This document shows, piece after piece, positions 1 to 64,000 of a DNA stretch of 64,000 nucleotides. Origin of the DNA: Setoptus koraiensis (lineage: Eukaryota; Animalia; Arthropoda). Below the pieces are notes generated by a model that saw nothing but the letters and a program-made list of their open reading frames with translations, made no database searches and had not been told where the DNA came from. Both the position numbers and the translations under genes were made by a program. Positions within the stretch are counted from its first letter, which is position 1. Each line of letters starts with the position of its first letter. The stretch is taken from NCBI GenBank assembly GCA_048013815.1, contig CM106586.1:10912001-10976000 (forward strand), read 5' to 3'.

Positions 1-565
1 CGCCAGAGGCGTTGTGTTAGCGGACTTTTTCGCACATTTCAACCGCACAGAGCCACCAATGCACTCCATTCAAGTGAAATCTTCAAACACATCAATGTAG
101 ATCACAGGTTATTAGCGCCAGGTTGTTCCTTGAGCGCAACTTTGCATGCAGCCACTCTAAAGGTCACCGTGACCGTTATAGTGTATGACCTTACGTCGGC
201 TGATCATATGATTATCGTCCACGTCCACTCTTGTCTCGACCATCGGAATCAAGATTTTGTTTCACGCGACAATAAAAATGCTCACTCATATATTCCGGTT
301 CATGGAAAATACAATGCGTTCTGTTTTATGTTGATCGTTTTATTATTAAATCGTTGGGAGGATATCTCCAAAAGAACTTTTATTCTCTGTTATTAAAAGG
401 ATGATTTGAGTCGGAGGAAACCTTCAAGTGGGACATGAGTTGCTAGTTCTATTTCGTAATGAACTTCATAAGCGACTCTACATATGACACTGCAACTCGT
501 GAATGCCGAACTTTACTAGTTCATTATAAATATGATACGCGGGATATGTCAATCTAGGGTTCAAA

Positions 566-3500
566 TCAAGCCTCGTAGCGGCCAAGATCAACGGCGAAAA
601 TCCTACTGATGGTACAATCACCCGGATCAGGTGCCACACCGATCAAAGCATCTCCATGTCCATAAAATTCTTCTTTGAGAGAGATGACGATGCACTGAAA
701 CGAGTCTTCAGTTCGCTGTCTGATAAATCTTGCTACTTTGCTTATGTTCGTATTATCTAACGCTGCGTCTATTTCGTCCAAAACGAAGAAGGGAGCGGGC
801 TTAAAAGAGTGAATGGCAAATAAAAGCGCAAGTGCCGCAACAGTTTTTTCACCACCACTAAGATTACTCATCGGTTGAAATCTTTTTCCTGGCGCTACGC
901 AGTTATAGTTTATACCCTCTAAATAGGGTTCCTCGGGATTTTCTGGAACAAGGAATGCTTGGGCACTTGGGTTATTTGTTAACTGCTTGTAGATAGAGTC
1001 CACTCGTTGCGACACGGTATCAAAACATTCAGTGAAAGAATTCAATCTTCTTTGCTTGACGGCCTCAAATGCTTCCTTTGCTTGTTTCGATGCCAGTCTG
1101 AGACTATTGAGTTCAGAATCGGTTTCCCTCAATCTCTCCTTAGCACTATCCAACCTGTATATGTAAAAATATTGAGAACGGTTAGCATATTTCAATCATG
1201 ATGAGTTAGTTAATTTGCCTCCAAACTAGAATTCTCATTACTTGCCTTTCATCGGCCCTCATATTTGGTGCCTGGATTTTTCTGAAAGCATCTCTTTTCT
1301 TGGATATCTCTGCCTGCATCTCTGTTTCTTTCTTTTTCAATTCGTGGGGCTCATCTAAGTTCTTAAGATGATCTGATAAGAGATCAAAGTTGGGTTTGAT
1401 ACTTGAATCACTTTGATACGCCCTTTGAGTGGAAGGCATTTCATCATCGTCGTCATCATCATCGTCACGAGTATCATTATGATTAGAAGATCCATGAGTT
1501 ATGTTATCGAGACTTCCTTCATTGAGGGGTAAATTAATACTTTCCATCTTGCAATGAATGAAAATTGCATGTCTATCCGCTCTTTTACTTTCCATTTGGC
1601 ATTCTAATGTCATGACACTCTTTTGTGTTGTTGAGATTTCTTTTTGAATAGTTGACAAACCTCTTTTTTTCTCCGAAATTTGTTCCTCTACTCGATCACA
1701 ATCTGTTTTTTGAGAAATTTTGTCGTTTTTTAGCTGTTCAACTTTGGTCATCTCATCTTCTATGGCACGCATTTCTCGCCTCTCCGCTTCTTTAGCCTGC
1801 TCCAGATTCTTTTGCTCTAGATCTACTGTTTTCTCCCATCGCTGTACATTGTCTTCGGTGTCTTTACTTCTTTCATAGAGCAACCTACTTTGGATACTAT
1901 TTTTCTCGCTTTCATACTGAAGGAGCCGATTTTCTCTCTCCTGGCTGGCCTTTGACTGCCGTTCCTCATACTGTCGTATATTGTCGACGCCGAGTTGTAT
2001 ACAGAAGTCTTTGAAAATATCATCCTCTACTCCATTCATGGCAGTTCTGATCTTGTTGATTTCTACATCTCTACTGTCCATCCTCATCTTAATTTCTTCA
2101 ATCACAGGTTTATATATTTGGGCGTTTGCTTCTAAATGTTCGATCTCTTTGTTGAGCTCTTCGTTTCGCTTCTCCGTCTGCTGAAGATCGGATTTACTGT
2201 AACGAAGTCGTGATTCAAACCCAGATATTTGACTCGTAATGACCATCAAGTCCCCTTCTTTCCTTGTCTTCTTTACATTTTCCTTGAGGTCTTCGGCTAA
2301 CTTTTCTTTTTTGTGTTTCATCGAATGTATCTCTTTTTCATCCCATCTTCTTGCTCTACGTTCCAATTCAAGACTACCTCCAGATATGAAACCACATTTC
2401 TGATAAAAAGTTCCGTCTAGTGATACAGCGTCGTACCGTTGCCCGTCACCAAGTTCGAATGCTACTTTATTCGCATCATTTGCTGTTTCACAAACTAGGG
2501 CGTTATTCGTCGCAAATAGTACAGCCTGCCTAACATCTTGTGGCTCAAATTTGATTACATCAAATATCAGCTTGACATTATGAGGAGATTGAATATTGCG
2601 TAACCTTTCTTTTATGGGCTTAGAATGTATATAATCGAGAGGTAGAAAGGTTTCCGGTTCAAGCATTTGATCTTTAAGGTACTGAATACAGGATCTACCT
2701 GTTTTCTCGGTATCCACAACAATGGCTTCCATACTTTTACCCATAATCTTCGTGATTGCAATATTGTAACGCTTATGGATCGGTTTGCATAGATTTAAAA
2801 GTCTGTCGTAGACACCAGGATATATCTTCTTCAAGTGTTCAACTATCTCGGACTTCTTCCTTCGTCTCTCCTCTTCATGACGATCAACTTTCGCATCTCC
2901 AAGATTAGAATTTATGCCATTCAATTCCTCAGTCAATCGATCGACTTCAGTTTTGGCTATTTTGACAGTTTCGGCAACTTCACGTTCTCGCCTCTTGAAG
3001 TCTTTGAGGTTGTGCTCGCTTTCGGCAATTTGATCTTTGAGCTTTTCTATTCTCTTGAAATTTTCGTCGCGCTCGTTTTTAGCCACGCGTATTTTGTGTT
3101 CAATCTCTTTTTGTTTGTTGATTTCATTTTCGTGTCGATCGAAATCCGCCTTATGCTCCCTTTCTAGAGAATCAAGATCTTTCAAGTACTTCGCAGACAT
3201 TGTGGCAGCTTGTTTTTTTAATCTATTGTATTCGGCCTTCTGTTCTTCTTGTAATTCAACGTCAACTCTTGCAGCTTTTTCTTCGTTTTCAACTTCAATC
3301 AGAAATTTCTTTTTTTCCTCGGTAACTCGCTCTAGATCTTGCTCAAGCTCTTTGATGGCATCTTGGTGGTTTGCGTGAGCTTTGAGAGCATTTGCCAAAG
3401 ATTTTTTGGCAGTTTCTAACTTTTTTTCAATATGAGATGCGTTCTCTTTTGCTTTTATGTATGATGGACGTTTCTTATTGAGGTTCAATTCGACATCCCT

Positions 3501-4358
3501 GATGTTTTTGTCGATATTACCAAGAATTTTGGATAGGCGGGCGTGTTCGCTTTTTTTGGCCTTAATGTCATCATCAATGGCTGTTTTCTTTTTGACATAG
3601 GACTCCAGCTCTCTCCGCCTACGTGACATGTCCTTTTCTTGCTCTTTGATTTCTTTATCTATGTGATAAAGTTTGAAAAGTTGTAATTCTATCTGGCATT
3701 TGTTGTACTCGTTTCTGGTGTTTTGATATTTTTTGGCTTCATTGATTTCGCCTTGAGCCTCTTTTTTCTCCGCTGTGATACCCTTCTTTTTGACAAACAA
3801 ATGATGGAGTTCTTCCTCTGATCTATCCATGAGGACCTTCTTGTTGACATACTCGTCTTTGAATTCGTTGGAATGTGATATCTCCTCGAAGAGTGATGTT
3901 ATTTCGCGCGGATTTTTCATGGCGATAGATTCAACGGCCCCCTGATAAACAAGAAAATTTTTTGCTTTAACATTGACGCCTAATTTCTCTAAACGGGCTG
4001 CATAGTCTTGCTTGTTTACGGGCGTTTCATCAATTCTATAATCGGAGGACGAGCCGGTAACGTAACGAGAGAATCGTGTCAACAAATTGCTGTCCGAGTC
4101 TTCGTAAACTAGTGTCACCGAGGCACTGTTACTGACAGGCTGTCCAATGGAGGCACCATGAATAAGTTCGTTTAGGCGTTTCACTCTCAGATTTGCTGTC
4201 TTTTCACCCAAGACGAAACTTATAGCGTCCATGAAATTTGACTTGCCACTACCATTAGGCCCGATAACGGCAGTGAATGATCTTAACGGTCCTATCACTT
4301 GCCTACCGCAATAGGATTTGAAGTTTTCCAATTCGATGAACTTTAGATAACCCGGCAT
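566..4358 (-). CDS. SMC1: Cohesin subunit SMC1; 2 exons (4358-1246, 1154-566), 1233 aa
   Basis: N-terminal Walker [10 protein letters not shown], long coiled coils, hinge ([19 protein letters not shown]), C-terminal signature LSGGEKT and Walker [13 protein letters not shown]. The two ORFs join in frame through a 91-nt intron. Confidence 0.97.
1155..1245 (-). other. Non-canonical GC-AG intron of SMC1 (91 nt, phase 2)
   Basis: Minus strand GAA AG|GCAAGT...ATACAG|G TTG GAT gives DER-LDSAK. The nearby GT donor (CAA|GTAATG, phase 0) would splice into GTT GGA TAG, a stop. Confidence 0.85.
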
Positions 4359-4880
4359 GTTGATTGTGTCCTGATATCCTCGGTAGTTGTCTAAAAATAT
4401 CTAAAAAATATCGTAGAATTTTATATAGTAATAATCTGTTTGGAATCCTAGTGGCTATTTCGATGATATAACATCATTGTCAACTGTTGGTATACCTAAT
4501 CTACAGATAATCTCATACTATGTTTTTATGATACAACACTCATAAGCGACGTTACAAGATGATTGTCAAATGAATATTAATGATAATAAAAATAGTAATA
4601 ATAATAATAAGCGCGTCTTCAATATCTATCGTCGGTGGTACTGGAAAAATATTGCATGTTGCAGTGTGTGTGTTACATTACCACATACACGCCATTGCGA
4701 ACGGCGAACGGTCAGTTGGGATCTGCGCCCGCCTGTGCGTCTGTTCTTCACTCACTCTCCCTCGCTTTTTGCCTTTCTGTTCCACACAGAGCTTTCAGTG
4801 TAATTTTGCAATGTTTATGCCGCACTCTAGATTGAGAAATTTCATTAGTGTCAGTTTTGAGCGCATGCTCACTGTAAAAT

Positions 4881-4890
4881 GGGCGCGAAA
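4881..4890 (-). promoter_or_regulatory. Candidate E2F site upstream of SMC1
   Basis: GGGCGCGAAA (reverse complement TTTCGCGCCC) matches TTTSSCGC, in a local GC-rich patch ~520 nt upstream of the SMC1 ATG. Motif match only. Confidence 0.3.
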
Positions 4891-4984
4891 ACATAATGTC
4901 AATCTTTTTTTATTATTTATTACATAATAGCATTGTGAAAATAATAACAAATAATAATGTGCTTGCATTACTGGTTGGCATATG

Positions 4985-6505
4985 TCACTCATTCTTTGAT
5001 TTGCTGTCTCTAATTACTATTCCAAGTGAATCTAGCTCGTCTCTGGTTTTGTCACACTCCTGCAAAATTGATTTTGCCAGCGTAGCACTGTCAGAATCCT
5101 TTAAGCTTGTGAGAGATAAATCTCGTATTCTATTTCTAAATGTTGATAACGAGCTCACTACAGCAGAGGTTTTCAAAGTTTCCTGTCCATCACTGTGCAT
5201 CCCATAATCTAGTCCACAAGATTCAAACCAAGTGGACAGCAATTTTTGAGCGGATTTCAACTCCTGAACACTAAGTGGCCGACTTTCTGACACAGAGTAG
5301 AAAGATTTACTTAGGTCTAGTATTGCTTTGAGCCCATCTCCTAATTTGAAACCATCACAAATGCCACTTACTATCTCTTGCGAAGCAGAATGCACGGCTG
5401 GTACCAATTCTGTGGAGCAAACAGCTTTTTCAGCCTGTTTCTCATATTGTTTGAGGGAAGACCTAAGGAATTCGGAGAACGCATTGAGCTTGTGGTCGAG
5501 TTTCCTCAGATTTGTGACAAGTTCTTCATCATAATGTAAGTCGGTACTATAATGGTTGACTATGCACAAAAGACGCAATGAATTAACCGACGACCTTCCG
5601 ACAAAGTCTTTTATGCTTATGACATTTCCTAATGACTTGCTCATTTTCTTATCTGAAATGACAAGGTGGCCAGAATGCAACCAATGGTTGCACCATTTAT
5701 GGATAGGTTGACTGACATCGAGTTTATGATAGGCACAACAACAGGCTGTTTCATTGTAATGGTGAGGAAATATAAGATCTTTTCCACCGAAGTGAAAGTC
5801 CAAACTTTCACCAAATATCGAACTAGCTAATGCTGAGCATTGTACATGCCAGCCAGGTCTCCCAAGCATCGTTTCTCCATTTGAGTTCACATAGCTCCAA
5901 ACAGGTTCATTTGGCTTTGATTTTTTCCATATAACGAAATCTCTGGGGTCATTCTTCCCTGTTGGAGTTGCAGTTATGGTTTGACTTCCTATGTAGTTAT
6001 CAAGAGATGCAACGTCGAAATTTATGTCGCCATTGATGGACCTGTACGCGTGTCTGGTGGATTCTAAAGTGCGTATATAATCTGTAATCACATTCATATT
6101 GTCGGTTATTCTCAAGAAAAGATCGGCTGGTTGTACTCTTATAAGATCAAGATCTTGTAGAAATTGAGCATAGAATTTGTCACTTAGTTTCTTGAAGTGT
6201 ATTCTTTGACTATTTGCTCTCTCAATAATTTTATCATCCACATCAGTGATGTTCATCACTGTTATCAAGTCCAAATTTAAATAATTGGCCATAAACCTTC
6301 TGAAAAGATCAGCTCTTATATACGTCAAGGCGTGACCAACATGACAATTATCATACACGGTGGGTCCACAAATATAAAGACTCCCCTGTAATCTTTCATG
6401 ATGATGAGGTGTCTGCACTGGTATCCCTGCGATTGACACTGGGTGTAATAATTTTGTGTAAGTGTTGTAGAGATGCAAAATTCTTCTTGATACCATGGTG
6501 AGCAA
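4985..6505 (-). CDS. CARS2: Cysteinyl-tRNA synthetase, probably mitochondrial; intronless, 506 aa
   Basis: CGPTVYD..HVGH (HIGH motif), GRPGWHVQCS, DLIFPHH, KMSKS, and C-terminal RDELDSLGIVIRD. The basic, acid-free N-terminus resembles a transit peptide. Confidence 0.92.
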   Translation of the reverse strand: MLTMVSRRILHLYNTYTKLLHPVSIAGIPVQTPHHHERLQGSLYICGPTVYDNCHVGHALTYIRADLFRRFMANYLNLDLITVMNITDVDDKIIERANSQRIHFKKLSDKFYAQFLQDLDLIRVQPADLFLRITDNMNVITDYIRTLESTRHAYRSINGDINFDVASLDNYIGSQTITATPTGKNDPRDFVIWKKSKPNEPVWSYVNSNGETMLGRPGWHVQCSALASSIFGESLDFHFGGKDLIFPHHYNETACCCAYHKLDVSQPIHKWCNHWLHSGHLVISDKKMSKSLGNVISIKDFVGRSSVNSLRLLCIVNHYSTDLHYDEELVTNLRKLDHKLNAFSEFLRSSLKQYEKQAEKAVCSTELVPAVHSASQEIVSGICDGFKLGDGLKAILDLSKSFYSVSESRPLSVQELKSAQKLLSTWFESCGLDYGMHSDGQETLKTSAVVSSLSTFRNRIRDLSLTSLKDSDSATLAKSILQECDKTRDELDSLGIVIRDSKSKNE

Positions 6506-6887
6506 TCTTCAGAGGGGCATTTTATAGTTAATTCATGATTGGCTTAACGTAGATACATACAATAAAACGATAACCGACAGTGCCTCAAAAAAGTTATCCA
6601 TGTGACTGCACGCAACTTGAACGTGTGTTTCGCAAAGATCAACATGGAATCCTAAACACAACCATGTGATCAACGAACACGAGTGTTCCTCAGCGATTGC
6701 GTTGATGAGCGCATAAGATTTCGTCTTTTGTGAAACATATGATTTTGTGATTTACGTGTTGAAGGCATATTTTCAAAAACTGAAAGTTTCAGTATTTGAA
6801 AATATTTTAGTCTGAAACTATATTAAATCCACTATGTTTTTTCAGATATTTATGCTTTCGATTATTTGACTATCAAACTTCACCAGT

Positions 6888-8498
6888 ATGGCCCTACCCA
6901 TGGTACTAAATAGATCAAGATATCTTACGAGAATGTCTGGTCATTTGATGCTGGGCCCTCAACCCAATGGTCAGCTCAGATTTCATCCGTCACTTGTGCA
7001 GAGTGCTATACGTTGTGGCAGTAACTTAACCGATCAAGATCAGTTGCAGGCACTGGACAAATCTCTACTATGTCAGATAATAAATGAACCAGACATTGTT
7101 AGAAATCCCCATGTGAGCCTTATTGATAATCAAGAGATCATGGATAGAAGAACTCGACTGATGCAACAACTTCTCAATGAACATGATAGTAACAAGTACA
7201 TTTTGATTATACCCTCGGCGCCTCAAACATTGATGGCCGGTACGCAAATACCAAACTATAATCTGAAGCAGTCATCAGACTTTATATATCTAAGTGGCTT
7301 AAACTTGATCAATTCATTTGATTCCGTTCTAATATTGATTGGGGGCAGAGAGGAGCCAACCAAAAGTGTTCTATTCACTTCATTTCATGACACGCGCAAA
7401 AATCTTTGGTTAGGTCCAGATTTGGTAAATCAATTGCGAAGGCCAATCAATGGATTATTCGACGAAGTAGAATCTCGGGAAGAACTAGATGATTTTTTGC
7501 ACCGCTACACCAATTTAGGTTACAGCAAAGGGGCTACTAAGCTTTTCCTCCAATCACGCAACAAGCAACAAACTGTTGTGCAAAGTCATCTTGCAAAATA
7601 TTTGCACCCATCGGATAATATATGTGATATAACTGCTCAACTAGATAGAATGAAATTCATTAAGTCAAAATCTGAACTTGATGCAATGCGAAGAGCAGCT
7701 TACATTGGTTCCAAGTCGATGCACGATACTATCAGATGGGCCCAAAACTATCATGAACGCGGCTCCAATCTCAATGAATGCCAACTAGTCGGACGATATG
7801 AGTTTGAAACTAGATCGAGAGGTTCGACAAAACTTTCTTTTTGGCCTGTTTGCGCTTCAAGAGACAAAGCTACAATAATTCATTATGGCACAAATGATCA
7901 AAATATTCTCCAAGATGACTGGGTTCTGATGGACGCTGGCTGCGAAGATTTTGATGGTTATATTTCAGACATTACTCGAACTTTTCCAATATCATCGACA
8001 GAATCGAATGATACCAAACGAAAAAACTTGAGGTATGAATTGTTTGAAAGCCTCAACGATATACACGGTAGACTGATAAAATTTGCGTCTGATAATCGTC
8101 CCTGTTTAGATGAATTACATCGCCGTATGCTTGGAATGATTTCTGAGCTTCTCTTTGAATTCAAGCCATTTGTGAACCAAGGTCACCTAACTGTTACGGA
8201 TTGTCTTACACTAGCCAGCAAGTACTGCCCTCATCATGTCTCCCACTACCTCGGCTTGGACCTACACGATACTCCAACCATACCAAGATCTGCAGATTTG
8301 GCCAAGGGCGTGTGTTTCACAATAGAACCTGGACTATATTTCTCTAGCTCTGATGAAACCATAAAGAAAGAATTTAGAGGTATTGGCTATAGAATAGAAG
8401 ACGATTGTGCAATAAATGAACTCGATCAACTGGAGGTGATGACAAAATATATTGACCGTGATATGGCTCCCAATAAAACCGATTTACCTTCGGAATAA
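6888..8498 (+). CDS. XPNPEP3: Xaa-Pro aminopeptidase 3 (Icp55-like, M24B); intronless, 536 aa
   Basis: Metal-ligand motifs DAGCE, SDITRT, HHVSHYLGLDLHD, TIEPGLY and RIEDD are all intact. N-terminus resembles a mitochondrial presequence. Confidence 0.9.
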   Translation: MALPMVLNRSRYLTRMSGHLMLGPQPNGQLRFHPSLVQSAIRCGSNLTDQDQLQALDKSLLCQIINEPDIVRNPHVSLIDNQEIMDRRTRLMQQLLNEHDSNKYILIIPSAPQTLMAGTQIPNYNLKQSSDFIYLSGLNLINSFDSVLILIGGREEPTKSVLFTSFHDTRKNLWLGPDLVNQLRRPINGLFDEVESREELDDFLHRYTNLGYSKGATKLFLQSRNKQQTVVQSHLAKYLHPSDNICDITAQLDRMKFIKSKSELDAMRRAAYIGSKSMHDTIRWAQNYHERGSNLNECQLVGRYEFETRSRGSTKLSFWPVCASRDKATIIHYGTNDQNILQDDWVLMDAGCEDFDGYISDITRTFPISSTESNDTKRKNLRYELFESLNDIHGRLIKFASDNRPCLDELHRRMLGMISELLFEFKPFVNQGHLTVTDCLTLASKYCPHHVSHYLGLDLHDTPTIPRSADLAKGVCFTIEPGLYFSSSDETIKKEFRGIGYRIEDDCAINELDQLEVMTKYIDRDMAPNKTDLPSE

Positions 8499-8676
8499 GT
8501 CAAATAAAATTTGTCTTTTGTTTCTTGGCATTACTCACTTGAACACATTTCGGAATCACTGTAACAATTGGCATCCGCTTATTTCGTGCTGTTGGTCAAT
8601 ATTATTATAACAATATATTCTATTGATAGCTGATGATAATTTGTATGTACATTGTGGAGCCGCATCAGATCGTTGA

Positions 8677-9579
8677 TCATTTAGCTGGCCAGTTGAACGT
8701 ATCAATCTGCTTCTGAAGTTTGTCCTTTTGTTCTTTGGGAATATTGTCAGCGAATGTATTTAGGAGCTCTTGCACTCTCTTTTTGGTTAACTTGGGCAGT
8801 TCCTTGTTTAAGACCTCAACAAACGTTGGGGCACTCTTAACATGATACTGATATGGGGTCTTGCAATTGCCCCCGAGAAAATCCGGACAATTCTCTGGTT
8901 CTATATATTCGAAAATCTTGTCTGACGATATAAACATAACAACATCACGTCGTTCCTGTGGGATCAAGCGCTTGATCAAACTCCAAACAGTGGACAAAAT
9001 CCATGGAAAATTGATTGCCAGCACATAGTCTAAATTGACTGGAAAATAGTCTTTTAACAGCGCTAAAAAGTGAGTAAGAAGCTCCAAATCATAGTTTGAC
9101 CATGAGGTGTTTGTTAGATCCATCACTACGGAGAAGGGCGTTCCATCTTGACTGTCGTCTACCTTGAACATTAGATAAGACAAAAAATCCTTAGTGAACG
9201 CTTTTAATTCGCTACAATTTTTGCACATTGAAGCTCATAAATACAGTGTACGGTTCCCATATCTGTCTGCCTCATAAAGAAACACAGCACCACATAGTGG
9301 AAGTTCTTGGGGAAAATCTTCTGGTTGTAATTCGTGCAAACGTTTCTCTTTGCGCCATTTCAGTACGTTTGTCATCATCTCAACTGATTGCTTGACTTGT
9401 TTGCGTTGCATGATGACAAAACGTTGACACAGGAAGTCCAAATTTTCAACAAGTCTGATATCTTCAGGATGGAATTCATCGGGTGATTGCTTATAAACAT
9501 TCTCTAGGAACATATCACGAACTTGTTGCACTACGACACCCTTGGGCTCGCGCAGTTTTGGAATCTTATTTCGCGGCAT
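8677..9579 (-). pseudogene. CRAL-TRIO (Sec14/MOSPD2-like) lipid-binding gene interrupted by one in-frame TGA (9235-9237); ~300 aa if read through
   Basis: ORFs 9579-9235 and 9228-8677 share a frame (RTLYL*ASMCK). CRAL-TRIO hallmarks: LKWRKE, VVMDLTN, YFPVNLDYVLAINFPW, PDFLGG. No MSP domain and no plausible intron. Confidence 0.75.
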
Positions 9580-10922
9580 TGTTGTTGTACTAATGTAGTT
9601 TGTCTCTGCTACTACTCTTGTTGAATTTGTTGGTTTAACGATTCTAATTTGATCACGTATCTTGATGTTTCTTCGATGTCTTATTATGAATTTGATTAAG
9701 TATCCTCTAGTTTCTTCTTCTTCTTCTACTGCAGCTGCTCACTTAACTTGGCAGCCAACTTGCAACAATAACAATAGTTTGGCTGATATAGCTACGTATC
9801 TAGGCTTGTACTACGTGGCTGCCAGACCATCCAAGATAAGCTAGATGGACCAATCGAGAGACAAGAAGAAAAATTCACCAAAGGGCTGGTCAATCTGCGT
9901 ATACATGAGGTAGAAATCAAAATAAGGAAGTAGTAGGTATGAAAGTAATAAAGATAATGATGATTCTAAAAAGAAAGAAGGAGAAGCAGATTAACGCAAT
10001 GGACCATGGCACTGCTGTTGTTGTTATTACCGAAGAATACAATACCGAAGACAATCAGCAGCGGTACCTGAGATAGCTAATGACAGAATGCATGCAAATC
10101 GGTCAATTTGAATCGGATATCCTGGGAGATACCACATAGCGAATTAGACGTTGAATGATAGACAAGAAAGGCGTCTCCATCTATAGTAACAACACTGTAT
10201 ATACTTCTGTTAATATCCGAAAAACTTTCAGATACAACTAAATCACAAACTGCGTCTGAATTAGTCTGCGCAGCATTAATTAGTTATCTTCCCCTAAACA
10301 TGGCTTCTATGTCAATAGTTAGCTTCACGTTATATTTGGCTTCAATCGGATTGTATGTCGTATAAATTGGCTGTTCGTGATATCCAATCATTGTTGATTA
10401 TCAATGCAAGCTGTCGGTTGTGTTACAAATCAGACACATATGCACAATGAGCACCAGTAGTGTCGAAATTACTATTCCTCATATGTACATGGATTTAATT
10501 TATTTTCCCCAGCTGTACACTTGCTATCATTACTATATATCTTCTCATCAAGTTCTAATCAAACTATTTACGCAGCACTCTATTTTTATCGTGGCGTTTA
10601 TAACTTATCATTAACTGTGATAGTTTGATTGATGGGTAATTCCGTTAAAGGTATTCGATATCATGGAAGCAATAATTATTTTTTAATTTCAGAGGGTTAG
10701 TTATTTATAGTTGGGCCATCCAGGGACGATCAATCTCTCAATGCTAGGCAAAACAGTTGAGAGGCCAGCCGATTAGTATGAATTGATTTATTTCATTGGG
10801 TGAGATTTTTAATCGAACGATGGCGCAATGTTGGGCGTACAACAAAGGCTTTCAACTGGCGCTATTATCTAACAATTGAGTAAGTCTGTATATATAAACT
10901 GTTTGCGCAACAGTCATTGAAA

Positions 10923-11282
10923 TCAATATATCTTGCTAGCCTTATAATTACTACAAGTACTGTTAAGACGAGATGATAATTTATTGAATTGTGTTACATT
11001 CCATCTGAGTGGATCGGACAACAAGAAAGAACATTCTATAATTATAAATATAAAGTTTATCCATTTATCGAAGAGAGCCTTTTCGCATTTCAGCTCTTCT
11101 TGGCATGATTCAACCTGAGCTTTGAGCATTTCCTCAATTTTTCTCTGTTGCTCCAGTTCAGCTTTCATGGCGGCGAGCTTATTTTGCAGTTGGACAGACA
11201 TCAAGTTTTCGTCGGCCTCCGTTTTGTGGAATGACTTAATTATGTTAGAGACATATTTTTGCTCTATCAGGCATAGATTCAT
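10923..11282 (-). other. Orphan coiled-coil-like ORF, possibly an exon fragment
   Basis: Heptad-like stretch LQNKLAAMKAELEQQRKIEEMLKAQVESCQEELKCE. No family recognised. Confidence 0.2.
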
Positions 11283-11312
11283 AAGTTGAGCGTCGATTGT
11301 TTGTTGTTTCTT

Positions 11313-11375
11313 TTTTTGGCGATGATTCCGATTGATTTTTGGCGATGATTCCGATTGATATTTGACGATGATTGA
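11313..11375. repeat. Tandem 23-bp repeat (2 perfect copies + partial)
   Basis: TTTTTGGCGATGATTCCGATTGA at 11313 and 11336, with a degenerate third copy from 11359. Confidence 0.85.
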
Positions 11376-11805
11376 AACTGAGTCAAACTAAATTAATTAA
11401 CTAAATTAATCAGGAGAAACTGATTGAAAACGAATTTAACTCTCGACTTGATGGTTCGATCTGTGTGCGGAGTTTGGCGCGAGCAAGCACTCGACAATGT
11501 GAAATTCACATTGTGAAGCTCAACAGTTCGCCAGCGCATCGAACTGTTGCAAGTTGCTAGCATAGTCTGGCCACTGGCACTGGCGCCCAGTGGACGCACG
11601 CGCATTGCAACCCGTCCACGGTGGACGAGTGAAAACAAAAATGGCGTCACAACTTGTGACTCACAAGCGCTTTGTTAGGCACAAATCTAATACGCCCACC
11701 AGAACATCGGTGGCAAAGTTCGACGAGTGACGACATGTTTCATTTCTCATTTTGTTCGCAGTTCACTCCGCGCGTGCGCCGTCTTCACCTAGACTCCAAA
11801 ATCTA

Positions 11806-12650
11806 TTACTGGGATGCCATCGAACGGCATGTGACATTATAGGCACCATTAGACATTGGGTGGCCCGGCCACCGTGGCCGAATGCTTCGCATTTCCTTGG
11901 GGCGAATATTGAGATCGAATCGTGATAACTGGAAGAATGAAGCAATCAATATTGACGGCGAATCGCCGACACAACGGAAACCCATGCCTAGACAAATAAA
12001 TTGCTTGTTTGCTCGTTTCACAGTTGTCAGTTCTTATTCTTTAATTTGGAAGTTATTGTGTAACAACACAAATGCGTTATTATCAACAGAAACGCCGCCG
12101 CATTGTTTACAAAGTCCAGCTTGCTGCTCGCCAATATTGCCTCCTCGTGCTCACTGCCAAATTGTCCGTTCTCGATTGGCGGCGGACCATTGCTGGTGGC
12201 TGCCAGAATAAAATAGGATAGATCAATGAGGGCGGGCAAAATGATAAAGTTTCCTATTTTGTAACATTTCATCTTGTACAAAGCCATGGATATTGATAGC
12301 ATTATGGCGAATAATATTGAAAGCAACAATTCCAGTAATATAATAATCGGGTGTCTTGTTTCGTTTTCATAATCTGTATGAGCGAGAAAAATAAACATTG
12401 GGTGACAACAATTAATCATGGGCATCACGCCACCTTACAAATCTATTGTTTAAGTGATCTGATTCGGTTAACTAGCCCCAGACCATACTTACACTTCCAA
12501 ATTGTACTCAACACACTCAATATGACGAATAGTTTTATGTAAGATTCTATAATAAATACGCTGATTGCTGTGGATAAATTCATGTCACTTTTGTGCTCTT
12601 GTTGCTATAATAATATAATGCCTCCGCTGATTGTATTTAACTTAGACATT
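11806..12650 (-). pseudogene. Possible decayed multi-pass membrane protein (gustatory-receptor-like) relic
   Basis: Several hydrophobic segments across broken frames (AISVFIIESYIKLFVILSVLSTIW; IIILLELLLSILFAIMLSISMALY; AAAFLLIITHLCC). No diagnostic motif is certain. Confidence 0.2.
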
Positions 12651-13323
12651 GATCAATATTTCCGGACTTGACTAGATCTTATTAAGGGCTCGATTTTCAG
12701 TGACTCTTAATTAATAATAACTCTGCTAATATCCTCTTGTTTATAATCTTTATAATAAGCATGTCTATACATCTCGTTTGATTTGCCTATGCCAAATATA
12801 CTTTAATTTCTGGACTAAAAAAAGCGTACTGATTAATAAATTAGCGAACTGTCGAAAATAGTGATAGTTGATAGGGGCGATGGCTCGAAAAGTGAAGTGG
12901 ATAATAAAAGTGTAGGTGAATCTGACTTGTGGGATTGCCGATTAGAACAATTTACATGCGACTGTTGCAGCAACTGCAGGGCAATTCAATAAATGCGCGC
13001 GTAACCCATGGCAACACATCAGCTGACTACGACATCTGGCAAGCTAATGTCATTTTTTGATTATCTTCTTTAAATTGTTTGTTTATGAAATGAATAAGAA
13101 ACGATTTCTCTACATTTTCCTGTACAGAAAAAAAGTAACACAGAGACGAAACCATTGCCTATGTAAATTGAGTATTGTCATTCCTTAATTTGCACACCGA
13201 CGAGAAATATCCTCTCACTTGTTTGAACGTGAGTCGTACTTTGTTATCTGTTTGTAGATTTATTTATTCAATATGGATGAAGAAGCAGCATTGATTTGTT
13301 AAGATCTTGTTAAGAATTTCGTC

Positions 13324-14052
13324 ATGATATTGTGTCTATCTTTGTTGGTAAATCATCTAACCATGAGTTCGAATCTGCTGCCAGTTAATAGTTTTGCTGG
13401 TCCAGCAACAATTGAACAGAACCATTCATCAACATTTATAACCACCATAAGCATAGGCTATCCAGGCTTTGCTTTGTCATTCTTTCTGAAAAAAATTATT
13501 CCACGGTCTAAGCAAACTATTTTTCTTGTGTTAACGCTCAACGAAGATATGCTAGAAACTGGCAAGCAACGATCGCTACAAATGTTGCCTCAATGCGATC
13601 TCGATCGTCTCGCCTGGACAGTGGGAGATGCTCAAGAGCTCCCGTTTGAAGACGAGTCTTTTCATCTTTACACAATAGCCTACGGAATCAGAAACGTAGT
13701 TGATATAGAAAAAGCTCTAAGAGAATCTCATAGAGTTCTCAAAAGTGGAGGTCTGTTTGCGTGCCTGGAATTCAGTCAAGTTACAAATCCAATATTGAAA
13801 GCACCTTATGAGAAATACCTTTTAGAAGTTATACCAGTCATGGGCGAAATAGTTGTTGGTGACTATAAGTCCTATAAGTATCTAGCAGAAAGCATATTGA
13901 ATTTTCCCAATCAGGAGGACTTCAAGCAGATGATAAAGGAGGCCGGCTTCACTTATGCTGGATACGAAAGTTTATTGCAAGGTGTCTCAGCTATCCATTA
14001 TGGTTACAAGCGCTTGTGCTCGATTCCAGTTGATAGAGAAAAAAAAAAATAA
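13324..14052 (+). CDS. Chimeric ORF, 242 aa: ~72 novel aa + COQ5 C-terminal ~158 aa + 12-aa read-through tail
   Basis: True ATG at 13324, in frame with the duplicated COQ5 segment. Lacks the SAM-binding motif I (DVAGGTGD). Expression unknown. Confidence 0.3.
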   Translation: MILCLSLLVNHLTMSSNLLPVNSFAGPATIEQNHSSTFITTISIGYPGFALSFFLKKIIPRSKQTIFLVLTLNEDMLETGKQRSLQMLPQCDLDRLAWTVGDAQELPFEDESFHLYTIAYGIRNVVDIEKALRESHRVLKSGGLFACLEFSQVTNPILKAPYEKYLLEVIPVMGEIVVGDYKSYKYLAESILNFPNQEDFKQMIKEAGFTYAGYESLLQGVSAIHYGYKRLCSIPVDREKKK

Positions 14053-14099
14053 ACTAATCTACTGGCTCAGTTGTTCTAAGTCATCTTCAGCATCTATAT
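13538..14099 (+). pseudogene. COQ5: Near-identical inverted duplicate of COQ5 3' part and TSR3 3' end (source 33361-33919)
   Basis: Line-by-line comparison shows 562 bp vs 559 bp. The differences are one substitution (stop TAG to TTG) and an A8 to A11 tract. Confidence 0.95.
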
Positions 14100-14366
14100 G
14101 GTTGTCAAAATATTTCTTTTTTCATGTTGTTTATTTGGCATCTAACAATTCTTTCGTGTTGAGGTTTAACAATTTTGCCGTTTCTTTATGGGTTGTTGCA
14201 TTCCGGAGGAACTCTTCTAGTTAAAGATTCACTTTTTTCTGGACAATATTTGTTTCTTTGTTTGCTAGAAGCTTATATAGACACACAGGTTGTTCAGCCT
14301 TCTACTATATTATATTGGAGGTGATAAAACGCCTAATACTAATGCTAAGTCTAGTCAGTTAATGAA

Positions 14367-16064
14367 CTAGCTTTTGAATGATGAATTTGCCTTTCTCCCC
14401 ATTGCTAATTGGTTCATTGTGGGCGCCACGCTTTTGGAATTTTGGGGCTTTAATAGATTATCAAGGTCGATGTTTATCTTTGCACCGATACCCAAACTAG
14501 CCCACGTCTCCGGGAGATTTCCTGACGCGCGCTTGCTCGAGTCCGAGGAGGCATCAGATATTTGACTTGTTGGCTGGATAGGTACAGGTATATCAGCTTC
14601 ACAATGTCCGTTATTGGTGGTTATGAGTCCGGAATGTGCTATAGGAGGTGAATTATTGCCTAGAATGTTATCCGAAAACAAGTCTATTTCGCATTTGTTA
14701 CTATTATTGCTGACATTATTTGTGGAGCTAACGAGATTGTTGTAGGTGGATTCAATCTCCACATTGCCTGCGATATCGTTGTTATCCAACAGATCAAAAA
14801 AATTATCACTACTCTGTTTTGGCGCAGATATCATGGAGCTCGATGGACTTTCTACGTTATTCAGCGTTTTTCCAGCAACAAAGATTGAGTTATCTTTTTC
14901 AAAAGAGATATCTCCAAATAAATCAGTTTCTATAATTGATTTATTCACTGTTGGTATAGAGTCCAAACCCTCTTTAACAGGTAGCACTTCTTCGGGTGGT
15001 GGTGGGGGATTGCTCATAGTCAAATCGGGCAAGTATGACTTGTTACTTTTGACCGGCCTGGGTTTTTTGTTAGAAAATATATCTATATTACTAACTATGG
15101 CTCTCAGATCAGGCTCACTGTCATTGGAAAAGGCGTTGGATGATGAAGCTTTATCGCTGATGCCCAAATTTAGATTGTCATCGAACTTTTTAGTCACATC
15201 ATCAATGATTTTGTTGTCGACAGATTGTCCTGATTGCTTCTTTGAACTTGAATCGCAGCTTTCCGTGCTTGTTCTTTTATCTCTGGAACCATTGTAATCC
15301 TCAGTATCGTTCGACAGTCCATAATCTTTAACATTGTCTGCGTATCTATTGCTACTACGATCAGAATAGATTGTTAGTCATTAGTGAGATATATGAAAAA
15401 TAGCAGTCAGAGTAGCGCACAGCGATGCTGAAATAACTCACCTGGACGTAGATCTTGAGAGGCCAGTAGTAAAAGTATCTGAGGCAACTCCGGTATACTT
15501 ATCACGATTTTTTTTAGCCTTTTTCCTCTCTTCGCGCAACAGATCATCATTTTGAACCAGTTCAATCATCTGTTTTACTCTTATTCTTATGTTGATCCCA
15601 CAATCTTTACCAGACTCATCGATGAAGGCGTAATTTTCCAGTGTCCTCAAATCAATAATGTGGTCCCTAGCGCTCGAAACAACTCTATCAGCACCATTCT
15701 TAATTAGGTAGTTGAGGACAATGAGCGCTTTGTAGGTTCTACGCCAGTTAAATTGATTGTCGACAAGCATTCTTCTCCAGAGCATGGCCATAATCTCTGG
15801 ATAATGTTCATATGAGAATGTTGCTTGGGCCAATTCCTGCATTAATTGACCTGTTGGACCCCATGCCTCATCGTTGGTGGCCTCGCGCACTTTGGCCTCC
15901 ACCTCGGTGTAGTTCATAACAATGTTAGTTCTGTGATGTGGCAACATAATGCGGATGCAGTTTAGGATGTTATTATTGGCATTAGGATAATTATGGAGTC
16001 GTGTATTTATGCGGCCGTGTTATATTACTTACGCTTTATCAACTATCTCTCTTAGTTTCCACAT
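14367..16064 (-). CDS. CLINT1: Clathrin interactor 1 / epsinR (lqfR); 3 exons (16064-16033, 15930-15442, 15354-14367), 502 aa
   Basis: MWKLREIVDKA|TNIVMNYTEVEAKVREATNDEAWGP ENTH domain, EERKKAKKNRDKY, C-terminal TW...NIDLDNLL. GT-AG junctions are in phase, with a GACTAAC branch point in intron 2. Confidence 0.9.
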
Positions 16065-17675
16065 GGTGATTGTTTGATCGCTACGTCCTACTAGAGCTTA
16101 TCAAGTTTTGTTTTTCATAAAAGAATATGAGCTTGTAAAACAGGCTTGTTAAAAATGACAAATGTATATGTATAATATTATATTATTTGATTTGATTTCT
16201 GTTGTTGGCTGGTTTTAATTTAATAATAATAAATAATTTCGCACCCAGTCATCTTCTCAACACCTGTAATCTATAATGGAATTTGGCGTGGTAGATGATG
16301 ATATTCCGATTAGTGACACAACACTATTAGTGACCATCTTTCAAGCTAATGATATGTGGTATAATAGATTAGTTTTAAATAAATAAGTCTATTTCTATAT
16401 TCCAAAAGACTCATGAGACTCAGACTGTCAGATGCGTGTATAAATGTATCGCAGGATGTTTTAATGAAATATATGTCTATTAGCGGGCGTCCATGTTTAA
16501 AATCAATACAACTTTATGATGTCACACAGTATTGTATACTTATTTTCTCTACTCTATTATGTTACATATACATGGTGATATAATAAATATAGAGACTACA
16601 CTGCAGTACAGTATAGCGGCGTATACGAGTGATATGAAGAAAAAAAATAAAAAATAAATTACGTAGTTTCATCTGATCGTTTTTGTCTGTGCAATTGATA
16701 AATGAGCGGCGTGTGCATTCTGTTTATCCGCTCAGATTGCACAAGCTGGATGTTCTAATTGGCCGGATGGTGGCGCCCCGAGCGCTTGTCTGTTGGCACT
16801 GTTGCCATGCGCCGCCACAGTAGACAAGCACAACAAAGTGTCACTTGTCACTGTCAAGTACAAAGTTCTTTGCAAACAACTGTACTTGTCAATCATACTA
16901 ATTAAGTCAGTCACAATCTGCATGACAGTACTTTTCAAGTTGCATCATTTCATATGTAATAAGTGCTGTTCGCTAGTTTAAACTAACAATTTGTTGTATT
17001 TGTAAGCAACGGCAGCCTCTAGAATGGCAAGTAATGTCAACACGCGCTTATCACGCCTAGTAGATGGTTACACGGACGCGAATGCTATAGCCATTTGACC
17101 TTGTCAAAACAAAGACCCCTATGGGGACCGACAGCACCGGAAGATCGGGTAGAGCGATTCAGAGTGTCTTGTGAGAGAATATATTGCCGCCTGATACGGA
17201 CCACAACCGCCCGCCGAGCTATCACTAACCATTAGTGACTAACGAGTGCGTTTGTTAGTGGATTGCTGTTCACAGATAACGGTGAAAATCGTGCCACTTT
17301 TTTCGGCGGCGTTATGTAAGACGCAATTCTAGATTTGTCAGAGCGCCTGTCGTGCGTTTGACATGAGCGCGCGGCCATGATTAACGGATCAACAAAGATC
17401 GAATTCGAAAAAAGAGACATCTGTCGGCTGTTGTCGCCAACTAGTTTCTGGCGCAATTCGATTGCCTAACCAATACCGTAAGTGTAGCAGCAAATAGAGT
17501 AAATACGTTACATAAGGCACACACACAGCCACTGTGCCACACAATTGAGTTATCTGACAAAGCGCCACTCGTCTTTGGCGATGTCTGTTTGCGTGCAATG
17601 GCGTACAAACAAAGATGTACGTTTCGAAGCGAGATTTTTGGCTAGCTCGCTCTAGTTGCCAGCTACGCTTTTGCT

Positions 17676-17701
17676 ATGATGATGATGATGATGATGATGA
17701 T
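17676..17701. repeat. (ATG)8 microsatellite
   Basis: Direct read. Confidence 0.9.
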
Positions 17702-18284
17702 TTATATGTGTAGCAGAGAAACATTGTAGACGCAGTGTGAAAATCTCAAGTGTTTTTGTTGTTGGACATCAACAACAAAACGCAACAAACAAACGAACGG
17801 CCATTGTTCCTGTGCAAACGCTTCTGTGCCGAATTTCGCACAATCATCATCGCACAATGAATTTGCCCCCTCGAAAAACAGATTTTGAAAACAAAAGCTG
17901 ATGAAAGCCAACTAATATAATGTCCCACCGCCTTTATTTCGTTCTACCCCAAAAAAGGTTGAGGTAATATTTTTCAAAGTTATTATTACATTAAATTGGT
18001 ACATATTGATTGACACAACTATTTTAAGACCCAGTCTTCATTTTTATTTTACCATAGTATAATCTCTTTCGCGTTTTAGAATAGACAATAGTAATTTGCA
18101 AATATTAATATATCATAGATAAATACGCAGATATAATAACATACACAAAAACATACATATAAATATATGTATAATCATAAATCTTATCTTGAATCTATAT
18201 CAATGATTTTATTAAAACAAAACCCTATAACTGACAATACAAAAATAAAGTACATTATCAGTTTGCTTAATAAACATTCGCAAA

Positions 18285-19081
18285 ATGAAGCTACTTGAGA
18301 GTAGTTGTTCCGAGTTGTTGAATTCAGCTTTAAATTTCGAAACTGGAAGATGTCGTATCATCGGAAGGTAAGATCCAATTGCTCCATTGCGAACCTTAAT
18401 AGTAGTCTCAAGTACTGAAAATTTATATTCTCAATAATTCATTCAAATGAACAATACAGAGTTGAAATATATTCATGCAAATTGGTTGCTAACGAAAAGA
18501 AACTTTTCAAACAGTTGAACGGTGACCCGAACAATGATCCAAACAAATTGGAGGCTTTGTCCCCACCAGAGAGCTGCTCATATTCTTGCAGTCCAAACAC
18601 CTATTATAGTAGAAGTCTTACTAGCGAAGAGGGTGACAAAGAGCACATATGTGACACTATCAGCCGAAAGACATTGTTCTACTTGATTGCTACACTGAAT
18701 GCATCATTCGGACCTGATTACGATTTCAGTAAAGCCAAAGCAGACGAATTCAGTAAGGAGCCTAACTACAATTGGGTCATGAACGCTATTGACGCCAATT
18801 TCCTTAGCTCACCAGCCCATCAATCATATTCTGTACTTAAACCACAATTGTGGTCGGCTATTGATAGCGCAATCAATATGCCAGAATGTGAGATATACAG
18901 TTACAACACCGATTTAAACTCTGACCCCTACTCAGAGGATGGTTGTCTATGGTCGTTCAACTATTTCTTTTATAACAAAAAATTAAAGCGGGTTCTGTTC
19001 TTCACATGCCGCTCTACAAGTAACTATGCAAGTGGCGATTCCTCTGGCGACAACGATATGATCGAAATGGACGACTTCTAA
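18285..19081 (+). CDS. MAF1: RNA polymerase III repressor MAF1; 2 exons (18285-18367, 18460-19081), 234 aa
   Basis: MKLLESS...IIGR|[54 protein letters not shown] phase-2 intron of 92 nt. Confidence 0.95.
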
Positions 19082-19340
19082 ATGATTTAAAATCAACAAA
19101 GATATAATCACTATCCTTGACACATGACAAACCAACTTATTAATAAATCTAAGTTTTATGACATTTGTAAAGACACTTCATGTTATCGTTTTCTTCTTTA
19201 ATCCGAATTTTCTACTATCGATGCTTACTGGACTGGTTATCTCAATGACTATCTTTACAACTAACTGGTCTGTAAATTCAATTTCTTTTCCAATGTAATC
19301 GTGCCAAGTATAACAAAGAATCAATAGTGTTGAATCCGGG

Positions 19341-21619
19341 CTAATCACCAACATCACCCGAACAACTCCCTTCTTCGCTTACGAGAGAACACTTTCTAGC
19401 TAGGGGTAAGGCATACGACATAAGATCCGGTTCCATCTTATTGGGACATGAGGTACTAGCTAATGTGTCATGATCACTAAATGCTTCGTGTTGCGAGATA
19501 TCAGTTGCTTCACTGATTTCGTTGTCTGTTCTAGAAGATCCCTCTTCGAGTTGATTCTCATTGTTCCAAGATTCAGAGGTACATGATAGTGGGGTACCAT
19601 GGAAGAATGGTGTAAATTTGTCTCTAAGTTTATGCTGAGGTTGCAGTATTCTTCTACGCATCTGTTGTTGCTGTTGTTTTGTTTTAAGAGTTGCCAAGCA
19701 ATTGATGGAAGTAGGAAGTTTTTCCGTTTTCGGAAGAGTATTGTTTGCAGAGCACTCCATTGTTACATCATCTGACTTTTCAACCTGTGTAGGCCTAGAT
19801 GATTCATTTATTGTATTGGGATTTTGGAAAGGTGTTGCCTTTTCAAAATCGTTTTGTTGATTTGTTTCAAATGCTTCGATATTTAGAGGATTGTGAGCGT
19901 CCATTTTTTGACTTTTTTTCATATTATGAGTATTACGAAGTGCTCGATCTCTCAATAACTGATATGTTGCGTTGATATATTCATCATAAGATACCTTTAT
20001 TGAGTCAGATTTAGAATGCAGCTCACTTTTGGCGGATGTAGCCTCAGTACCAGATTCGTCTTGCTTATCGTTAGAATGTTTATCATCCTTAGAAATTGAG
20101 GTATTATTAAATCGTCGATTGGTCAATCTGGCATTCTTAAGCGACTGCTCTATAGATGATTTTGAGTCACTAAGACAACTCAACGCCAACATTTCATTAA
20201 TGATCCGTTCATGTATGTTACGATCCTCTTCGCTCATCTCTCCCCCACTGATGTCAGGAGAGGTGGGTCGATAATATGTGTTGTTACTTCTTGGTGTATT
20301 TAGAGATCTCCCGAGGCTACTACAACTTCCGTTGGATAGCGGGGAGGAAGAGCCACCGAGTGTCTGCCTGTCTCCACTAGACAATGATCTCGATCTCATG
20401 TTAATAGGGAGACTTGTTGAATTAGTTTCATCTAAGTCATTCTTATCAAAAGAACAAATTTCGTCGATTGCTGGTAGACCAGCAGAGATTAATTGCTGCT
20501 TAGTGGCAGCACTAATAACTTTAGAGGGTTGGTGACCTGAGGCAGTTATCGCTGATAAAGACGATGAAAGTTTATGGCCAGTTGAAGGGGATTGTTTGAC
20601 TGACTGTTGTGGGAAGGCTTGATGATTTTGTGCATGCGAATGATGAATATTTAGGCTTGATTGAGTATTTTTAGGAGACAATTCTAACCAAGGATGCTGA
20701 AGTATCTCATACACAAGTAAACGAGAGTTGGGGTCACGTTTGATAAGTGATTTGACTAATTCTATAGCATGGCCGCTTATATCTGTTCTTTGGGGGATAG
20801 TGAAGGAGCAGTCTAGTATTTTCGTTAATGTTTCATTATCATTAATTTGCATGAATGGATTCCCACCAAATAAAAGGATGTACAACATGATACCCAATCC
20901 CCAAATATCAACTTTTGTGCCATCATAAATTTCCCCTAACAGTAATTCTGGTGCAGAGTATGCTAGAGTTCCACACGAAGTGCGCATCTTTTCGTCGGGA
21001 TTCCATTGGTTGGCGAATCCAAAATCTATTAGCTTTATCAATGGACCAGATATATTATTATTAATCGAATGCTTGTGATCGGTAACAAGGATGTTCTCTG
21101 GCTTTAGATCTCTATGCACAATCTTTAGCGAATGACAATAGGCTATGGCACTGCATATTTGTTTGAATATATGCTGGGCTTCTGTTTCGGGTAATCCGTT
21201 CCTCTTGTTTCTATTGAAAAGATAGTCATGAAGATCGCAAGCATGCGGACCGCAATACTCCGTGATCAAATGTAGTTTAGTTTTGGTGTCAATAACCTGA
21301 TATAGTTTCAATATGTTGGGATGCTCGTACTCGGATAGTCTAAATAATATTCTTATCTCTGTCCCTAATTGGCATAGACTCTCTTTGTTGAGTCTGGCTT
21401 TTTCAATGATCTTTATTGCGACCGGTTCACCTGAATAGTGGACAACGAGGAAGAGAGAATTTGCATACTTTAAAATCAGATAATATTCAGGTCATCAGTA
21501 CAAATGATAAATGGTGGTTGTCACAACTAACCTGTTAGGCAATGCCTCGCTAATTTGACTAGTCCATAGTGTCCCTTGCCCAATGTTTTAGACGTTATGT
21601 CGTAGAAACCCTTGGCCAT
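19341..21619 (-). CDS. SNRK: SNF-related Ser/Thr kinase; 2 exons (21619-21532, 21430-19341), 725 aa
   Basis: LGKGHYGLVKLARHCLTG|EPVAIK, HRDLKPEN, DFG, TSCGTLAYSAPE, split UBA (NATYQLL), RKCSLVSEE. The 3' end may have an extra exon. Confidence 0.85.
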
Positions 21620-22739
21620 TTAATAATCTGATGTTAATTGTTGTGAGTTCAGATGGCCAATATAGGGATAATTGTTAGGTCTAATGTTATATTTATTCCT
21701 AAAGACAAATTTTGTATCATTTTGATTTATCGCAAAATTTTGTTATAGTTGTGTATATGGCTGTGTCTCTTGTAGCGTTATATACCTATGCCATGGTTTA
21801 TAATGTATTTTGTCATTGAATATTACTATTACATACGTATCACTTAATATACATTAGCATGTGTCTTTCTCAATGACAGATTGCTTCTTATGTGAACGTA
21901 ATTGATGGTATCCATCCAACCGAGAAAACGTATGTAAAAATGTAAATGTCAAATCTTACAAATCAATTGTTGTGAAGTGTGTAGTCGTGTGTGCTGGTAA
22001 GACCAAATGTAACAATCACTTAAGTAGAATCTGAAGATTATTACTTTCAATTTATTTTATATAATAATAGTCAGACTAGGTCGTGATCATAGGTAGTTCA
22101 TGGACAGAGACCATCCAGGTAAAGGCAGTTGGAGAAAAAACCTGTTCAATAAGACGATAAATGTTGCAGGGACCTAATGATAATAATAATATGCAGTAAT
22201 ATGCTAGAATCGTCGTTTTTGATGACTACTCTGTGTTGATTTTGCGACACAGCCACATACCTGTAAAGAGCTGTGTGAGGCATTTCGAGGGCATAAAGTG
22301 GGCGTTTATGGATGACGCATTGTACTTGTGCGGGTATTTTAATTTTTCGATAAAACCACGTCAGGATTTTATATTTTTCTCCCGATGTTGTTTATTTAAG
22401 ACGATTTTCCAGCAAAGATATGCTGGTGGAACTATAGGCTCCGAAAAGTAGATAGCGTGAAGACGTGTATCGGACGGAAAATAATGGGAACGCTCAAACA
22501 CGCCCAATCTGGCACTACCTAGTCTGTGATGCGCTGTTTGTGAAAATTAACAAAAAAGAAAACATTTTCGGGTTAGGCAAAACGCATGCAGAAAGAAAAA
22601 GATAGATGTAGATATATCCATGAGTCCGTGAATTCGGTAATTAGTTAGTCGGTTGTAACAATCTACTTTTTCACCGGTATACTGCATATAATCATGAAGT
22701 TTAATGTAAAATTACTTGGTTACTTGATTTTAGGTGGAT

Positions 22740-23300
22740 CAGATTGCCAAAAGAAGCAGAGTAGAGGCGCGGATTTTTAGATAGTAGGGAATTTACGATT
22801 GTAGATCTTTATTGACATTGCAATCAACTAATTATGGCCAATGAGATTGGGCATATATTATTTGTTTGCTAAACCAATATTTCTCTAACTCATCCTCTAG
22901 AGATGAGCTAAACTAATTTATTCACCCTCCGATGAGTACTAGTCTAGCATGAGTAAAAAACGGTCACTCTATAGTGTACATAGACATATGAATGGAGGCT
23001 ACAAAAGAGGAAACTAAGTCTTCTCTAAAACGTTTCCGTCTTTTTTATTCAATAAAACTTAAATGACCGAATTGCTTAAACAATTGTGGTCAACCAAAAG
23101 AAATTGACTACTTGACAATTTAATAGGTTACCCCGCAAAGCTTGAAGCCATCAATCATATTCAACTCAAACAAAACCGACAATGCATCAAACATCAGTTT
23201 TATTGGCCATAATGTTGTGTATGGCAACTGTGTCAGGCCAAAGTTATCACACTCTTCTTATACCAAGCCAAATCAATCATAGACATTACATAGACGTTCA
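22740..23300 (+). mobile_element. Possible highly degenerate LTR-retrotransposon integrase relic
   Basis: Stop-riddled peptides IKHQFYWP*CCVWQLCQAK and DCQKK...IFIDIA loosely resemble Gypsy integrase Zn-finger and core motifs. Weak. Confidence 0.15.
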
Positions 23301-24575
23301 CTAAAAAAAAATAGTAATAATAATAATAATAATAGTAAAAATAATGAGCACCATGTCGAGCGTCTGATGCAATCAATTTGAAAGGTCCAGAGGGGTCACT
23401 CCGAAAAGTATAGATAAACTCCGATATGCCGACAACATGCCCATCGATCCTGATGAGCAACCATCCGCTTGTTTGACTATTAGTCAAAATACCATTGATC
23501 TGAGGAAATTATGAAAAGTTAGGTTGTGTTAGTTGAAATGTCAATGAAAGCAATAGACATCATGAAGAGACATTCTAGTATTCGTATATCTCAGCTGAAG
23601 AAATTTTAGAACTCAACATGTTGAATGGAATGATTATTCAGTTGTCCCTATCTAAAAAGTTGTCATCATTTTAGACGAATACAGAATTCTCCAGATCTGA
23701 ATGTTGTGTGGAAGATGGATACTTACAGTGGAACTCGACATGTAAAATATTTCTTATTCATCGTCTGTCTAGATTGGGCAACACACTACAAGGTGGAACT
23801 ACTAGTAAGTCGAGTGGATAGATGAAAGCTGTATGATTAGAATTAGGCCGAGTAATCGACGGGACGCGTGTAACGTAACGCAAAATCAGTGAACTAAGTC
23901 GTAATCATTAAGATCAGAGATCTTGGTGAATTCTCATCATTTTATGGGTTTCGAAGATGGCTGGTCCCAGCTAGGCATGGTGCGCATACATACCCCATAG
24001 ATATAACTTCCAAATTGACTGGCTCTTCACAACCTAGATGAAAAGAGGCGAAAGAGAAGACGAATGTTACTATAATGCATCCTGGGGTGATAAAGCTAGC
24101 GAGTCGAGCCAGCTAAGGATAATTGTTCGCTACGTTTGATGGCACGGGTGACAGTAGTTGAGATTTGCATCTGGATGCCCCCGCTTCCTATGTAGTAATG
24201 CTCGTTCAATATTGTCTCTAACAATAACAATTTGTTTTTAAATTGGCACCGCAGTCAACCAATGGTCAGGCTACTCGGCGTGGCGTTGAGACGGAACCAG
24301 ACGTGGACTTTTTGATGAAGAATGTATATTGGACTTACCTCCATACCGAATCGATGATGAGGCCAGTGTGGCCTAATTGGTGGCCCGTCAATAACTGGAG
24401 CTAAACATTAGAGAATGAGCCCTTTATATAGCCACCGGGATGGCTGTTGTCACGATAGTGTTGCCATGTGTGTTTGTTCATGTCCGGAAAATGAGTGAGA
24501 CTAGCATGCTGTTTTCGTGTTGGCGGATTGTACATGCCAATGGAATGTTTTCTGACCGCAGCGAAACACGCATTG

Positions 24576-24598
24576 CACACACACACACACACACACAC
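24576..24598. repeat. (CA)11 microsatellite
   Basis: Direct read. Confidence 0.9.
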
Positions 24599-25202
24599 CG
24601 ACATGGTGACACCGGCATATTAAAATTAAAGCTGCAAAGTTGTGTCAATCAATCCTAATATGATGGCTATAGAATACTCTCAAAAGATTATTTGTCCCCC
24701 ACATACGACAGCATTCAAAACAATTGTTCACCATTGGTAATTTCAACGGCATGCCTCTCCACCGGTTGGTTTGCCTTTGCTAGGAAATTGATACAAGCCG
24801 ATAACGAGACGCTATTGACGACGCATTGGAACCCTTAGCAACATCCTACACCAATTAAACCCGTTACCCGAAAAGTTGTTTCGTGATTCATGCGGGCAGC
24901 CTCAATCGATTTTAACGCATCAAGTTGACTTGCATCGATTTCCGTCGTGTAATGTGCTAGGTTAGTCCTGGCCACTAAATTCATCCAGCCGAATGAATTT
25001 GGTGTTGCAGTTGTTTTATTTGTGGTAGTTGTTGCATTTGGTATTGTTTTCATCGCAAAAAACAGTGTGAGCAGAAAAAATGGGCGTCTACCGTATATTT
25101 TCGTGTTTAATCACTCGTTTGTCGTTAGCAATTTTTATTATCGTCACGATGATATCGTGTCAGTCTAGTTTTGTCGTTGCTGGTTGAAACATGATCATGC
25201 CA

Positions 25203-25247
25203 TTTTTTTTTTTTTTTTTTTTTTGAGATAAAAGGAGACTTTTTATT
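25203..25247 (-). terminator. AATAAA signal followed 17 nt later by genomic A22 (IMMP2L 3' end)
   Basis: Plus-strand TTTATT at 25242-25247 and T22 at 25203-25224, ~110-155 nt downstream of the IMMP2L stop. Confidence 0.7.
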
Positions 25248-25357
25248 GAGACCTGCGCAAATTCGGCCACAAGACGGCGTAGCACGGCAGGTATATATTG
25301 ATGGCGCGGGTATGCCCGGGATATGCGAGATGGATAGGGTATTATTGGCTTGGGCGT

Positions 25358-26104
25358 TCAGCCGCGCTTTTGCGGCTTGCCGATTGGCTCGTCCGGGGGA
25401 TCGTCTCGATAGGGGCTGACTGGAGTTGTTTTGAGTGACTTGAAGGGCGCCATAGGGTCGCGTTTCACGGGACCAATCCTGTCGGGCGGCCACACCACAT
25501 AGGAGGCGCGTGCTGTTATGAGACCAAGCGGAACCTGTCCGAAGAGACTCGAGTCTTCGCGCTGGACGCTCAATGGCAGTTGATTGTCGCTTTCGACCCA
25601 ACAGTGACCGGCATCGATGGTGACGGTCCTGGCCTCCTGGACGAGATGTACGGTGTCGCCGGGCAACGCGATCACTCTTTTGATAAGACGGGCCTCGGGC
25701 CTCCTGGGTGAGATTAGTATAACGACATCTCCGATGTTTATCTTGGATTTATCTTTTATTGACCACCTGTTGAATAATACCCGATCGTGTCTAAATTGAA
25801 TGTTGCGTTTACGTTCATTGCCCATCAGATGTGGCAGGCTTTCTGGCAACCACGATGACATGGCAAAAGTTTTCTTCAAGCTTGATAGAAGGTTTGAGCG
25901 TTCGTTCGTTTTCTCAATTTCGCTGGCAGGCGGGGGTGTTTGATGGATCCATATGTCTGGCAGATGTTTATTGAAGGTGGGTTGCATTGACGTGCCAACG
26001 ATTTCGCCAACAAATCCGATCTCATTGAGAAAGTTGATTGTTGCGCTCGAGGCCAGCGCAATAGCCAATACAAGATCTTTGTTTGAATTGGCCCATTGCT
26101 TCAT
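25358..26104 (-). CDS. IMMP2L: Mitochondrial inner membrane peptidase subunit 2 (S26); intronless, 248 aa
   Basis: Catalytic Ser box GTSMQPTFN, Lys box LIKRVIALPGD, GHCWVE, DSSLFGQVPLGL, VWPP. Confidence 0.88.
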   Translation of the reverse strand: MKQWANSNKDLVLAIALASSATINFLNEIGFVGEIVGTSMQPTFNKHLPDIWIHQTPPPASEIEKTNERSNLLSSLKKTFAMSSWLPESLPHLMGNERKRNIQFRHDRVLFNRWSIKDKSKINIGDVVILISPRRPEARLIKRVIALPGDTVHLVQEARTVTIDAGHCWVESDNQLPLSVQREDSSLFGQVPLGLITARASYVVWPPDRIGPVKRDPMAPFKSLKTTPVSPYRDDPPDEPIGKPQKRG

Positions 26105-26727
26105 CTCGGCCCATGGTCTGCCTTTCTGAACCTAGATAGTTTTGTATTACTGTAGGCCGATAATATCGTCGATCCGTTTAATGAGTGATTTAAGTGTTGA
26201 TGATAATTAATAATTGTCACCGTTCTGCAATGACCATGTGACAACGATAATAAGCAACAAAACAATGAAAACAAAAAAAAAAGCACATTCGCTCACATAG
26301 ACGGATGGACGCGAGGTGGCGCCGTAACTACTGGCAGCCAATAGGTGGTGTGCACTGCGCAGCAGTGATGCGGGCAGGGTCGAGCTCCTTGGGCATGCCC
26401 ACGATGCCGATTTTCTGGAATAAATTCTTGGTAAATATGTGAAATACTGTCGGTTTTCATGGTTTTAGTTTAAGAAATCAATTAGTTCTTCGTCATCAAT
26501 GTCTCATCTAACTTTAATCATCTAATTAGTTCGTGATTGTCTTTATCCCGTCTTAGTTCAATTGAGCTCAATGTCCGCCCCACTCAATGGGCATGTCCAA
26601 CCGCTCATAGTCGGGTGATTCGTTTAAACACTTCCAGGTGACACCTCGCGGCCATGTTAGGATATATCAAATGTCGATGCTTGCTAGAAAAATATAAACA
26701 GCGTTAACTGATGGGTCTCTTCCCCGC

Positions 26728-27474
26728 ATGACCATTTCACCCAAGATGTCATCGTCATCAGCAGAGGAGTATACTGTTGAGAAGATCATCAAGAAACGTT
26801 ATAATTCTAGGAAGAAATATAACGAATATCTTCTGAAATGGGTTGGTTATGGACATGAAGATAACACATGGGAGCCCGAGCACAATCTCGATTGTCCGAA
26901 ACTATTCGAAGAGTTCAAAAAGCAAGAAGAGCTCGAGAGGCAAGAAGAGCTCAAGAGGCAAGAAGAGCTCAAGAGGCAAGAAGAGCCCAAGAAAAAAGGG
27001 TCAACATCGAGCAAAACCAGCACACCAACATTGCCACGTATTGTTGTGCCTTTTGGCGACAACAAAACTAGCAGCAACAACAACAACAACATCAACAACA
27101 ATGACGATTCACACTTACCCCAAGCCCCGGTCAGTATTCTTAAGCCGGCTACATTATCTGCCTCTGTCGACAACATCAACGCGCCAAATACATGCGGTGG
27201 CGATAGCGTCAACGCTAGCGCACTTCGAGTCGACAGTGAGGAAGATGATGAAGATTCAGTAGAAAAAATTCTTTCTGAACTGGACAGTAATCACAAACCC
27301 GATAAGATAATCGGCGCTACCCGAAACTTAGATAATATTTCCTTCTTGGTGAAATGGAAGGACACTAGTGAGGCCGATCTCATAAGTCATAGGGTCGCTA
27401 GAATAGCATGCCCGCAAACAGTCATTGAGTTCTACGAAAATAATATCCGCTGGAATGATTCGGAATATGAGTAA
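26728..27474 (+). CDS. HP1: HP1-family protein (chromo + chromoshadow domain); intronless, start 26728 or 26746
   Basis: Chromodomain EYTVEKII...[24 protein letters not shown] and chromoshadow PDKIIGAT...FLVKWK...[15 protein letters not shown]. Confidence 0.92.
26923..26994 (+). repeat. 4 x 18-bp coding tandem repeat in the HP1 hinge ([24 protein letters not shown])
   Basis: CAAGAAGAGCTC(G/A)AGAGG units. Confidence 0.9.
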
Positions 27475-27657
27475 TGAGATTCTCATTTGATGTTATCTAT
27501 AAATGTTAAAGTGCGTTAGAATACATTAAAATTAAGTGTCGCCTGCCTGGAGATTTCGTCGTCATGTGAATTTTCAGCAGAATATAGCTTTATTAATACC
27601 GTTGATTTGATTTTCTAACGGGTTAGTCATTAAATTTTGCACTGGGTTGTCTAGATT

Positions 27658-28084
27658 TAGTGATGGGGGGAGATCTCCCGCCACGGGAGAAATTTCTCCC
27701 GCCCAGGGAGAATTCTCCCGGGAGATTTTCTCCCTGGGAGCCTCCCGGGCTCTCCCGCTCCCGCGGATCTCCCGAGTCTCCCAAATGTCCCGTTTTTGAA
27801 AAATTTATCGAAACACTCTTTGCTTGGCTGAGCATTTTCTGGCGCTCGAGGCGCTCCTGGCGGAGAAGAAAGCAAGCTTCCATAGTCAAAAACGCACACG
27901 GGAGGTTTGGGAGAAATTCGGGAGGTTTGGGAAGAATTTGGGAGATTCGGGAGAGGATTGGGACATTCGGGAGACTCGGGAGATCCGCGGGAGCGGGAGA
28001 GCCCGGGAGGCTCCCATGGGTGAATCTCCCGGGGAGCGGGAGATGTTCTCCCATGGGCGGGAGATCGATCTCCCCCCATCACTA
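27658..28084. mobile_element. hAT-type MITE, 427 bp, 8-bp TSD TCTAGATT
   Basis: Termini TAGTGATGGG...CCCATCACTA, long imperfect TIRs packed with GGGAG/CTCCC motifs, identical 8-mers at 27650-27657 and 28085-28092. Confidence 0.92.
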
Positions 28085-28361
28085 TCTAGATTGAATCTTT
28101 TGAATCTCGCGGTTGTGGGTAAAAAACACGTGTCAATGGGTTAGATAATCAATTAGGTAATTATCGATACAGTGAAACTGGCTGAACGGCCACAAATTTC
28201 AATTCAGTGGATGGCGCACTCTTTGAACATCAAAAAGAAAGACCCTATTGGAATAAACTATGCACTTTGAACTTTATTCACCGTTCATGTAGACCCCCAA
28301 TGACATAGAGTTGTCAAACAAATTACAAACTTTGTTAAATATCTCACAATATCATCAATGA

Positions 28362-28902
28362 CAAGGGGTTGTCTCATTTTGGGGTATTTTTATTTTTGGT
28401 CTTCGATTCTTGAAAATAGGGTATGGTTGGAAAGATCTCTCTCCGGTGGAGCCAGAAATCTGGTTTATTTCTGTTTCTGGTTTTTCGTTCACCAGACACG
28501 CCCAACTTTGAGGCCTCTTTTCAACCCGAGAGAGCTGAGATACAAGGCTAATTTCGGCTCTAAACGACGTCTTTTTCAGTGAACTATAAGGTGAAATAAA
28601 AAAATAGTGAGAAAAGTCGCGCAGTCTTGGTTAAAATTACGAAAAACCTAGAATACCGGGGTCAAGATTTTCTCAAAAATGTGCCTTATATTGTGAAAAT
28701 TGCATGTCGTTCTACGAGACTTTTCACAAAATAGTGCGCTTATGCGTTAATTTATAAAAATTACGCGCGCTGAGATGGAGCTTTTCATTAAATAGTGCGA
28801 TCGCTGAAGATGTGGATGGATAGAGAGATCTTTCCAACCATACCCTATTTTCAAGAATCGAAGACCAAAAATGAAAACACCCCGAAATGAGACAACCCCT
28901 TG
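28362..28902. mobile_element. Second MITE, 541 bp, ~80-bp TIRs (CAAGGGGTTGTCTCA...)
   Basis: Inverted match 28362-28445 vs ~28822-28902. It interrupts the transposase relic. No TSD evident. Confidence 0.8.
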
Positions 28903-29267
28903 GGCCATCATCGGCTTGTTTGTAGCCCGCTTTATGCCAACAATTTTGGGCTCATGTAACACTTACTTTTGACCAGGCTTGTTCAATCCAAACTGTAGCA
29001 TTGTATAAGTTGAAACTCTTTTCAACTCCTTTCAAACATTTTTTTTTCACTATAGAAATTGTATATGTGTCTCATCAATAGTGCAACATAGTGTACTTTG
29101 AATGTTTTAATTACACCCTGATCGAGGGCTTGTACTTTTGTAGTTGTCCTGGGTGGCGAAAATTTAAAGTGAATACGTGGGTATAAGTTGAAATCAATTT
29201 TGTGACCCTCAAAATTGTCACACACTAGAACGATGTGGTCCTGGTAACTGTATCGATAACTTGTCAA
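28903..29267 (-). pseudogene. pogo/Tigger DDE_1 transposase relic
   Basis: IVLVCDNFEGH...FSPPRTTTKVQALDQGVIKTFKVHY, then after a frameshift FNLYNATVWIEQAWSKVSVT*AQNCWHKAG. This matches the family pattern LLLDN..H / LPPNTTS.LQP.DQG.I..FK..Y / AW..V....I.NCW.KAG. Confidence 0.88.
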
Positions 29268-31561
29268 TCTCTAGGATCAAATATTGTATCCGTACAATTG
29301 ACCCAGATGTGGTGCGCCGTACTTTCGGCTCTTGTAAAAAGAGGGTCCGATTGTGCTCAAGGCAAAGTCCCCTTGCAGCAATCCATTGATTGATTATCAA
29401 AACAGTTCTCATTTGAACCTATTCGCGAAAAATTTATAATTCAACTTGATCTCTCGCAAAAGATATGATTGAAACAACCCAGTGCAAAATTTAATGACTA
29501 ACCCGTTATGAGGTTGACTATTTGTCCACAAGATGAATCCTCAACTGTTCTAGAGTCCCTACAAGATAGATGGGTGACATGTGAAACTTGTTGGCGCAAT
29601 TTTCTATGGAAATTGATGAATAAAATTGATTCTATTCAATCTCTGGCTCATCATGATTTTTTCCTCAACGCAGCCGTCGACGTCAAGACTCAAGCTCTAT
29701 TCCTTGGTCGAATTTTCGATCCACCTCCCATATTCACCAGGCTGGTGAAAGGTCACCCCCGGGTTAAGCAATCCATCCCATCTTCTTGATTTCTATAATA
29801 GCATCGTGTGTGGATCGAACGTTTGCTCCGAGGAAATCTTTATCCACTAGTTATTAACTGTTAGGATGACTCCACCGTAAGAGTTTCCCCTTCGTGGTAG
29901 GAGCTCTCTGCTCGGCATTACGACAACCTTCCAGATGTAAATTTTGGCGGAAAGTTACACGAAGTCCAGACTTCCACTACTCTCTGCCAGAGAGTATACC
30001 AGACTTGCCGTTTCTGGCTTCACGATTCCGGGGAAACGAAATAACAGTTGAAAGCGATTCAAACTATAAAGTATTTACCGGAACTTTATTCGCAAAACAA
30101 TAATGTCGCCACAATTCGATCGTTTAAAGCTCGAAATTCGCGCCTTCTAACAGAGTCAACAGCTGGCCTTAGACTCCTACGACATTCGCAGAAACAAGAG
30201 AAACTGCGATGCATCTGCTATCCTTACGCTGATGTGTCACATATTTCAGGTTTTTTGTTGTTATTACTATTATTATTATTTTATTATTATTATCATTTCT
30301 ACTACTACTACACAGTTATTAGTTGATCAAATTCTCATCAATTTCTTCGCTAATTCATCACTATTATATCACATCTCTATCTCTCCCAATCGCGATTCCA
30401 TTCATTGGACTTGAGTCATATTAATTAAGCATGCATAGGTGAGAGTATCAAATATATGGACACGACAAGACGAAAAGGTTTACTGCAACGTTCTGGTTAA
30501 ATGGCCAGCAAGGAATAACATACTTATTGTTCTAGGACATTTCTAATATCGTAATTATCAGAGTCAAGAGAAACATGAACTCCAGTCACCGCTGATCGCA
30601 CATCTGTTACTTAGCACACAAGATTCAGAAACATAGTCCAACAAGCGATCAATACATCTTATCATGAGTCATCAAAACTATTAGTTTCACGCTATCATAT
30701 TGTAAGAATATAAGCATGCTAAAATGTTCATAATATAGACTTAAACATTGAGCTTAATCTCCGATCCTCTGATAGCTTAAAATAGCTGGTCCAAATTACT
30801 GAGCACAAGGCCAGAGACTCCAACTAAAAATATCCACGATAACTCGCGGCTTTAGATACAAGCTGAGCAAATCAAAAACAACATCAACAATATTTTTGCT
30901 TTTGGAAAGTCTCTACGATCAAAGGATTTTCGAGAAAAACAAGAAGAAGAAAAGCCTCAACTACATCATCCCGATATATTCTGCACAACGGTAAATCCAC
31001 CAATCTATTCTTCATACATCTATATCAAAAACAGCAACTAGACGTTGCTTTTCTTCAGGACTAGCCAACATTCTATTGGTCATAAACGTTATTTTAGTTA
31101 TACGTGATAGATGCTAATTAGAAAACTATCATAATCAAATATAAGAAACAGAAATAATAAAAGCAACAGACAAGATCCATCGCGATTAGTTCAGTTTTGC
31201 AGGCGCCACCCAGTAGAAGTACATTAGTATAGTCGGCAGTATAACAGCAAGTTGACTCGCATTCATCAGCATTCATAAATGATGAATTTTCCATAAGCAT
31301 CCATCCAAGTCTTCCACCACCTGCACATAGAAAAATAATATTATTTGTTGCGTCATCATTTAAAACATTGGAGTTGATAATATAGTATTCAATAGCAATA
31401 ACATACAAACTTATAGTAACTTCTTTGAACAACAAATATAAAAGACCGCCCCATTTTATATAAAGCAAGTTCCGAACAAAGCAGGTTCGTCAGGATTGGA
31501 ATATAACACCACACCACAATTAGATTATCTCAATCAAATCTATTACAAACAAGATATAAGG

Positions 31562-31936
31562 ATGGCCGAAGGAGACGGTTTCGGTGGTGAAAATGTGTGC
31601 AACATTGTAGCATCTTTTGTCAATCAACGCGAAAGCATGCAAAGGTTACTAGCTTTCCTCAGCTCCTCCCAAGAGATTTGCTCTGATACCAACTGCATAG
31701 ATGAATTCTCAGACTTGTCGAGCCAGACTGGCGGACCATTGTCCGCTGGCCCATCGGATGCTATAACGGACTCTTTCGCTTTCGTTCTATTTTTAGTTCT
31801 TGCTATTTTAACATTATTATTCATGGGCATGGGTAGAAATGCTCCCTTACAAGAGGGTAAGCGTAACAATGACCGCCGAGGCCCCGAAGACAATAGTGAT
31901 AGACGCAATGATGACAATCAACAGAGACTATTATGA
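31562..31936 (+). CDS. SMIM14: Small integral membrane protein 14 (DUF2615); intronless, 124 aa
   Basis: MAEGDGF...C...MQRLLAFLSSSQEICSDTNC followed by one TM helix. Confidence 0.8.
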   Translation: MAEGDGFGGENVCNIVASFVNQRESMQRLLAFLSSSQEICSDTNCIDEFSDLSSQTGGPLSAGPSDAITDSFAFVLFLVLAILTLLFMGMGRNAPLQEGKRNNDRRGPEDNSDRRNDDNQQRLL

Positions 31937-32527
31937 AATTTCAATTGATTTAAATCAGTATCAATATAAAATAATATGTCGCTGTAATAAATTATCTGGA
32001 ATGAAACAACCCTAACACGACGAGAACCCACAACAAGTGTACATTCCAAATGCGCTTGTTAGGAGGATACACCCACATGAACATTTCTAATAATAATATC
32101 AAGATTTCTATAGTCACTATCAGTTAAGATTGGCTTGGAGTGTGGAAAGTTCCAAGATTGAAAACACTATGCCAGTAGATAAAGGCCTATAATTATTCAA
32201 CAAACATTAATTCTCATTACTTTCGCTTTTTGCCATTCATTCGTGGTTTCGCTTGCACGCTTATCCTTCATGAAAGTCTCTTGATGTTGAATAGAAATGA
32301 GAGAAACTACTCTCTGGGAGGAATATCTCACCCGATCACTAACTAAAGATTGGCGTTCAAACTTTGCGCGTAATACCAGAGCATGATTTCTGGCAAGCTG
32401 ACAACGGCTTTGTAAGAATGGTGGCGTACATTTAATTGAAAATCTTGTTTACTTTTTCTCCAAAATAGTGCAGGCGTCTGATTCAACAAATCACTGCTAT
32501 TATCCACTCTATAAGACATCTCCAAAT

Positions 32528-33401
32528 ATGCCCCGTGCCAGGAGGCCGCCCAAGAATGGTCATGCATTCAAAAGAATGATGAAAACATCGCTGACTTTGG
32601 GTGAAACAGAAGATTATGAATCATCGTTAGCAAAATCTTTCGAAAACGAATTGAACGTTTCCAGTTCGACTGATGAAGAGGACAACGAACCCGAAATAAC
32701 TATGAGAATTGCCATGTGGGACGTTGGCCAATGCGACCCAAAAAAATGTACCGGTCGCAAACTCGCCAGACACGGGCTCATCGAATCTCTCAGATTAGGA
32801 ACTAGATTTAACGGTATAATTTTATCGCCAATGGCCACTAAATGTGTTTCGCCAGATGATGTCGAAATAATCAGCGAACACGGTATAGCTGTGATAGACT
32901 GCTCGTGGGCAAAGATAAACGAGACACCTTTCAACAAAATGCGTGGCAAACATCTCAGATTATTACCCTATCTCGTGGCAAGTAATCCTGTCAATTATGG
33001 AAAACCGTGTCAATTGAGCTGTGTTGAAGCTGTTGCTGCTACTTTGAGACTGTCTGGTTTCAAAGAGGAATGCGATTTTTACCTAAACAAATTCAAATGG
33101 GGACCAACATTCATCACACTTAATCAGTGAGTTTATGACATTACTAAATAGATTGGCGATGCTCTCGATATCCCATCAACCATAATTAATTAATTTCTTT
33201 ACTTTGTTCTTTTTAACCCTTACTGAACCCATGTTAATTAATCAAACTTCTTTTAGGGAACTTTTTGACTCCTATGAGCAGTGTAAAAACGGAGATGATA
33301 TTATTGCCGCACAAAACAAATACATAGATGATTGTAAGAATGAAATTGAGACAAGTCATAATATAGATGCTGAAGATGACTTAGAACAACTGAGCCAGTA
33401 G
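32528..33401 (+). CDS. TSR3: 18S rRNA aminocarboxypropyltransferase; 2 exons (32528-33126, 33257-33401), 247 aa
   Basis: [62 protein letters not shown]|ELF. GT-AG intron of 130 nt. Confidence 0.95.
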
Positions 33402-33440
33402 ATTAGTTTATTTTTTTTCTCTATCAACTGGAATCGAGCA

Positions 33441-34292
33441 CTAGCGCTTGTAACCATAATGGATAGCTGAGACACCTTGCAATAAACTTTCGTATCCAGC
33501 ATAAGTGAAGCCGGCCTCCTTTATCATCTGCTTGAAGTCCTCCTGATTGGGAAAATTCAATATGCTTTCTGCTAGATACTTATAGGACTTATAGTCACCA
33601 ACAACTATTTCGCCCATGACTGGTATAACTTCTAAAAGGTATTTCTCATAAGGTGCTTTCAATATTGGATTTGTAACTTGACTGAATTCCAGGCACGCAA
33701 ACAGACCTCCACTTTTGAGAACTCTATGAGATTCTCTTAGAGCTTTTTCTATATCAACTACGTTTCTGATTCCGTAGGCTATTGTGTAAAGATGAAAAGA
33801 CTCGTCTTCAAACGGGAGCTCTTGAGCATCTCCCACTGTCCAGGCGAGACGATCGAGATCGCATTGAGGCAACATTTGTAGCGATCGTTGCTTGCCAGTT
33901 TCTAGCATATCTTCGTTGATATCCACGATGGTTGCCTCTGATATAAGATCATTGTTTTCACGTGTTTTCTCTAGAAATTTAAATGCGATATCCCCCGTGC
34001 CTCCGGCTACGTCTATCATTTTAGTGCCTTTGATTGGATCGATCTTGTCAATCAGATATTGTTTCCAACATCTGTGTAGGTAACCACTCATTAGGTCATT
34101 CATGAGGTCATATTTGGAGGCCACATTTGAGAATACTCCCTTGACAAAATTCTCCTTTTCCTCTGGGGGTGGCAACGAATGGTTCAGGTATCTCACCAGA
34201 TGATTTTGGCGAGCAGTGTGAGGCCGAATGAGTTGGGTGCCTGTCTGGCACAATAGATGTCTTGCTCTGGACAACACTCTAGGTAAGGCCAT
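33441..34292 (-). CDS. COQ5: Ubiquinone biosynthesis C-methyltransferase COQ5; intronless, 283 aa
   Basis: VFSNVASKYDLMNDLMS, motif I IDVAGGTGD, GDAQELPF, YGIRNV, SYKYLAESI. ATG at 34292 begins a presequence-like N-terminus. Confidence 0.96.
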   Translation of the reverse strand: MALPRVLSRARHLLCQTGTQLIRPHTARQNHLVRYLNHSLPPPEEKENFVKGVFSNVASKYDLMNDLMSGYLHRCWKQYLIDKIDPIKGTKMIDVAGGTGDIAFKFLEKTRENNDLISEATIVDINEDMLETGKQRSLQMLPQCDLDRLAWTVGDAQELPFEDESFHLYTIAYGIRNVVDIEKALRESHRVLKSGGLFACLEFSQVTNPILKAPYEKYLLEVIPVMGEIVVGDYKSYKYLAESILNFPNQEDFKQMIKEAGFTYAGYESLLQGVSAIHYGYKR

Positions 34293-34888
34293 GCTGGCGG
34301 CAGTTTCTTTTTTCACTATGAATGAAAAAACTCAATTTAAATACAACTTATCCAAATACAATAATGTGTTTGGAAAAACATGCTAATTTTCGTGATACAG
34401 TGTGTCTGCTGAAAAATATCTCTTAAAATAAGTATGTAAGGACGGGTTGGGAGATGACCCCCTGTATAAACAAACAAAATCATATGGCTAGCAAACTTTG
34501 AAACCGTGCAGGGTGTTACAATCTACCCGGGGCTCTGCCTAGAATCTTGCATCGCACACAAGCACAGAACGTTCAGCAGATTCACATGAGCTGATCATAT
34601 TAAGGTTCATGTTTGCTCAATCGATGGAGTGAGAATGTTCGACACGGACTGTGCTCGTGCACGGTCTGTGCGGAAATACAAAAGTTGCATTGCTGCAATG
34701 ATGCTTCATGTCGACACCCTGTACATCAATACTGGTGGTGTTGCATCTGAGGATTACTGTCGGAAACAGCAAGTAAATAACACCGTTGCAACAATACTAT
34801 TAGCCAAGTCCTGTGAGAGTTGGCATACATTCCAGGATTATACATTCCAGAATTACCCAGGCAACACAATTGAAAATTTGTGATCAAA

Positions 34889-36362
34889 ATGACACAACAA
34901 ATACACTCGCTCGAGTCGATACTAACCGATTCCGGAATACAACAGAGCAAACTCGATGAGGTACATCGTATTTTATATGGAGCAAAACTAGAGTAAGTAA
35001 TGTCCTCCCTCGATGAGTCACATCAACTGTCGACAAACTAATAACTCATTCCTGTTTCCCCAACCATCCAACCACAAACCTCATCCAGCTCAATTGACCC
35101 TGGCAAGGAGCTTCTAGGCCAAAGTGAGCAGAACAATTTCGACATCAATATCTACAAGATACCCTGTCCCGAGGAGCAGATTAGAAAACCTAGAATCGTC
35201 AGAATTGCCTGCATTCAAAATGCTATTGTTAAACCGACCACGGACCCTGTCATGGTGCAAATGAAAGCCTTGCATGATCGGATAAAATTGATAATTGAGT
35301 GCGCCGCACAAGCCGGCGTCAATGTTATCTGTATGCAAGAAGCCTGGAGTGAGTAAAAACAATGCACACTATCAATCTAGACAACCGGATACTAAAGCTG
35401 AAAATACCAATAACTGTCTCGCTTTCTTTCTATTCAGCTATGCCGTTTGCCTTCTGCACTCGCGAGAAACAACCTTGGTGTGAGTTCGCCGAATCAGCCG
35501 AGGACGGACCCACTGTCAGCTTATTGAAGCCGGTAAGCTGAGTAAAATTCACCAAGATTATCTACTCACTATAATACAGCGTAGCCCTAACTATTGACTA
35601 TCGAATCATCTCTTTCTTTCAATCTCTCTCTCTCTCTCTCTCTCTGCCCGAGTAAAGTTGGCCCAGAAACACAATATGGTAATTGTGTCGCCAATACTAG
35701 AGCGCGATCATGTCCACTTGGATACTATATGGAATACTGCTGTCGTTATAGATAATAATGGAAATTATCTGGGTAAATCAAGAAAGAATCACATTCCTCG
35801 AGTTGGAGACTTCAATGAGTCCACCTATTACATGGAGAGTGAACTAGGGCATCCAGTTTTCGAGACAATGTTTGGTCGTATTGCGGTAAATATTTGTTAC
35901 GGGCGCCATCATCCACTCAATTGGTTGGGCTTTGCACTCAATGGCGCTGAGATCGTCTTCAATCCATCAGCCACAGTTGATGGACTGAGTGAAACGCTGT
36001 GGCCTATAGAGGCCAGAAATGCAGCAATAGCTAATTCGTACTATACTTGCGCAATAAACAGAGTCGGAAGTGAAGAATTTCCTAATGAGTTCACTTCGGC
36101 TGACGGCAAGCCAGCGCACAAAGTTTTCGGACACTTCTATGGATCTAGTTACGTTACCGCTCCAAACGGAACTAGGACACCTGGTTTGAGTCGCATTAAA
36201 GATGGTCTGTTGGTTGCCGAAATAGACTTGAATCTTTGCAGACAATCCAAAGACTTTTTTGGCTTTCAAATGACACAACGTCTGGATTTGTACGCCGATC
36301 TAATCAATGAAGCTACTGGCCATAACTTCAAACCCTATATCATTAAGGCCATCACTCCATAG
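34889..36362 (+). CDS. UPB1: Beta-ureidopropionase; 4 exons (34889-34992, 35089-35348, 35438-35532, 35658-36362), 387 aa
   Basis: Nitrilase triad ICMQEAW|[33 protein letters not shown]. All three GT-AG junctions are in phase. Confidence 0.95.
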
Positions 36363-36673
36363 CTGGATTTGAATCAAAACAATAAGCAAACAGAGGTTAA
36401 TTAACCGGTAACAATGCTCTCAATATCTGTAGGAATATTATCAACATCGAAAATAGAAAAAAAATCTTGCACTATCACTATGCTAATCACTTTAATCATC
36501 GTAAATCTAGAACTTAATCGATATCCTGATACTTTTTTGTTTTCTTTGTTGTTTTCTTTTTGATCAGACCTCCAAATTGTACATTTGAAAGGATGTATTG
36601 ATGCTTGCTTAAAAGATTACATATGTATTTAGTATTTGATGGCAAATCGGTAAATGTGTGAAAGTTTATCGAT

Positions 36674-38971
36674 CTATGTAATCTTTTCAGACTTTTTGAA
36701 TGTTTGCCTCATGACCAATTCTAAATCCTCAAAAGCGGACATTCTCTTGTCCAGGCTAGATACGGGCCTAGTTAGTGTACTAGAGTTACTGTTACTTGCG
36801 ACTATGTTATTATCATTCTTATTATTATTATTGTGACGAATTGATTGTCTAGATTCAGCTTGTTCACGTTGTATTTGCAACAATTGATACTGAGTCTGAG
36901 GATCAATGGATGGATTTATTTGCGGTTGCACAATGGTTTCTGGTTTGAGTAACAGACCTCCTGAGTAGCCTGCTCGAGAGCAATGAGAAAGTTTGGTTTT
37001 GTAAGGAAAGCGCATGAAGTAATAAAATTGCGGGTTGTTAACTAAAACATATAATCGGAAAACTTACCTGGTGGAATAACATCAATTAAAGGGTCAACAG
37101 GTTTTGTTGGCGCATTTGTGTTGTTGCTCAATTCTGCCAAATAAGAGAGATATAGCGTTGATTTGGTTATTACTTATTCGAACAAATAGTAGATAATTAA
37201 TGCAGAGAGTGCTATCACTTACCAATCGCATCACCGAAGGCCTCTTCGAAATATCGATCAATATCATTCAGTGCAGTAGCCGTATAGCTACCATTATGAC
37301 TGATACCTCTCTTATCCGGGACACAAAACTCCGAAACAAGCCCGAAAGAGTCGGCACCATCCCCGAATGGATTTTTAGCCTCATTTTTCATCTTGTTGTT
37401 TGCCTCGTCATTGAAAGTTGAAACAAATGGATTGAGAGAGCGCGATTCCTTTGACGGTGGCCCTGTAATCTTCACAGTAGATTGACTAGAGGAAGCCTCG
37501 GACTGCTTGGGTGTTTATTTTGTGTAGGGCGACGAAAAAAGACGGCAGAGTAAGTATAGGGAACGCGATTACGATTGTTGTTTGTAGTGGATATTTTTTG
37601 TGTGAGATTACAAACCGGCCATGAAAATATGTCAGCAGTGTGCGTTTTGAACTAATTATTTTCCGGCGTAAGTCGAAGGGGAATCAAAAGGAGTAACAAC
37701 AACAAATTTCCACTTATTGTAGTTTCAGCATGCAAACAGTGTTGGCAAGAGGATGATTGCGGGAATGGGCGCCATGGATCATATACTTACCTCTTTGAAA
37801 GCCTTCTCTTCCTCGTCCAGGACCTCCTTGAGCGAGAAATCATTGTTGACACTGTTCCAAGGATCATCATTTTGTGTTGTCACACAATTGTCTGATGTGC
37901 TACTACTGCCGATGTTGTTGATACTGTTGGAATCGAAATTGGCCACAAACTTGTCCTTGTTGAGATCTTTTTGGGCGTCCAAAACTGCACCTTTGGAACT
38001 GCACATTGTGCGAAAAAAGAACTTGCGTCAATCAATTTGAAATACACGAAATATAACAATGAAATATATATCACAAAAATAATTATTATAACTTACCGTC
38101 TGGATCCTTCAACTGTGAGAAGATGTTGCTCTAAGGCGTCCACCAGCGAGCTAGGCGCTCGTCTCAGATCTGGAATGTTGCCCCTGTCTATGCCGACAGA
38201 TTCGGCCAATTTTAAAAAGTCTGAAACTTTGTCGACGCGCACGAGAAACTTTTTGTACGCATCAAAGGCTTCTCGGCACAATTTTTTGTTCAAATCAAAG
38301 TAAATTTCTAATAAATTAATAATTGCATCATTGTAGGCTGCAAATAGCTTGATTAAATCTTTGAATAACAATAAAAAACTAGCATTTATAACACCATTGT
38401 TCAATTCTGATGGTGAACATTGAAATTCTAATAGACTGTCCATTTGTGATTGTATCACTGGCAATGCCTTCAATAGTCTATCAGTAGGCATAGTTCGTAG
38501 TTTGTTGTCTTGGCCGGGTTTAATGCGACACAAATCAATAGCCAATGTTCTGTAGGATAGCGCTTTGCTGTTAAGATAACGAGAATAAATTCTAATAAAA
38601 GTAGACATTCCGTAGCCCTTGTTATCTGAGCGATCCAAGAAATTGCCCAATTGAAATGTATAATTGTTTGAGGCAAGATATTGTGTGAAGCGTTCATTGC
38701 CAAAGCTCATTAGATGGTGAACGGTAATGAGAGCTTTGTAAACGACAATCCAACGAGTTTGATTTGTGCGTTCTATCAGCATATTGGCCAATTGTGGTAT
38801 AGACACATTGGACACATGACTACAGGCCAATAAATAGTCTAAATGTTTGCGTTTCGGTGCCAATATTTCCTCGGTGGTGGCCTTGCAAACGCACCGGGCC
38901 AGCGATTGACCCGCCAGTGTGTATTTGGCCGCATTAAGCCTATCGTTAATTGTTTGACCCGAAGTGGTCAT
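36674..38971 (-). CDS. PICALM: PICALM/AP180 (LAP) ANTH clathrin assembly protein; 5 predicted exons (38971-38097, 37998-37791, 37502-37223, 37133-37068, 36969-36674), 574 aa
   Basis: [13 protein letters not shown]...[67 protein letters not shown] motifs. The 3' exons are inferred from phase-compatible GT-AG sites. Confidence 0.88.
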
Positions 38972-40610
38972 TGTGTCTGTTTGGTTTGGTGTGTAATAGC
39001 CAAGGATATAATGCAGATTATTAGTATTATTAGTATTTTATTATTGATTTCAATTGATTAGAATGCAGTTAATTAATAACAACGACAGAGCGTTAGTTGC
39101 TTGGTCAGTCGGGTGTACCTACATTAGTGATGACGGGGTGTCTGCAGTGACAGTGATTGATTGACCAGTGATGGATTGATATTGTGTGGTAAGGCCTCAT
39201 TCGAATTGATTGTTGCTGTTGTTGATTGTGCGTGATCGAGAGAATGCTGCCTGTCTCTGGCCACACCGAGTGATAAAACTTGTATCATATAAGTGTTGTC
39301 GTTGTTGTTGTTGTTGCTGCTGTTGCTGTGAGGACTGTCGACGGTATAAGCAAGGCAACTGATTGGCCGATTGGATAATGAAACGCACTGTAGCCAACAG
39401 TGTCGATTGGTGTCGGGGCTCTCCGAGCAGCAACGGTAAACAATAAATAATAATGGTTTGCTTAAAAAAATAAATTATACATGTTACGCTATCGGCACTA
39501 CCAAAATACTGATGAATATACCGATATGTCTATATCTGTTCATGTGAAACTATATGAAAAATACTGATTATAATATTACATATTTTTGATCTATTTCGCC
39601 AATATCTGTGTGAGAGCAACTGCTAATAATAACACCCACATAGAAGGCAGCTGTGAGGTCGCGAGCTCGCGATTTCTAGCTCGCTGCAAGCGTCTCACTT
39701 TTGTTTTAGCGCGCCAATTTCAAGCTGATCTAAATAATTTATTTTTTTTTATTTCGAAAAAAAAACATTTTCACTAATGAATCTCATAGCTGTTGCACAA
39801 TAATGATGATTGCATAAAAACAATAATTAAATTTAGATTGCACCTTCCAATGATTATAGTTGTCGGCGATGGCGCCGATCGATCGATCGCAGTGCCATTG
39901 CCTGTATTGGTGGATCACTTGCCCGCGGGTGATCTCGTCTGAACCAGACTAGCGATTTTAGGCCATATAAATAAATAAATCCGTTGTTTGTTTTTTCACC
40001 CTCGGAAAACGTTGACTCGCTGTCTATTCTATCATATTCATTATATCGTCAGATGATTCATGCTACAGTCTTCGGGTAGCGCAGTCGTTTCTCCCTCTTG
40101 TGTCTGTATATGATTGTATCGCAACCATCACTCCGCAACTTCACTGGTTCTTGCGCTGGCATCACTTTCCATCACGCACCTAGACAACTATAACTATTTT
40201 GACCAACTGACTTTGTGGCAATCGAGCCACTCCGGAAGTGGCTTCAATTTTTGCGTAACAAAAAGTGAATGCTCTCCGCAATCACCTGTTGTTGTTTGCA
40301 GATCAAGACTTGCTTCCTGTTCTACGTGTGGTTTGTTTTCCTGAGGATAATTCGGTTCTCTTTCCATCGCTAATTCATGATGACTCGTGTGAACAATTGG
40401 TGGCAGTAATGCAGTCACCACAGAGATTATCATGATGCTCAGCACTGGTCATTGTGTTATCAACGAATGTATCCTCCTCTGATTTGCTCACATTCTTTGC
40501 AAAATATCAATTATCAAGCTTCACAATGGTTGAGTTGGAGGTTGCAGTGTTGTTTGTTTGCCAGTCGCAATCGATGGGAAATCAATCATTGATTTAAGGG
40601 TATGAATGTG

Positions 40611-41451
40611 AATGCAGCAAAATTTCAGCAATAATTGCGAGTTTCGACATGGATAGACTGATCCAACTTTGGTGAGGCAAACAAAAGTGATGCTCCATCG
40701 CGACGCTCACGCCGTTCAGTTGCGGATCTCTATGATGTAATATAGAGAGGATATTCTCCTATTTTGTATCTCAATTCAATGCCGTCTCTTTGTTTAAATT
40801 ACTGCGCTATTCCTCCATCAATATAACGCACTATGCGTGTCGTAAATCGTGAGAAATGTTAGATCTAACAAGTAGTTTGGCATTAATGTAAACACAGCAA
40901 AATGTTTGGTAACAAGTGCAAGTTTCGACATGAACAGAAGGATTCGGCTTTGGCAGGCCAACAAAAAAGGGTACTGCCTCGCGACACTCGTGCCACTCGG
41001 TTGCATCTAACGGTGTGATATATGGATGATTTTCTCCCATTTTGTTTCTCGTTCCAATGCTGTCTCTTTGATGAAATTAGTGCGCTATGCCTCGATCATT
41101 ATAGCACCCTTTGCATGTCGTAAATCATGAGAAATCGAATTGATTCAATACTTGAATTTCAAGGGGTCTGGTATGATTGTAAACACAGCAAAATTCTGAT
41201 AACAAGTGCGAGCTTCGACATGGATAGACTGATCCGACTTTGGTAAGGCAATCAAAAAAGATGCTCCTTTGTGACGCTCGCGCCACTCAGTTGCGGATCT
41301 CAATGATGTGAAATATGGAGGATATTTTCCTATTTTGTATCTCAATTCAATGCCGTCTCTTTGTGAAAACTACTGCGCTACTCTTCGATCAATATAGCTC
41401 ACTTTGTGTGTCTTAAATCGCGACAAATTAAATTTGTTTGATCTAACAAGT
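40611..41451 (+). repeat. Three diverged tandem units (periods 280 and 291 bp), possibly decayed WD40 repeats
   Basis: Units start at 40611, 40891 and 41182. They share TTCGACATG, CTTTGG, CAATGC(C/T)GTCTCTTTG and TGCGCTA, and translate to L(I/V)TSASFD..RIRLW..N...C..TL. Confidence 0.75.
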
Positions 41452-43948
41452 GCCACGAATGCAACGATCGCGCCACTCGACTGCTTTATCTCGCTGATGG
41501 TTAGCATGATTGCTAGGCGATACAAAGTTCGAGATAGAGTTGCTGGATTCACTTACATTGTTGGCGAAAACATCAGTTATCGAGCGCATCAATAGCTTCC
41601 CAATTGCTTCAAAACTTTGCATATTTTTGGGACGTCTAGTTTGTTCAACCTATGAAAAAAGTGAACGAGCCGTGTTGTCATACTCTTTAGGGCAAAAATG
41701 CAGTTTCATTCATCTAACTTCTTCTCGACATTACTTATAAAGGTGTTCGAACTAGTCATATTTTCTTCTCTGCATCGTTTAATTACCATAGAATAGGACC
41801 AATTGTCCCTCAGAAGGGAGCATCCAAAGCCTCTCTTAAGATCGCTCATTTCATCAATCAAGTGAATCAAAGATCAACTGAAATTTGTCAACAGAAAGAG
41901 GTATATCTATTATCCGACCAACAAAATGTAAGGTTTGTTCGCATGCTGGACAGTCACTGATCTCTGTTACTGCATAGCTACTGTTCTAAATTACTCATTA
42001 GTATCACTATTATTGCAAGCTTTCTAATCTGGACTGGAAATAGAGAAGAATCGAGCAACTATAATGTGGAATCTGATTCAAGACGATGATTGCATCGTAG
42101 ATAGCATTATAATCGCCAACGGGAGATTTCACTCTCAGAATCGCCACTCTACACGCTAGTGATACAAGCCAATGGTCATCCGATGATCTCATTTGAACCC
42201 GGCGAGTGATTCGAGCCAAATTTAAGCCCCTTCCTACGGGCTATATTTTTTCGTGCGTTTGTTTCTTTCATCCAATTTCCAATCCATTTCATTGCAGCCT
42301 GGAAGTGAAATAAATCTAATTTTTCAATCACGCTAATTAAGCAATCCGTCCATCTCAAATTTAATTATTCAGTTAATATTTCTTCTTATCAGTATCAAGT
42401 TAATTAACTAATGTCGCCCCATGCGATTTTTCTGAAAAGAGAGCCGCCACTCATGTGTCATTCATCATTTATGGCTTCCAACATCTCGCATGTCGGACCA
42501 TTTTTCATCTGATTAAGACGATACAAGTGACTATAATCGTAACACTTATGCACAGTTTGTCCAATAAACAATCAAATTGAATAAATCTGAATAGGATTTG
42601 AATGGAACAAACTTGTTTGAGCTGATTAACGACAGCACCAGTTACGAAAACCTACAATCTGCTGTTGACACGACCGCCTAAAAGTTGTTGTGTGTGACAG
42701 TTCTGAAAATAACGGTGCTGTTGTTGTTGTTTAATATCTGGCAATGCTTGCCCCACACGCATCTATACCGGGTATAAATATCTATTAAGTGTTTGTTAAT
42801 TATCATCAAATCTTCCTTGTAATTAATTGTCATGATGAGTGCGCAAGTTGGTGCAACAATTACGTCAAGGCAAACGATTCCTAATGGCCGAGAGATGAAC
42901 AACAATTCAACAAGTGCTTTACACACACAAACACACTGGTAAAGTCGGGAATCCTGATCGGGTTAAACTGTGGCCGGCTGGTGATTGCATGTCCGTTAGT
43001 TGATACACAACTACCACTACCACCACAACTACAACGACAACCTAAAGTTAGTTGTTGCAAGGTGACGAATGGGTCACTGGCGACTAATTGTCAAATAGCG
43101 ATTTGTAATTGCTTGTGTTCGACTGCGATCCGTTATTAATGGATGCCAGCAGCCGGCTCGAGTTGACAAGTGATCAGACTGTCACAATCATTTACGTCAT
43201 CCTGTGAAGCAACAACAATCGCATCATCATCTCATGCTTTCGACTCAATAATGAGCACAAAAAGATCCGTTTTTCTTGTTTCGTTGTCGTTGTTGTTGCT
43301 GATGTGGCTGTTGTGGCTGTTGTGGTTGTTGTGATCGACTCTCTCTGATCGGCTGACTTGCAAAAATACGGGATGTATTCGATCGACAACAAGATGTTGC
43401 TGACACGGAAAACGTCGTGACAGCAAACGATGCTTTTGCACACATCTGGCGGTTGTTGTTTAATATCTGGAAAAAAGGTAATAAACGAAAATTAACTTCG
43501 TTCCACCAAGCATTCTGATCGGCCAGCAGCAAGCAAAACCTGTTGAGGCACTGATTGATATCATTGCACCACCAGATGACTTGACCACGTTTGTGTTCAT
43601 ATCGCTCATTCATCGCTAGATTTTTAAATATTCGGCCATCAGTGCCGGATATCTAGACCTGGCAAAGTTTTTGCTTGCGCAGCTCTAGATTGCAAACGAT
43701 AGGCAAGCTGAAAACTGAGCACAATTTTCAGTCGTCAGTGAGTGCATCATGTTTGTTACTCGCTGCAATCTCATTTTGTGCAGATAATCGCAATTGGTAT
43801 CTGTCGCAAATAAGTATCTGTAGTTAGTTGGTACTTCAACTCAAGGCTGAAATTTACCAAAGGCATTTTTTTATTGATAAATTTTGCGTCTACCCCTATG
43901 ATGTCCGGAGGCTTGGTTTTTCATCGTGAAAAACAGGTGAAAAACCCA

Positions 43949-44107
43949 GGTGAGTTAACTGAACCACTCGCCTTCACCATCAGCGGAAAAAGAAGATTTC
44001 GTCAAGGGGGCATTCTCAAATGTGGCCTCCAAATATGATCTCATGAATGACCTGGTTGGTGCGGTTACTTGCACAGATGTTGGAAACAATATCTGATTGA
44101 CAGGATT
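43949..44107 (+). pseudogene. COQ5: Older, frameshifted inverted copy of COQ5 5' coding region (source ~34045-34200)
   Basis: [32 protein letters not shown][+2][13 protein letters not shown] vs parent [47 protein letters not shown]. Confidence 0.9.
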
Positions 44108-44489
44108 CACCACCTGACTCAACACTCAAATTACACTGCTGGGAAGGAAAAAAGTTGCAGTGAGTATATCAGTATCTAGGCATATATATTTTCTGATCTT
44201 TTCGCAGTTACTTACGCTGGCTTCGCTGAGAGTCTAGGCGAAATTTGGAGACTGTGGCATGAACATTTTTCGAATGAAATGATAAAATCTTCGTTCTGTA
44301 ACACAATGTGTTTATTTCACGACAGCTAACAATGTAAATAAAACTAACCAAACGACTTCAACTAGTGAGTGTATTTTCTCACACATGCAATCAACACATA
44401 TTCAAACATATTCATATCTGTAACTGTCATACTAACTAAACATTAACACAACATTTTGTCTCGACAATAATAAATTGAACTACAGATTA

Positions 44490-47000
44490 TTATAGCTTCT
44501 TTAGCGTATAGTTGAGCGTAATGACTAACAACATGATCAGTATTACCATATATATCAGCATACCGAATATGGAATACACTGCGCCTTGTTGATCTATACC
44601 CATGTGGTGTAACATTAATGATTGATATTGCTCACATGTTGGACCCATGAAGTGGCCTGAATTCATCATATTGGCGAGGTCATTTGCATAATTTCGTACG
44701 TGATTTAGGCCGGTCGCTGGTAATTGAGAATTTTCTCCTCTTGATAGAGCGTTCTCGATATCGATGGAATCTAGCTTATAATTGATACTTTCTTCTACAG
44801 TATTTGGTACATCTACAAAACGGGCCTCATAGTTTTTCATGTAATACTCTAGATTTCGCTCACATTGGCACTGATTGTAGCCATATCGTATCAACAATAC
44901 TAGACTATTTCCCATTCGTAGAAATGAGCCCCGACAAATATATCTGATCACTGCCCAATTGATATCTTTCACTCTCACGGTCATGCCAGAAAGAAGATTC
45001 ATTGGTACTATTGTTGCTATGGTTGCGACTATCGCAGTCACCGGATATTCCGCTAGGATGCATCCTATTAAAGTTCCGGTTGTGCCACTGATTAATGACA
45101 TGAGGCCCACTACTACTGATGCCGCTAATATACGCCATCCTAGATAACCAATGGCATTTCCTGTTAATCCATATATGAGCATAAATGTCAACATTGGTAA
45201 CATAAAATCTCTTATAATTAACATACATACTGTTGCAACAACAACACCTGATGGTTCATACCAGCCATTGCGCACTTCTTTGATTAATCTTGGCATCATA
45301 ATTGGAAATATTAGAGAGGATACAACAGAAGTGCAACTAACAAAGGTCGATGAAGCTATAGCTATAGTTATTAGATTTACTCTCATGGAATCCACTTCCA
45401 ATAGTTTATCTTGGTAATATTTTAGGATTCCTTTCTCTTTGTCCACCATTGCCGCAATCGAGAGATCTTTGACAATTACCGGACAGAAATCGTAATGGCC
45501 TCTGCTGCTCCCATGAGGAGAATATTGTATCCATACTATAAGTAGAACATTGGATATGTAGAACAACAGAGAGTATAAGATGTGCATGGGATCCCTGATG
45601 AATGTCAGGCAGACATTTTTAACCAATAAATTTGTTTTGAACCAATAGCTACCCCGTGGAACATTTTGAATAGTAAGCTTGTCAACCCTAGGTGCCATTG
45701 TTAGTTCCTTAGTATTTCTTACCATTTGAGCTGCGTCAAGATAGATGCAATTTTCCTGCATCTTTTTACTAAATTGCTGTTGCTGATGGTTGCTCAAAAC
45801 TTCGACAACTTTTTCACCGTAAACATTTGAGGCGAGATCAAGCAGAAATGATGCAGGCGATTGATTTTCTTCTGCATGCTGAAACTTATCATGGTTCTTA
45901 GCGGATAAATTGTGTAACTTTATGAAGCTCTTAATCATGCTGACAGCATCTTTTGGTGGACCATCGTAGATAACTTTACCATAATTGCCCATAATATAAA
46001 CACGGTCAAATAGGTAGAAATTCTCAAATCCCGGCTGATGTATGGTCAAAACGATCGAAATAGATTTGTTGCCACTTTTTTTTGATTCTCTGCTAATCAA
46101 TTGTTTCAGCAACAACAGCAATTTCTTGCTAGTGTATGAATCTAGGCCCGAGGTAGGCTCATCCAACACAAGAAGGTCTGGATCAGACATTAACTCCTGG
46201 CCTATTGATGTCCGCTTATATTCTCCACCTGAAATCATGTTGCATCGAGTGTTAAGACAATCACCTAGATGCAACTTTTCACTTATCTTTTTTTTTCAGA
46301 GATAGGTTCGGAGTGGAAAGAGTAACGAACAGCTCATCAATAGCGTCTTCGACGGAACAGGATATCGGTGGACAGTTATAACCATGTCTTCAAATTGTAT
46401 GGTACTTACTCTTCTGACATTGGCCTCGTGATTAAACCCATTTGAGACATTCTTCATTCTACTGGCGAAATATAGACATTCTTTGACTGTCAGCGATTCA
46501 TTCAAGGAGTCCTTTTGTGGAATGAACGACATTGTCAAGCCCTCTCTATTGCACCTGTTGCCAATCAAATATATTTCACCAATACATCCCGTCTTCTTCC
46601 CGATCAAGGCATTCAATAGAGAGGTCTTACCAGCACCTGATGGGCCCAAGATGGCCATTATTTCATTCGAATTAGCCATACCATTAAGATTTTTGAAAAT
46701 AAGTCGACTTGTCTCTGGGTTATGATCGGCCACTAATGTTTGCCTTCTACCACTATTATCATGATGATTGATGATACCAGCCATGGTGAGTTTCATTCTT
46801 TTCAATATATGGGCCATGTCGACAGCTGGATTACCCACTTCATACGAAAGATCATTCCAAACGATGCTAAACGAATCGTTGTTAGTACGTGTGAAGACAG
46901 TTGGACTCGACTCGCATAAAATAGTGTCCAATTCATGTTCTATTTGCGAATCAGTCTTCCTGGCGAAGCTTGACAATACAACTTGTTGGTTGATGTCCAT
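44490..47000 (-). CDS. ABCG half-transporter (NBD-TMD); 2 exons (47000-46410, 46286-44490), 795 aa
   Basis: Walker A GPSGAGKT, signature ISGGEYKR, Walker B LLVLDEPTSGLD, TIHQP (ABCG-type), six-TM C-terminal domain. Confidence 0.88.
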
Positions 47001-47210
47001 GATGTAGTTCGAAATTTTCTATTTATTATTGTTATAACTTGACTGAAATTGTCGCCAAAACTTTAAGAACTTATCACTAATTTAAATTTTCATTGTTCAA
47101 TACATTCAGCAAATTGAAGTAGCGCCGAAGTGTCGACAGTGACTATGTTCCATTTTGTATGACAAAAAAGAAAAAACCTGGAAACTGAAAGAGATAATAA
47201 AAGTGATGAA

Positions 47211-47216
<6 letters not shown>

Positions 47217-47243
<27 letters not shown>
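47217..47243. repeat. (CT)13 microsatellite
   Basis: Direct read. Another (CT)n lies at ~35623-35645 in UPB1 intron 3. Confidence 0.9.
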
Positions 47244-47572
47244 ATCTTGCTTGGCAAGCTTTCCTCCAGCCTCGATTCAATATTGCTGTTAGGAGTGCTG
47301 AAATAACTGCCTCGCTTGATTAACTGGAGAAAATTTATTATCGGTATAAAATAGCAATTGCTCGTTGATTAGCAAGGCGATAAATTGAGTGTTGTCTTGC
47401 GACGAAAGTATTGTGATACTGCTCCTTTCTAGAGTCATCGCGTCAGCTTTCGACAGATAGATAACCTTATACTTCGGATTCGCTGTGCTTCTTACTGTGA
47501 TTCTTTCTTTGAATCGCTTTCTTTGTATGTATCTTTCACAGTACTTAACTTCTCATCGGCCACTATAATTGA

Positions 47573-47644
47573 AGCAGAAAAATCTTTACTACTCAGATGC
47601 AAGCTAGAGTCCCAAACAATATTAGTACTCGTCACTAATCACGT
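47573..47644 (+). pseudogene. Inverted, frameshifted fragment of the expansion exon starting at 49995 (source 49928-50000); weaker intron-like homology back to ~47370
   Basis: AGCAGAAAAATCTTTACTACTCAGATGCAAGCTAGAGTCCCAAACAATATTAGTACTCGTCACTAATCACGT vs gene AGCAGAAGATCTTTACTACTCAGGTTTGCAAGCTAGAGTCCCACAAAATATTAGTACTCGCCACTACTCACGT. Confidence 0.85.
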
Positions 47645-48771
47645 GAATTGACATTGCCATAACACCTCCTGACTGATAAACCGAATGTGGATGTGATGAT
47701 GATGGGAGACAACTTCGAAACAGTGAACATTATAGGAACAAAAAACAGCACTTTTAAACTATCATCCAATGCCGAAATCTAGCATGATGATGATATACAA
47801 GATATTACTTATACTCCAAGAACTACCGAAAGTGACTCATTAATTCTTTAATTAGCATGATTGCGATTAAACGTCATTGTCGATTTGGTACAATTAGTGA
47901 TTTTATTTTTAATACAAGAGGCCTAATCGGTACTATACATGACTCACATTTAATTGTTCTAGTTTACAAAATAGTTCAGTAAAATAAAAATATAATCAAT
48001 TTCATACGATTGATATTCTTGATAGGTAACGAGTGCAATATGTGGGCAGTATATTTTACTGATGCGACTAACGAACATTTTGTTGCTTACTTTTTTTCTA
48101 AAATAAAATCCCTGGTTGACTAACAGTAAAATTTGTGTAGCTGTCAGCGATTTCCGGTAGCATCGTGATGTTTTCTAGTCAAGGCGTACGTTCCAACCCA
48201 TTCTTCTCAATTTTTTTCTTCTAAACACACATTCTAATTCAAATGAAGTACATGAACATATTATATTAGTAATTATATTTTCTCACTATGTAGATAAACT
48301 TGAAATTTCGATCCCGAAATTCATTTCTTCTCGTCTTGTTGATCACGAACATACACACATCTGAGTGTACAGCAGTCTTTGTTTGAGCATTGGCACAAGA
48401 GAGTAACAACAATAGTAAAGTCACCAGAATATTAGATGGCAGTGTGATTTTATTATCTTTCCTATCTCATAATATCACAAAATGACACATGATCATATTT
48501 ACAACAATTGGAATAGATATGGTGGCCTTCTGGGAATGGCTATTGCATGAACTCATGACAAGCCATCACCTAACTCGATAATCTTCATCAACCACCAGAA
48601 ATCTTATTACAAAATCATTCCATCGTGATAATAACAAAAAATAGTAAAGGTAGTGAAAGTTTCCATGGTTTCATGAGTATAGTAACAATATTAGGAGCAT
48701 ATTTAGTAGTTTTAGTGGCAGCACTAAAAACTGTAAGTTGCATGAGACACCGATGGACTACGATCAGTTTT

Positions 48772-51700
48772 TCAAAGGTTTTCCCACTCTCCGACGTATA
48801 ATTCACGCTGATGATGACTATGGTGATTGGCACTACTTGTAGGTGGTCCCATAAAAGATCCTTGATGTTCAATTGTGTTTGGGCCATGACCGCCAATTTG
48901 ATCATAGATGTCCAAACCATCGCTACTATTGGTGTAGGAAGGGTCAGAATCTAAATTATAAAGGGACGAATGTTGAATGAGTAAATTCCAGTTTAGATAA
49001 TCATGAGTCGTCGTAAGTTAACTACACAATGGAAATTAATCAAGCAATTTCATCTTTCATATGAAAATTGAACCATGCAAAGCATTGAGAGAGAATTCGC
49101 TATCAGCTAAGACACTCACCGTTCGAAGAATCATAGGTTCGATAAATTCCATCTACATTTGTCCTCTTATTTGTGTTATTTGCAATCATCTGATGTTGCA
49201 GCTTCGAGTTGCTATGCATAATCGCAGCTTGTTGCTTCGAAGGCGTTTGCACAACACAATTGCCGTATTGTTGCAATTGTTGCTTTTGTTGTTGTTTCAA
49301 GAGTGTTGACAGTTGCTGTTTATTGTTACGATTATTGTTGGCCGGTGTTGGCTTTGTATTATAAAATATTGGTGAAGTGACATGATTTCTGAATAGTGAA
49401 TTTAGGTAACCGCTTGAATTATGCTTTCTCATCTGAGGATGCCAATCAGCGTAATCGCTACTAGAACTGCTCGAATTGTTGCCATAAATACCAGATGAGG
49501 AACGACCAATATCATAGTTGACATTGGACATTGTTGTTGTGTTTAGTTGTTTATTATTCATAACGGTATTGATACCATTAATAGCATAATTGGATCGACG
49601 ATTATAGTCACGCGAACTAGTGTGATCGATGTTGTAACCTCCAACGCTGTACGGATTCTCATATTCATAACCAATATTTGATCTGCCGTCATTTTCAGGT
49701 GTCGGGTAGTAACGTTGCATTGAGGCCGACCTATACCTTGCTGAAGATGAATTGTTTCTATTACTTGAGGCAGGGGAATTTTGATTGGCAATACCTTTTT
49801 CATTTGTGTTGCTTGACGTTAATCTTGTGGGTCTACTATTATTACTAGCTAAGTTAGATCTTTGTTCCTTAGATCCACTCGGATCCCTTCTATCAGGTGA
49901 GTATGATCGGTGCTGCTGTTGCGATTTACGTGAGTAGTGGCGAGTACTAATATTTTGTGGGACTCTAGCTTGCAAACCTGAGTAGTAAAGATCTTCTGCT
50001 CCGAAAACAGGAAACGATAGGGGTGAAAAGAATGCGATTGATTAGGTGAAAAAATAATTATTGACAATAAGAAGAGTTGTCATGCTTAGTTAGGTGGTGT
50101 TGAAAGAGGACATAGACTCTTCTCTCTGAGTCAAAGAAATCCATCAAGTATAATGCAACCGACTTGTCTGACACAGATGACATGGTTCTGTTAGATTGGA
50201 GAGCAAATTATGTAAAGAGAGTGACTTACCCTTGGCTAATGATTTCTGTTTGTTATAGATTTGTTGCATGCATGATTTTGGCATCTGAAAATTAGAATCG
50301 ACAGAATATATATTCTCATCAGTTTCGTAATCAGGCGTCGGTATATCTAGATCATTAATGATTCCTACATTTCCGGAGCTCATAATGGCGACCTCGTCCT
50401 CATCCAAACCATCAACTACACTGTCTACATCGTCGGCATCATTCTCACGACAATTTGAATTATCTACGTCCTCCTCCACATTAGCGTAACTATCTTCGTC
50501 AGAGTTATTCGTGGTATTGTTACTTTTTGTTTTGTTTGAGGAGCTCTTCTGTGGCTTTAGACCATCACTAATCTTTTTGCTTTTACTTGATTTCTTCGCA
50601 TTCTTTTTGCCGGCTTTGTCGTTACTGACTGTGTTAACACTGGTCGCATCTGTTGCTTTGGGTCTTCCGCTTTGATTACCTACTAATTGATCACCCGATG
50701 CGCCGCTTGTTGTTGCCAAAGACGGACTGGACTTGCTGTTAGTCAGATCAGTCAATGGCAACTGCAAAGTATCTAAGAATCTATTCCTTCTTGTCTTTCT
50801 ATTCTTTTGTTGTTGACTAGCATCACCATCATCTTTGTTATTGTTGCTGTCGTTATTGTTGAACTTTTTGCTATTACCGTCAATACCGTTCCGTTGTGAA
50901 TTATCAGTTGCATAATTAGATACGTTTGTAGTTGATTTGGAGTGACTTTTCATAGCATGTGCGCGTGGGGGTAGCTTTGGTGGCACAATATTATTACTGC
51001 GATTTAGTGCATTAGTTGAATATTGATGATGTTGTGGCATCAATGATGCCGCAATAGAAGCTGAGCCATAAATATTATTGTTGCTACCGCTGCGATTTCC
51101 ACTCATACTAGGTTGCCCGTGGCCAACTGCTCTAGAGAGATGATGATTATATTGATTGTTGGTCGAGGATGAAGATCTGCCATTGTATTGATTAGATTGA
51201 TGGTGAACCCTATTAGACTGACTGCTATTAATTGTGGACATATTCCTAGTTGATGTGGTTCCATAATTGTTAGTTGATGATTTGCTGTCTGTAGAGGCAT
51301 TCGCTGGTATAGAGTAGGGATCTTCCTCTTTGTTGTTCTTTGAGAACTTGTGACCATTTGGTCCTTGTTTATGATCGAAAATCGATATAAAATTAGGCTG
51401 TGTCAAATGGTGTCCATTCGACATAATGTTGTCAAGATTGGCCGATGTATTGAAGCGCGACTCAAGCATCTCAATGGCTACAATGTTGATTACCATAATC
51501 CAACAAGGCAAATTGAGTATATCATTGGCGTCCGCCACGAGACTAATAATAGAGAAGCATTGTTGTTCCAATTTCTTTTTGTCAGGATAATGTCTACTCA
51601 ACTCGTGTGCGATATTAGCTTGGAACTTTTTCATGTCAAACAATAGATATGTTTTGTTATATTCAATTTTGCCATTAAGTTTTAAAATTTCATCAGAGAT

Positions 51701-52225
51701 GGCATGATCATTGTAATCGGCAGCGCTTGAGTGTGCCAACGATGGTGATAAGGTGTTGGCTGACATTTGGCCAGCATTATTATCATTTGTCTTACTATTG
51801 ATTTTGCCTGGTGGTATGTTAAGCTTACTACTGCCACCATTACTGCTGCCTGAACCACTTGATTGTTGTTGGTCAATAATGCTACCATTATGATTGTGTA
51901 ATTGATGTTGCCAACTTTTAACAAAGGCGTTTGATTTGCTGAATCTCATCACAATTATGTTGCCACTTTCATCCATGCGTATTCTAATGCCCTTGCCTAT
52001 TCTAGTTTTACATTCCTCTGTTATAGGATCCCTTTCGGGATTCTCAAAACTATTCAGTCCCAAACGGAATCCATCGAAGCTAAACTCGTAGGAGCCATCG
52101 ATGGATAGAACAGGCGTTCTAGCGTAGGCTTTGCCAATTCGCCTGTTGCGTTCCATAATGATAAGCTTGCACCAGATATCGTCGTCCAAGAAATTCCATT
52201 TGTTGTAGATTTCTGACAAGTGGTC
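48772..52225 (-). CDS. exp: Expansion/rebuf-family atypical MH2 protein; exons 52225-50230, 49995-49120, 48950-48772; 5' exon(s) not located
   Basis: DHLSEIYNKWNFLDDDIWCKLIIMERNRRIGKAYARTPVLSIDGS...GFRLGLNSFENP.RD...IGKGIRIRMDESGNI, second conserved block EDLYYSGLQARVP, C-terminal YVGEW. Phase-compatible GT-AG sites. Confidence 0.82.
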
Positions 52226-52871
52226 CTGTATGTCGGAGTAAATATAAACGAGATAAAGGAGATATAAATAGAAATAGAGGGCGTTGATTAATAATAGCCA
52301 AGTACATAATGCATATAATGTTACCGATAGAACGGGTCAGAAATAATAATGAAACAGTATCATACAACTTGTGCAGACATAATCAATTTTGGCCCAACAT
52401 TGATCATGCCCACAGTATTGTTTTCCACTGCACTGGGGCTAGCTGCTAAATGTTCACGATGAACGACTGTATATGTTGGATGCATCATGCACCAGCGGCA
52501 CGATCTGTCCAGTGTACAGTTGAGCACAGCTTAATTGAGTGTAATGCCACCCATATCATGTGGTATGTGGGCCGCATACCAGACGCAACCTATATCGACA
52601 CCACTTAGGTGCTTTGCGCAGGCTCGTGCCGCCATCTTGTTCGAATTGGTTAATTGGACGTGTTTGTGTAGCATTGTGTGCGAGGACGAATTGGAGCCAC
52701 TGAAAGTATGCCAACCGAGCAGACGCACGCTGTCTGGGCGCAACAAAAAGTTCGCTGAGACAAGCGAAGTGAGAGCTGTATCAGAATACCCACTGGGCCG
52801 CTGTACGAGGGCGCCATGGGCAGGGCTGGTTAGGCGCAATTAAAACCAACTGGGTACTGGTGGGTATCACG

Positions 52872-52927
52872 GGCGTGATCCAGTGCGGTGGTTGGCGTGA
52901 TCCAATCTGGCGGTTGGCGTAATCCAA
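52872..52927. repeat. 22-bp-period repeat, 3 copies of GGCGT(G/A)ATCCA
   Basis: Motif at 52872, 52894 and 52916. Confidence 0.75.
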
Positions 52928-55900
52928 TAATCAATTACGACTGGTCGACCGAAAATTAATAAAAACAACAACAATATTAACGGCAATAATAATCGCCATC
53001 ATCATCAAGCGTCATAATCCAGTTAAAATGACGAAGGCAAAAAAGCAGGCACACCAACACACAAAGTGATAATAAAATCAAAATAAAAAAGAAAAAATGG
53101 AGTAGCGAGGAATAAAATGAGGGCCATGTCCAGTCGCTTGCCCACAGCAATAACAATAACACGAATGGTCTTGTTTGAAGGATAAGGGATAACAGCAAAA
53201 ACGCTAAGAAAGAGAAAGTAGCACCATGGCACAATGCAACAACAATATGGTGTTGAATTATCACAACTTCTTATAACTAATACGATCACACAAGCATCCG
53301 TGACAGCAACAGCAACGAGATAAGCAACAGCCAGCAACAATAACAAGAGGGAACGCTTCTTGCTTTTGTTTACGTCACCACCGTTGTTGTTGTCCACCCG
53401 CCAGACAGGTAGCCTGCCGCCGGCTGAACGGCCAGCAATATGGTTAGCCTGTCTAGCGGCCAGCTGAATCACAACGGCCGCTTCAGCTATCAGTCCAACT
53501 ACAAACGATAGGTCATGGTGTTGTGATAATGGTATTGTTGTTGTTGGCGTTGCTATTGGTGATGGTAGTGGCGATGGTGGTGGCGACGAGCGAATTGTTA
53601 TATAAAAACTACTTAACAACAAAATAGAATTTAATGGACCACTCCATTTCGGATAACACTAGTTGGTCAAACTAATGGACCAAACAAGATATAGTCGGGC
53701 ATAAAAGGCGCGCTCATGCCTGGCACACACTGTGGTAGAGGTGGCCAAGTGACCAATGCACAATACTCTGGTAGTGATATGATTTTTCTTGTCCATCGCC
53801 GTCAACAGCAGCGGCAATCATTCGCAAAAACAACAGCAGCAACGTTCGAAAAGGAGTTTGTAATTAAGACAATACACATGCACTTCATTAAACTATCAAT
53901 GAGCTGACAAAAGATGAAATGGATTTGTGTGAGCAACAAAACTCTCAACACAATTCCTTTTTATCCCGCTGTCCGATGTCCAGCGTCTTTGGCCAACGTC
54001 TCCTGGACTTATGTTTTTTTCATTTCTTCTTCATACACATCACATCTAGCAGCACATCAAATCAAATCACACTTTTCCCGCTTCTGCCAAGTCTAGTGAG
54101 CAAGTAGCGATTGTACCACCACTACTAGACAGTTGCGAGCGTGGGAAGGAGACACAGTTCAGTCGGATTCTCTCATCACATTTGATCAAATCTCAAGCTT
54201 TCAATCTTTTTACAGTCAACTACTAACTAGTTACAGTGGGGAGGACTATTAAATATATGAGATATGAACAGGCGACGACAACAAGATGACGAAACATGAT
54301 GATGTGTTGTAAAGAAGGGATCACTTTTAAGAAGGGGGTGCTGCCAATACTTAATGGCCGATAGCTCAAGCTGCAAGCCGATATTAACTGGAACAAGCAA
54401 CAGGTTAAACAAGGTAGAAAAGAAGAAAAAAGTACAAGTTTCTCTGCTTAGGATCGTTATAGTGGAATAGCTGATGAATATCATAACTCTATAGTTCGCT
54501 ATTCATTTCACTCATACATACGCATACGCATACGCACACACTCACACACACATATATATACATGATAAAGAGAAAATAGCTAAACCTACGGACAATTCAT
54601 TTTGAATCATCATCATCTGCTTATGCAGATATGGGCATGTAACTTTTCATCATGAGGGCTATCACCATCATTGGTGCACGCTTGACTGACCAGAGCAATT
54701 GGCAGAGTTGGCAAAACAGCGTTACCTGATGGTAAATGGACATCAACAGCAACTATAACTACAACACCTGATAGATATGCATATATTTCTTGCTCTTCCT
54801 GTTGTTGTTGTTGTTATGCTGTGTTGTGTTATGTCCTGACTGTTCACTACCAGCACCATTTGTCGATTTATGGTCGGCTACATGTGTATACTAGCACCGC
54901 GTAAAGAAGTAAGAGTGAGTATGAGCCAAGGGGAAATTTGTTAAATTGTGTGCAAGCCAGCATATGCGTTTGTTTAATCTAGCTCTCTTCTTATAACGCT
55001 TATATAATAATTGTGTTGTCAGTATGTCGAAGAAAGGCGAAATCACCCAAGTTTGATCTAGATGATGGCCATATCATTACTCATTTCATCTCCATTTCAC
55101 CGTTACATGGAAGATGATTATCTCTACCGGTCAAGCCATCAACAGCAGTCTGCAAGCCCATTGGAGTTTAACTGTGTTCAGTGTGCAACTAGGAAAAAGA
55201 AAATAATTAGCACAGTCAACAATAAAGTTCACGTTGATCTTGGCAAGGCCAATTGAAGTCCGTCTGTGATCATGATAATGGTGATAAGGTGGTAGGCACA
55301 CCGGGGTATGAGCAAAGCAGCAGACAATGAATGTGTCGACTCGTCCGGACCATAGGTTTTGTTGATGGTGACACCACACAGGTATGGTGCCAGCTACAAT
55401 TACCATTTGGACATGGGACTAGCCAGAACGACAGCAAACAAATAAGGAAGGATGTGCCTGTTTCGTTTCAACTCTGTTAGATTCGATCTTGCTCGGTAGA
55501 ATATGATTATACCAGGTGTTTTCAAATTGGACTCATGATTAGAAATATGCGCTTGATTAATCTGCTGATAAATCATCAATATTTGTTGCTGATTTATTTC
55601 AATCGTTTTTATAACTAGTTGCACCATCTAAACTCAAGTACACACAAACACAATTATAATAGAGCCGAGAATAGCAGCTTAATGAGCATTCGCATCGATT
55701 TAGAGCGCCCAAATTGTTAATGAACGAAGATGTGGCCTAGGCTAATAGTATCAAGTAACAACGATGATGATTTATTGCCTCAGTTCAAATAGATTTGATT
55801 TGTTGTTGGCTATTGTTGTTAATCATTAGCTAGACTATGCTGTATTGCAAGTAATCTGACACAACAACAATAATAATAGTCATCATCAATTTGAATCATG

Positions 55901-58297
55901 CCAGCTAGAAGCCTACTTAATGCAAATGGCCATTATTGCGTCACTCAGCGCCCAGGGGCTATATACTTGATGGAAGTGAGTTTTTGTTGTTTATATCTAG
56001 CTGTTGTTGTTGCTTTGTTGCTATCTGCAGAACATTCGATCATGTGGGAGTCATTCAAGACACATTGAAAGAAGCAGCAAGAGAAGAGGAGATGATCATC
56101 ATTATCGGAATCATTCAGGCGAGATAAAGACAGTGAGGGATTCTCACTGGGAATTCAATACAAATGAACAACAGTAACAACAAAAAATCACACACAATCA
56201 CTGGTTATTTTCTCTTCTCTATGTTTAATGCACCCGAGGCTCCCTAGTGTAACGATTGACCGCCAGGAGTCGCCTGGTTAAACCACATTGGAGTGTCAGA
56301 CATTACCCGGAACCATCACCACTCGACGTCAAATGGCCGTATAGTCGTGTAGTCGTATGATCGTATAGTATGGAAGAACCAATTTCATTATAGCCAAGTA
56401 GAACTGACTAGGAAATTCATTCAATCTGTGCCCAATCAACTAAATTAAGTTTGTCAAGCGATGACATTTGGTGGCGATTGTGGTGGCTGATTGTCAAAAT
56501 TAATTAATTCAAGTCACATTACATTACTATGACAAAGACCGAACGGGACAAACATACATGAGCCGAGAGTAGCTAGTTGAGCCCTCATCTAAGAACTCAT
56601 TTGAACTTGGACTCGTTGGGCTGTCTCTTTTGCGAGCGCAATAGGCATAAAAAAGAATTGACAGAAAGCGAGAGAGAAATCAAGAGGATCGTGAAGATGA
56701 TCCTACGAGGTGAGAATTTTAGCCTTGAAGTCACTGGGTGGCTTCTTTTTTTTTCGTTCTTCAAATGATAAAAACAGAGAGCGAGCCGGTAGAGACAATT
56801 GAAAAATACGCCAATTAGATACAGACGGGCAGACAGACAGACGTAGCGAGCGAAACCGTGGGAATGGCTTACAGAGAGATGGCTTTGTCTCTCATTGTAT
56901 CATCTCCAACTCTTTTTCCATGGCTAGGCCCAGCCAAGACACATTGACACTATCAATTGTTGTTGTTGCGAGCAAAGCCGTTATTTGTGTTCACCGTTTG
57001 ACCGTGATGACGGTGGTGGGCGAGAGCATTGTTTTGTCGCTGTCTTGGGCATTGTCTTACTAATGAATACTAGTAGCCTATTATAATAATTTGCTTTGTT
57101 GTTGGTGGTGGTGTTGTTAGCTCATGTTAGCTATCATCCATCAGCCGGGTATCATTTCGAGATCAATGAACAACAACAACAACAGCAACGAAGACGAAGA
57201 AGACGAAAAAAAAGAAAATTTTTCTTCTTTCAGTCACTTTCGTAACTCACCTTTCTCTCTGTCGACTTTTGTACGACTATTGATATCGAATGAATTCACG
57301 AACACAACAACAGGCCGGGCCAGAAAAGTAAAAGCGAAAGCAAAACAAACAACTGCTATAATAATAATCAAGTTCAAACGCTTGCGCGATGACAGACAAC
57401 GATATTAGTGGTGGGCACACTCAGGTGTACTATAAGTGGCCGTCGTATTTAAATCCAAATGGAAAACAAAACAGCTTACACAACAGGCGAACCGAAAGCT
57501 AAATCCGATCTACATATTTAGATCATCATTTCGTTTGCTGGCAACTGGCTCAACGGCTGGAAGACTGTAGCGGCTCGCTCACAATATCTGGCGACGATAT
57601 AACAACATGACGAGATGAGACCAGAACAACAGATAAGACAAACGCGCTGGCTAGATTACAGAGACAACGAGGCAGAGTTAACTGAACTAGCTAGCGAGCT
57701 GCTAAGACATTAACTGGCCAGTCAATGGCCTAAGTGTCTATGATTTATGATTGGCCGCTCGCTGGCTGGCTGGCTGGCTAGCTTGATACATGGACGCATG
57801 CACTTGACATTCGTGGCCAACAACAGCAACAACAACAGCGACTGGCTGATGATCATATTGTTAGCTCTTTTTGTCGTCGTCGTTGATAATCAACGTAAGA
57901 CGCACAGTTACATTGAGTCAATAGTCGGCTCACATGTACACCAAAAAGTGAGGCCAATCCCGGCGGTGGCGATAATTTGGTCTTGCCAACTGGTGAGAGG
58001 ACACGAGCTGGATTGCGATAGCTCGATAACTTTCTCTTTGCAGTGTCCACTGTTGAGTCTGTTTCTCGATCTCTGTTTGCAGTCAGTCAGCCATTTAGCT
58101 GCTAGAAATACTAGTTAGTGGTGGCGAGAAGTGAAAGGTGCGAGAGATAATTTTTGTTGGACACGCAAACCATTTAACTTGATGTGTACACAGGCTCAGA
58201 CTCATTCGTTTTAATGTAATCATGCCATTGTTAGTTTTTTAAAGTTGTTACCTAACTGTACACCACTGGCTCTGTCATGCAAGACACAACAGCAACT

Positions 58298-58401
<104 letters not shown>

Positions 58402-58643
58402 CAGCAATAGCGATATGCAAATGCACGCCATCTGTCAATTGGTGCCCGTCGGCCAGGAGGCGCCACCAGCCGGCAACGAATGACAGCTCGCTGAACAGGT
58501 TGCTCTGGTGAGACCGCTGTGACCACTGTCGTCGTTGGAGCCGGCGTTGTTGTAGCTGGCGTCGATTCTCATGGAATTCAATTCAATTGGAATTGCCGTT
58601 GTTGTCTTTTTGTTGTTATTGGCAATAATGTGTAACAAGCGAC

Positions 58644-58679
<36 letters not shown>

Positions 58680-59384
58680 GAACGTGCGTAACGAAATTAT
58701 TCTTATTATTATTATTGTTGTGATTGTGATTATTGTGATTATTGCAATTGTGATTATGTGACTGCGCGATTTAGATCACACAACAACAACAACAACAACA
58801 GCAACAACAACAGCAGCAACAACAACAACAGCGACGGCAACAACGGCAACCAGCACCATGCAAACAACGGCACACTCAATGCGCAGCGCAACACAATGCA
58901 AACTCAAACAACGAGTGCTCTTGTTCTCGCTCTTATCTGGCCAGCTATCTCTAATTAATTATCCACACCCATGAGTGCCCATGAGCGCGCACTTGCAAAC
59001 TGGACCAGAGTGCATGATCTCGTTATAACTTATAAGTATTTGTTGTTGTTGTTTGGTTGCTTGATTTGATTCGATTTGATTAAACTTGAGCAGCGCGTTG
59101 TTTGTCGGCCAAACAAGCTTCTCGAGACTCGAGAGGCTGACCACTGAGTTGGTCAATCAGTCAATGAACCTGTCAATCAACTAGCGGCCACTAGTGCACG
59201 ATGGCGGCCACTTGAGCTGGCCAGCGCGCACATATCACACGAACGGTTGAATTGATTCGCGAGTCGCCGCCATTGGCTACGGTGGCCGCCAATATAACAT
59301 ATTTGTTGTTTGTGTGTTTGGCCGGCGTGTCTCGCTGATTGTTTGTTGGTTGGTTGGTTGTAAGTCGCGCGTACAACAACAACA

Positions 59385-59415
<31 letters not shown>

Positions 59416-59961
59416 GTCACCATTTGGCACCCTCTCGCTGGGGCAACAGCGAGCGCCAGCGACAGCTTACGTAACAATGCAATCGATGGAGTAATTAAAC
59501 TTGGCCGGCTGTGCCGATTCGAGGCTCAACTAAACAGCCAACTGTCAGCGTAACAGCAACGCAGTTACGCAAGCAAACGATGCGCGCCTAGATGGTGATA
59601 CAGCGATAAGTGAATGGGCTCGGCGACGCCTGATGGCGCCAAGCGCCAGTCAGCAACAGTGCGCGATAGATAAAATCTAAAACAACTTGCACTTGCCACA
59701 TGACCATTAAGCGGCCGACTTTGGCAAGCGAGACCTTGAATCATCAATCAGCTCGAGTAAACACACACACGCACACGGTGAGCAGCTCGTGCTGGCGGCT
59801 CACAATTAACAGTGTGTGTGTGTGTAGGTTCACCTGTTGTGATCCAATTGTTGTCGGGCTGGCTGCCAGCGGTCGCTAATGGTGGCTGCGTCTGTTGCCG
59901 TTGTTGTCTCTGTTGTTTTATCTCTGTCGCTGTTTCTGTTTCTGTTGTTGCCGTTGTCGCT

Positions 59962-60033
59962 GTTGTTGTCGGTGTTGCCGTTGTTGTCGGTGTTGCCGTT
60001 TCTGTCGGTGTTGCCGTTTCTGTCGGTGTTGCC
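59962..60033. repeat. 4 x 18-bp minisatellite GTT(GT/TC)TGTCGGTGTTGCC
   Basis: Two copies of each of two variants. A related 15-bp GTCGGTGTTGTTGTT repeat lies at ~60989-61030. Confidence 0.85.
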
Positions 60034-61223
60034 GTTGTCGCTGTTGAGCGAGCGTTGGCTGGAGGCGCGACGAGCACGCGCTGTCCGCGCTCGTTGACGT
60101 CTGGCCGAGCGTAGGCGACCAGGCCCAGCTCGCACAGTCTGCCCACTAATTTAAATATTTAACAACAACTTGTTGCGCACTGAGTCGCGCTGAGTCAATG
60201 GCACTGACCGGCACACCGGCCGGCCAGTTGGCCATTTTTTCATTATTGCCCTGCTCAATCATTATTGCCGAGCGTCCGGTCAAGGCGCTAATTGTGGCCG
60301 CCTGTGTGTGTGTGTGTGTGTGCGCAGTTTGTTGTTTGGTCGTCACAGCAGCGGCTCGTGACAACGCACCCAATGGTCGTCACGTCAATCATTGTTGTGT
60401 CGTCGCAACGCGACAAACTCTGCCCAACTGGTCGTGCGATCGTCCGAGTTTGCCGTCGAGTGGTCAACGGCCGTCAGCCGACAGGCATCGGTCGCACGGA
60501 GCGAAAGTGAAAATCTCTCACAAATTTCAAGATTATCCAGCCGTCGGGCCGAGCTTGCCAGCTCGCCGGCTCGCCAGCTCGCAGGGGATAATCTTGCAAA
60601 GTTGCGCTTCTTTGGCCAGCCAATGCCAGCCAAGTAAAGTGAGACTCGCTGTGTGGATATGGCACAGCAGCGACACAACGACGACACACGACAATCACTC
60701 ACAGCAACAGCCACAGCCACAGCCAAGCGACGGGCACAACAAACTCAATTAGCGACGGCCAATTGGCTTCGCCCGATCAGCTGATAGTTGTCATAATAAT
60801 GGTCGGACAGTAATGACAGCGGCGGGGCCATTTTTTACTCTCGATTGTCTTGGCTGTTGGCGCCGCTCGGCCATGTTTTATCGCCTTCATGCCTTCGCGC
60901 AACACAATGCCTCTCCCATTGGTCGCGCCAGCTCGAGCGGTCGTCGTTGTCGTTGCTGTTGTTGTCGTTGCTGTTGTTGCTGCTGCCGTGTCGGTGTTGT
61001 TGTTGTCGGTGTTGTTGTTGTCGGTGTTGTTGTTGTTGTTGCTGTTGGCGTCGGTGCCGGGCTGGCGTAATGCCGGCATGTCCCGAAATAAGCCGGCAAC
61101 GGTGGATGTGCGGCTGTTGTTGAGTTTATGGTTGCAGTTGGTCAATCTAAGGCACGACGCCGCTCTACTCGCTCAACAAATAAATTGCAAGACTAAACTC
61201 TCGCTCTTTTTGCCCCTCTCTCC

Positions 61224-61252
61224 CTCTGGACTCCAGAGACTGGAGTCCAGAG
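61224..61252. repeat. Perfect 13-bp inverted repeat with 3-nt loop
   Basis: CTCTGGACTCCAG-AGA-CTGGAGTCCAGAG. Confidence 0.7.
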
Positions 61253-61988
61253 TCTGGAGTTCGCATGACGATGGCAGCGACTTGCGGCACCGACCGACCG
61301 CTGCTGGCACCGCACAACAACCGCACTACAGTGGCCAGAGTAGCCTGGCAGCGACGGACGGGCAAAGGTTAGCGGGATTGAGTGGTCAGTGCTAAATTGA
61401 TTGATTGTTACTAGCGCCGTTGCTAAACAATAACAGTAACGGCAACACAATAATAATGTTATAATGTTAACCAGTGATAATAATTAAATCGGCCGCCGCT
61501 CGCAACAACAATCGGCCCTCTATTGTCGGTCGTCTCTCTCACTGCCAAATGAGCCCATTCCACCCAACGAACATTCTGCCAAATGAACCGAACTGGTCTA
61601 AATGCCTGCCCAATCGGATCTAAGCGGCTGAGACAGTGCTGCCCATGCAATTGATTCGCCGTTTGATTGCATTGGTATCGGCAGCGGCGAGACAGCGCCA
61701 AAATGCGGCCCGTCTCCGCTTGCCCCATTCAGTTTCAGGCAAGGGGGCGCTTGCTGCTGGTGTCGTTGCCATTGTAACAATGGCAACGTCGGCTGCGGCC
61801 CGCTCACTTGCTCGGGGCCACTCTGTCGGGCGTCGCTGTTGGGCGTCGCTGCGGCAGCCCACTATGCGGCTCGGGGGTGCATGCGATTCACCTGTCGCTG
61901 TGGCCATTCTGTGATACGTTCCGCATGAAAGGATTGTGTCTATCATGCCAGTTGTGCTCTGTCCCGATTGGCGACTCTCAATTCGCGA

Positions 61989-62098
61989 GTCCGAAAGAAT
62001 CGAGTCGAGCGTCCGAAAGAATCGAGCCAACAGTCCGAGAGAATCGAGTCGAGAGCGCGAAAAAATCGAGCCAACAGCGCCAACGGATCGAGTCGAGC
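61989..62098. repeat. 5 x 22-bp minisatellite with A-B-A-B-A alternation
   Basis: Units end alternately in ATCGAGTCGAG(C/A) and ATCGAGCCAACA. Confidence 0.85.
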
Positions 62099-62880
62099 GT
62101 CTCAATGAATCTCAGCAGATGAGTGTTGCCATTATAATCTAATGAGAGTGCCAACAACACACAACGCACCGTCCCACTGTAAGGCGCTCACTCGCTGTAT
62201 CCGCTGCGATGTAATCAAGCAATCAATCAATCTCGCCAATGTTCATCAGTGGCGGCGGCGGCGCCGATTAATTACTCGCGGGCCGCGAGCAATCGCAGGG
62301 CCCGTGTGACCGGTGTAGCATGCGGCCAGCGCTAGTGGCCCGGCAACGGCATCCGGCAACTGCGGCCGGCTAAAAGGAGACCCGGAATTAAATAAACACG
62401 GCGCTGCCGGCCGCCAGAATGAAAATGTGGCTCAAAACTTGTTGCTCTGGCAACAACAACAACAACAATCCATCATGAACAATCGGCCCTTGTTGTCCGG
62501 CGTCGCTGACCGTACGCGTCACTCGCTGACGGTGCTACACGACCAACAACGACGGCAACAACAACAACAACAGCAACGGCAACAACAACAACGGCAACAG
62601 CAACAACACCGACAACCCAAATAGGGCAAACAACTAAATTTGCTGCCACTACCTGGCTGCCAGCGACCGTTGGCTCGCTGGCAAGATCAATGGCAAAAAG
62701 ACAATCGACCGTTGGGTGTCTCGCCGGGCTGCGTTGGCCTGCGTCCGCGGCGCGCTGTTGCTAAATGGCAGGTCCAGCGACTGCCGGGCTTGCGAGCCGC
62801 GCAACAGCAACAACAACAACAGCGACAGCAACAACAACAACAACAACGATTGTTGCTGGACAACAAGCGCGTCTGACAGC

Positions 62881-63008
62881 GCGATATTGCGTAACAGCGA
62901 TATTGCGTAACAGCGATATTGCGTAACGGCGATATTGCGTAACGGCGATACTGCGCAACGGCGATACTGCGCAACGGCGATACTGCGCAACAGCAATATT
63001 GCGTAACA
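62881..63008. repeat. 8 x 16-bp minisatellite GCGATA(T/C)TGCG(T/C)AAC(A/G)
   Basis: Exact 16-bp phasing verified. Five units contain ATTGCGTAAC. Confidence 0.95.
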
Positions 63009-63706
63009 GCAAGGTCAACAAACTGCATCAATGTTGCAGTTGTCGTTGTTGTCGGGCCGGCCAGTGCGTATCGCATCGGGCAAGCGATCGGATCGGATTG
63101 GACCGATTTGTTGTCGTTGTCGATGTTTGGTCGGTGTCGTTGTTGTTGCTCGCAGCCGCTCGTTCTGGTGGCCAGTGCCATGTTCAATTGGTTCAAATTG
63201 ATTGGTTATTGTTGTTGTTGCAGTTAGGTTATCTCGATCACGACTTGAGCATTCGACCACTCAACCATTTGACTCTCAAAAGTCAAAAAAATCGAGACGG
63301 CAGCTAACCTACATACACCGACCGACCATCGGATCGGATCGGATCGGAGAGCGTGCTTGTCGATGTTGTTGTTGTTGCTGGCGCTGCTGTTGTTGTCGGC
63401 GTAACGGCAATGGCTGTGAGTGGCAATTCACCTGTCGTTGCCGGCTGCCGATCGCAGTGACTTGTAGTGGTGGCTGTCACTTGAGCTAAGCGACAAATTT
63501 TCAATTGTGTTACCGCTAACGCGCAGCAAGCGTCATCATCATTTCACTTATTACATTATTATTTTGTATTATTATCGGGCCGCTACCATTCACTTGTCGC
63601 TCGCTGCTCTAATCACTGCAAACAGTGTAATGTCAATGTGACTCGTTAAAGTTCACAACACTGACTTTGGCACTGCCGTAAAGCGCCCGTTATACCGACA
63701 CAGTGT

Positions 63707-63826
63707 TTGTCGTTGTTGTCGTTGTTGTCGTTGTTGTCGTTGTTGTCGTTGTTGTCGTTGTTGCCGTTGTTGTCGCTGTTGTCGCTGTTGTCGCTGTTGT
63801 CGCTGCTGTCGCTGCTGTCGCTGTTG
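63707..63826. repeat. ~13 x 9-bp repeat TTGTCG(T/C)TG
   Basis: Direct read, with a gradient from GTTGTCGTT to GCTGTCGCT. Confidence 0.85.
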
Positions 63827-64000
63827 GCCGTCGGCTGTTGGTTGTTGTTTCTGGCCGGCCCACTCGATAGCTCGCCGAACGGGCCCAGTAGCTCGCCAGG
63901 TATTTGCCGATAGCCGGCAGCGTTACGTAATGTCTTGTCTGTAGTGTGTGTGTGTGTTGGCCAGCGCGCAAGAGCGCACAGCGTTGGTCGTGAACTTGAT

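Follow-up and report, generated by a model that had tools for sequence, protein, structure and literature searches.

The window, by which we mean the whole 64-kb stretch of DNA analysed here, contains zero N and is 41% G+C. It carries COQ5 and TSR3, two genes that run toward each other, and a second, inverted version of the place where they meet. The features of the source locus are as follows:

33127-33256, plus strand: TSR3 intron, GTGAGT...TTTTAG, 130 nt
33257-33401, plus strand: last exon of TSR3, after the intron; its last 13 codons plus stop (33360-33401) fall within the source arm and run antisense to the COQ5 3' UTR
33361-33919, minus strand: source arm, with COQ5 coding sequence at one border and TSR3 coding sequence at the other
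33441-34292, minus strand: COQ5, the source gene, intact and intronless, 283 amino acids plus stop

The COQ5 product matched Pfam PF01209 (Ubie_methyltran) at 2.7e-81 over profile positions 5 to 233 of 233, and it matched the yeast Coq5 structure 4OBW at 1.6e-64. Its closest public relatives are 67% identical and include that of the eriophyoid mite Fragariocoptes setiger. Eriophyoid genomes are among the smallest of any animal and have undergone extreme streamlining and intron loss (PMC7738191). Because intron loss is typical of eriophyoids, the intronless state of COQ5 is no sign of retroposition. The TSR3 exons were searched separately, and the Pfam family Ribo_biogen_C was divided between them: profile positions 1 to 104 of 127 are in exon 1, and positions 105 to 127 correspond exactly to the first 23 residues of exon 2. 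Codon usage was scored as log-odds, using a measure trained on 6,609 codons from confident genes of the same window. The last TSR3 exon scored +0.35 and +0.51, and the 13 codons inside the arm, which have an acidic tail, scored +0.51.

COQ5 (minus strand) and TSR3 (plus strand) are convergent, with their stop codons 39 nt apart. The AATAAA of COQ5 (33412, minus) and that of TSR3 (33481, plus) each lie inside the transcript of the other gene. Therefore, the two mRNAs must overlap tail to tail. It is this tail-to-tail overlap of two convergent genes that makes up the copied block, which is found again at the following place, together with the features around it:

13324-14052, plus strand: chimeric ORF, 242 codons plus stop
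13324-13537, plus strand: recruited 5' part of the ORF, 71 codons plus the first base of codon 72; looks non-coding
13538-14099, plus strand: inverted partial duplicate, with COQ5 codons 126-283, the former stop, the 39-nt intergenic spacer, and the TSR3 end in antisense
14015, plus strand: the single substitution, T in the copy versus A in the source (33442, read on the minus strand), by which TAG becomes TTG
14039-14049, plus strand: A run, A11 in the copy versus A8 in the source, running into AATAAA at 14048-14053
14367-16019, minus strand: epsin-like (ENTH) gene, the neighbor of the copy, with its stop at 14367-14369 and AATAAA at 14135-14130

Local alignment and a repeat search of the 64-kb window agreed that 13538-14099 (plus strand, 562 nt) is the reverse complement of 33361-33919. 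The two arms are identical at 558 of 559 aligned bases and differ by one additional 3-nt indel (99.8% identity). Positions 13538-14038 correspond to the reverse complement of 33919-33419, with the sole mismatch at 14015, and positions 14042-14099 correspond to that of 33418-33361, with zero mismatches. The copy takes in the rear 56% of the COQ5 gene, and a spacer of 19.4 kb separates the inverted arms. Identity breaks off abruptly at both ends of the copy, where the flanks are 26 to 27% identical in register (z of ~0 against other offsets). A 562-nt match at 99.8% is not attributable to chance. The initial annotation of this DNA had described the inverted copy with its TAG-to-TTG and A8-to-A11 changes, and this description is exact in all details. 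It had also called the change in the A run frame neutral, and the 3-nt difference does preserve the frame of the ORF. The inclusion of the TSR3 end within the copied block is a new finding that goes beyond that annotation.

The list of ORFs contained the 242-amino-acid frame that had been reported, with an in-frame upstream ATG, new 5' residues, and an added tail. It consists of 71 nonhomologous codons, a hybrid Leu72 codon, COQ5 residues 126 to 283, and the tail LCSIPVDREKKK. It closes with a new stop, TAA at 14050-14052, which falls within the AATAAA at 14048. Exact-product lookups in public assemblies, done for both COQ5 and the chimeric ORF, returned no record. A metagenome scan with a 26-mer from the arm returned 0 matches, and neither an Rfam scan nor a tRNA scan of the window gave a match.

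In class I methyltransferases, strand beta-1 is the central strand and bears the S-adenosylmethionine (SAM) loop. The COQ5 part of the copy opens at Asn126, right after strand beta-2. Alignment shows that residues 1 to 125 are absent, and with them the presequence, the N-terminal helices, motif I, beta-1, and beta-2. Motif I (DVAGGTGD) is at source residues 94 to 101 and the acidic end of beta-2 (VDI) is at residues 123 to 125, both upstream of N126. The missing region aligns to positions 11 to 99 of the crystallized yeast Coq5 chain, including the glycine-rich SAM loop. Pfam coverage agrees: the Ubie_methyltran match in the chimeric ORF spans residues 66 to 229 but only profile positions 74 to 233 of 233. 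Therefore, the claim that the copy lacks the presequence and SAM motif I was upheld. Because the mitochondrial presequence is missing along with motif I and strand beta-2, any product is predicted to be catalytically dead, as the initial annotation had expected. The copy has none of the marks of a functional UbiE/COQ5 class I methyltransferase that we looked for (motif I, VDI, and a presequence). Any product should be inactive, and it is unlikely to fold as its parent does.

We also examined the part of the ORF that was recruited from the recipient site. Its 71 codons had a codon-usage log-odds of -0.016. All of the 189 coding windows of 71 codons that served as a reference scored at least -0.014 (median, +0.21), so that the recruited part falls below every one of them. 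The recruited residues had zero Pfam matches even at an E value of 10, a low Atlas recognition value (1700), and Atlas matches with scores of 0.82 at most. They had no similarity to COQ5 or to anything elsewhere in the 64-kb window. An exhaustive phmmer search of 1.84 billion representatives returned one match (E value, 1.2e-4), to a protein of 4,144 amino acids with 33 Calx-beta repeats. We judged this match to be spurious because its score adds up six repeats.

The N terminus of the ORF is hydrophobic, and its first basic residue is at position 56. By its composition, it is unlike a presequence that targets proteins to the matrix. The site of COQ5 action is the matrix face of the inner membrane, inside the CoQ-synthome (PMC4331671). 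An N terminus that is not presequence-like, taken together with the site of COQ5 action in the matrix, makes a dominant-negative action unlikely. AlphaFold2, run with a 30-sequence alignment, returned pLDDT values of 29 to 67 for residues 1 to 60 and of at least 84 for the COQ5 part. In the recruited part, it drew a look-alike of beta1-alphaA-beta2 at a pLDDT of 52 to 67. This look-alike stems from the alignment columns given to the predictor. We also considered an older full-length copy with a recently gene-converted 3' part. This was rejected, because DNA identity in the flank is 26% in register, with a z of ~0, and the BLOSUM comparison gave a P value of 0.10.

When the insert was removed in silico (13303-13537 joined to 14100-14224), the empty site had an open frame of 119 codons, with 112 amino acids from the ATG at 13324. 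The continuity of this frame assumes 0 bp of microhomology at the left junction. The frame is hydrophobic. Its halves, which were also searched separately, have no coding signal (-0.016 and -0.117), and 1 to 2% of composition-matched shuffles equal it. It may have arisen by chance, or it may be a lineage-specific small ORF that was split by the insert. The proposal that the insert split a real small gene was rejected, on the grounds that neither half has a coding signal, that shuffles match the frame at the frequency just given, and that it needs the 0-bp microhomology.

The loss of the stop codon and the long in-phase frame are both unusual. A random single substitution would remove the stop with a probability of 0.42%. 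Among noncoding positions or shuffles, 0.4 to 1.2% have an upstream open frame in phase that is at least 78 codons long, and an ATG-initiated in-phase extension of at least 71 codons occurs at 0.14 to 0.33%. Both coincidences lengthen the ORF, and at face value their joint chance is about 1e-5. Genome-wide multiple testing does not fully absorb this figure unless the post hoc choice of "striking" features is counted too. COQ5 orthologues terminate 0 to 3 residues past the same GYK[RK] motif. Therefore, the stop of the source is the ancestral state and the TTG of the copy is the derived one. Locally, the plus strand is rich in T and poor in stops, and the stop loss extends the ORF by 12 codons only. 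Given the post hoc selection, the stop-poor strand, and a gain of 12 codons without evident benefit, we kept chance as the main reading. The substitution in the stop codon is most likely a chance event, with no apparent selective reason or benefit.

The recipient site is a 1.9-kb spacer between an ORF and the epsin-like gene, and the insert starts ~30 nt past the epsin AATAAA. The edges of the insert show neither a target-site duplication nor a terminal inverted repeat, and the flanks contain no direct repeat. No A run follows 14099 and no T run precedes 13538. Microhomology at the junctions is 2 bp (TC) at most. The flanks are unique within the window and have no terminal inverted repeats, unlike what is expected of transposon capture of the Pack-MULE or Helitron type. 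At the donor, a 7-bp stem (AAGTCAT/ATGACTT) with a 16-nt loop, at 33355-33385 (minus strand), spans the 3' breakpoint, and the copied tract ends in the loop. None of the hairpins at the four breakpoints was significant, and the 7-bp donor stem had a z of -0.7 against shuffles. The absence of a target-site duplication, terminal repeat, or poly(A) tail, together with microhomology of no more than 2 bp, speaks against transposon capture as well as against a retrocopy. On either side, the source arm runs on into intact coding sequence. Therefore, both junctions at the source are ancestral and both at the copy are new, which favors copy-and-paste over an inversion with staggered breaks.

We consider it likely that this is a recent copy-and-paste partial duplicate that is nonfunctional and has recruited an ORF by chance. 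The 562-bp overlap of the COQ5 and TSR3 tails would have been copied at the DNA level and pasted in inverted orientation 19.4 kb away, into intergenic DNA ~30 nt beyond the poly(A) signal of the epsin-like gene. The joining step would have been end joining or template switching, and both source genes would have been left intact. The copy would be a nonfunctional gene fragment. The 242-codon ORF would have arisen because the insert fell in phase with an open frame that was T-rich and poor in stops and that by chance held an ATG. The TAG-to-TTG and A8-to-A11 changes would then be neutral mutations in an unconstrained copy. The copy is presumed not to be expressed.

Other origins for the two arms were weighed against this. 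Drosophila inversions that arise by staggered breaks leave inverted duplications at their breakpoints (Ranz et al. 2007; PMC1885836). By analogy, the arms could be the footprint of a 19.4-kb micro-inversion, with fill-in of a staggered break around the 3' part of COQ5 and a flip of the segment between the arms. The inverted arms flank one segment exactly, as that model predicts; one duplicated block would suffice if the second break was blunt, and COQ5 and TSR3 would both remain usable. However, the model calls for one ancestral and one new junction per arm, and the source arm is continuous on both sides. This test rests on the TSR3 splice model and the coding signal of TSR3. The last TSR3 exon spans 33360/33361, and its in-arm codons are coding-like (+0.51), so that under an inversion the acidic and well-coded TSR3 tail would need to be an accidental product of the strand antisense to the COQ5 3' UTR. 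Two further inverted fragments in the window, described below, have sources that are internal to ORFs. We regard the inversion as unlikely. An artefact of assembly or polishing, in which either the insert would be false or both the T at 14015 and the longer A run would be, is very improbable. The length of a homopolymer is a classic consensus error, but the substitution at 14015 is outside any homopolymer, and unique sequence on both sides of the insert means that two false joins 562 bp apart would be required. The copies also differ from each other and therefore were not collapsed or cloned by the assembler, which speaks against a simple assembly duplication. Least probable of all is a retrocopy with a truncated 5' end, made either from the COQ5 mRNA or from a read-through transcript of TSR3. 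The copy is 5' truncated and ends 46 nt past the COQ5 AATAAA, and because its source is intronless, the absence of introns is uninformative. However, that end is beyond the usual cleavage window of 10 to 30 nt, and a poly(A) tail is lacking at both ends, as is a target-site duplication.

Two more readings give the copy a role. In one, it is a nascent chimeric gene, expressed as a dead-enzyme scaffold, as a dominant-negative partner of COQ5, or in a new role, with the stop loss having been selected. The joint improbability of the long in-phase ORF and the stop loss speaks for this, as does the retention of the plus-strand AATAAA at 14048. Also in its favor, COQ5 dimerizes and joins a multiprotein complex (PMC4331671). 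However, the recruited part has neither a coding signature nor relatives, the AlphaFold confidence for residues 1 to 60 is 29 to 67, and what remains of COQ5 would be a Rossmann-like fold minus its central strand, beta-1, and minus strand beta-2. Furthermore, an N terminus unlike a presequence gives no obvious route to the matrix. A nascent gene is thus improbable. The initial annotation had interpreted the locus as a young inverted partial copy within a chimeric ORF, and as a nascent gene or dominant-negative fragment. The first part of this stands. The second found no support, given the log-odds of -0.016, the lack of relatives, and the lack of a presequence. In the other reading, the copy is a regulatory by-product. 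Read-through from the epsin-like gene would yield COQ5 RNA in antisense that stops at the TSR3-derived AATAAA, now at 13976 (minus strand), and that could pair with the COQ5 mRNA and feed RNA interference, or else the insert could act as a two-way terminator that aids 3'-end formation. The insert is placed suitably, ~30 nt past the epsin AATAAA, with poly(A) signals on both strands (14048 on plus and 13976 on minus), and an older COQ5 piece is also antisense, ~390 nt beyond the stop codon of an ABC-transporter gene. However, this case is built on position, and the older piece is decaying (83.5% identity and a frameshift), as neutral DNA would. We think a regulatory role quite improbable.

The window contains two other inverted gene fragments:

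43949-44106, plus strand: older inverted COQ5 fragment, codons ~33 to 84; its source, 34042-34197, is inside the intact coding sequence
47573-47648: inverted fragment of 76 nt, 87% identical to 49924-50000; its source is inside an ORF at 49106-50041 (minus strand, no Pfam family)

The older COQ5 fragment is 83.5% identical to its source and has a 2-nt indel. The gene that it lies ~390 nt beyond is the ABC-transporter gene at 44493-47018 (minus strand). COQ5 has thus given rise to at least two inverted copies of its parts within 20 kb. The 76-nt fragment is 2.3 kb from its source and is the third local inverted copy of a gene fragment in the window. Because the sources of both further fragments are internal to ORFs, only copy-and-paste is possible for them, and they are not footprints of inversions. 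Therefore, the copying and pasting of gene pieces recurs in this 64 kb.

Several repeats of other kinds were seen in the same window. At 40599-41451 there are units of ~280 nt in two to three direct repeats with 73 to 84% identity and no large ORF, which Tandem Repeats Finder did not report. Short inverted repeats occupy 27616-29508 (27650-27791 and 27960-28090, 80%; 28362-28442 and 28822-28902, 96%; 27616-27650 and 29474-29508, 100%), just downstream of the gene at 26698-27471, which is HP1-like and encodes chromo and chromo-shadow domains. A possible identity for these repeats is small foldback or MITE-like elements. Dense periodic repeats of 9 nt and 3 nt, rich in CAA/GTT and GTC/GCC, fill 58200-64000 on both strands (families D1 to D3), and these are probably low-complexity coding repeats.

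We also compared the surroundings of COQ5 with those in three relatives, using their COQ5 contigs from Logan (62 to 67% identity). None of them has a COQ5 neighbor in common with the window. In two of the relatives, the genes run in the order dynein light chain, mitofilin, COQ5, unknown gene, Bax inhibitor, and Cwc15. In the third, ANAPC4, MCRS1, and ELP1 adjoin COQ5. With no COQ5 neighbors in common, gene order around COQ5 turns over fast in these mites.

The copy is an ordinary, very young partial duplicate, and it is unlikely to have a function. By itself the locus matters little, beyond showing cleanly what a newborn partial duplicate looks like before decay sets in. It is young enough to be polymorphic, and it might serve as a marker to date or trace populations. 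Taken together with the older COQ5 piece and the fragment at 47.6 kb, it points to local copying of inverted fragments across the genome, which would be notable in a genome otherwise known for DNA loss. The arms themselves could have consequences. At 562 bp and 99.8% identity, they could drive ectopic recombination that flips 14100-33360 and creates a small inversion polymorphism. Because each arm carries both gene tails, such a flip would leave COQ5 and TSR3 intact. Gene conversion could carry the stop-less TTG into the working COQ5, and read-through of the epsin-like gene would give antisense COQ5 RNA. The most far-reaching proposal is that the genome scatters short inverted copies of gene pieces within ~20 kb and that some are kept for where they land, by antisense tuning of COQ5 or as a two-way terminator, with arms that could allow a harmless 19.4-kb flip. 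We see this as a long shot.

Some features of the copy recall known systems. Templated insertions arise by template switching (FoSTeS/MMBIR) or by the capture of fragments at breaks during end joining. As in these, a short nearby segment has been used, often an inverted one in such events, with microhomology of 0 to 2 bp and no target-site duplication. However, 562 bp is long for the filler DNA left by polymerase theta. In mouse oocytes and in Drosophila, pseudogenes are sources of antisense RNA and endo-siRNA. The copy resembles these sources in being an inverted gene fragment placed where a neighbor's transcription could read it in antisense, and here the likeness is one of position only. 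The source gene is a full member of the UbiE/COQ5 family, which includes yeast Coq5 (4OBW/4OBX) and human COQ5 (PMC4331671). Residues 126 to 283 of that member recur unchanged in the copy, but the copy is without the glycine-rich SAM loop, strand beta-2, and the presequence. The inversion duplications described by Ranz et al. also have nonrepetitive inverted arms that flank one segment, and an arm may hold part of a gene. Unlike in that model, both ends of the source arm here continue into intact coding sequence, and the spacer is only 19.4 kb.

The closest likeness is to partial duplicates with recruited flanks, a large class among the young duplicates of Caenorhabditis elegans and Drosophila (reviewed by Katju 2012; PMC3449122). 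Our case differs from that class in that the block takes in the 3' ends of two genes that converge and overlap, and in that the recruited part is 5' and is without promoter evidence. As in that class, the copy is part of an intact parent, its ORF enters a nonhomologous flank, and the duplication is DNA mediated, local, and very young. The copy covers residues 126 to 283 of a full-length parent and its ORF runs into DNA that is not homologous to that parent. Therefore, it belongs to a kind that is already known, partial duplication with recruitment.
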